From Devosia sp. (GTDB taxonomy: Bacteria; Pseudomonadota; Alphaproteobacteria; Rhizobiales; Amorphaceae): a stretch of DNA of 24,000 nucleotides. A program made the position numbers and the translations under genes. The notes below the pieces were generated by a model. That model made no database searches. It had not been told where the DNA came from and worked only from the letters and a program-made list of their open reading frames with translations. Where the stretch lies: positions 640,835 to 664,834 of the forward strand of contig CP136534.1 of NCBI GenBank assembly GCA_051016205.1. The letters are read 5' to 3'. Below are positions 1 to 24,000 of the stretch, piece after piece; positions within the stretch are counted from its first letter, which is position 1, and each line of letters begins with the position of its first letter.

Positions 1-209
1 ATGGAGAACGACACCACGCCTGCGCCCACGGCGAGGATCATCATCTTGAGGCGCGACCCTGTGCCGGTTTCCACCATCAAATTGTTGAGGGCGAGGGCCA
101 GAAGAATTGAGGCACAGGTGGCGAGAAAGCCAACGACGACGCTCGTGAAGGAAGCACCGCCAGAATCCTTCCTCAGCGACATGAGCGGCTCGTCACGCTC
201 CACGCTCAT
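1..209 (-). CDS. 5' part of a membrane-protein gene running off the left edge
   Basis: Not in the ORF track because it is open at the edge. A reverse-strand ATG at 209-207 opens a GC3-rich frame: MSVERDEPLMSLRKDSGGASFTSVVVGFLATCASILLALALNNLMVETGTGSRLKMMILAVGAGVV... This is a charged N-tail followed by hydrophobic helices. The ATG overlaps the TGA of the upstream ORF as ATGA (209-206). The listed plus-strand ORF 1..426 is R/P-rich antisense-looking. Confidence 0.45.
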   Translation of the reverse strand, partial: MSVERDEPLMSLRKDSGGASFTSVVVGFLATCASILLALALNNLMVETGTGSRLKMMILAVGAGVVSFS

Positions 210-448
210 GACCTGGCCCCATAAGGGACGTCACCGCGTTGGATCTGGTCCAGGTCAGATGCTGTGGGGTAGGCTTGCGGCTGAGGCGTGGGAGTTTCGA
301 TCCAGTCCGGGAACCGGTCGTGCCGCAGGAGCCATGCGATGGGGCAGATGGGCTCGACGAAAGCGTCACCAGCGTCAGGCGGACGGTCCACGAGGACCGC
401 TTGATGGAAAAGTGCGTCCAAGATGATCTCCCGCAAATGGCGTTGCAT
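206..448 (-). CDS. small hypothetical protein (80 aa), translationally coupled to the downstream membrane protein
   Basis: Internal ATG (448-446) of track ORF 206..649. It encodes MQRHLREIILDALFHQAVLVDRPPDAGDAFVEPICPIAWLLRHDRFPDWIETP... GC3 is fairly high and there is an ATGA stop/start overlap with the next gene. No family recognised. Confidence 0.4.
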   Translation of the reverse strand: MQRHLREIILDALFHQAVLVDRPPDAGDAFVEPICPIAWLLRHDRFPDWIETPTPQPQAYPTASDLDQIQRGDVPYGARS

Positions 449-583
449 GGGGCGATCCGGGCACTGAAAAAGAACGGCGCAAACCGGTCGCTCCCTGCCA
501 CATGGCGAGTGGGCGGCGGGCAATTCGAGGGGTGAAAAGCGGGTAAGCGGGCAGTCCGCGTCGCCAACGCCGAGGGAGATGTG

Positions 584-1384
584 ATGAAGCGGAGATCCAT
601 CGACTGGCACAACACAGGCCACGCCGAGCGACAGATCCTGCACCAGCACTGCAAGGCGTTAAACCAAGCCGAGCACATGTCTTTCGACAGGCTCTTCGAA
701 CGCGCGTTCGGCCGCAACGCTGTCGGCAAGGATTATGTCCGGGGTTTTCGGCGCGGTGAGATCGGCGTTAAGAAGTCGATCCGAATCTATGAATTGCTAC
801 GGGCTGAGTACCCTGCCGTGGCCGACGCCGTTGAAGATGCGGTCGCCGCCTATTGGGCGCAGAAGCAATCCAAGGCAGAGCTCACATGGGAGGAGCTCTT
901 GGTCCAGCATGCACGGTACGGAAACGTCGCGATCAAACCAGCTCCCGCCGAGCTCGACATCGTGCGCTTTCGTGATGACGGGCCCGTGGCCGAGTTCACA
1001 CCACGCGTCGGCGAGTTCTTCTACTTTGAAATCGCATGTCGGATGGGCGGGCATCTCTGTGCGTTCCAAGGCTCGGAGGGGTCCTGGTATCCGGTGCCCC
1101 TCCGTCGTGACCGGATGACCGCAAAGGCGATCGAAGGCACCATGGCGCTGCCCACAGACAAGTCTGGCAAACGGATTGATCCTCTGTACGAAAACGACGA
1201 TGGGCGACACAGCTTCGTGTTCGTAGCCGTCGAGGATGCCAAATTGCTCAATACCGTCGGGACGCTCAGAGCCGGGCGAATTGTACGAGACGGCCAACTC
1301 GATGAGTTTGCAACAGCACTTGCGAACGTCGACGACGACGCGTTTGCCGTCGATCGCGTCAATGTTCATGTGCGGCCCACGTGA
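584..1384 (+). CDS. hypothetical protein; C-terminal half resembles a DUF4384-type beta domain (weak recall)
   Basis: Track ORF 581..1384. The ATG at 584 lies 5 nt after GAGGGAG (572-578). Composition is protein-like. The segment GEFFYFEIACRMGGHLCAFQGSEGSWYPVPL...GRHSFVFVAVED fits the DUF4384 pattern as I recall it. The N-terminal 100 aa are helical and basic. Confidence 0.7.
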   Translation: MKRRSIDWHNTGHAERQILHQHCKALNQAEHMSFDRLFERAFGRNAVGKDYVRGFRRGEIGVKKSIRIYELLRAEYPAVADAVEDAVAAYWAQKQSKAELTWEELLVQHARYGNVAIKPAPAELDIVRFRDDGPVAEFTPRVGEFFYFEIACRMGGHLCAFQGSEGSWYPVPLRRDRMTAKAIEGTMALPTDKSGKRIDPLYENDDGRHSFVFVAVEDAKLLNTVGTLRAGRIVRDGQLDEFATALANVDDDAFAVDRVNVHVRPT

Positions 1385-1857
1385 GGCGGTAATCGACATC
1401 CAATCCGCTTTACCTGGCCACGCGAGTCTAGTAGGCAACTGATGCATGCTGCCACTCGACCCGTGGCAGGCCCACTGGGCTGAAAAGCAACAGGAAATGT
1501 GTCGGAGAAGCGCACCAGCCGGGCAGACGTCTGCGCGGCCGGGAATGAGAGTGGTCACAACCAATACGTACACATGGCAGCATATAGCGCCTAGCCAACA
1601 GCACGAAATGCGCCTAGCCTAGATCACCTCAAGCGCGAAAACCGGGCAGGCCAATCAAGTACTATCCCGGTGTCCGGGCCGGGGCCATGAAAGCATGGCC
1701 GACAAGTCCATTAAGGCCTACCACCCCGCTCCGTCCGCAATCACCCACGTGACAAGGCGGATCTTGCGCCGTCGTGCAGATAGAACCCATTGTTGATCTG
1801 GTATGCACGTTGATCGGAAAAGGCGCGATCGCCGGCAGAAGATTTAGGGATGATGAT

Positions 1858-2187
1858 TTGCAAACGCTTGTGGTCTATTTCGCTGCCGCGATCGCAGAGA
1901 TCGTAGGTTGCTACGCGTTCTGGGCGTGGCTTCGGCTCAACGAGCCAATTTGGTGGATCCTCCCTGGCTTAGCCGCGTTAGCCTTGTTTGCGTACCTGCT
2001 AACTCTGATCGATAGCGCGGCCGCGGGCCGCGCCTACGCGGCATATGGCGGCATCTATATCGTAGGTTCGCTTCTTTGGCTTTGGCTTTTTGAAGGTGTC
2101 ACGCCAGATGGCTGGGACGTCGTCGGCGCCAGTGTTTGCCTTTTTGGAGCCGCTGTCATCATCGCTGCGCCACGGGCACCGGGGTAG
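1858..2187 (+). CDS. ynfA: YnfA/UPF0060 family small 4-TM membrane protein
   Basis: Track ORF 1774..2187. The region from TTG 1858, (M)[24 protein letters not shown]...[13 protein letters not shown]...[11 protein letters not shown], is collinear with E. coli YnfA (EIIGCFLPWLW...GRVYAAYGGVYV). AGGGA lies 7 nt upstream of the TTG. This gives 109 aa, the normal family length. Confidence 0.8.
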
Positions 2188-2233
2188 GCTCCGTGCCGCG
2201 AATGCGGGGATGTACGCAATCCAGTCGCCGTTG

Positions 2234-3472
2234 CTAGAGCAACGACTGGAATGGAGCGAAGCTCACGGCATCGTCATGCGCTATGCTCATCCGATCGGCT
2301 TCGATGAAGCCAAGACCCTCAGCGTCGCACAGCGGTCGCAAACGCGCGGAGCCCCCTTTGCCAAGGCGATCGATCATAGGACGACCGTTGTCATGGCCGA
2401 TGATACGTCCCGGAAAAAACTCGGCCCGACCAGGTTTCCGGTAAAGATCGAAGGCGGCGCCTGCTGGCGCAAAAGCTGGGACTGTGGCGCGGCCGTCCAG
2501 AGCAGTTAGTATGGGTGGCGCAAACAGCGTGAGCGCAACGAGTGCTGCGAACGGATTGTCCGGAAGACCAAGAACTGTTGTCCCGCATACCGTGCCCAAA
2601 GCCACCGGTTTCCCTGGCTTCATCTTTACGCCAGCGCAATGCCAACTTCCACCGCTCGATGCGACTGTGGAGCGAAGGAGATCCTTGTCTCCACTCGCCA
2701 TTCCGCCGCTTGTCACGACAAGTTCGACGGTTCCGGCGAGGCGTAAGAGAGCCGCCATGAGAGCCTCCGGATCGTCTGTGAAGCGCTCCTTTACAACCAG
2801 CTTGCATCCGTGCGCCGCGAAAAACGCCGCCGCCATGGAAGAATTAGAATCGTAGACTTGGTAGGATCTTCGGTTAGCACCTGGTATGGCAAGCTCCGAC
2901 CCATTTGCGATTAGCGCTACTCTGGGCCTTTGTGCCACCTGCACATCTCCGACCCCCAGCGCCGCGAGGAGTGCGACATGGCGCGCATCAATCCGTACGC
3001 CTGACGCCATAACGAGCTCGTTCTGGTCAACATCTTCCCCACGCCGGCGAATGTTCGCGCCCTTGCGCACGTGGCCAGAAAGCACGATTGACTTGCTGCC
3101 ACTTTCCACATGCTCCTGCATCACAACAGATGCGACGTTTTCGGGGACGGGGGCGCCGGAGAAGATGCGGACCGCCCCTGAAGCATCGGGTGGTTGGTTA
3201 GCACCCGCTCTACCGTCACTCTTCACCGTGATCGCTGTCCCCAACCTGTCGATATGGTCGAGTGCCAGGGCGTAGCCATCGACCGCAGCATGATCGAATG
3301 GCGGAAGTTGCATCGGGGCACGTACGTCCTCGGTAAGCGTTCGACCGACGGCGTCGTCTATTTTCACCATCTCCCACCCGCACCGCCCGCCAACTCTTCG
3401 CGCCACGAAATCAGGTATATCTTCAACACTAAGGCGAAGCGTTGCGTTCGTCTCGTAGACGAATGTTGTCAT
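2234..3472 (-). CDS. moeA: molybdopterin molybdenumtransferase MoeA
   Basis: 412-aa ORF with the typical MoeA N-terminus (LSVEDI...AVGRTLTEDVRAPMQLPPFDHAAVDGYAL) and an MoCF-binding middle domain (VVTSGGMASGDKD). Its position downstream of aioA matches known aio clusters. Confidence 0.9.
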   Translation of the reverse strand: MTTFVYETNATLRLSVEDIPDFVARRVGGRCGWEMVKIDDAVGRTLTEDVRAPMQLPPFDHAAVDGYALALDHIDRLGTAITVKSDGRAGANQPPDASGAVRIFSGAPVPENVASVVMQEHVESGSKSIVLSGHVRKGANIRRRGEDVDQNELVMASGVRIDARHVALLAALGVGDVQVAQRPRVALIANGSELAIPGANRRSYQVYDSNSSMAAAFFAAHGCKLVVKERFTDDPEALMAALLRLAGTVELVVTSGGMASGDKDLLRSTVASSGGSWHCAGVKMKPGKPVALGTVCGTTVLGLPDNPFAALVALTLFAPPILTALDGRATVPAFAPAGAAFDLYRKPGRAEFFPGRIIGHDNGRPMIDRLGKGGSARLRPLCDAEGLGFIEADRMSIAHDDAVSFAPFQSLL

Positions 3473-3495
3473 TATCTTGCCAGGCTCCGCTTTTT

Positions 3496-3531
3496 ATAAA
3501 GAGCAGAAAGGCGCGTTCTTTTCGCGCGCCT
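3496..3531 (-). terminator. hairpin plus T-rich tail between aioA and moeA (terminator/attenuator)
   Basis: Minus strand reads AGGCGCG-cgaaaagaa-CGCGCCT followed by TTCTGCTCTTTAT, immediately after the aioA stop. Confidence 0.5.
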
Positions 3532-3541
3532 CTCTCGGAGC

Positions 3542-6091
3542 TTACGAGTATGTCGCTTCTTTGGACTTGAAGGATAAATGATGTACCGCACGGGGGGCGT
3601 CGGCAATCTTGCGGATGTTTCCCCACGTCTGTTTATAATTGGGGATGATCAGCTCGTTGACACCGGCGTTCACAACATTGCCTTGGACGCCCGTCGGATA
3701 GGCGAATAACATGAATGTCTCGCCGGGGCGGGCAGTCGGGGTTGGATACACCATCGCCTGGGTGGACCCCGCATCGTTATAAACCTCGACGAGATCGCCT
3801 TCTTCGACGCCGATACCTGTCATGTCGTCAGGATTCATCTCGATATACGGGAACGGCCAGCGGTCCATGACAAACTCGTTCTCGTCGTCAAGGTAAGCCG
3901 ACTGCCACACGAGGTTTGCACGGCCGTTGTTGATGAGGAAATCGAACTCTGCCTTCTGCTCCTCCTTTCCGGGTGCCCTGAGGCCTCCCCACTCGGCGAC
4001 GCAGAAGCGCGCGCGACCGTCGTCAGTGGAGAAGTTTCCGTCCGCATACAGGCGTTTTGTTCCGACAATCTCCCCGTTCTCGAAACCGACTGCCGGCTCT
4101 TGGAACCCGTTGGTGCCCATTTCGCGCAGACGCTCGTATGTGACGAACTCGCCGCCACCTGCGTGTGTATGGTAGCCATCCATAAACACGTCCTCGTTTG
4201 TCTGCCAATCGAACTTTCCGGCGAAGGCTTCCGCACGTTCGGCATTGCCAAGATCTCGGAAAACCCGCTCCAGATGGTTGGCTATACGCGCTGCGATGAG
4301 CCCGTCGCCCATGGCCTGGCCGGGAGGGTCCATGTATCTCTCGGTAAGCCGCATCCGTCGCTCGCCGTTCATGGACGTGATCGGCACCTCGCCCGCGGTG
4401 GCAGCCGGGAGCACGACATGCGCGGCTTCGCCGATCTTCGTCGGCACAATGTCGATGTCGACCACGAAGAGGCCGCCATTCGCTATCGCTCCCATTATCG
4501 CCTCGACCATCGCCTCTCGATCGCCGTATGGCACGGAACTCATGGCGTCCTTTACCTTGTCAGTGCGCTCTTTGTAGACGCGCTTGAATTCAAATGCGTT
4601 GAGCGTCGTTTTGTAGTGATCGCAGGCCCAGACGTGATGCACGCCGCCTTCACCTTGTATGAGGAGTTGATCGATGTAGGGTGCTGGTCGGCCGATGAAT
4701 GCGTCGGATGGGCGGACATATCCTTCTTGGTGGCCACCAAGGCGCACGCAGCCGCCACCCGGCCTTCCAATGTTACCAGTCGCGAGCGCTAGGTTTACCA
4801 AGGCACCATTGGTGCGGTAGTTGTCGTTGCCCCAAATCAGCCCCTTTTCGTAGCAAAACATCGTTCTTCTTCGGGCGCCACCGTCCTTGGGCTCAGCTAT
4901 CCAACGCGCGGCCTTCTCCATGTCTTCGACTGAGACGCCTGTAATCTCCGCCGCTTCTTCGAGGGTTGTTCGATTGGCATCGAGCGCGGTTTGGAAGTCC
5001 GTCAAGGGTGCCACTTCACCCTTCGACAGCGGTTTGCGCGGTAGTTCCGGAGACCCCTCGCTAGCGCTCGCCGTGGGTTCGGCTGTGCGCGCGTCGATGA
5101 ACTCTTTGTCGATCCAGCCCTGATCGGCGATGTGCGACATCAACGCGTTTAGAAGTACCATGTCGGTACCACTATTGATGGCGAGATGGAGGACGTTGTC
5201 GGCGCCTGCCTCAATCTCGCACGCATTAACGGAAACTGTACGTCGCGGATCGACGATGACAATCCTTCCGCGTTCGTGCGGTTCGTTGGGCAGCTCTTGC
5301 CGTTTTCTCGGGAGCGAGCCACCATTGAGGTTGGGTACCCAGTGGTTCAGGAAATAGTTAGTCTGTGCTTCGACTGGATTTGCGCCAACCACCATGATTG
5401 TGTCGGCAAGCTGCGCATCCTCATAGCAGTTATTGAGTTCGCCGACGCCCATGTCCCGGGACGCGTGAACCTCCGAGTTATACGCTGGCCGATTGTGGAT
5501 CCGAATGTTCCGAATCTTCAGCGGGTCGAAGTAGAGCTTACCTGTCCCCCAGGTGAACTCATAGCCGCCACCTGCACCGCCGTGGTCAGCCGCCGAGACG
5601 AAAAGGCCATCCTCGCCCTGCTCCTCGATGACCCTTGCCGTCACTTGCGCGACGAGATCGAGCGCATCGTCCCAGCCTGTGGGTTGCATCTGGCCGTAGC
5701 GCCAGACCATTGGATCTTTCAGGCGCTGTTGCTGAGTTCCGGACGTTTCCGAGTGGCTCAATTCAGCAATCCGTGCGCCGCGCGCAGACGCGAGACCTGA
5801 ATTGACCGAGCAGCCGTAGTCCGGCTTTACCACTATATGGACGTCTTTGCCGTCCTGCTTTACGACGTTGTACATGGATGGCGAATACCAAGCCTCCGAG
5901 TTGATGGCTTGCTGGCTTGTCAGGTCAACGCCGAAGGCATTTTGGTCAGGAGCTGTTCCCCCTTGCTGTTTAGCCGGCCATGTATAGGCGTGATAGCCGC
6001 ATCCGACGATACAGTAGTGACAGACGACATTGTGCTTCTTGGCGTCGACGGGTGGGATCGGCAGCCTGTCAATGTTTCTTTTGAAAGCCAT
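3542..6091 (-). CDS. aioA: arsenite oxidase large (molybdopterin) subunit AioA
   Basis: Starts at the internal ATG 6091 (MAFKRNIDRLPIPPVDAKKHNVVCHYCIVGCGYHAYTW), 1 nt after the aioB stop. The N-terminal C-x2-C-x3-C motif (CHYCIVGC) is the AioA 3Fe-4S signature. A molybdopterin oxidoreductase body follows (849 aa). The 90 codons upstream in the track ORF overlap aioB and are an artefact. Confidence 0.95.
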   Translation of the reverse strand: MAFKRNIDRLPIPPVDAKKHNVVCHYCIVGCGYHAYTWPAKQQGGTAPDQNAFGVDLTSQQAINSEAWYSPSMYNVVKQDGKDVHIVVKPDYGCSVNSGLASARGARIAELSHSETSGTQQQRLKDPMVWRYGQMQPTGWDDALDLVAQVTARVIEEQGEDGLFVSAADHGGAGGGYEFTWGTGKLYFDPLKIRNIRIHNRPAYNSEVHASRDMGVGELNNCYEDAQLADTIMVVGANPVEAQTNYFLNHWVPNLNGGSLPRKRQELPNEPHERGRIVIVDPRRTVSVNACEIEAGADNVLHLAINSGTDMVLLNALMSHIADQGWIDKEFIDARTAEPTASASEGSPELPRKPLSKGEVAPLTDFQTALDANRTTLEEAAEITGVSVEDMEKAARWIAEPKDGGARRRTMFCYEKGLIWGNDNYRTNGALVNLALATGNIGRPGGGCVRLGGHQEGYVRPSDAFIGRPAPYIDQLLIQGEGGVHHVWACDHYKTTLNAFEFKRVYKERTDKVKDAMSSVPYGDREAMVEAIMGAIANGGLFVVDIDIVPTKIGEAAHVVLPAATAGEVPITSMNGERRMRLTERYMDPPGQAMGDGLIAARIANHLERVFRDLGNAERAEAFAGKFDWQTNEDVFMDGYHTHAGGGEFVTYERLREMGTNGFQEPAVGFENGEIVGTKRLYADGNFSTDDGRARFCVAEWGGLRAPGKEEQKAEFDFLINNGRANLVWQSAYLDDENEFVMDRWPFPYIEMNPDDMTGIGVEEGDLVEVYNDAGSTQAMVYPTPTARPGETFMLFAYPTGVQGNVVNAGVNELIIPNYKQTWGNIRKIADAPRAVHHLSFKSKEATYS

Positions 6092-6092
6092 T

Positions 6093-6620
6093 TCAGCCCC
6101 CCAACACATTCGAAGTACGACCGTAGATGAGTTCGTCGACGCCTTCGGCAAAAATGTTGCCTGAACCATCGACCCGCAGAACGAATTGAGGCAAGTTTTG
6201 TGTAGCCTGCCCCCAGGTTTGCTGGCCACCTTTTTCAGGATCGAAGATCGAATAGTGACCTCGGCAGTTGAAGGTTCGCTGTTCCTTGGAGTAAATGAGA
6301 GGCCATCCCTTGTGGGGACAAAGAATCGAGAACCCGACAATGTCGGTATCGGGACCGACACCGTCTGGGACAGCCAAACCGAGTTTCAACAAGACGCCGG
6401 GAGATTGTGAGTCTGGGTAGGCGACAGTGAGCGGTTCGTTGACCTCGAGATCGGCGACGTTGGCAAGCCGATTTGATGGGTAGTCGACCAGCGCCGCGGT
6501 CTGAGCTGTTTGGGCGCTGGCCGGCATAACCGAGGCACTTGCCGCGCCGACGGCTGCTACAGCACCGCCTCGCAGGAATTGACGTCGGCCGACATCGACC
6601 AAGCGGTTGCAACCTTTCAT
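6093..6620 (-). CDS. aioB: arsenite oxidase small (Rieske) subunit AioB
   Basis: 175 aa. Has a twin-arginine signal (GRRQFLRGGAVAAVGA) and Rieske ligand boxes CPHKG and CRGHYS. Lies directly upstream of aioA. Confidence 0.95.
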   Translation of the reverse strand: MKGCNRLVDVGRRQFLRGGAVAAVGAASASVMPASAQTAQTAALVDYPSNRLANVADLEVNEPLTVAYPDSQSPGVLLKLGLAVPDGVGPDTDIVGFSILCPHKGWPLIYSKEQRTFNCRGHYSIFDPEKGGQQTWGQATQNLPQFVLRVDGSGNIFAEGVDELIYGRTSNVLGG

Positions 6621-6657
6621 GGCGTTTCCCCGAGTTGCCTTTTTTCGACGTTGTCAA

Positions 6658-6686
6658 ATTAAAGACCAGTTCCAAAGCAAACGCAA
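6658..6686 (-). promoter_or_regulatory. candidate sigma70-type aioB promoter (TTGCGT-N17-TTTAAT)
   Basis: Minus strand has TTGCGT (6686-6681), a 17-nt spacer, then TTTAAT (6663-6658), about 38 nt upstream of the aioB ATG. Read by eye only. Confidence 0.3.
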
Positions 6687-6716
6687 TGGATCAAAGGCAC
6701 TTCCTACGTTAGGTGT

Positions 6717-6732
6717 GGCGTTTTAATTGCCG
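6717..6732 (-). promoter_or_regulatory. candidate sigma54 -24/-12 element (CGGCAA-N5-ACGC)
   Basis: Minus strand reads cGGCAAttaaaacGCc, with the correct GG-N10-GC register, about 97 nt upstream of the aioB ATG. The -12 TTGC is degraded to ACGC. The cognate activator lacks GAFTGA (see findings), which weakens this reading. Confidence 0.3.
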
Positions 6733-6820
6733 AACATAAGTAATACATGTTTGGAGTTCCGAACATATTAATAAGACTTATGGCTGTATATAGAATTAAA
6801 TGAAAATTAGGTGTTTAAGA

Positions 6821-8113
6821 CTAATGTAGAGAATGCCTTCGCATCTTCTCCCAAAGTGTCGTTCGCGAAATCCCAAGTAACGACGCTGCCTCTTGCAAGC
6901 GACCATCGGCGTCTTTCAGTGCGCCGGCGATCGCTCGCCTTTCTGCGGCATTACGCACGTCGGTGAGCGCGCTCCCGCCGATGGTCTCGCTCCGAGCCGT
7001 TGTCGGAAAAAGGTCGCTGGGTAAGAGCCACGGCCCCTCTGCCATGGCACACGCACGTTCAAGCCGATTGCGAAGCTCCCTAGCGTTACCCGGCCACTCA
7101 TGCAAACGTGCAGCCTCGATCGCGAGATTAGACAGGCCGCGCAGCACACGCTTTCCACTGCCGCTGTCTTTGAAGTGATCAAAGTACAGCCTGGCAAGCC
7201 ACTCAATATCGAGTGGTCGGGAATGCAACGGAGGAAGTGCCACTGAGAATGTGCTGAGGCGGTAAAACAGCTCGTGCCGCAGCGTACCGCCGGGTTCCTG
7301 ATCACGGGCAAGAGCAACAATTCGGGCTCCGAGCGGCCGCGCCTCGGTCTCCCCAATGCGGCAGAAAGACCCTCGGTCTAAGAGTTCCAAGAGCTTCAGT
7401 TGCACCGCTTTCGGTGCGTCGGATACCGCGTCGAGAAGGAGCACTCCGTCCGCAGCTCGTTCAGCGTAGCCGATATGATCATGGGGTCGGCCAACGATCG
7501 AGGCGGCAGCGTGCCCAAAAATTTCTACCTCAAGAAGTTCCGGTGGGATCGCTGCGCAGTTTACTGCCACAAAAGGTGTATTTGGACGGGATAACTCGTG
7601 AAGGCGACGTGCGCACACCTCTTTCCCGACGCCGATCGGTCCGGTGATGAGGACCGGAGTATCGCTGTCTGCGATGCGCGAAAGGGTCCTCTCAATTTCG
7701 ACCATCTCGTTGGATGCACCAAGCGTACACCGCGTTTCGGCCTTTTCGGCGAAACGCCCGAGACGATCCAATAGCTCGCTTAGCGAGAAGGGTTTCGTCA
7801 GGTAGTCGCTCGCCCCCCGACGCATTAAATCAACGGCCTGATCGATGTCAGCGTACGCGGTCATGAAGAGAAATGGTGCAGGATGCGGCAAGCGAGCCGC
7901 TTCGCAAAAAACCTCGTCGCCAGAGCGTCCGGGCAGCCGGATATCGCACAGGACGACATCCGGCGGGCATTCGGCGAGCCCCTTCAGTGCCTCTTCTCCG
8001 CAGCGCCACCAAGTTACGTCTATCCCTTCGAGGGACAAGCCTTGAACAAGCGATTCGCCCATAATCTTATCGTCTTCAATGATCGCAACGCACAGCGCAT
8101 CATGCGGCTTCAT
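6821..8113 (-). CDS. aioR: NtrC-family response regulator AioR (receiver + AAA+ + HTH) with an atypical AAA+ core
   Basis: The ATG at 8113 is preceded by GGAGG at 8 nt; the track start 8143 is a TTG. Contains a receiver domain (IIEDD...VVLCDIRLPG), Walker A GPIGVGKE, the WPGNARELRN region and a C-terminal Fis-type HTH (LLGISRTTLWEKM). Confidence 0.9.
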   Translation of the reverse strand: MKPHDALCVAIIEDDKIMGESLVQGLSLEGIDVTWWRCGEEALKGLAECPPDVVLCDIRLPGRSGDEVFCEAARLPHPAPFLFMTAYADIDQAVDLMRRGASDYLTKPFSLSELLDRLGRFAEKAETRCTLGASNEMVEIERTLSRIADSDTPVLITGPIGVGKEVCARRLHELSRPNTPFVAVNCAAIPPELLEVEIFGHAAASIVGRPHDHIGYAERAADGVLLLDAVSDAPKAVQLKLLELLDRGSFCRIGETEARPLGARIVALARDQEPGGTLRHELFYRLSTFSVALPPLHSRPLDIEWLARLYFDHFKDSGSGKRVLRGLSNLAIEAARLHEWPGNARELRNRLERACAMAEGPWLLPSDLFPTTARSETIGGSALTDVRNAAERRAIAGALKDADGRLQEAASLLGISRTTLWEKMRRHSLH

Positions 8114-9602
8114 GCCAGGTACCTCCGCGTTTGAAGTCGACAATAGGAATGGATAGAACGATTTTTGTGCCCACGGTGCATCGGTTCCAATCGATCGTGC
8201 CGCCGCTGTCGCTAACGGCTCTACGCACCATCCAGAGCCCGAGCCCGCCGTGATGGCCGAGCGGCCTCTTCGCGTCTGTGTCCTTTAGGATAGCCGCAGC
8301 TGCGTCAGGGATGCCGGGACCGCTATCCTTGACGGCAATCACGAGAATTGAGTTCCCTTCGGATATGAATATGTCGACCTCGATTTGAGTGCCGGCAGGC
8401 GATGCTATAGCTGCATTCAGCACTAGGTTGAGGAGTACCTGTCTCATTGGGGATCGCGGCACTGCTATTGCACCTTCGAGTGCGATGCGCCACGTTGCTG
8501 TCAATGAGCGCCGTCTGATCTCGAGACTCGTTAGCGTCCTTACGTCATCGACATCGCTCGGTCCGAAACCTGGCTTACCCCGTTCCGGGCGGTATACGTG
8601 GAGCGTTGCCTTGACGATGTCGCGAATGTCAGCGAGCCCTCGATCGATTAGTCGAGCGCTCCGTTGCCGAACCGACTCGTTATGTCCGTGTCTTTTTATC
8701 GTATCGACGGCGTTGAAGAGACCGCCGAGCGGATTGTTGATCTCATGGGCCATCCCTGATGCAAGGCGACCAAGGTCGGCCAATCTCTCCTCCTCAGCAA
8801 GCTGTTTTTCTAGAAGTCGCCTATCCTTCTGGGCGCGCGCCAGTGCGTTGTAGTGGGTGAAGAGGCGATGGCCCTCAGTGCCAATAGCAGGCATCCTCGG
8901 CAGGGGGATTTCGCTCGGGCCGGTCTGCGCATCCACGGCAAGATGTCTTGTGAGGATCTGCATCGGCTCAAGAAGCTTGATCACGACCAAGAATCCCAGC
9001 GCCGCACAACCGAGCGTGAGAAGGCCATTTGTCAAAAGCAAGAGCACCGTCACCTGGTGCCGCTCGGCGATCAGCGCTTCCACATCTATCAGTGTGGAAA
9101 TCGTTCCCACGTTCCGGCCCTCTGACGTTAGTGTTCGCCTTAGGGTCGCAGTTCCGGCGGCCGCATCGATGTGCGCGCCGCCGTCCAGCTTAGCGGCGCG
9201 AAAACTTGAGGGGAGCTCTCCGAGGGTGGGCGCTGTCGCCGGATCGGTTGCCGCGATGATTTGCCCAGCACTGTTCGTTACAACGGCCTCAAGAGGGCGC
9301 ACAGCGCCATTAGTTTCCAGCGACCGCTCAAGTGTTTCGAAAGCCGCCCATATGTCTTCGCGGGCAACGTAGGGAGTGAGAGCGGGTGCGAGCCCAGCGA
9401 GGTATGCATTCGCCAGATCGTCGATTTGCTGCGATTGCGTTTGGATGAGGCGGGACATAACGCGTTCCGACACAGCCACGCCGACGAAGATCATAAGGAT
9501 TGCAACGACCAGCGGGACCTTAATCACGAGAGGAAGCTTGGCCGCCCATTGCATCGGCAATCGTATCCAGTAGGATACTCCTGGGGGACGTTGATGTTTC
9601 AT
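8100..9602 (-). CDS. aioS: sensor histidine kinase AioS
   Basis: Two N-terminal TM segments flank a periplasmic loop. Has an H-box (MAHEINNPLGG), N-box (LLNLVLNAAIAS) and G-boxes (DSGPGIP, GGLGLWMV). Its ATG overlaps the aioX stop as ATGA (9602-9599). Confidence 0.85.
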   Translation of the reverse strand: MKHQRPPGVSYWIRLPMQWAAKLPLVIKVPLVVAILMIFVGVAVSERVMSRLIQTQSQQIDDLANAYLAGLAPALTPYVAREDIWAAFETLERSLETNGAVRPLEAVVTNSAGQIIAATDPATAPTLGELPSSFRAAKLDGGAHIDAAAGTATLRRTLTSEGRNVGTISTLIDVEALIAERHQVTVLLLLTNGLLTLGCAALGFLVVIKLLEPMQILTRHLAVDAQTGPSEIPLPRMPAIGTEGHRLFTHYNALARAQKDRRLLEKQLAEEERLADLGRLASGMAHEINNPLGGLFNAVDTIKRHGHNESVRQRSARLIDRGLADIRDIVKATLHVYRPERGKPGFGPSDVDDVRTLTSLEIRRRSLTATWRIALEGAIAVPRSPMRQVLLNLVLNAAIASPAGTQIEVDIFISEGNSILVIAVKDSGPGIPDAAAAILKDTDAKRPLGHHGGLGLWMVRRAVSDSGGTIDWNRCTVGTKIVLSIPIVDFKRGGTWHEAA

Positions 9603-10495
9603 CCTAGGCCGGCCGTAAGCATTTTTTGCCGGATCGGCTCGTAAAGTGACGCATCTCTCCGATCAAAACCATCAAGATGCAGCATCGCAAGAACCACTTG
9701 GCCGAGCGCATCTTCTTTTAGGGCCAAAACCGCGGCTTCAACCGCGGCTGTTGCCGCGGGATCTGCGGGTTCCCGTGGTGCAGCAATCGGAGGAAAGCCA
9801 AGCCACTCCGATTTCCAGACCGCCTTTACTTGAGCCCCAAGAGAAGGGTCGACAGCCGCGAGAACGTCGGCGACATAGCCGTCGACCGAGCCAGACTGCG
9901 CAAGTCCCGTCGCGACCGCCCGAACGACGTTTTCGTGACCGTAGGTGAAAAAGGTACGGGAGAAGTGTTGGTCCGGCTGTCTCGAGACAGTGGCAAGGTG
10001 AGCACGCGTGACAAGGTATCCGGAGTTCGAGTCAGGATCGGAGTATGCATGAATGTCTCCGACAAGATCGACAACGTCATGAGCGGCGCGGTTCGCCTGC
10101 GTGATGATATAGGACTGGTAGAGCGGCCGACCCTGCCATATCGGCACAGCAAGCAGCTTTAGAGCGCTTCGAAACCGGACGAACGGGTACCCGCAGATCC
10201 ACGCCGCGTCGAGCTCACGTGCGACAAGAAGCGTAGTGACTTCTTGGTAGGTCCGGCGCGATACGAGCTCGATGGAACGCCCCGTTGCGCGCTCTAGGTA
10301 AGCACGCATCGCTGCCAAAACCTCGGCATCGGTCGCGAGGAAAACAGGCGTTAAGCCAAAACGAATTGGCCGGCTAGCGCGAAGGCGCCGGCCAGCGAAG
10401 GGTGCAGTGCCCAAGGCGAAAACCAGAGCTCGCCGTGTGGGTCCACAAGCTAGGGTCGATGCCTTCAATGGCACACGCGTTTGCCCCCAACTCAA
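9599..10495 (-). CDS. aioX: periplasmic PhnD-like binding protein AioX
   Basis: Type-2 periplasmic binding protein fold signature (IRFGLTPV...ELDAAWICGYPFV...SNSGYL). The N-terminus is signal-like (TRRALVFALGTAPFAG). It is the first gene of aioXSR, as in model clusters. The exact start is uncertain: TTG 10495 or GTG 10474. Confidence 0.8.
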   Translation of the reverse strand: MSWGQTRVPLKASTLACGPTRRALVFALGTAPFAGRRLRASRPIRFGLTPVFLATDAEVLAAMRAYLERATGRSIELVSRRTYQEVTTLLVARELDAAWICGYPFVRFRSALKLLAVPIWQGRPLYQSYIITQANRAAHDVVDLVGDIHAYSDPDSNSGYLVTRAHLATVSRQPDQHFSRTFFTYGHENVVRAVATGLAQSGSVDGYVADVLAAVDPSLGAQVKAVWKSEWLGFPPIAAPREPADPAATAAVEAAVLALKEDALGQVVLAMLHLDGFDRRDASLYEPIRQKMLTAGLG

Positions 10496-10636
10496 GTTTC
10501 ACGCTTCGTCCGGCGTGTTCGATGGAAATGTAGCAAAGGTTTTTCTCGGACGACAGGGCAACACACTTCACCACCGCACGCAGGACGGCCCCAGCTGAGT
10601 CGTTCCAGTCTAGGGTTGACACAAATCCGACAATCG

Positions 10637-10652
10637 TGGATTCATGAATCCA
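10637..10652. promoter_or_regulatory. perfect 16-bp palindrome TGGATTCATGAATCCA, candidate ArsR operator
   Basis: The sequence is self-complementary when read directly. It ends on the A of the arsR-arsC start codon and covers the putative -10. Confidence 0.45.
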
Positions 10653-11521
10653 TGAATATAAAGAACGAAAGCGAAGCACTTGCGGCGCTGGGCCATCCGG
10701 GCCGTCTCGCCGTGTTTCGGCTATTAGCTCGACGCATGCCACAAGGGGTCCGACCTAGTGAGATTGCCGGCGCGCTTCGCCTGAAGCCAAACACACTGTC
10801 TGTCTATGCAGGCATCCTGACGCGCGCTGGGCTTTTGAATACCTGGCGCGACGGTCGCTCTGTCTACTACGGCGTGAACTTGGACCGGTTCGGTGAGCTT
10901 GTAAGATATCTAGTCCACGATTGTTGTCACGGGCGGCCAGAACTCTGCCTTGATGACTCAGGGGACGAAGAAGTTACGGTCGCCGGGCGCTCCGGACCGT
11001 ATCATGTACTATTTGTCTGTACGGGAAACTCAGCCCGATCAATCTTTGCGGAAGCGTTGCTTGGCCGGATGGGACATGGCCAGTTTGTTGCCCATTCGGC
11101 GGGAACTAAACCCTACTCGCGCGTCAACCCCAAAGCCGCATTGGTCTTGCAATCGGTTGGCGACGATCCGGGTAAGTACTCACCGAAATCGGCCAATAAG
11201 TATCTCGACGATGGATCCGCCAGAATGGATTTCGTCGTCACGGTCTGTGACCGAGCGGCGAACGAAGATGCACCGCCCTGGCCGGGACGGCCAATGATTG
11301 CGCATTGGGGTGTATCCGACCCCGTCAGTGCTGGCAATGACAACCAATTAAAGCCCTTCGAGATCGCCTTCCGAGCACTCGAGCACAAGGTTAAGCGCTT
11401 CGCCAAGCTGCCGCTTGACACCATGCGACCGACCGAAATCCAAGCCGCTCTCGACGACATCGGCCAAAACCGAGACAAGCGCGGCCCTGCGCCACGTGGC
11501 GCCAGAAACCATCAAGTGTGA
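10652..11521 (+). CDS. arsRC: ArsR-family metalloregulator fused to an LMW-PTP-type arsenate reductase (ArsC) domain
   Basis: Starts at the internal ATG 10652 of track ORF 10481..11521. The N-terminal winged HTH (LGHPGRLAVFRLLA...SEIAGALRLKPNTLSVYAGILTRAGLL...GRSVYY) ends in DCCHGRPELC. It is followed by an LMW-PTP/ArsC domain: P-loop VLFVCTGNSARS, TVCD and HWGVSDP. Confidence 0.85.
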   Translation: MNIKNESEALAALGHPGRLAVFRLLARRMPQGVRPSEIAGALRLKPNTLSVYAGILTRAGLLNTWRDGRSVYYGVNLDRFGELVRYLVHDCCHGRPELCLDDSGDEEVTVAGRSGPYHVLFVCTGNSARSIFAEALLGRMGHGQFVAHSAGTKPYSRVNPKAALVLQSVGDDPGKYSPKSANKYLDDGSARMDFVVTVCDRAANEDAPPWPGRPMIAHWGVSDPVSAGNDNQLKPFEIAFRALEHKVKRFAKLPLDTMRPTEIQAALDDIGQNRDKRGPAPRGARNHQV

Positions 11522-12171
11522 ATGGCGGAGTAGCGATCTTGGCACGGCTAGCTGTCAACGGACTTGGCCAGATTGATAAACTTGTGCTTCGGCGTCTGAT
11601 CCGAACGAGCGGATGTCATGAGATTGCACTTTTGAACGCTCCCGCCGGCAACCCGGCTCAGCACACGACGCTTATAGAGTTTGATTCCGCCCATGGTCGC
11701 TGGCTGGAAGCGTTTGGCTTCGATCATGGAAGCCTCAGCGTTGACGTTACGCTATCGCCGTTTGTCCAGGTGAGACGGATCGAAGACCTCCCGCTCGCCA
11801 CCCATGGAATTGACATCGTGGTAGATTGCACTGGCGTCTTCACATCCACGGAAGAGGTCGAGCTTTCCTTTAGAGCTGGCGTACAAAAAGCCGTGATATC
11901 GGCGCCGATAAAAAATGGTGCGCTCTACCTCGTGATAGGCGTCAGTCAACATCTCGATAAAGTTGGTAAGCGCCGAAACATCACGGCTGCAATTTGCACA
12001 AAGAGCTGCGGCGCCTCAGTCGTCAGAGTCCTTCACGAAGCGATTGGGATCAAGTGCGACTCAATCACTACAATCCACGACTTCAGAAACACACAAACAA
12101 TCGTTGATCACCCTGCAAGAAACAATGACTGGGAGGTCTCGCCGTGTCGAAATGGCGTGTCTATTCTGTAG
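11518..12171 (+). pseudogene. truncated, degenerate glyceraldehyde-3-phosphate dehydrogenase-like gene
   Basis: 217 codons, collinear with about the first 200 residues of GAPDH (VNGLGQIDKLVLRRL..., IDIVVDCTGVF, AICTKSCGASVV = SCTTNC region, ITTIHDF..TQ..VD....DW). The NAD loop GRIGR is GQIDK. The whole C-terminal 40 percent is missing. The GTG start overlaps the arsRC stop as GTGA. Confidence 0.6.
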
Positions 12172-13181
12172 TTGCATTTACTCTAGGTGGTCTGGGAGCC
12201 GCTGTCGCCCAAGAACCTATTGATATCGTCGGATCATCGACTGTGTATCCCTACACCAAACTTGTAGCTGATGCTTTCGCCGAACAGGGCAAGCACCCGC
12301 CACCAACCATTCGCTCGACGGGCACAGGTGGCGGGATGGCTGTCTTCTGCGCAGGCATAGGACCCGATTACCCAGACATGACCGGGGCATCACGGCCCAT
12401 GAAGCATTCCGAGTGGGAGATATGCCGCGACAACGGCGTGTTCGACATAACCGAGATGATGATTGGATATGATGGACTCACTCTTGCCACACCTCGGACG
12501 ACAGATGACGATTTCATCCTAACCCTTCAGGATCTCTACACAGCACTCGCTAAAACCGTGCCCATCGACGGAGAGCTCAGACCAAATCCCCATACTACGT
12601 GGGCCGACGTTCGCTCCGAACTACCCGATATCCCTATTTCCGTTATTGGCCCGCCACCGACGTCAGGCACCCGGGATTCCTTCGAGGAGCTGGCGATGCA
12701 GGGGGGCTGCCGGATGTATCCGGTCTTGGCGGCCCTTGAAGATACTGACGGGGATGAGTGGACGCGTATCTGCTCAACGATTCGCACAGACGGTCCGTTT
12801 GTTGAGGGCGGTGAGGATGATGAAGAAATCGTACGGGTTCTCTCCGAAAAGCCCGGTACGTTAGGTATATTTGGCTACTCATACTACTATCAGAACACCT
12901 CGATACTAAAGCCTGTTTTGATCGAGGGTATTTCGCCAGATTTTCTATCGATCTCAACTCGAGAATACCCGCTTTCTCGCCCTTTATATCTATATATTAA
13001 AAATGAGAGCCGAGAGTTTACTCCTGGAATTGTAGACTTTATAAATGAATTTTTGTACGGAGCCTCGCCAGGGGGATATTTGTTTGTGTCAGGTCTTGTG
13101 CCTGTTCTTGACGATGTTGAGCGGGAAACAATCGCCGCCTACGCAATTGACGGGGAAGAAATGCTACCGCCCGCAGACTGA
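12144..13181 (+). CDS. pstS: PstS-family (PBP-like 2) phosphate/oxyanion-binding protein, paralog 2
   Basis: GTG 12144 lies 7 nt after GGGAGG. Has a signal peptide (VVAFTLGGLGAAVAQE). Oxyanion-site motifs GSSTVYPYT, STGTGGGM, TGASR and PPTSGTRDSF are present. Collinear with the pstS at 15996..17042. Confidence 0.85.
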   Translation: MSKWRVYSVVAFTLGGLGAAVAQEPIDIVGSSTVYPYTKLVADAFAEQGKHPPPTIRSTGTGGGMAVFCAGIGPDYPDMTGASRPMKHSEWEICRDNGVFDITEMMIGYDGLTLATPRTTDDDFILTLQDLYTALAKTVPIDGELRPNPHTTWADVRSELPDIPISVIGPPPTSGTRDSFEELAMQGGCRMYPVLAALEDTDGDEWTRICSTIRTDGPFVEGGEDDEEIVRVLSEKPGTLGIFGYSYYYQNTSILKPVLIEGISPDFLSISTREYPLSRPLYLYIKNESREFTPGIVDFINEFLYGASPGGYLFVSGLVPVLDDVERETIAAYAIDGEEMLPPAD

Positions 13182-13255
13182 GGCATCTTTCCGAATATAA
13201 GATTTGATTCGCCAAGGATCGGCTCATTTGATGATCCTCGATCCCACATTTCCTA

Positions 13256-14545
13256 TCACCAATTTCGCTGAAGTCGTGCTCTCAAGAAGACCGCAATTGC
13301 ATTCATAGTTATGAGGAAGCCGAGCAAAACCAGGATGCCTGCCGACGTCCGTGAAACAAACCCGCGCTCGGGACTGTCCGCCCAAATGTATATCTGCGTA
13401 GGCAGCGCCGTGGCTGGATCCGCAATCCCTCCTGGGGGGCTCGTTAGAAATGCGTTCATCCCGATCAGAAGGAGGGGCGCCGTTTCCCCGAGGGCCTGTG
13501 CGAGGCCAATGATGGTGCCGGTTAGAATGCCGGGTAGCGCGAGGGGGAGGACGTGATGCACAATCATCTCATGTTTGGACGCGCCCATCCCAAGGGCCGC
13601 TTCGCGAATGGAAGGGGGTACTGACCGGAGCGCCGATCGCGTAGCGATGATTATGGTAGGCAACGTCATCAGTGCGAGCACCATACCACCAACCAGGGGC
13701 GCTGATCGTGGCAGCCCCAAGAAATTGAGAAAGACCGCAAGCCCCAACAAGCCGAATATGACCGACGGAACCGCGGCCAAGTTATTGATATTGACCTCTA
13801 CGATATCGGTCAGTCGGTTCTTCGGCGCAAACTCTTCAAGGTAAACAGCTGCTGCGACTCCCATCGGGAAACTCAAAAGGAAACAGACGAGGAGGGCGTA
13901 AAAGGATCCGACAATCGCGCCCCGCAGGCCAGCGAGCTCGGGAAAGCGGCTATCGGAATTGAGAAAAAGACCCCAGTTGAAGGGTGCGGAAACGAGACCC
14001 TGTTCCTTTAAGCGATCGAACATATGGATCTGAAAGTCATTGATCCGTCGCCGGTTTTCGGGTGTCTCTCGTAGAATGCGTCCTTTGTTGAACTGGTCGG
14101 CAATGTCCGCAGCAGGAATTTCAACTTCTATCGTTTGCCCGACGACGGACGGATCACTAAGAAGTTCATCTCGTAGAAGGAATGGAGCGGGCTGCGTGTA
14201 GAGCTGCCTAAATTGCCTAAACTCTGCGTTACTGAGATCCGAAAATTCTCTTCTGAGGCTATCATCGAATACAGATCGCCAGTCGCTTGCGAAGAAGTTC
14301 TCTGAGTTGACCTCCGCCGGATCAACGTATATTTGTGCCCGTATTTCGGTCTGAAGGAATGCAGGATAACCTGTGGCAACTAATGATACAATCAAGGTTG
14401 CCAACATGCCGAAGGCAACGATAATACTACCGATCCCAAAGATGCGTAGGTAGAGGTCAAGCCGACTGCGCCTCTTTCTTAGCTGCTTGACATGATCGGA
14501 ATCCCAAGCCACCGACCCCGCCCGTGGTGCGGCGATATCACTCAT
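13256..14545 (-). CDS. pstA: phosphate ABC transporter permease PstA
   Basis: The ATG at 14545 overlaps the pstC stop by 8 nt (ATGAGTGA). Multi-TM permease with the EAA-type loop (ALRSVPPSIREAALGMGAS). Long alphaproteobacterial-type form. Confidence 0.9.
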   Translation of the reverse strand: MSDIAAPRAGSVAWDSDHVKQLRKRRSRLDLYLRIFGIGSIIVAFGMLATLIVSLVATGYPAFLQTEIRAQIYVDPAEVNSENFFASDWRSVFDDSLRREFSDLSNAEFRQFRQLYTQPAPFLLRDELLSDPSVVGQTIEVEIPAADIADQFNKGRILRETPENRRRINDFQIHMFDRLKEQGLVSAPFNWGLFLNSDSRFPELAGLRGAIVGSFYALLVCFLLSFPMGVAAAVYLEEFAPKNRLTDIVEVNINNLAAVPSVIFGLLGLAVFLNFLGLPRSAPLVGGMVLALMTLPTIIIATRSALRSVPPSIREAALGMGASKHEMIVHHVLPLALPGILTGTIIGLAQALGETAPLLLIGMNAFLTSPPGGIADPATALPTQIYIWADSPERGFVSRTSAGILVLLGFLITMNAIAVFLRARLQRNW

Positions 14546-15917
14546 ATTGTTCCCGCCAGCGTTTGACGATCGAAATCGCTGCAATGTTGATGCCAAACGT
14601 CAAAATGAACAGTGTGAGCCCCAACGCAAAAGCAGCCAGAGTCTTCGGTGAGTCAAACGCCGTGTCTCCAATGAGGAGCGTGACAATCTGTACTGTTACA
14701 GTCGTGACGCTGTCTATGGGGTTGAGGGTAAGCGTTGCGAATATACCGGCCGCCATCACGACAATCATCGTCTCACCGATTGCGCGGCTCACCCCCAGCA
14801 GAATGCCACCCATAATCCCTGGTAACGCCGCCGGCACGAGAACCTTGAGCATTGTCTCTCCGCGAGTCGCCCCAAGTGCAAGTGAGCCATCGCGCAGCGA
14901 CCTTGGGATCGCGGAAATAGCATCGTCGGAGAGTGATGAAATGAACGGGATGATCATGATACCCATTACCGCTCCGGCAGCAAGTGCACTGTTTGGCGAT
15001 ACCGCAAGACCTAGAATCTGGCCAAACTCCCGGAGCGCGGGCGCGACCGTGAGGACGGCAAAGAAGCCGTAAACGACCGTCGGAACACCCGCCAATATTT
15101 CCATGATTGGCTTGACGACCGAGCGGGTGGACGGCGTCGCAAACTCGACCAGGTAGATGGCTGTGAAGAGGCCAATCGGCGTCGCTACCAGCATTGCGAT
15201 TGCCGCGATAAGGACTGTCCCGATGAAAACAGGAGCAATTCCAAACGCCCCCGATGCGGCGACTTGATCTTCACGTAGCGGAATCTGGGGCTCCCAGTTG
15301 AGGCCAAATAAGAATTCTTGAATAGGGACCATCCCGAAAAAGCGGACGGCCTCGTATACGAGCGACGCAAGAATCCCGAGAGTCGTCATGATCGCCGCGG
15401 CAGCGCACAAAAACATGAGTGCCGATATCACCCGCTCGAAGCGGTTACGGGCCCGAAAATCCGGACCGAGCTGAGAACGCGCAACGACCAGCGCGATCAG
15501 CATGACGCTGATCGCGACAACAAGCATCGCCCAGTTCGCAATGTGAGTCCAACGCACGAGTGTTTCCGCCGCAATGAGAATCTCACGCGATGGCGCGCCG
15601 AAAGTCCGTCCTTCTGCCGCGTTTGCTATTTGTTGCGAAATCAGCGCTGCCTGCGCAGGCGTCTTTCCCTCCAGTGCGCTTGCCGGAAGTGTTTCGAGAA
15701 CGAGGCCTGCAATGACGTTGTCTTCGAGCAACAGCCAAAGTATCACTAGAACGAGAGTGGGCACGCCGACCCAGACTGCAACGAAAGCTCCGTGATAGAT
15801 GGGCCGCGAATGGATCCGGTCGGTCGAAGCGGCTGCCAACGCGAGCCCCTTGGATCGACCGATTAAGTAAGACGTCGCAACAAAGATCGCGATTAGCAAA
15901 AACGCGTAGCCCGCCAT
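14538..15917 (-). CDS. pstC: phosphate ABC transporter permease PstC
   Basis: 459-aa multi-TM protein with the permease loop SAIPRSLRDGSLALGATR. Lies between pstS and pstA. Confidence 0.9.
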   Translation of the reverse strand: MAGYAFLLIAIFVATSYLIGRSKGLALAAASTDRIHSRPIYHGAFVAVWVGVPTLVLVILWLLLEDNVIAGLVLETLPASALEGKTPAQAALISQQIANAAEGRTFGAPSREILIAAETLVRWTHIANWAMLVVAISVMLIALVVARSQLGPDFRARNRFERVISALMFLCAAAAIMTTLGILASLVYEAVRFFGMVPIQEFLFGLNWEPQIPLREDQVAASGAFGIAPVFIGTVLIAAIAMLVATPIGLFTAIYLVEFATPSTRSVVKPIMEILAGVPTVVYGFFAVLTVAPALREFGQILGLAVSPNSALAAGAVMGIMIIPFISSLSDDAISAIPRSLRDGSLALGATRGETMLKVLVPAALPGIMGGILLGVSRAIGETMIVVMAAGIFATLTLNPIDSVTTVTVQIVTLLIGDTAFDSPKTLAAFALGLTLFILTFGINIAAISIVKRWREQYE

Positions 15918-15937
15918 ACAACCTCAGTAGTCGTAAC

Positions 15938-15967
15938 AAAAAAAGCGGCCAGTCAGAGACCGGCCGC
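15938..15967 (-). terminator. intrinsic terminator/attenuator between pstS and pstC
   Basis: Minus strand reads GCGGCC-ggtctctgact-GGCCGC followed by TTTTTTT. Confidence 0.55.
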
Positions 15968-15995
15968 AGTTTTTCCCGTAAAGTTATGCACCTTT

Positions 15996-17042
15996 CTAAC
16001 TCTTCGGCGCTTCCATCGCAACCCCTTCGACCGCGTTACTTTGAACCCCAGCGCGGCGCTCGTCGCCCAGCGGCGTCAGGCCGCGCTGCGAAAGGTAGCC
16101 GCCAGTCTCAAGGGCCGCATCCGACACGTACTCTTCGATGAACGCCTGAAGATTCGGGATCGCGTCGCGATGGGCGTTCTTGATGTAGAAGAAGATTGGG
16201 CGCGCGATGTCGTAGTCGCCAGATGCGATCGTGTCGAAATTCGGCTCAGTATCATTCACCGGCACGGCCTTCAGACTGTCTTGGTTTTCGTATAGGAAGG
16301 AGTAGCCGAAAATACCAAGCGCGTTCGGGTCGGAGATGAGACGCTGAACGATGAGGTTGTCGTTCTCACCGGCCTCAATGAACGGTCCGTCCGTCCGCAT
16401 CCGCGAGCAGACTTCTTCCCATTTGTCCTCGTCGGCCTCTTCCATCTCGGCCAGCATCTCGAACCCATTGCACCCATCGTGCATGGCGAGCTCGACGAAC
16501 GCGTCGCGCGTGCCTGACGTCGGCGGTGGGCCGAAGACTGTGATGTCAGTGTCAGGGAGTTCAGGGTTGATCTCGGACCACTTGGTGTAAGGGTTGTCGA
16601 CAAGTTCGCCGTCCACGGGCACCTGTGCCGCGAGAGCCATGAAGAGCTCTTGCTCGGTGAGGCCAAAGTCCACAGCACCTTGCGCATGCGCAATGGAAAG
16701 GCCGTCGAATCCGATCAGAACCTCGGTAATATCCGTGACGCCGTTAGATTGGCAGTCTTCCCATTCGGACGACTTCATCGAGCGGGACGCGCCGGTGATG
16801 TCGGGGAAGTCGGGTCCGACGCCGCCGCAGAAGATTTTCATGCCACCGCCGGTGCCGGTCGATTCGACGATCGGAGACGGAGCCCCGGTCGACTGGGCGA
16901 ATTGCTCAGCAACGGCTTGCGTGTATGGAAATACGGTCGACGATCCAACGATGCTGATCTGATCCCGAGCCTGAACCGGACCAGCGACAGCGACAGCGCC
17001 AACGGCGAGCGCTGTAGCGGTGAGAAGGGCATACTTGCTCAT
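15996..17042 (-). CDS. pstS: phosphate ABC transporter substrate-binding protein PstS, paralog 1
   Basis: The internal ATG 17042 (MSKYALLTATALAVGAVAVAGPVQA signal) is preceded by GGGAGAG. Same motif set as paralog 2: GSSTVFPYT, STGTGGGM, TGASR, PPTSGTRDAF. Confidence 0.9.
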   Translation of the reverse strand: MSKYALLTATALAVGAVAVAGPVQARDQISIVGSSTVFPYTQAVAEQFAQSTGAPSPIVESTGTGGGMKIFCGGVGPDFPDITGASRSMKSSEWEDCQSNGVTDITEVLIGFDGLSIAHAQGAVDFGLTEQELFMALAAQVPVDGELVDNPYTKWSEINPELPDTDITVFGPPPTSGTRDAFVELAMHDGCNGFEMLAEMEEADEDKWEEVCSRMRTDGPFIEAGENDNLIVQRLISDPNALGIFGYSFLYENQDSLKAVPVNDTEPNFDTIASGDYDIARPIFFYIKNAHRDAIPNLQAFIEEYVSDAALETGGYLSQRGLTPLGDERRAGVQSNAVEGVAMEAPKS

Positions 17043-17086
17043 GATCTCTCCCACGAGTTCATTTTTATCACCGCTAACCGAGCCCG

Positions 17087-17104
17087 ATGACGGCTGTATG
17101 ACAG
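17087..17104 (-). promoter_or_regulatory. Pho box (PhoB site) upstream of pstS
   Basis: Minus strand reads CTGTCAT-ACAG-CCGTCAT, i.e. 7/7 and 6/7 matches to the CTGTCAT direct repeats at 11-bp spacing. A TAAAAT-like -10 lies about 20 nt downstream and the ATG is 44 nt downstream. Confidence 0.55.
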
Positions 17105-17313
17105 CCTGAGCGTCCATGGGAAACAACCCGCCTGCCGAGGCGGTAGCAACTGCTAGTCAGCACCTGAGCCAAAACGCTTGGCTATCTAAACAAGACAAAC
17201 CAGTCCCCGAATTTCCTCGGGCTGCTCACCGCTATCGAACGCTGGGCGTCCGCCCACCGCCATCCTTTACGAAGTTTCTAGTCACCACCTTCGGTTCCCA
17301 CCGAAAGCTTCGA

Positions 17314-18351
17314 CTATGGAGTATGTTGGCCGTTCCGAATCACCCCCAAAACCATCCCATTTGTTTTTACAAGCTCGCACCACTCCTTCGCGGCCTCGGT
17401 GAGGAGTTCGGCGGTGTCCATGTCCTCAGCCAACTGGACGGTCAGGAGATCACGCAAAAGGTTCATCTCACCGCCCAGCACATCGGCAAAGGCGTCCGCC
17501 CCACTTGCGCGCGCGAGGATGGTGGCATCGCTGACCACAGGCACCAGGACTTCCGCGATGAACGCGTCATACTCGGCCTCATCGACCTGCCGTTCGATCC
17601 GCATGACGCGGGTTTCGCCGTCTTCGTCGAACGCCGCCAGTGGGAACATCCACATCTGATAAAGGTGCCCGAGCGTCTGGAAGAATCGCGTGCCAGCGAG
17701 CGGGTAGTGAACGCTTTGGCCCGCCTTGACGGTTTGGACTTCGATCAAAGCCATGACCGCGACTATGCTGGCGCATTTCAAGCGTAGCGCCTGGTGCGCG
17801 TCGTCGGCATAGACGCCAAACAGGAGGTCGGTGGCATCGTTGTCCGCCTGCATTTCCAAGCATGGACGAACCTTTTTGCGTTCGTCCGCCGGCAGAGTCG
17901 GGAATGCCAAGTCGGTCTGCTTGGCAAATGACAGGATGTCCAACCCCTCCTCGGTGACAGGATCGGAGAGGCCGGCAGCACCTGCCAGTGCCACGTGACC
18001 TAATTTCACATGCATGAGTTCGTGGAGCACCAGCCAGGCCAGCGATACGTCTGTTAACTCATCGGCTGCATAGCCTTCGGGGATATCGCCTTCCGCAAGA
18101 AGTTTCGGATCATCCAGACCGCGCGACCACAAGGCGTCGAGGTGGTCGACCGTCCCCGTGCTGATCCGGACAACAGTGCCATCCCCAATCGGCACAACCC
18201 GGGCGGAGAACTCCTCCGTTGCCTCCATCTCCAAGGTGGGTGGATTTGGCAGGGGTTCACCCAATTCCTGCTCGTGCTGTTTCAAAGCAGCCGCAAACGC
18301 CGTTTCGAGACGGTCTTCGTGGGTTCGCGATGCAGACGTGGGGTCGGCCAT
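17314..18351 (-). CDS. HExxH zinc-metallopeptidase-like protein (ImmA/IrrE COG2856-like core)
   Basis: 345-aa ORF with LAWLVLHELMHVKLGH and, 44 residues after the HELMH motif, LEMQADNDATDLLF. This matches the HExxH...ExxAN/DxxA..LL pattern of ImmA/IrrE-type gluzincins. The remainder is unrecognised. Confidence 0.7.
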   Translation of the reverse strand: MADPTSASRTHEDRLETAFAAALKQHEQELGEPLPNPPTLEMEATEEFSARVVPIGDGTVVRISTGTVDHLDALWSRGLDDPKLLAEGDIPEGYAADELTDVSLAWLVLHELMHVKLGHVALAGAAGLSDPVTEEGLDILSFAKQTDLAFPTLPADERKKVRPCLEMQADNDATDLLFGVYADDAHQALRLKCASIVAVMALIEVQTVKAGQSVHYPLAGTRFFQTLGHLYQMWMFPLAAFDEDGETRVMRIERQVDEAEYDAFIAEVLVPVVSDATILARASGADAFADVLGGEMNLLRDLLTVQLAEDMDTAELLTEAAKEWCELVKTNGMVLGVIRNGQHTP

Positions 18352-18617
18352 CAGGCAATTCCCGTTTGTTGAACCACAAAGGCAAGGAAGGGAATGGCTA
18401 GCACGATGGGGGGTTGGTTTTCGATAATGGTGATGTGGCTGTCTTATCCGGCTCTATGCGATCACGGCCTTGCCGTGCTCTTACCGAACCCGCATGGCGG
18501 TTTCGGCCCATTCGGGTGACGATCCGGGACAGGGGATGGTGGAGGCGGCACGGGGTGCCGCCGCATATCTTTCGGCGCGTCGACACGCGCCTGGAACCCT
18601 TCTGACCAGCTTACACC

Positions 18618-18654
18618 AAAGCCGGCGTTGCGTTGCGACAGGTCAACCGGCTTT
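18618..18654. repeat. hairpin copy 1: AAAGCCGG...CCGGCTTT
   Basis: 8-bp stem AAAGCCGG/CCGGCTTT, extendable to about 12 bp with one bulge (cGTTG/CAAc). The stem sequence is identical to copy 2. Confidence 0.6.
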
Positions 18655-18716
18655 ACCCGCAAGCGGTGCCAGCCAACCGGCAGGGCCGTTCGGGGCACCC
18701 CTAAGCGGTCCCCCAC

Positions 18717-18743
18717 AAAGCCGGTGGACCGGTCGCCGGCTTT
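18717..18743. repeat. hairpin copy 2: AAAGCCGG...CCGGCTTT
   Basis: Same 8-bp stem with an 11-nt loop (tggaccggtcg), 99 bp downstream of copy 1. Both copies are preceded by CAC(C). Confidence 0.6.
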
Positions 18744-18890
18744 GGTCTCGCCCCCGAGACGGCGCGGCGCAGGGCGCCGCACTCCAAAGGTGTCGTTCGG
18801 GGCGCTCGCCGCTGGGCAAGGGTTCATGCGCGGAAAGTGTCCTTCGGGAGGCTTGCGCAATTCCACAAACCCAAACTCAGGAGACAATCC

Positions 18891-20603
18891 ATGGAACTCA
18901 AAAACATCGACCTTTCAGACCTCAAAGTGTCAAAGACCAACGTGCGCAAGGTGGGCGGCACCGACACCGCCGATCTGGAAGCCAGCATCAAAGCCATCGG
19001 GCTTTTGCAGCCGCTTCTGGTCCGGCCCAATTGCACAGGCTTCGAGATCGTCGCAGGGCAGAGGCGCTTCAACGCCCTCGCCAAGCTTGCCGAAGAGAGC
19101 GGCACAGCTGATCCGGTGCCCTGCATCGTGATGGAGGATGGCGATGATGCCGCCGCCATCGAAGCCTCTCTCGCGGAAAATGTGTCTCGTCTCCCCATGG
19201 ACGAGATCGATCAGTACAAAGCCTTTGCCGCGCTGGTGCGACAAGGCCAGACGGCGGAGGAGATTGCCGCCGCCTTCGGTGTCACCGAACGGCTGGTGCG
19301 CAGGCGCCTTGCCATTGCCAACCTCCATGGTCCCATCCTGACCACCCTGCGCAAGGGCGAGATCGATGCGCCAACCGCCCGGACGCTCACCATGGCAAGC
19401 AAGGGTCAGCAGAAGGAGTGGTGGAGCCTGTTTCGGTCCAAGGAGGACCACGCACCGCAGGGACAGGCGCTCAAGCGCTGGCTTTTCGGAGGCGGGGCGA
19501 TCCCGGTCGGCAACGCCTTGTTCGACCCATCCGCCTATGACGGGGCCATTGTCACCGACCTTTTCGGCGATGAGGCCTATTTTGACGATGCCCAAAAGTT
19601 CTGGGCCCTACAGAACACCGCCATCGCTGAGGCGAAGGCGCGTTATCTGGAAGAGGGATGGAGCGAGGTCGTGATCCTCGATGTGGGTCACTGGTGGCCA
19701 CGATACGACCATGCAGAAGCGGCCAAGACGGACGGCGGCAGGGTGTATGTCCAAGCCCTCCATGACGGCGAGGTCCGCTTCTTCGAAGGCTTCGTGACCC
19801 GCAAGGAGGCAAGGCGCAAGGCCGTGCAGAAGACCGAAGGCGGGGACGCGTCCGTTGCCAAGCCTGAGATCACCAAGGCCATGCAGACCTACCTCGACCT
19901 GCACCGCCACGCCGCGGTCAGGAACGCTGTGCGCAAGGACAGTGGTATGGTGCTGCGTCTCATGGTGGCGCACCTGTTGGCGGGCTCGAGCCTTTGGCGG
20001 GTGGACTCCGACCCCCAGCGCGCCGACAGCGAAGCCACGGTCGCTTCACTCACATGCAATAGCGCCGAGGCTGAGTTTCGGAAGGAACGGCAGGAGGTTC
20101 GCGCCTTGCTGGGTCTGGATGGCGAGGATGACGAGCCCATCGTTCCGGGTCGAAGCAACCCGCACGCTCGGCAAGACCTCCATGAGGTCCTCGCAAAACT
20201 CATCGCGCTCAAGCCGCTTGAGGTGGTGCGCATCCTGAACGTCGTGGTGGCCGAGGCGCTGGGGAGCGGCGATCCGCTGATCGAGGTGCTGGGAACCCGC
20301 TACGCCATCGAGATGGCAGAGCACTGGCGACCTGACGAAGCCTTCTTCGACCTCTTGCGCGATAAAGAGGCGATCAATGCGATGGTCCGTGAGACGGCGG
20401 GCAAGGCAACCGCCGAAGCCCACATCTCCTCCACCGCCACCGTGCAGAAGAAGATCATTCGGGACTGCCTCGAGGGCAATCGCAAGGGCAAGTCTGACTG
20501 GCAACCGCGCTACATGGCGTTCCCCATGAAGCCTTACACCAAACGTGGTGGGATCGCCGCCGTCGACGGCTTTGCCGCTGTCCGCAAGACCTACGGGCTT
20601 TGA
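18891..20603 (+). CDS. ParB/Srx-domain protein (ParB-like nuclease/partition family) with a long C-terminal extension
   Basis: The ATG at 18891 lies 6 nt after AGGAGA. N-terminal ParB boxes are present (SIKAIGLLQPLLVRP, EIVAGQRRFNALAKL), plus an HTH (QTAEEIAAAFGVTERLVRRRLAIANL). 570 aa. This type is common on conjugative elements. Confidence 0.85.
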   Translation: MELKNIDLSDLKVSKTNVRKVGGTDTADLEASIKAIGLLQPLLVRPNCTGFEIVAGQRRFNALAKLAEESGTADPVPCIVMEDGDDAAAIEASLAENVSRLPMDEIDQYKAFAALVRQGQTAEEIAAAFGVTERLVRRRLAIANLHGPILTTLRKGEIDAPTARTLTMASKGQQKEWWSLFRSKEDHAPQGQALKRWLFGGGAIPVGNALFDPSAYDGAIVTDLFGDEAYFDDAQKFWALQNTAIAEAKARYLEEGWSEVVILDVGHWWPRYDHAEAAKTDGGRVYVQALHDGEVRFFEGFVTRKEARRKAVQKTEGGDASVAKPEITKAMQTYLDLHRHAAVRNAVRKDSGMVLRLMVAHLLAGSSLWRVDSDPQRADSEATVASLTCNSAEAEFRKERQEVRALLGLDGEDDEPIVPGRSNPHARQDLHEVLAKLIALKPLEVVRILNVVVAEALGSGDPLIEVLGTRYAIEMAEHWRPDEAFFDLLRDKEAINAMVRETAGKATAEAHISSTATVQKKIIRDCLEGNRKGKSDWQPRYMAFPMKPYTKRGGIAAVDGFAAVRKTYGL

Positions 20604-20616
20604 TGCCCGCGCCGCC

Positions 20617-20650
20617 AAGCCGCCCGGGGGAACGCCCTTGGGCGGCTTTC
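20617..20650 (+). terminator. hairpin terminator after the ParB-like gene
   Basis: AAGCCGCCC-(14 nt)-GGGCGGCTT followed by TC, 14 nt after the stop codon. Confidence 0.5.
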
Positions 20651-20883
20651 GCATGTCTGGACCGTCTCCGCAGTTGTTTGCGGTGGAGGCGGGAGGGCTC
20701 TCCGCTTGTCCTGTCCCCCGCGAGCGCAGCGGCATTGCCTGCGTGGTTGTCGGCGGATTGCGAGTTCGGCTGAGCCGCCGGTCGGTCAATGGCCTGCCCG
20801 CGTAAACGTGTTGACCACGACAGCCCGGCTCAAAGCCCAGCCGCTTGTCCTCGCATCGACAACCGAACGCGAAGGAACACACC

Positions 20884-21087
20884 ATGTCCCGCACCAATTC
20901 GAAGTCCAGAACCAAGCAACCGACCCACATCGCCTACCATGCACCGGATCGCGAGAATGCCCCTTGGACCAGCATCGGCGCCGCCTGGGCGCACGATGAC
21001 GGCGAAGGCCTGACGCTCCAGCTCGAGCTCTTGCCAGCCAGCGGCGGCCGGATCGTCCTGCGCACCAACAAGCCAAAACCGGCCTAA
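20884..21087 (+). CDS. small conserved-looking protein (67 aa), DUF736-like core motif
   Basis: The ATG at 20884 lies 7 nt after AAGGA. The segment HAPD....WTSIGAAWAHDDGEGLTLQLELLP recalls the APD...IGAAW...G.G core of DUF736 proteins found on alphaproteobacterial ICEs and plasmids. This recall is weak. Confidence 0.6.
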   Translation: MSRTNSKSRTKQPTHIAYHAPDRENAPWTSIGAAWAHDDGEGLTLQLELLPASGGRIVLRTNKPKPA

Positions 21088-21131
21088 GGCCTCGAGGCGG
21101 TCCCGGCACGGTGTCGGGATCGCCGTTTCTC

Positions 21132-21692
21132 TCAGCTTCCCCTGTCGAACCGCTTGATGGAACGTGTCAGCGTCCATGGATGAACGCGAAGTTGCCTCGC
21201 GATGTCCTTCAGCGTCATTGTCCCCAAAGCGATGCGCAACTGGGCCGAGCGAACCTGCTCTTCGCTAAGCTTCGGCGGGCGGCCAAGCCTCACGCCGCGG
21301 GCCCGCGCTGCTGCAAGCCCTTCGCGTGTGCGTTCGGAGATTTTTCGCCGTTCCCGCTCAGCGGCGGCGGCATTGACCTGATAGGCGTAGTTCCCATCAG
21401 CGGTAAGCGTGTCGACGACAAAGTTCACCGCTTTCAGGCAAACCCCACGTCCCCGCAGCTGCTCGTCGTGCACGATGGCGTCAGCGGTAGATCGGAAGGC
21501 GCGGTCCAGATCCCAGACCAAGAGCGTGTCGCCACGCTTCAGCCGCCGCAGGACCGTTTCAAAGATCGGACGATGATCGGACACCGCCGAAAGACGCTCC
21601 ACATGGAGCTCGTCGCACAGGCCCCTAAGGCCGTCCACCTGGCGGTCGGGCCGCTGCTCCTTCGTACTCACTCTCAGATATCCGATAATCAT
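21132..21692 (-). CDS. serine recombinase (resolvase/invertase family)
   Basis: MIIGYLRVSTKEQ carries the catalytic Ser motif. Also has the DRQ, LLVWDLDRAFRS and ERERRKISERTREGL motifs and a C-terminal HTH (LKDIARQLRVHPWTLTRSI). 186 aa. Confidence 0.9.
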   Translation of the reverse strand: MIIGYLRVSTKEQRPDRQVDGLRGLCDELHVERLSAVSDHRPIFETVLRRLKRGDTLLVWDLDRAFRSTADAIVHDEQLRGRGVCLKAVNFVVDTLTADGNYAYQVNAAAAERERRKISERTREGLAAARARGVRLGRPPKLSEEQVRSAQLRIALGTMTLKDIARQLRVHPWTLTRSIKRFDRGS

Positions 21693-21872
21693 GCAAATTC
21701 AGTGCGTTAGCGCGTCGTGCTCCATGCCTGCAAGGCCGCAGAAACGACCCTTTCCGCGTTTGGCTCCTCACCGTCGTTTCAACACGCACCGGCCATAGAG
21801 AAGCCCTTGTTTCATAGGATCATTTTACCAGAATCGGCCGATCAAAGTAAAACTTCGCACAATCGGTCGTTT

Positions 21873-22235
21873 ATGTTGAGTTTTGGAGGCAAAACATTCA
21901 AAGCTTCTAGCTTTGTCGAAGGCGGGATACTTGCAGCCTGCCTTCTACTTCAGCCCGGATACGCCCAGGCGCAGGAGATGACCGCAGGCGTCATTGCAGA
22001 AAGGATGTCGGATCAAGAGCGCGCGTCCTACATCGCCGGTGTGGTCGAAGGCTTGGCCACCTCCCGCTTCCTGCGCGATCGTCCGGAGCAGGCGGGCTCA
22101 CGCTGCATCTACAATTGGTTCTATGGCGAAGGGAACGGCAGCTGGGATCGCATCGATGCCTGGCTCGCGCGGCACCCCGACAAGGGTGTCGGCGTGCTCC
22201 TTCACGTTTTGATCCAAAAAGATTGTGGGGCGTAG
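21873..22235 (+). CDS. small exported protein (120 aa), unknown function
   Basis: Starts at the internal ATG 21873 of track ORF 21717..22235. The N-terminus has a signal or lipobox-like stretch (GGILAACLLLQPGYAQA). Its stop abuts the next start (TAGATG). The start codon is uncertain because there is no clear SD. Confidence 0.55.
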   Translation: MLSFGGKTFKASSFVEGGILAACLLLQPGYAQAQEMTAGVIAERMSDQERASYIAGVVEGLATSRFLRDRPEQAGSRCIYNWFYGEGNGSWDRIDAWLARHPDKGVGVLLHVLIQKDCGA

Positions 22236-22949
22236 ATGATCAGGCTCACCGACCACTTCTCCTCCGAACACCGCCAGCACCTGGAATGGCTGCGCCGGCA
22301 GGAGTGGTTTGCCAAGTCGCGCCGCGAGCTGAAGGCCAAACGCAAAGCAGCGGAGGAGGTGAGCGAGGACATTGCCGATGCCGCCAGCAGCCTCATCATG
22401 GCGACACCCCTTGAGATCACAGCGTTCGAGCGGAAGCTCGATACCTATGACGCCGCTGCCGTCGAGGCACTCACCCGCAACACGGAGACGCTGGACGAGG
22501 TCAACGCGGACATCGAGACGATGCTGGGACGTGCGTACGTCATGGATGACGGCCGGCGGGTTTTCCGCACCCGCGATGGCGAACAGGTATTTGATGAGGC
22601 CGGAACCGAAGTGGGGACGCTCGACCCTGATCTGATTGGCCCTGAACACCCCTCCTGGGAGGACTACGCCGCCAAAATCGCCGAACGCGGCGCGCTTGTG
22701 GAAGACCGCGAAAGAATCCTTCGCTTCCAGGAGCAGGTGGACCACGCGAGGGAGGAGATTGCCGATGGATCGATCTCGGCCGACGACCTCGAGCGCCTCG
22801 ACGCCGAGCTCTTGGCGCTCATGCCGCCATCGGTGGCAGAGAATGTCCCTGGCATGGCTGTTGAGACGAACGGCCTCCTCGCAGAAGCGGGATCGCCCCA
22901 AACGCCGCTGCCAAAAACAACGCCTGCCTCACCGCAGCCGAGACGGTAG
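22236..22949 (+). CDS. acidic, helical hypothetical protein (237 aa)
   Basis: GC3-rich frame with E/D/R-rich helical sequence and a Pro-rich tail. The 267-aa antisense ORF (22098..22901) has typical shadow-ORF composition. Confidence 0.7.
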   Translation: MIRLTDHFSSEHRQHLEWLRRQEWFAKSRRELKAKRKAAEEVSEDIADAASSLIMATPLEITAFERKLDTYDAAAVEALTRNTETLDEVNADIETMLGRAYVMDDGRRVFRTRDGEQVFDEAGTEVGTLDPDLIGPEHPSWEDYAAKIAERGALVEDRERILRFQEQVDHAREEIADGSISADDLERLDAELLALMPPSVAENVPGMAVETNGLLAEAGSPQTPLPKTTPASPQPRR

Positions 22950-23001
22950 AGTTTTTGCCGCGTGACGAGGTCCAGATCGCGCTCAAATCGAAAAGCCGCT
23001 C

Positions 23002-23039
23002 AAAAAACAAACTCGGGCCCAGCGTATGAGCCAGGCCCG
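23002..23039 (-). terminator. hairpin plus T-run after the small-gene operon
   Basis: Minus strand reads CGGGCC-(14 nt)-GGCCCG followed by AGTTTGTTTTTT, 21 nt after the stop at 23060. Confidence 0.45.
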
Positions 23040-23059
23040 GGCGTGCGGGGGCACATCGT

Positions 23060-23224
23060 TTAACCCTTGTCGTTGGTCTCTTCGTGGAGAAGACGGCAGA
23101 GGGCATGCATTTCGCCGCACATCTCCGCCTGCGTCCTCACCAGGTAGGCCATGGCATTCATGGTGCCATCCATGGAATCGGAGAGGTTTTCCGCCCGATC
23201 CCGAAGCTCCGACAGATCAGCCAT
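23060..23224 (-). CDS. small hypothetical protein (54 aa)
   Basis: The ATG at 23224 (MADLSELRDRAENLSDSMDGTMNAMAYLVRTQAEM...) overlaps the upstream stop by 8 nt (ATGGCTGA). Confidence 0.5.
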   Translation of the reverse strand: MADLSELRDRAENLSDSMDGTMNAMAYLVRTQAEMCGEMHALCRLLHEETNDKG

Positions 23225-23465
23225 GGTCGCCCCCTTCCTGGTCGTCATTGGCTTTGCCGCGGAGGACGTCCTTCGACGGCTCGCCTGTCAGAACGTCGAC
23301 CGGCAGCTTGCCGGTGACCACCACCTGATAGCTGGCCCTTTGGTTGATCAACGTGCTTTCCAGGGTGCTGAAAAGCCCATCGATCCGCTTAAGAATGTCC
23401 TGGCCCTTCTCGATTTCATCCCCGAGATTGGCCAACGCCTTTGTGCTGTATGTGTTGAGTCTCAT
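23217..23465 (-). CDS. small hypothetical protein (82 aa)
   Basis: The ATG at 23465 is preceded by AAAGGAGA at 7 nt. Encodes MRLNTYSTKALANLGDEIEKGQDILKRIDGLFSTLESTLINQRASYQVVVTGKLPVDVL... Confidence 0.6.
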   Translation of the reverse strand: MRLNTYSTKALANLGDEIEKGQDILKRIDGLFSTLESTLINQRASYQVVVTGKLPVDVLTGEPSKDVLRGKANDDQEGGDHG

Positions 23466-23727
23466 TTGCAATTCTCCTTTCTGTATATGCGTGGTCCCGC
23501 CCAGCGTCCGCCGGCGGAGACCATGAGGTTTTGGAAAGGCCGGCCAGAAAGATCGCAGACGCCCGCTCATAGGCGGCCAGCTGGCCGGTACGCCGGCGCA
23601 GCAGCTCATAAAAGCCCGGCGTCAGATCCCCGCCGTCCAGCCGGCACCCGGCCAGAAACAGGGTCTTGAGCGCCCGCTCGCTGATCTCTGCCGCCTCGGA
23701 GAGGCCTTTGCAATCCATATAGTCCAT
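23416..23727 (-). CDS. small hypothetical protein (about 103 aa), first gene of the operon
   Basis: Starts at ATG 23727 (or GTG 23739): MDYMDCKGLSEAAEISERALKTLFLAGCRLDGGDLTPGFYELLRRRTGQLAAYERA... The last roughly 45 residues are low-quality sequence and overlap the next gene by 50 nt. Confidence 0.45.
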   Translation of the reverse strand: MDYMDCKGLSEAAEISERALKTLFLAGCRLDGGDLTPGFYELLRRRTGQLAAYERASAIFLAGLSKTSWSPPADAGRDHAYTERRIANETQHIQHKGVGQSRG

Positions 23728-23835
23728 GTCTTTCCCCACAATGCTTTACAACAATGGATCGGATTATTAGTCATAACATGTAAACAAATCGTTAATGTAT
23801 GCAAATAATCTTTGCCTCGTCGAGTATTGTCTAGT

Positions 23836-23845
23836 ATACATGTAT
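23836..23845. promoter_or_regulatory. ATACATGTAT palindrome (with a related site ATAACATGTAAA at 23773-23784), candidate operator
   Basis: A perfect 10-bp palindrome and a second ACATGT-core site about 60 bp away. Both lie inside the AT-rich 152-bp divergent spacer. Confidence 0.35.
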
Positions 23846-23879
23846 CAAATTACTTAATTTATCCGAGATAAACGTTGCC

Positions 23880-24000
23880 ATGACCGACATTTTGACCCCC
23901 GCCCAATGCCGCGCCGCTCGCGCCCTCCTTGATATCAAACAGGCCGAGCTTGCCGATGAGGCTGGGCTTTCCGCTGGCGTGGTCATTGCCTTGGAGAAGG
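23880..24000 (+). CDS. XRE-family HTH regulator, 5' part (runs off the right edge)
   Basis: The ATG at 23880 opens MTDILTPAQCRAARALLDIKQAELADEAGLSAGVVIALEK. The LTxAQCRAARALL.(W/I).Q.ELA motif is typical of small XRE/Cro-type regulators of alphaproteobacterial mobile elements. Not in the ORF track because only 40 codons fall in the window. Confidence 0.75.
   Translation, partial: MTDILTPAQCRAARALLDIKQAELADEAGLSAGVVIALEK

Follow-up and report, generated by a model that had tools for sequence, protein, structure and literature searches.

The response regulator AioR encoded in the window, by which we mean the whole 24,000-nucleotide stretch of DNA that was analysed, has lost the sigma-54 contact loop GAFTGA and the catalytic glutamate of Walker B. 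It is probably an "atypical" enhancer-binding protein (EBP), a former sigma-54 activator that drives the arsenite oxidase operon aioBA through a sigma-54-independent promoter, likely of the sigma-70 type. Arsenite oxidase regulation is taught as the combination of AioXSR and RpoN. The present results indicate that this sigma-54 model is not universal: it does not hold for the window, nor for two further metagenomic lineages, nor apparently for any of the Rhodobacterales aio/arx clusters examined. A sigma-54-independent route to arsenite oxidase induction had been proposed in a sequence-only reading of this DNA, and the comparison with related loci supports it, by the lack of a -24/-12 element upstream of aioB, by the joint loss of motif and promoter in nine other loci, by the retention of the operator, the receiver and the HTH, and by purifying selection in a sister lineage. 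GAFTGA-less EBPs are already known as a kind, to which AioR is a new addition, and the case of the window is not unique, since it converges on an AioR clade of Rhodobacterales that is already in public genomes. In a search of the literature on AioR with GAFTGA, sigma70 or Rhodobacterales, an AioR without GAFTGA was not described in any paper found. In organisms with such an AioR, prediction or engineering of arsenite oxidation on the basis of rpoN would mislead, and the database label "sigma-54-dependent transcriptional regulator" is misleading for the proteins themselves.

The aio gene cluster

The cluster has the order aioX-aioS-aioR-aioB-aioA, which is also found in loci L001, L002, L004, L006, L007, L009, L055-L059 and L062. 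Its parts are as follows.

3542-6082, minus strand: aioA, molybdopterin large subunit, 846 aa from MAFKRN…
6093-6620, minus strand: aioB, Rieske small subunit of arsenite oxidase, 79% identical to that of metagenomic contig L001
6621-6820, minus strand: aioR-aioB spacer, 37.5% G+C versus 58% for the window
6821-8143, minus strand: aioR, an open reading frame of 440 aa from a TTG codon, with the architecture REC - AAA+ - HTH_8
8100-9602, minus strand: aioS, sensor histidine kinase
9599-10495, minus strand: aioX, periplasmic arsenite-binding protein of the Phosphonate-bd fold, start codon uncertain

The true start of aioR is likely the ATG of M11 at 8113, from which the gene has an overlap of 14 nt with the stop end of aioS, an arrangement also seen in L001. 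Four Pfam domains were found in AioR, all above their cut-offs (Response_reg PF00072, Sigma54_activat PF00158, AAA_lid_14 PF25601 and HTH_8 PF02954), and no NCBIfam equivalog cut-off was reached. Its best matches are all AioR-type proteins with 48-56% identity, the best being 56% in a search of a 5.8-billion-protein collection and 49% in a GTDB genome scan; no collection searched contained a sequence closely related to aioR of the window. In a neighbor-joining tree the protein falls within the alphaproteobacterial AioR group, and its root-to-tip distance is the third-longest in the tree. Acceleration of the whole protein was considered and rejected, for the divergence of AioR relative to AioA falls in the range of canonical pairs: the window and L001 share 85% identity in AioA and 58% in AioR, and canonical pairs with 79-80% AioA identity show 55-63% AioR identity. 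The sequences nearest to AioA are those of L001 and of an Acuticoccus plasmid (82% identical). With the whole window as query, megablast found no match among plasmids, and the ParB-like protein of the window is only 49% identical to plasmid proteins of Bradyrhizobium and Mesorhizobium.

Losses within the AAA+ domain of AioR

The segments of AioR that bear on its mode of action are listed below.

6830-6952, minus strand: C-terminal Fis-type HTH (…LLGISRTTLWEKMRRH), fully conserved
7298-7324, minus strand: sensor-I strand, R(I/V)VxATN/HxD changed to RIVALARDQ and followed by a 4-aa deletion
7427-7444, minus strand: Walker B, xLFLDE changed to VLLLDA, with the catalytic Glu replaced by Ala (E239A), F236 by Leu, and D238 kept
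7487-7510, minus strand: L1 loop, residues 212-219, EKGAFTGA changed to AAASIVGR, length kept and only G218 retained
7619-7642, minus strand: Walker A, GPIGVGKE, with the P-loop Gly and Lys kept
7943-7945, minus strand: receiver phospho-acceptor Asp67

It had been claimed from the sequence that GAFTGA is replaced by ASIVGR (A214-R219, 7504-7487) and the hhhDE of Walker B by LLLDA (D238-A239 at 7432-7427). Both replacements were confirmed with exact coordinates: the HMMER alignment to Aquifex NtrC1, which is gap-free through fghaaasivgrphdhigyaeraadgvllldavsda, and a MAFFT alignment with 120 homologues have an identical register. Among the 120 best homologues, GAFTGA is exact in about 107, intact or single-substituted in about 117 (single substitutions being 9 GAFSGA, 2 GAFTSA and 1 GAFPGA) and destroyed in 3, and LDE is kept in all 120. 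In the L1 loop of the window protein at least six of the eight positions are changed, including E212 and K213 directly before the motif, which are both Ala. The "RxGG" of L2 reads "RIGE", and the near-invariant Glu of GE(T/S)G in Walker A is replaced by Pro (E169P), a change common to the sister protein P0001. In the segment that we take to be sensor I, from general knowledge of AAA+ proteins and PspF, "ATN/ATH" has become "LAR", and A278L alters a position with an invariance of 95% or more.

AioR of NT-26 (Rhizobium/Pseudorhizobium) and of A. tumefaciens, approximately 48-51% identical to that of the window, have the same REC-AAA+-HTH architecture and the same gene order. Both, however, read GAFTGA, LFLDEIGD (LFLDE) and ATH in the alignment, and the window protein lacks these sigma-54 features. 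The change in Walker B has a counterpart in the engineered NtrC1 E239A mutant (PDB 3m0e), in which the same Glu-to-Ala replacement was made at the aligned position, even with the same residue number, and which was, according to the title of the structure, crystallised in the ATP-bound form. That mutant was made in the laboratory from a sigma-54 activator and still has GAFTGA, whereas the E239A of the window is natural and is accompanied by the loss of L1 and sensor I.

Walker A, the WPGNARELRN segment, the receiver Asp and the HTH, which the sequence-only reading had judged intact, were all found in the window sequence. The arginine finger (LRHELFYRL) and sensor II (WPGNARELRN) are present, and the acidic pocket E23-D24-D25, T95 and K117 of the receiver are intact. 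A set of 139 canonical AioR homologues yielded 102 alignment columns with an invariance of at least 95%. The window departs from the conserved residue at 13 of them, and all 13 belong to the AAA+ domain (13 of 67 AAA+ columns versus 0 of 35 columns in the REC, HTH or linker; Fisher p=0.0038). This therefore points to targeted relaxation and not to general decay. The AAA+ fold is predicted to be retained, as the AlphaFold model of AioR (pLDDT 91) superimposes in this domain on NtrC1 (1ny6) with a TM of 0.89 and an rmsd of 1.9 Å, and on the AAA+ domains of NtrC1, FleQ and PspF with TM values of 0.85-0.90. Furthermore, dN/dS among three P0001-type alleles (L001, L061, L062), which represent the sister lineage and not the allele of the window, was 0.19-0.21 for the GAFTGA-less aioR and 0.26-0.28 for its AAA+ part, with 0.14-0.22 for aioS and 0.15-0.33 for aioB in the same three alleles. 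The GAFTGA-less aioR of the sister lineage is thus under purifying selection.

The region upstream of aioB

The aioR-aioB spacer contains the following candidate elements.

6658-6686, minus strand: candidate sigma-70-type core promoter TTGCGT-17 nt-TTTAAT, low confidence (score 13, shuffle p=0.19)
6720-6737, minus strand: putative AioR operator 2, ATGTTCGGCAATTAAAAC, with the degenerate copy of the motif at 6720-6735, 29 bp downstream of operator 1
6747-6766, minus strand: putative AioR operator 1, palindrome ATGTTCGGAACTCCAAACAT, with the core GTTCGGAACTCCAAAC at 6749-6764

RpoN dependence of aioBA has been shown experimentally in A. tumefaciens 5A and H. arsenicoxydans (PMC3834237, PMC3673622). 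All 15 GAFTGA-intact loci compared, which include NT-26, A. tumefaciens, the Acuticoccus plasmid, Herminiimonas, Thiomonas, Cupriavidus and Paraburkholderia, have a strong TGGCACG-N4-TTGCW element at -36 to -76 from aioB (score at least 17.5 of 19.5, shuffle p<=0.0055); in NT-26 and A. tumefaciens, for instance, TGGCACA-N4-ATTGCA is located 50 nt upstream of the ATG. In the window, the 150 nt in front of aioB contain no significant -24/-12 element. The best match, CGGCAATTAAAACGCC at -112 (shuffle p=0.12), sits inside operator 2 and far from the -36 to -76 range of the 15 canonical loci; it is probably the "GG-N10-GC element" mentioned in the sequence-only reading. The element was absent from each of the 10 loci in which GAFTGA is defective or deleted (the window, L001, L060, L002, L004, L009, L057, L058, L059 and the arx locus L008), where scores were at most 15.5 and p at least 0.085, although the 25 loci are phylogenetically non-independent and amount to an effective sample of approximately 3 transitions.

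The operator has been retained. AioR recognises GT[CT]CG-N6-CG[GA]AC (PMC3673622), and tandem palindromes 100-200 nt upstream of aioB have been described (PMC3834237). Putative operator 1, centred approximately 136 nt upstream of the aioB ATG, deviates from this motif at one position, and nowhere else in the 24 kb does GTTCG-N6-CGAAC match with one mismatch or fewer. The two operators of the window, which have 1 and 2 mismatches, are more degenerate than those of its relatives. Equivalent palindromes are present in all alphaproteobacterial loci compared, including NT-26, A. tumefaciens and every GAFTGA-less locus, and betaproteobacterial loci have a related GTTAC-type palindrome instead. Upstream of aioX, where an operator would imply autoregulation, there was no match with two or fewer mismatches.

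Between the -10 hexamer of the candidate sigma-70-type promoter and the aioB ATG lie 37 nt. The best candidates in the clade members L001 (TTGAGA-17-TTCAAT) and L060 (TTGACT-17-CACATT) end 43 and 38 nt, respectively, before their own aioB ATG, distances close to that in the window. A scan with the strict sigma-70 consensus returned nothing on the coding strand of the aioR-aioB spacer. In a weighted scan, the GAFTGA-less loci scored somewhat above the canonical ones (Mann-Whitney p=0.03, non-independent data), and their higher scores as a group are suggestive only. Two other candidates were rejected. The -24/-12-like sequence TGGCGTTTTAATTGC on the plus strand at 6716-6730 points in the direction opposite to aioB, and its occurrence is at chance level, with 37 such matches observed in the window and 26 expected. 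A sequence that resembles an EcfG/RpoE2-type promoter (GGAAC at 6669-6673 with CGTC 18 nt later) is off in spacing and in its -10, and it is not common to L001 or L060.

Recurrence of the paired loss and the proposed mode of action of AioR

Judging from the tree and the alignments, the loss of GAFTGA arose at least three times, namely in the clade of the window, in the metagenomic pair P0076/P0098, which forms a separate pair in the AioR tree, and in a large clade of Rhodobacterales; the nine loci in which motif and promoter are lost together likewise represent at least three independent lineages. In the first of these, AioR of the window groups as sister to P0001, and the next relative of the two is P0036 (GAFPGA); the window protein is the most eroded member of this small clade. 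The Rhodobacterales clade comprises more than 118 clusters; carriers of its GAFTGA-less aioXSR-aioBA include Rhodobacter sp. CZR27 (on a plasmid), R. ferrooxidans SW2, Thalassovita gelatinovora and Roseovarius ramblicola, and ArxR of Cereibacter azotoformans also belongs to it. These representatives share the gene cluster of the window, lack GAFTGA, have lost the Walker B acidic pair (N[AG], HA, QA or ER), have replaced the Walker-A Glu (G[GA]PG) as the window has, and keep the operator in front of an aioB without an upstream -24/-12 element. They nevertheless belong to a lineage of independent origin, whose proteins are 40-46% identical to AioR of the window, have both the L1 and the L2 loop deleted (approximately 12 aa each) and measure 396-416 aa, whereas the window has undergone substitutions only and represents an earlier stage of erosion. 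The GAFTGA-less AioR in Rhodobacterales shows that this state is evolutionarily stable.

More tentatively, a sigma-54 EBP may have been converted into a sigma-54-independent activator on at least three independent occasions within the AioR family, with replacement of the target-operon promoter, a stepwise order and an ATP-trapped end state. In each conversion the -24/-12 element of the target operon would have been replaced, while the sensor was kept, as were the operator and its position. The route by substitution would run from P0036, in which the motif is GAFPGA, DE is intact and the promoter is already gone, through P0001, with the motif erased and DE intact, to the window, in which the motif is erased, the Walker B Glu is Ala and sensor I is lost. 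P0036/L060 points to a first step in which either the promoter or the Thr within GAFTGA was lost. Such an order would place promoter turnover or the loss of sigma-54 contact first and the loss of ATPase later, and would lead to a naturally ATP-trapped AAA+ ring that acts distantly on a sigma-70-type polymerase. How an EBP and its promoter switch sigma factor together is a question that has been raised for atypical EBPs (PMC6158489) and that was rarely testable before within one orthologous group. The AioR family offers a natural, replicated series with preserved intermediates, in which the sensor, the operator and the target genes are constant throughout.

For the window, the sequence of events would be as follows. 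AioX and AioS sense arsenite, which leads to phosphorylation of AioR at D67, and AioR~P binds through its unchanged HTH to the two palindromes that lie in tandem 105-140 nt before aioB and activates a promoter of the sigma-70 family, in the manner of Rhodobacter capsulatus NtrC. Contact with sigma-54 would be lost because GAFTGA is gone, and efficient ATP hydrolysis would be lost because the Walker B Glu is Ala and sensor I is missing. The AAA+ domain may be kept as a scaffold for oligomerisation or ATP binding, since it still has its Walker A Lys, Walker B Asp, arginine finger and sensor II. We infer that AioR still activates rather than merely binds, and that its partner is a sigma-70-type holoenzyme; ATP binding without hydrolysis presumably suffices, with which the sequence is compatible.

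Several other explanations were weighed. We consider it unlikely that AioR is decaying and activates nothing, aioBA being expressed constitutively, by read-through from the aioXSR promoter or under a PhoB/ArsR-type regulator. Read-through is possible because no terminator-like site was found in the spacer between aioR and aioB, and PhoB-dependent control of aioBA is documented where aioXSR is absent (PMC4563254). Loss of function is conceivable because neighbouring genes of what would be an eroding arsenic/phosphate island have decayed: GAPDH is truncated (42 of 158 Pfam Gp_dh_C profile positions matched), and arsJ and pstB are missing beside the aio cluster. The degenerate operators, the long root-to-tip distance and the failure to find a convincing sigma-70 promoter fit this explanation as well. 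However, the 440-codon reading frame is intact, the ATP-binding residues are kept, and the deviations are confined to the AAA+ domain, whereas neutral decay would strike all domains. The divergence of AioR relative to AioA lies in the range of canonical pairs, the sister lineage maintains its GAFTGA-less aioR at a dN/dS of about 0.2, and the large Rhodobacterales clade argues for a stable state. It is still less probable that AioR is a repressor or anti-activator like Brucella NtrX, seated on the palindromes and freed by phosphorylation while a constitutive promoter drives aioBA. GAFTGA-less NtrX (5m7n/o/p) is among the best structural matches of AioR and has been reported as a repressor (PMC6158489), and Caulobacter NtrC represses some sigma-70 promoters (bioRxiv 10.1101/2023.06.06.543975), but the operators, approximately 105-140 nt before the ATG, occupy the canonical upstream-activating position and not the core promoter, and the architecture of AioR is that of its activator ancestors.

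Continued sigma-54 dependence, through the weak GG-N10-GC sequence and a non-canonical contact by AioR, or through a second canonical EBP encoded elsewhere, is very improbable. Besides the match 112 nt upstream of aioB, it could draw on the -24/-12 boxes that Li et al. 2013 reported in 12 of 12 aioXSR operons, Rhodobacter sp. SW2 included (PMC3834237). The match in the window is, however, at chance level, within operator 2 and outside the canonical range; the best element of SW2 (L057) is also at chance (p=0.56), and its AioR lacks the L1 and L2 loops. The window has changes in most of L1, in the Walker B Glu and in sensor I. The probability that the altered residues are an artefact of sequencing or assembly, such as local frameshifts, is negligible: the codon differences are point substitutions in an uninterrupted frame and are spread over 140 codons, and E169P is common to the independent metagenomic P0001. 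A frameshift at 7520-7460 is rejected because GAFTGA is found in neither of the other two frames.

An atypical EBP acting without sigma-54 has precedents, for GAFTGA-less EBPs have been reported to act at sigma-70 promoters (PMC6158489; bioRxiv 10.1101/2023.06.06.543975). Vibrio cholerae VpsR, TyrR, PhhR, HupR, HsfA, NtrX and Caulobacter NtrC are built like EBPs, have a degenerate GAFTGA and Walker B, act with sigma-70 RNAP and have targets without -24 GG and -12 GC. In the window, too, GAFTGA is destroyed in a protein of EBP architecture, Walker B is degenerate and the target promoter lacks both -24 GG and -12 GC, although the families and signals of these EBPs differ from those of AioR. According to published descriptions, on which, together with the Rhodobacterales AioR clade, our comparison with R. 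capsulatus NtrC and HupR is based, R. capsulatus NtrC is, like AioR of the window, an NtrC-family response regulator without the sigma-54 contact loop, and its activity depends on phosphorylation. It activates the housekeeping holoenzyme and needs the binding but not the hydrolysis of ATP (Bowman & Kranz 1998, as relayed in bioRxiv 10.1101/2023.06.06.543975), which matches the intact Walker A and the Glu-to-Ala change in Walker B of the window. The two differ in that L1 is deleted in R. capsulatus NtrC and substituted at constant length in the window, and in that their regulons concern nitrogen and arsenite, respectively. VpsR likewise has a degenerate Walker B and targets without -24/-12 (PMC6158489; bioRxiv 10.1101/2023.06.06.543975), but it needs c-di-GMP and binds just upstream of the -35, whereas the operators of the window lie at a typical enhancer distance.

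The AAA+ domain of the window AioR

The genes of the arsenite-oxidase cluster, aioX-aioS-aioR-aioB-aioA-moeA, are located in the window as follows.

2234-3472: moeA, downstream of aioR
3542-6082, minus strand: Rieske_3/molybdopterin subunit (aioA), downstream of aioR
6093-6620, minus strand: Rieske subunit (aioB), downstream of aioR
6821-8143, minus strand: aioR, an ORF of 440 codons with Pfam matches to a receiver domain, the Sigma54_activat AAA+ domain, an AAA lid and a Fis-type HTH
8100-9602, minus strand: histidine kinase (aioS), upstream of aioR
9599-10495, minus strand: periplasmic protein of the phosphonate-binding fold (aioX), upstream of aioR

The true start of aioR is likely M11 at 8113, which would give it the 14-nt overlap with aioS that is seen in the closest relative. 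The protein is an AioR on the grounds of its architecture, synteny, phylogeny and operator, and its top plasmid matches (48-51% identity) are the annotated aioR products of Sinorhizobium M14, A. tumefaciens and Pseudorhizobium banfieldiae NT-26.

The sequence-only reading had claimed that this protein lost both GAFTGA, the sigma-54 contact motif of loop L1, and the Walker B glutamate. Both losses were borne out by an HMMER alignment to Aquifex NtrC1, gap-free over residues 190-275, in which 'HAAASIVGR' lies against 'YEKGAFTGA' and 'LLLDAVSD' against 'LFLDEIGE', and a MAFFT alignment with the best 120 homologues from a collection of 5.8 billion proteins agrees with this register. The coordinates proposed for the ASIVGR codons (7504-7487) and for D238-A239 (7432-7427) were exact. 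Among these 120 homologues, GAFTGA is exact in 107, carries a single substitution in 12 more (9 GAFSGA, 2 GAFTSA and 1 GAFPGA) and is destroyed in 3, and LDE is retained by all 120. A frameshift artefact was excluded, because the codons depart from the canonical ones by substitution and GAFTGA occurs in no alternative frame. Further changes that had gone unlisted are the replacement by Ala of both E212 and K213, which precede the motif, Glu to Pro in the Walker A 'GE(T/S)G', 'RxGG' to 'RIGE' in L2, and 'ATN/H' to 'LAR' followed by a 4-residue deletion at sensor I. The elements said to be intact were all found to be kept. The AAA+ domain retains the Walker A Gly and Lys, the Walker B Asp, N195, the arginine-finger region LRHELFYRL and sensor II WPGNARELRN, and the receiver residues E23, D24, D25, D67, T95 and K117 and the HTH are also present. 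E239A also occurs, at the aligned residue, in the engineered NtrC1 Walker B mutant 3m0e, which was crystallised in the ATP-bound state (PDB entry).

Invariance of at least 95% in 139 canonical AioR-type proteins defined a set of 102 alignment columns, and the window AioR departed from them at 13 (E169P, E212A, G214A, A215S, F216I, A219R, F236L, E239A, R253E, A278L, F288L, D291E and R307H), all among the 67 AAA+ columns as compared with none of the 35 elsewhere (Fisher p=0.0038). This distribution indicates that the damage is targeted rather than general. Furthermore, in an AlphaFold model built from a 50-sequence alignment (mean pLDDT 91), the AAA+ domain superposes on those of NtrC1, FleQ, LuxO and PspF with TM 0.85-0.90 and rmsd of about 2 Å, and therefore the fold is predicted to be kept, with only the sigma-54 and ATPase determinants gone.

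Independent GAFTGA-less lineages (the window, the AioR-type proteins P0001 and P0076, and the related loci L008 and L009) have convergent replacements of three near-invariant residues that lie outside the classical motifs. At E169 (Walker A 'GE(T/S)G', 7637-7639), Pro is found in the window and in P0001, and the Rhodobacterales clade has Ala, Gly or Pro; R253 ('KLLRL', 7385-7387) is replaced by E, H, H and E, and R307 ('PPLRER', 7223-7225) by H, S and A. These residues may be required only for sigma-54 coupling or hydrolysis.

The region upstream of aioB

The 150 nt upstream of aioB at 25 loci were scanned for the sigma-54 promoter element TGGCACG-N4-TTGCW (-24/-12), with 2000 shuffles per region. 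A strong element was found at 15/15 loci whose AioR keeps GAFTGA (scores 17.5-19.5 of 19.5, p<=0.0055), located -36 to -76 from the ATG; these loci are NT-26, A. tumefaciens, an Acuticoccus plasmid, four other alphaproteobacterial loci and eight betaproteobacterial ones, including Herminiimonas, Thiomonas, Cupriavidus and Paraburkholderia. None of the 10 loci at which the motif is defective or deleted has the element in this region (scores <=15.5, p>=0.085). For the window, the best match in these 150 nt was CGGCAATTAAAACGCC at -112, which was not significant (p=0.12), falls within the second operator, far from canonical promoter positions, and is presumably the 'GG-N10-GC element' of the sequence-only reading. 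It thus appears from these comparisons that the aioB promoter changed along with the AioR protein. A survey reported -24/-12 boxes in 12/12 aioXSR operons examined, including that of Rhodobacter sp. SW2 (PMC3834237). Upstream of aioB at 7372 of the R. ferrooxidans SW2 locus (ACYY01000001.1), whose AioR has both L1 and L2 loops deleted, the best element, GGGTTCGGGAAAAGCA, is a chance-level GG-N10-GC (p=0.56), and the statement for SW2 seems to be an over-call based on nothing more than a GG-N10-GC match.

AioR binds the palindrome GT[CT]CG-N6-CG[GA]AC, tandem copies of which are found 100-200 nt upstream of aioB (PMC3673622, PMC3834237). This putative operator is retained in the window at 6749-6764, inside the extended palindrome ATGTTCGGAACTCCAAACAT, as the only match with at most one mismatch in the 24 kb, and a degenerate second putative copy lies 29 bp downstream. 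Such palindromes are kept by every GAFTGA-less relative compared.

The core promoter is the weak point of a sigma-70 mechanism. The best sigma-70-type candidate in the window, TTGCGT-17-TTTAAT (6686-6658), whose -10 ends 37 nt before the aioB ATG, was not significant (p=0.19), a strict promoter scan called nothing on the coding strand of the aioR-aioB spacer, and no terminator was found between aioR and aioB. Similar hexamers are present at -43 in L001, one of three loci with P0001-type alleles, and at -38 in L060, the locus of P0036; in L001, L061 and L062 they lie within a block in which the three alleles are nearly identical, differing at one position of the -10 hexamer and at one position further downstream. 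Sigma-70-like hexamers scored slightly better at GAFTGA-less than at canonical loci (p=0.03, from non-independent data).

The spacer (6621-6820) has 37.5% G+C, compared with 58% for the window, and is far more AT-rich than the 150 nt upstream of aioB in most relatives (42-72% G+C). Two other candidate spacer promoters were rejected as being at chance level or mis-spaced: TGGCGTTTTAATTGC at 6716-6730 (plus strand), which has 2 mismatches to the -24/-12 consensus, points away from aioB and overlaps the second operator, and GGAAC at 6669-6673 (minus strand) with CGTC 18 nt later, which loosely resembles an EcfG/RpoE2-type promoter.

GAFTGA-less relatives and selection

In a neighbour-joining tree of 146 AioR-type proteins, the window AioR is sister to P0001 (56% identical), which has SGMGPG at the motif position, keeps DE and shares the derived E169P. 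The P0001 locus has the same arsRC-GAPDH-arsJ // aioXSRBA synteny as the window, and AioA is 85% identical. The nearest outgroup of these two, P0036 (453-1748 of L060), has GAFPGA, in which Thr has become Pro, and its Walker B DE is intact; upstream of aioB at L060 there is no -24/-12 element (p=0.40) and two operators are kept. It is possible that L060 represents an intermediate from early in the rewiring. P0076 and P0098 form a second pair, in which L1 is shorter by 2 to 3 residues, and are encoded in aioXSRBA clusters with no -24/-12 element upstream of aioB. The third group, from Rhodobacterales, comprises at least 118 clusters at 90% identity (proteins of 396-416 aa) in which L1 and L2 are both deleted, with N[AG], HA or QA at Walker B and G[GA]PG at Walker A; its aioXSR-aioBA carriers include Rhodobacter sp. 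CZR27, R. ferrooxidans SW2, Thalassovita gelatinovora and Roseovarius ramblicola. Also a member is the regulator (5983-7215) of L008, the arx-type (anaerobic arsenite oxidase) cluster of Cereibacter azotoformans plasmid pORIO3, which is without L1 and L2 and has 'ER' at Walker B; two operator palindromes and no -24/-12 element were found upstream of 7406. The GAFTGA-less state therefore reaches beyond Aio to Arx systems in Rhodobacterales. Counting the window clade, the P0076/P0098 pair and the Rhodobacterales group, GAFTGA was lost independently at least three times.

The three P0001-type alleles (L001, L061 and L062; 96.5-97.5% nucleotide identity) gave dN/dS of 0.19-0.21 for aioR and 0.26-0.28 for its AAA+ part, with 0.14-0.22 for aioS and 0.15-0.33 for aioB. 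These aioR values indicate that selection maintains a GAFTGA-less AioR in the sister lineage of the window. For the window's own aioR allele, the collections searched gave no close relative. The divergence of the window AioR relative to AioA is inside the range of canonical pairs. At L061, where DDE_3 transposase genes flank the island, aioA was called as two ORFs (12043-13119 and 13121-14593; 358 and 490 aa), reflecting either a frameshifted pseudogene or an assembly error.

Proposed mechanism, alternatives and the surrounding island

The most likely mechanism is one in which AioX and AioS would signal to AioR D67, phosphorylated AioR would bind the upstream palindromes and activate a promoter that does not depend on sigma-54 and is probably of the sigma-70 family, and the AAA+ domain would serve as a nucleotide-binding oligomerisation module that has lost ATP hydrolysis. 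R. capsulatus NtrC reportedly works in this way, requiring ATP binding but not hydrolysis and acting with the housekeeping polymerase (PMC6158489; bioRxiv 10.1101/2023.06.06.543975). The proposed mechanism fits the definition of 'atypical EBPs', which include VpsR, TyrR, PhhR, HupR, HsfA, NtrX and Caulobacter NtrC (PMC6158489; bioRxiv 10.1101/2023.06.06.543975); the window AioR has every testable feature of atypical EBPs and lacks the sigma-54 features of the published AioR model and of canonical EBPs. No mention of a GAFTGA-less AioR was found in the literature searched, and the window AioR may belong to a natural series in which the change from sigma-54 to sigma-70 was replicated inside a single orthologous system.

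Alternatively, AioR might be inert through decay, and aioBA might be transcribed by read-through from the aioXSR promoter or be under some other control. In favour of this are the eroded neighbourhood, in which GAPDH is truncated and arsJ and pstB are missing, and the imperfect operators of the window; it is unlikely in view of the intact aioR ORF, the restriction of the damage to one domain and the selection on the GAFTGA-less aioR of the sister lineage. There is a rather low probability that AioR acts as a repressor in the manner of NtrX, residual sigma-54 dependence of aioBA is highly improbable, and the chance that the altered residues are a sequencing artefact is negligible.

Around the cluster, the GAPDH gene of the arsenic island is truncated (11518-12171, plus strand) to an ORF of 217 aa that matches 42/158 profile positions of Pfam Gp_dh_C, and its motifs look degenerate; around the NAD-binding motif, for instance, it has NGLGQIDK. 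The MFS gene arsJ, its partner, is present in L001, L061 and L062 but absent from the window, and a PstS-like gene (12144-13181, plus strand) begins within the GAPDH remnant; this region is probably a deletion or rearrangement scar. The genes pstS (15996-17126), pstC (14538-15917) and pstA (13256-14596) are present on the minus strand (13256-17126), with no pstB after them, and the gene next to pstA is the convergent second PstS-like gene, so that the phosphate/arsenate transporter operon looks incomplete. A ParB-like protein of 588 aa (18837-20603, plus strand), with 47-49% identity to plasmid proteins of Bradyrhizobium and Mesorhizobium, and, downstream of the arsenic island, a serine recombinase/resolvase (MIIGYLRVSTKEQ…; 21132-21692, minus strand) are together suggestive of a plasmid or an integrative element.

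Follow-up and report, generated by a model that had tools for sequence, protein, structure and literature searches.

An ArsR–ArsC fusion gene, arsRC, lies in the 24,000-nucleotide stretch of DNA analyzed here (the window), and its product is a genuine, ordinary and well-conserved protein of a family that is widespread and has been described before. The fusion itself is known; what is unusual is that this copy belongs to a recurrent minority of two-cysteine variants and has survived as an orphaned regulator. Our preferred reading, to which we give a probability of about 0.6, is that ArsRC is an autoregulated ArsR repressor joined to a pI258-like reductase domain, which converts As(V) to As(III) and senses the product itself with no need for thioredoxin recycling. 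Such a fusion would make a single protein able to respond to arsenate. The gene and its domains are as follows.

10652..11521, + strand: arsRC, open reading frame of the 289-aa ArsR–ArsC fusion protein P0001 (ORF read, profile matches, AlphaFold2 pLDDT 91.4, pTM 0.88)
10670..10948, + strand: AfArsR-like ArsR/SmtB winged-helix domain, residues 7-99 (NF033788; phmmer and Foldseek against 6j05)
10922..10948, + strand: putative CC-x6-C As(III) site, C91/C92/C99 (aligns to the Cys95/96/102 region of AfArsR)
10949..11002, + strand: acidic, flexible inter-domain linker of ~18 residues, residues 100-117 (pLDDT 57 for residues 101-110)
11003..11476, + strand: LMW-PTP-type ArsC domain, residues 118-275 (PF01451 and PDB matches)
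11018-11041, + strand: P-loop C123-TGNSA-R129-S130 (invariant in 157 relatives)
11246-11248, + strand: C199 in TVCD, the Cys82 equivalent (invariant in 157 relatives)
11270-11272, + strand: Ala207, replacing the third cysteine (family alignment columns)

The reading frame is uninterrupted and carries an ArsR winged helix-turn-helix and an LMW-PTP ArsC together, as the original prediction had stated, and both domains are matched by profiles and by structures. Residues 7-92 matched ArsR/SmtB models and residues 119-250 matched LMWPc/ArsC models. The ArsR domain scored below the cut-offs of the generic HMMs (NF033788, 41.9 bits against 55; PF12840, 17 against 27), and the nearest solved structure to this N-terminal half was AfArsR from Acidithiobacillus ferrooxidans (PDB 6j05), with a phmmer E-value of 2.9e-11 and a Foldseek TMt of 0.85-0.92. 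The ArsC domain exceeded the PF01451 cut-off (E 6.2e-11). Its best PDB match was Deinococcus indicus ArsC2 (8p5n, E 9e-17; 8p6m), followed by the pI258 and B. subtilis ArsC proteins, with Foldseek TMt values of 0.85-0.90 against all three and of 0.86-0.90 against ArsC2 and pI258 ArsC. Its score against the pI258-type equivalog model TIGR02691 was far under the cut-off (47 bits against 174.3), as was that against TIGR02689 for the Synechocystis-type, glutathione/glutaredoxin-coupled enzymes (34.9 bits against 157.6). The Cys80-x-Cys82 pair of the latter type is absent from the protein sequence, C199 being followed by D-R with no second cysteine. Because the equivalog scores are this low, reductase activity is predicted from motifs.

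An AlphaFold2 model of the protein, built on 150 relatives, was confident except for residues 101-110 of the linker and for the tail at the C-terminus, which scored low. A Foldseek search with this model returned no solved chain covering both the ArsR and the ArsC domain. When the ArsR domain (1-108) and the ArsC domain (113-275) were predicted as a complex, the score was 0.27, against a mark of 0.32. Linker length and sequence differ from member to member in the family alignment.

The original prediction had called fused arsRC genes rare, and this part did not hold. A word-indexed search with the protein returned 5,207 proteins of near length at E <= 1e-3; the best 120 of these were all full-length, nearly all with HTH_20 and LMWPc matches, and were mostly alphaproteobacterial, with Acuticoccus, Stappia, Albimonas and Paracoccaceae among the sources. 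At E <= 1e-30, an exhaustive search of representatives found 147 clusters. With each species represented by a single genome, at least 584 genomes encode an ArsRC relative. The protein is collinear over its full length with 157 relatives. A frameshift or assembly artefact separating arsR from arsC, which the original prediction had named as a possible refutation, is ruled out because the same one-frame architecture recurs across all relatives. Several genomes of this taxonomic family or order (G017:C5:179124-179983, G019:C38:553-1436, G020:C3:418790-419660, G034 and G039) carry ArsR-like and ArsC-like genes that are separate but adjacent. The fusion may plausibly have arisen from such pairs, or the pairs from its splitting.

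An earlier study characterised an ArsRC fusion from Paracoccus (Chen et al. 2022, Environ Microbiol 24:1977, as summarized in PMC11672702). According to that summary, it combines an As(III)-sensing ArsR domain with an arsenate-reducing ArsC domain and improves As(V) detection. The present protein shares with it the single-polypeptide architecture, the two domains with their predicted functions and the alphaproteobacterial origin, and belongs to the same family, which heads gapdh-arsJ operons. Compared with the published description as summarized there, it differs in lacking the third cysteine and in lacking gapdh-arsJ. One Paracoccus locus in our own set (L078) is of a type without cysteines at the ArsR site, unlike arsRC here.

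The protein contains five cysteines in total: C91, C92, C99, C123 and C199. No ELCVCDL-type site, as found in R773, occurs in it; instead, the DCCHGRPELC segment of the ArsR domain aligned with the CCHG...C As(III) site of AfArsR (6j05), as had been proposed from the sequence. The two proteins share the winged-helix fold and a C-terminal site at the same place. They differ in spacing, CC-x6-C in ArsRC against CC-x5-C in AfArsR, and ArsRC runs on into the reductase domain where AfArsR ends. The P-loop CTGNSARS begins 24 residues past C99, close to the roughly 25 first estimated. C123 and C199, the equivalents of Cys10 and Cys82, had been recognized correctly, and each is conserved in 100% of 157 full-length ArsRC proteins, as are R129 and S130. 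D223, in a DP pair, is present in the ArsC domain as the putative general acid. Conservation at the ArsR site is somewhat lower (C91 95%, C92 92%, C99 86%), and the third ArsC cysteine, C207, is found in 93% (146/157).

The family consensus of the loop after the Cys82 equivalent is TVCDxAANE[ED]CPPWPG, and the present protein reads TVCDRAANEDAPPWPG in alignments of both 25 and 157 sequences. In these alignments the Cys89-equivalent column is occupied by Ala207, and Asp206 is the usual acidic residue preceding it. The original prediction was thus right that the thioredoxin-facing cysteine is lost and one residue off in naming Asp as its substitute. The codon at this position is TGC in L003, GGC in L008 and GCA here. 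No extra cysteine elsewhere in P0001 makes up for the lost C207. The domain shares with the thioredoxin-coupled LMW-PTP enzymes (pI258, B. subtilis and D. indicus ArsC2) the fold, the CX5R-S motif, the equivalent of Cys82 and the general acid in a DP pair. It differs from them at the Cys89 equivalent and so resembles, in a natural protein, the C89L mutant of pI258 ArsC.

In the pI258 type, Cys10 attacks arsenate, Cys82 resolves the adduct and the disulfide then passes to Cys89, which sits on a helix that has looped out; there thioredoxin attacks Cys89 of the Cys82-Cys89 disulfide (PMC2714181). The crystal structure of the C89L mutant captured the disulfide intermediate (PDB 1lk0). In analogy to this chemistry, we propose a catalytic and sensing cycle for ArsRC in which arsenate would bind in the P-loop and be attacked by C123, and C199 would resolve the adduct, releasing As(III) and leaving a C123-C199 disulfide. 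The adjacent C91/C92/C99 site would then capture the As(III), taking the repressor off the DNA, as AfArsR and the published ArsRC work suggest. The original prediction had raised the capture of nascent As(III), in agreement with the review's summary of that work (PMC11672702). Since the third cysteine that thioredoxin attacks is Ala207, recycling would be slow or would use another reductant such as glutathione. By the same comparison, each ArsRC subunit should still use C123 and C199 to produce one As(III), with canonical thioredoxin recycling barred. A single turnover per subunit would be stoichiometrically sufficient for sensing. One As(III) per C91/C92/C99 site would suffice, which would explain why the third cysteine has been repeatedly lost without loss of the operon.

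The phylogenetic distribution of this loss was then compared across the family. C207 is gone in 11 of the 157 members, scattered over the tree, which Fitch parsimony explains with ~9 changes; one of the 11, P0128, carries a cysteine two residues earlier. The nearest relative of the protein is P0003, with Gly207 (sister support 0.975), from a metagenome contig (L008) that bears aioXSR-aioBA on one strand and arsRC on the other, with gapdh and arsJ intact. The two proteins are 56-58% identical, a distance at which synonymous sites are saturated. Intact gapdh-arsJ operons are headed by two-cysteine members from three lineages (L008, P0172 and P0142), of which P0172 and P0142 are unrelated and do not adjoin aio. 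Because the loss of Cys207 is common to L008, whose operon is intact, it is older than the gapdh-arsJ deletion described below and compatible with a working operon. With ~9 losses, three of them with the operon intact, the thioredoxin-facing cysteine seems dispensable for the role of ArsRC, which argues that the ArsC domain serves mainly signal conversion and not bulk detoxification. A link between the two-cysteine state and aio adjacency was considered and ruled out: the aio-linked L048 and L081 keep three cysteines, and the two-cysteine P0120, P0142 and P0172 are not aio-linked.

The original prediction had further suggested that a cysteine of the ArsR cluster could substitute for the resolving thiol, forming an inter-domain disulfide with C199 or C123 and so coupling catalysis to derepression. 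C99 lies a mere 24 residues ahead of C123 across a flexible linker, and P0001 has no compensating cysteine elsewhere; both points speak for such a relay. The family comparison gave it no support, however: the full CC..C triad is not commoner in two-cysteine members (9/11) than in three-cysteine members (125/146), two-cysteine members without any ArsR cysteine exist (P0131 and P0205), and a search across the family for a co-varying cysteine found none. We consider this relay very improbable.

A rival to the As(III) hand-off itself is that the ArsC domain is the sensor, with arsenate binding or C123-C199 oxidation allosterically freeing ArsR from DNA and the CC-x6-C site playing no part. It draws on a subclade of Rhodobacter, Tabrizicola, Paracoccus and related genera, 20 of 83 species genomes, in which the ArsR As(III) site is cysteine-free while the three-cysteine ArsC and gapdh-arsJ are kept, on P0131, which holds just the C123 and C199 equivalents, and on the AlphaFold2 pTM of 0.88, which suggests a defined inter-domain arrangement. 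It has to contend with the full triad in the present protein, with the presence of C91, C92 and C99 in 86-95% of relatives, with the As(III)-sensing ArsR domain described for the Paracoccus protein in the review summary (PMC11672702), and with the absence of Cys207, without which the large redox-helix loop-out of pI258 ArsC cannot occur. We regard direct sensing by the ArsC domain as unlikely for this protein, and retain capture of As(III) by C91/C92/C99 as the preferred route. For the family as a whole, the cysteine-free sites in 20/83 species genomes indicate that As(III) capture would not be the sole possible signaling route, and together with the losses of the third cysteine they suggest that more than one route is in use.

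The cysteine-free subclade (loci L048, L050, L052, L058, L061, L065, L071, L073, L075, L076, L078, L081-L083, L086 and L088) reads DVGRARPDLL where others read DCCRGRPELC, and judging from these residues an AfArsR-type site could not be used for signaling there. The CC..C As(III) site is typical of the ArsRC family and not universal in it.

The region upstream of arsRC contains the following elements.

10616..10659, + strand: promoter/operator region of arsRC, with TTGACA, a palindrome and TTC-N10-GAA (sequence read)
10616-10621, + strand: TTGACA (sequence read)
10637-10652, + strand: perfect 16-bp palindrome (sequence read)
10641-10656, + strand: TTC-N10-GAA element TTCATGAATCCATGAA, overlapping the ATG (family-type motif)

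A scan for the sigma-70 consensus made no promoter call for arsRC. TTC-N10-GAA occurs within the last 40 nt before the start codon at 73 of 84 arsRC loci, compared with a mean of 1.1 in shuffles, and is the likely ArsRC operator, judged from this motif conservation. It sits at -18 in 64/84 loci and at -11 here. Among the 84 loci the element frequently takes the form ATAATTCATG-N4-CATGAATTAT and borders on the start codon, a placement that suggests very short leaders or none. An ArsRC dimer would bind TTC-N10-GAA over its own start codon, a position that fits autoregulation.

The genes flanking arsRC are listed here.

9599..10495, - strand: aioX (PF12974 E 2.8e-43)
11518..12171, + strand: truncated, decaying ArsJ-type gapdh (NF033735, tblastn, conserved-column test)
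12144..13181, + strand: intact PstS-like binding-protein gene (PF12849 E 1.4e-33)

In about 75 of 83 relatives' loci, gapdh directly follows arsRC, and arsJ comes next wherever the contig reaches. The usual order is arsRC-gapdh-arsJ, often then a PstS-like binding protein, as in L001 and L003 (arsRC-gapdh-arsJ-pbp). At some loci (L011, L013, L014, L019, L022 and L029) acr3 lies between arsRC and gapdh-arsJ, so that a single ArsRC would control both the efflux of As(III) and the extrusion of As(V).

Here, arsRC does not head a gapdh-arsJ operon: gapdh breaks off at residue 196, and neither the window nor the rest of the 6.48-Mb genome contains arsJ. This context had escaped the original prediction, whose domain anatomy otherwise stands. 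The gene behind arsRC is of the ArsJ-associated GAPDH type of the GAPDH-ArsJ pair (NF033735, 171 bits, model positions 2-189 of 323). In contrast to that pair, it retains only the N-terminal 196 residues, in degenerate form, and has no arsJ partner. It starts with a GTG that overlaps the stop codon of arsRC, and tblastn homology is limited to 11539-12123, corresponding to residues 1-196 of 336. The stump is old: of the 99 columns with at least 90% conservation in 73 relatives, it deviates at 29, whereas the relatives themselves deviate at 2 (median) and at no more than 9. The open frame at 11518-12171 extends over 217 codons and runs into the start region of the pstS-like gene. Since the sister locus L008 is intact, the absence of gapdh-arsJ is a secondary loss. 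The PstS-like gene, which follows arsJ in relatives, stands directly behind the gapdh stump, and its product is 59% identical to the operon-terminal binding protein of L003; it is the last cargo left in the operon.

A broken operon, with gapdh truncated and degenerate and arsJ absent genome-wide, could mean that the regulator is unneeded and on its way to becoming a pseudogene, the lost cysteine being an early sign of decay. The long branch of the protein, with a root-to-tip distance of 1.81 where the median is 1.19, would fit such a relic. Against this, the ORF is intact, the TTC-N10-GAA operator is kept, and the cysteine loss predates the deletion, being common to L008 with its intact operon. 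Moreover, arsRC matches the family at 66 of the 69 conserved columns, the exceptions being P190A, C207A and R246K. Three deviations lie in the normal range of the 157 ArsRC proteins (median 1, mean 3.3; rank 52/157) and give no sign of a general relaxation of constraint. Given 3/69 changes in arsRC and 29/99 in the gapdh stump, constraint on arsRC appears to have persisted through the decay of its cargo, and we hold the relic explanation to be highly doubtful. Under the preferred reading, the gapdh-arsJ extrusion genes once controlled by ArsRC would have been destroyed, and the conserved regulator left with itself, the gapdh stump and the PstS-like gene near the aio island. The locus offers a clean case of a regulator outliving its own operon, next to an arsenite-oxidase island.

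On the other side, aioX is the first gene of a divergent aioXSR-aioBA-moeA arsenite-oxidase cluster and shares a 156-bp intergenic region with arsRC; aioS, aioR, aioB, aioA and moeA were identified beside it. The aio-divergent layout of arsRC is likewise found in L008 and L048. ArsRC copies from other genomes of the same genus are merely 50-56% identical, a comparison in which G004 coincides with the Acuticoccus record behind P0004. Because of this low identity, the present copy probably came with the aio island and not by descent. A more speculative extension, which we advance only tentatively, is that ArsRC in its two-cysteine form serves only as a single-turnover converter and sensor. Its reductase domain would have shed the thioredoxin recycling step, and each subunit would make the single As(III) that takes it off the DNA, with no net arsenate reduction; in an arsenite oxidiser this would avoid undoing the work of Aio. 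After the loss of gapdh-arsJ it would have been retained to put the PstS-like gene, and perhaps the aioXSR promoter, under arsenate control.

A whole-genome search found no Acr3 or ArsB. An R773-type ArsC is also present in the genome. At 5.552 Mb (L005:5145-6388), the gene for a stand-alone three-cysteine LMW-PTP ArsC (TVCDSAAGETCP) runs into the beginning of one for a MIP-family channel, through which arsenite would leave the cell as through AqpS. At 6.419 Mb (L006:5111-6532), a second ArsR with a CC pair only (ECCTG, no third Cys) lies directly upstream of an ArsP-family permease, a pairing that resembles methylarsenite-selective ArsR-ArsP systems.

Follow-up and report, generated by a model that had tools for sequence, protein, structure and literature searches.

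Arsenate exerts its toxicity by entering cells through phosphate transporters, and how phosphate is taken up while arsenate is excluded is only partly understood. In E. coli-type binding proteins the discrimination mechanism is carried by an Asp residue, and Elias et al. in 2012 reportedly demonstrated strong Pi/As(V) discrimination for such Asp-type (low-barrier-hydrogen-bond) proteins. Another described system is the GAPDH-ArsJ arsenate efflux pathway, which is said to have been introduced by Chen, Yoshinaga, Garbinski and Rosen in 2016. As described, this pathway had two components (PMC7826186), and no mention of a PstS as part of a GAPDH-ArsJ operon was found in the literature searched. 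Neither Asp nor Arg is among the reported ligands of the SAR11-type phosphate site, which has an enlarged cavity; the SAR11 PstS also binds organophosphates weakly (glycerol-3-P Kd ~105 uM; PMC12421899). On the arsenic island of Halomonas sp. GFAJ-1, genes for phosphate uptake stand side by side with gapdh and MFS transporter genes (Wu et al. 2018, PMC5930303). In Agrobacterium tumefaciens 5A, ArsR1 represses pstS1 (PMC7965956), and the ArsR1-pstS1/phoB1 arrangement lies beside an aio-ars island (Kang et al. 2012, 2016; Rawle et al. 2021, PMC7965956; Li et al. 2013, PMC3834237). This one model strain is where a pst operon is known to be under ArsR control, and whether such control is peculiar to it or reflects a broader principle is at issue.

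Here we analysed a locus of Devosia sp. in which a phosphate-binding protein gene, pstS2, was the last gene of an arsRC-(gapdh stub)-pstS2 operon, convergent with pstA, rather than the first gene of a pstSCAB operon (Table 1). The window below means the whole stretch of 24,000 nucleotides that was analysed. It is probable, in our judgement, that an ArsR-controlled arsenate-resistance cassette has degraded here and left pstS2 as its surviving structural gene, which is induced by arsenic and supplies phosphate selectively under arsenate.

Table 1. Features of the pstS2 locus and of the neighbouring pst genes, with positions numbered along the window
Feature	Positions	Strand	Remarks
TTGACA, -35-like hexamer of the arsRC promoter	10616..10621	+	putative assignment, read from sequence
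7-4-7 inverted repeat ATTCATG-aatc-CATGAAT, putative ArsR operator	10640..10657		overlaps the arsRC start codon
arsRC	10652..11521	+	ArsR-type HTH fused to a low-molecular-weight-phosphatase-type arsenate reductase domain; Pfam LMWPc
Decaying stub of ArsJ-associated gapdh	11539..12171	+	homology to residues 1-196 of ~336; open frame 11518-12171
Deletion junction	12118..12128		gapdh breaks off at codon ~197 and continues as the arsJ-pstS intergenic spacer
pstS2 RBS GGGAGG	12131..12136	+	7 nt 5' of GTG; inherited from the ancestral arsJ-pstS spacer
pstS2	12144..13181	+	predicted intact group-A (ars-cassette) PstS-type periplasmic oxyanion-binding protein; 345 aa
PstS2 signal peptide, MSKWRVYSVVAFTLGGLGAAVA cut before QEP	12144..12209	+	putative, read from sequence
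AT3-rich tract of pstS2	12924..13103	+	codons ~261-320, GC3 0.28-0.30; protein sequence conserved there
pstA	13256..14596	-	Pfam DUF3333 + BPD_transp_1; convergent with pstS2
pstC	14538..15917	-	Pfam DUF3708 + BPD_transp_1
pstS1	15996..17042	-	canonical group-B PstS, GENDNLIV signature
Pho box CTGTCATACAGCCGTCAT of pstS1	17087..17104	-	one mismatch to CTGTCAT-N4-CTGTCAT, best match in the window

The PstS2 protein was 51% identical to PstS1. Pfam PF12849 (PBP_like_2) matched its residues 22-304 with 117.3 bits, far above the cut-off (27). The NCBIfam model of the PstS family, TIGR02136 (cut-off 206.6), gave 126.1 bits for PstS2 and 146.2 for PstS1; since the canonical PstS1 also stayed below the cut-off, this model covers the alphaproteobacterial/SAR11 branch poorly. 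The N-terminus had a basic start, a hydrophobic core and an AVA-Q site with no lipobox Cys. The group-A homolog P0002 was built alike, and residues 1-20 of PstS2 were disordered in the AlphaFold model. This model (pLDDT 83.5, pTM 0.77) showed the two-lobe type II periplasmic binding-protein fold, as all of its top 40 PDB fold matches were phosphate-binding proteins. The best of them was the SAR11 PstS structure 9JWY (TM 0.78/0.88, E 1e-62, 39% identity over the fold-search alignment). Its phosphate ligands S32, S33, T34, T61, S83, G174 and T175 corresponded to S31, S32, T33, T61, S83, G175 and T176 of PstS2, and these seven residues were invariant across our 19- and 20-sequence alignments. The oxyanion-site motifs singled out in an earlier note on this DNA were all kept, namely GSSTVYPYT (aa 30-38), STGTGGGM (58-65), TGASR (80-84) and TSGTRD (173-178). 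As judged from sequence and modelled fold, PstS2 is a member of the SAR11-type branch of phosphate-binding proteins.

A set of 20 among the best 120 homologs carried the signature GEDDExIV instead of GENDNLIV. We defined this group A by monophyly with P0002-P0019 and P0027 and by fixed S179, D225 and E227, and PstS2 qualified. The monophyly was recovered in 200 of 200 NJ bootstrap replicates, and the fixed differences from group B were S179/A, D225/N and E227/N, with the group-A residues present in 100% of group A and 0% of group B. A phylogeny of the two paralogs, as the earlier note had proposed, put PstS2 in group A and PstS1 in group B. In a 50% clustering of 1.84 billion proteins, group A had essentially one representative (P0003, 595 bits), and the next match, at 449 bits, belonged to group B. 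Residue S179 adjoins the ligand helix, and D225/E227 align in our own alignment with the PstC-contacting loop of E. coli PstS; these three positions are the likely sites of group-A specialisation. A metagenome pattern scan with E[AG]GEDDExIV returned 29 loci, only three of them PstS-like (L101, L112 and L123). The first lay on the same contig as the group-A locus L007 and the second was a fragment. The third encoded a 44%-identical protein beside a Na/Pi cotransporter, unlinked to ars genes and yet with the EDD motif. Thus, outside the clade the EDD motif alone is not diagnostic, since it also occurs in distant PstS-like proteins away from ars genes.

An operon led by an ArsR-family gene surrounded the group-A pstS in 10 of 10 lineages, and seven of these had the full arsRC-gapdh-arsJ-pstS cassette. 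Such an operon was present at 0 of 80 group-B loci, nearly all of which were of the order pstS-pstC-pstA-pstB. This control set came from a genome contig pattern scan with IVGSSTV[YF]P, a motif common to canonical PstS, and no group-A locus was returned by it. The proposal that pstS2 is wired into an ArsR-headed operon therefore held up, with ArsR in the lead in every group-A lineage. In the relatives L002 (the sister of the window's operon) and L003, the gapdh products scored above the NCBI cut-off (535 vs 450, NF033735), as did the ArsJ proteins (543 and 546 vs 400, NF033734). Since the gene order was conserved and the spacer ahead of pstS in the relatives was ~30 nt or an overlap, operon membership of pstS is ancestral, which supports an ancestral ArsR wiring of pstS2. 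The ancestral operon was evidently one ArsR-controlled unit of four genes: arsRC, gapdh, arsJ and pstS. Shorter versions were found as well. Acuticoccus kandeliae independently lost gapdh-arsJ and kept arsRC and pstS, and a small arsR-pstS pair (L011) was present in the same sample as the window.

The window itself retained the 5' 60% of an ArsJ-associated gapdh. Searches by tblastn with three intact gapdh orthologs covered 11539-12123, and NF033735 (ArsJ-associated GAPDH) matched the stub with 171 bits against a cut-off of 450, over positions 2-189 of 323 only. Characteristic motifs had decayed: the catalytic SCTTNC to ICTKSC, GRIGK to GQIDK and LLND to LLNA. The stub was 55% identical to its L003 counterpart and the sister gapdh of L002 77%, whereas on the PstS side of the same comparison the values were 59% for PstS2 and 57% for the sister. 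We used identity and relative dN because dS was saturated and dN/dS was not directly usable. The dN ratio of gapdh to pstS was 1.6 in the window vs 0.35-0.45 in intact pairs, so that the dN of the stub was accelerated ~4-fold relative to pstS. These comparisons show pstS2 as evidently kept under purifying selection while the adjoining gapdh stub decays. Left of the junction the DNA aligned with gapdh, and from ACTGGGAGGTCT (12128-12139) it aligned with the L002 spacer gagACTGGGAGGTCTtaca-ATG. ArsJ homology was found nowhere in the window, which thus encoded neither a full-length GAPDH nor an ArsJ. By these alignments, a deletion of ~1.7 kb evidently removed arsJ completely, along with the final ~140 codons of gapdh, and fused the stub to the native pstS RBS. 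The GGGAGG of this RBS also preceded pstS in L002, L003, L012 and L013. The earlier note correctly located the Shine-Dalgarno sequence (12131-12136) and the GTG start (12144) of pstS2 inside the GAPDH remnant, within a 217-codon frame (11518-12171). What had to be corrected was the significance of this overlap, which is no special wiring event, because the start came to lie inside the remnant through the deletion, as the alignment to the L002 spacer shows. When plasmids were searched by megablast with 10400-13400, there was no match and hence no close annotated relative. Scans for Rfam families and tRNAs were likewise negative, and a repeat scan of 10300-13400 returned short, chance-like pairs only.

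Upstream of pstS2 lay ~620 bp of non-functional DNA, which might have evolved a promoter of its own. In that case pstS2 would be transcribed alone, constitutively or under Pho control, from within the gapdh stub, and the link to ArsR would be positional only. We give this little credence. Scans of 11521-12143 turned up neither a promoter-like site on the + strand nor a Pho box with up to 3 mismatches to CTGTCAT-N4-CTGTCAT, although alphaproteobacterial promoters fit the sigma-70 consensus poorly and a scan can miss them. The short spacer or overlap before pstS in the relatives argues for ancestral operon membership instead, and the frame of the stub stayed open up to and beyond the pstS2 start, which fits continued translation. 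There was no credible terminator or significant hairpin between arsRC and pstS2, the count of terminator-like sites being at chance level. Co-transcription of pstS2 with arsRC, the reading that we prefer, is thus what we infer from operon anatomy and conservation. Several candidate signals were rejected. Compared with shuffled sequence, neither a hairpin over the pstS2 start (12140-12159; z = 0.12) nor the pstS2-pstA spacer (z = 0.78) folded any better. A selected role for the 217-codon open frame of the stub, in translational coupling or in avoidance of Rho polarity, was also set aside, as by a rough estimate such a frame was only mildly unlikely by chance. The Pho box of the window lay 45 nt ahead of the pstS1 ATG. 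No PstB homology was found in the window, and in most canonical loci pstB comes after pstA.

The head of the operon offered a candidate control region. The NCBIfam models arsC_pI258 and HTH_metalloreg both matched ArsRC below their cut-offs (41.9 bits vs 55 for HTH_metalloreg), and Pfam HTH_20 was weak in the orthologs. A cysteine triad, DCC[RH]GRPELC, and a CxGNSxRS P-loop were invariant in five ArsRC orthologs. The DCCxGRPELC triad is one that we take to be equivalent to the C-terminal As(III) site of the Acidithiobacillus ArsR. The third reductase cysteine was replaced by Ala in this window only, as against the orthologs compared, and an ArsC domain without it indicates that the operon as a whole is eroding. 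No ArsJ, Acr3, ArsH or Grx-type ArsC homology was found within the window, so that of the efflux and transformation functions looked for only the ArsC domain of ArsRC was left. A TTGNCN hexamer was located at a comparable position 5' of arsRC in four relatives. The sigma-70 consensus promoter scan did not score the TTGACA of the window, by this consensus the arsRC promoter was weak, and the -35 assignment is therefore one that we infer. The 7-4-7 repeat was the sole perfect match in the window, and with 0-3 changes it recurred directly 5' of the arsRC ATG in L003, L007, L012 and L013, that is, in five lineages together with the window. ArsRC presumably binds this repeat as its operator.

In the mechanism that we propose, transcription would start at the arsRC promoter, with the 7-4-7 repeat as the operator of ArsRC, and As(III) bound to the Cys91/92/99 triad of ArsRC would relieve repression. 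The transcript would then run through the translated gapdh stub into pstS2. PstS2, exported by its signal peptide, would bind a tetrahedral oxyanion with the seven Ser/Thr/Gly ligands of the SAR11 PstS. It would most likely hand phosphate to a PstC/PstA permease, either that of the adjacent pstS1CA set or a housekeeping one. In this way, a selective supply of phosphate could be maintained while arsenate competes at the uptake systems.

Codon usage was the other peculiarity of pstS2. Its GC3 was 0.514 vs 0.714 in pstS1, and the sliding-window plot suggested by the earlier note located the difference: 40-codon windows over codons 261-320 reached 0.28-0.30, whereas the 229 such windows taken from all other genes of the stretch averaged 0.66 and never fell below 0.45, which makes the anomaly of composition well beyond chance. 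The codons that had been quoted were exact (CGC CCT TTA TAT CTA TAT ATT AAA AAT in pstS2; CGC CCA ATC TTC TTC TAC ATC AAG AAC in pstS1). The same codons had a GC3 of 0.62-0.95 in six orthologs, from which the AT3-rich tract was missing. The inference of independent acquisition or of a mosaic gene was not supported. The two pstS genes were old paralogs of different clades, and the pstS1-pstC-pstA block convergent with arsRC...pstS recurred in other lineages (intact in one, with a pstA remnant in two more). A recombinant origin of the tract was unsupported, since the 74% identity of PstS2 to its nearest relative was even along the gene (0.72-0.82 in the tract) and synonymous divergence from the sister was uniform too (0.53-0.69). 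An unsampled low-GC donor is conceivable. The direction of synonymous change was skewed in codons 241-320 (GC-to-AT 21:5), and the low GC3 and AT-ward drift could reflect low expression or relaxed codon selection.

Such relaxation would be expected if pstS2 had no function left and were turning into a pseudogene as a mere passenger, and the GC3 of its 3' third outside the range of the other genes, the GC-to-AT bias and the degraded neighbours would all fit. However, this seems extremely unlikely. The 345-codon frame was intact with the signal peptide and all ligand residues kept, and the AlphaFold model was confident. The 74% identity to the L002 sister was the highest of any pair in the clade, and at 94 near-invariant columns PstS2 departed from the consensus about as often as the sister did (7 and 6 times).

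The erosion of the operon could also mean that group-A PstS serves the GAPDH-ArsJ pathway only, for example by recapturing phosphate or 3-phosphoglycerate from hydrolysed exported 1-arseno-3-phosphoglycerate, and that pstS2 is a leftover here. The position of pstS directly 3' of arsJ in 7 of 10 lineages agrees with this, as do the weak organophosphate binding of the SAR11 PstS (glycerol-3-P Kd ~105 uM), the loss of arsJ, decay of gapdh and loss of the ArsC cysteine in the window, and the AT-ward synonymous drift of pstS2. We regard it as quite improbable, because pstS remained intact in three arsJ-less contexts (the window, A. kandeliae and the L011 pair) and PstS2 showed no rate acceleration or excess loss of invariant residues beside a decaying stub. 

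A bolder reading can be put forward tentatively, as one that we hold somewhat less likely than not: group-A PstS might be an unrecognised fourth component of the arsRC-gapdh-arsJ cassette, a new ars gene with its own biochemical role, useful alone and so kept as an ArsR-to-PstS module after loss of gapdh-arsJ. One option for this role would be an extreme discrimination of Pi over As(V) without the classical Asp hydrogen bond; the other would be the handling of As(V) or 3-phosphoglycerate released outside by ArsJ.

The ligand of PstS2 bears on a further alternative, namely that it binds arsenate, whether to sequester or sense As(V) in the periplasm or to pass it on to a Pst permease, and is not a phosphate-selective scavenger. 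The first-shell residues were identical in groups A and B, so that sequence cannot separate Pi-selective from As(V)-tolerant binding; even so, the seven phosphate ligands unchanged between the groups speak rather against a switch to arsenate. The absence of Asp and Arg from the reported SAR11-type ligands and the enlarged cavity (PMC12421899) would suit an arsenate binder, and so would the group-specific S179 next to the ligand helix. A published model, in which PstS1 of an arsenite-oxidising Agrobacterium binds As(V) made by AioBA (PMC7533571), and the position of pstS2 in an arsenic operon beside aioXSRBA point the same way. The link to arsenite oxidase drawn in the earlier note was not general, as some cassettes stood alone without aio genes. 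These stand-alone cassettes count against the arsenate binder too. Moreover, As(V) import under an arsenic-resistance repressor alongside As(V) efflux would be futile, and stoichiometric sequestration would, as we reason, achieve little against As(V) at the levels met in the environment. We thus consider an arsenate-binding role rather unlikely and retain arsenic-induced, selective phosphate supply as the preferred reading.

A distinct phosphate-binding clade was a structural gene of an ArsR-led arsenate-resistance operon in every lineage examined, and on at least two independent occasions it outlived the loss of the efflux genes. These findings suggest that the sensing of arsenic is tied to the capture of phosphate in a way not described so far, and they make PstS2 a testable candidate for an arsenic-specialised phosphate receptor. 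Paired natural controls are available in one genome, namely PstS1 with its Pho box, PstS2 with its putative ArsR operator and the third arsR-pstS pair, and S179, D225 and E227 form a short list for mutation. If PstS2 is highly selective, it would reveal discrimination in a SAR11-type site, whose reported ligands are without Asp, and phosphate biosensing or recovery from arsenic-rich water would benefit as well.

Among the described systems, the SAR11 PstS (CpPstS, PDB 9JWY; PMC12421899) was the closest solved structure, and PstS2 shares with it a Pro in place of the usual Arg. However, CpPstS is part of an ordinary pstSCAB system and its END motif (GENDS) resembles that of group B, whereas PstS2 has S179, D225 and E227 and lies in an arsenic operon. 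The idea of phosphate capture in arsenate-rich settings is shared with Halomonas sp. GFAJ-1 and with the study of Elias et al. 2012. The Halomonas island carries a complete pstSCAB and the arsenic operon of the window a lone pstS2. The proteins of the 2012 study are reportedly of the Asp/low-barrier-hydrogen-bond types, in contrast to PstS2, which is of the SAR11 type with reported ligands that include no Asp or Arg. As in the GAPDH-ArsJ pathway, the relatives encoded both proteins (NF033735, NF033734), here directly 5' of a group-A pstS, whereas in the window arsJ was deleted and gapdh inactivated. The likeness to A. tumefaciens 5A was that of a second, island-borne PstS next to aioXSRBA with a separate Pho-type system present; there the gene is As(III)-induced and repressed by ArsR, and arsenic induction is what we predict for pstS2. 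In A. tumefaciens, pstS1 is the first gene of a complete pstSCAB-phoU-phoB operon that has a separate promoter, and the pstS1-phoB1 intergenic region is where ArsR1 binds. In the window, the ArsR-linked gene was a lone pstS of a different clade, distal in arsRC-gapdh-arsJ and unaccompanied by dedicated permease or ATPase genes, and the Pho box belonged to the canonical pstS1 of the island.

PstS2, a PBP_like_2 protein, was 51% identical to PstS1, the canonical paralog in the same window, and belonged to a separate clade. Among the best 120 homologs, 20 formed a distinct cluster (group A) with GEDDExIV at the position where the other 101 sequences, including PstS1, had GENDNLIV. Neighbor-joining bootstrap support was 200/200 both for group A and for the pair of PstS2 with its sister P0002 (74% identical). 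Three differences between group A and the canonical group B were fixed: S179 vs A, D225 vs N, and E227 vs N. When 1.84 billion representatives (50% identity clusters) were searched with a profile, one group-A representative came out far ahead of the rest (595 bits), and the next match (449 bits) was from group B; thus, the clade was small. An identical PstS2 protein was on record in one Logan contig (run SRR25441019). At locus L123 (754-1770), a more divergent PstS-like protein (44% identity) carried GEDDEVIV; upstream of its gene was a fragment of a Na/Pi cotransporter gene and not an ars gene. Therefore, the N-to-D change also arose outside the ars-linked clade.

Gene neighbourhoods were compared for ten group-A lineages, including the window. 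The gapdh and arsJ genes of the relatives exceeded the NCBI curated cut-offs for "ArsJ-associated GAPDH" and "ArsJ". Among 80 group-B loci from species-representative genomes, none had arsR, gapdh or arsJ ahead of pstS, and the order pstS-pstC-pstA-pstB was found in nearly all. Four of the 80 had ars genes past pstB, and such a looser pst-ars neighbourhood is already in the literature (PMC3834237). In these loci (L071 and L073 from Alcanivorax and Alcanivoracaceae; L039 from Sulfitobacter; L041), pstB of a canonical pstSCAB was closely followed by an arsRC-like gene, sometimes accompanied by acr3, or by arsJ or acr3 in convergent orientation; the arsRC-like genes were 35-42% identical, with matches spanning only part of the query. 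This linkage is distinct from the group-A arrangement. The sample of the window also contained a third paralog, P0019 (group A, SEDDEEIV), at L011 5968-7391, directly behind an ArsR/SmtB regulator with a VCIGCD motif. This minimal arsR-pstS module was located in an otherwise ordinary chromosomal neighbourhood. According to the protein database, PstS2 is encoded on the contig that also carries P0019.

Gene order around pstS in the group-A lineages
Locus	Arrangement
Window	arsRC, gapdh stub, pstS2
L002	gapdh-arsJ-pstS; contig begins just upstream of gapdh
L003-L006	moeA, then arsRC-gapdh-arsJ-pstS; convergent with pstA-pstC-pstS1
L007-L010	arsRC-gapdh-arsJ-pstS-arsC-acr3-arsH
L012	aioXSRBA, then arsRC-gapdh-arsJ-pstS-arsC-acr3-arsH
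L095	like L012, with additional arsR after pstS
L094	arsRC-gapdh-arsJ-pstS, stand-alone
L096/L097	arsRC-gapdh-arsJ-pstS, stand-alone
L013 (Acuticoccus kandeliae)	arsRC, 69-aa ORF, pstS
L011 (sample of the window)	arsR (123 aa), pstS directly after

The region is an arsenite-oxidase island. Its pstS1-pstC-pstA set (13256-17042, minus strand) had no pstB, phoU or phoB after pstA, in contrast to most of the 80 canonical loci, where pstB followed pstA. The same pstB-less set was seen in L003-L005 (L003 11210-14996), and in L007 and L012 a pstA remnant was all that remained of it. The flank with Peptidase_U49, ParB_N and resolvase genes and the GC content of the window (0.583 vs 0.63 in another contig of the same sample) suggest a mobile or integrated element.

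Features of the island in the window
Feature	Position	Strand
moeA	2234-3472	-
aioA and aioB	about 3542-6620	-
aioR, aioS, aioX	6821-10495	-
arsRC, fused arsR/arsenate-reductase gene, divergent from aioX	10652-11521	+
GAPDH-like ORF, 217 codons	11518-12171	+
pstS2	12144-13181	+
pstA, convergent with pstS2	13256-14596	-
pstC	14538-15917	-
pstS1	15996-17042	-
Peptidase_U49 gene (Lit-like)	17314-18351	-
ParB_N-domain (ParB-like) protein	18837-20603	
resolvase	21132-21692	-

The earlier note had placed the start of pstS2 inside a GAPDH remnant, and we found GGGAGG (12131-12136) and the GTG at 12144 within the GAPDH-like ORF. Intact GAPDH orthologs aligned only to 11539-12123, corresponding to residues 1-196 of about 336, and ArsJ homology aligned nowhere in the window. 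The gapdh homology ended at about 12123, and from 12128 ACTGGGAGGTCT matched the arsJ-pstS spacer of the sister (gagACTGGGAGGTCTtaca-ATG). Thus, about 1.7 kb was lost, comprising the last ~140 gapdh codons, the whole arsJ and part of the spacer, and the ancestral pstS ribosome-binding site survived. The note was also correct that pstS2 lacked separate promoter space; this predated the deletion, since in the relatives pstS was separated from the preceding gene by only ~30 nt or overlapped it. A hairpin at 12140-12159 (CGCCGTGTCGAAATGGCG followed by a T-rich run) around the GTG start folded no better than shuffled sequence and was probably meaningless as a functional element.

Located next to a broken gene, pstS2 might itself be a decaying passenger. 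In the stub, the catalytic SCTTNC had become ICTKSC, the NAD-binding GRIGK had become GQIDK, and LLND had become LLNA. The stub was 55% identical to the L003 GAPDH vs 77% for the GAPDH of the sister locus L002, while PstS2 and its sister were 59% and 57% identical to the L003 PstS. Since dS was saturated, dN values were compared: between the window and L002, gapdh reached 0.282 against 0.173 in pstS, whereas in intact pairs gapdh was the slower gene (0.13-0.17 vs 0.36-0.40 for pstS). Near-invariant columns were violated at 7/94 positions in PstS2 and 6/94 in the sister. These relative rates and column counts show that pstS2 is under purifying selection next to a pseudogene.

Another rival reading makes PstS2 a product-salvage partner of ArsJ. 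An ArsR-family gene lay directly upstream of a group-A pstS without arsJ in three contexts (the window, A. kandeliae and L011). In A. kandeliae, the 69-aa ORF between arsRC and pstS (L013 9762-9971) consisted of a decayed N-terminal part of GAPDH that continued in the same frame into the C-terminal end of ArsJ. This gapdh-arsJ deletion had other breakpoints and is independent of that in the window, and arsRC and pstS were likewise kept. In both cases an open frame was left bridging arsRC to pstS, which could have preserved translational coupling or avoided transcriptional polarity. Residue 207 of ArsRC (11268-11272) was Ala in the window only (NEDAPP vs NE[DE]CP in four orthologs). We assign this position to the third, resolving cysteine found in thioredoxin-coupled reductases; on this assignment, its loss is a further erosion of the detoxifying functions of the operon.

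The codons quoted in the earlier note for pstS2 were exact, and its description of visibly different usage agreed with GC3 values of 0.514 for pstS2 vs 0.714 for pstS1. An AT3-rich 3' third was also confirmed by sliding-window GC3: codons 261-320 had 0.28-0.30, and all 229 comparable 40-codon windows in other genes exceeded this tract (minimum 0.45). The suggestion of a mosaic gene was not supported. Identity to the sister protein was 0.60-0.85 along the entire gene and 0.72-0.82 in the AT3-rich tract, and the share of conserved-residue codons that differed from the sister was uniform (0.53-0.69). The ratio of GC-to-AT to AT-to-GC changes was 21:5 in codons 241-320, and the remaining gene also changed AT-ward. 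Thus, the anomaly is real, yet there is no sign of a mosaic gene; only the direction of change is skewed. None of the pstS2 orthologs had the dip, and GC content over 11.5-14.5 kb as a whole was below that of the flanks.

Expression of pstS2 might come from an independent promoter or from arsRC. Neither a promoter-like site nor a Pho box was present in the arsRC-pstS2 interval, and none of its hairpins folded better than shuffled sequence; a Pho box with one mismatch preceded pstS1, which the note had called Pho-box-controlled, and none preceded pstS2. A perfect 7-4-7 inverted repeat, ATTCATG-aatc-CATGAAT (10640-10657), unique within the window, overlapped the arsRC ATG and was also found immediately 5' of arsRC in four other lineages (L003, L007, L012, L013). 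Upstream of arsRC, the relatives had a TTGNCN hexamer, 17 nt, TATCCA, 6 nt and ATG, a spacing that suggests a leaderless arsRC mRNA. Their putative operator palindrome was centred on the -10 element, and the -35-like TTGACA of the window (promoter/operator region 10616-10657) was ~8 nt further upstream. The DCCxGRPELC triad of the ArsR part was invariant and looks like the As(III) site at the C-terminus of Acidithiobacillus ArsR.

The four oxyanion-site motifs listed for PstS2 were exact on re-reading, and the closest solved structure was the SAR11 PstS 9JWY (E 1e-62; fold TM 0.78/0.88), all seven phosphate ligands of which were kept (S31, S32, T33, T61, S83, G175, T176). E. coli-type binding proteins had Arg at a position where SAR11 PstS and PstS2 had Pro, and the ligand set of the SAR11-type branch included no Asp. 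In E. coli-type proteins, arsenate is strongly discriminated against by an Asp hydrogen-bond mechanism, which therefore could not simply be assumed here. This bears on the rival view of PstS2 as an arsenate binder or importer. The SAR11-type branch has an enlarged cavity and weakly binds some organophosphates (PMC12421899). First-shell residues were alike in groups A and B; S179 was three residues past the ligand T176, and D225/E227 were at the start of helix 226-235 in the predicted model. We take the D225/E227 loop to correspond to K175-G-N177-D178-G of E. coli PstS. In cryo-EM, K175 of that protein contacts N273 of PstC (PMC12976172), and altered docking of PstS2 through this loop may be considered a lead rather than a result. 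On the best reading, PstS2 would be an arsenic-induced periplasmic phosphate receptor feeding a PstCA permease under arsenate stress.

In incomplete literature coverage, we found no paper on a PstS gene within an arsRC-gapdh-arsJ operon or on a PstS clade specific to that operon. The hypothesis that follows from the finding can be tested sharply, with the PstS paralogs of one genome as natural controls. Arsenic-responsive ArsR-repressed pstS, pst operons in arsenic islands and the GAPDH-ArsJ pathway are already known. ArsR control of a pstS gene has a precedent in A. tumefaciens 5A (PMC7965956; PMC7533571); however, ArsR1 works there on a separate pstS1 promoter heading a full pst-pho operon.
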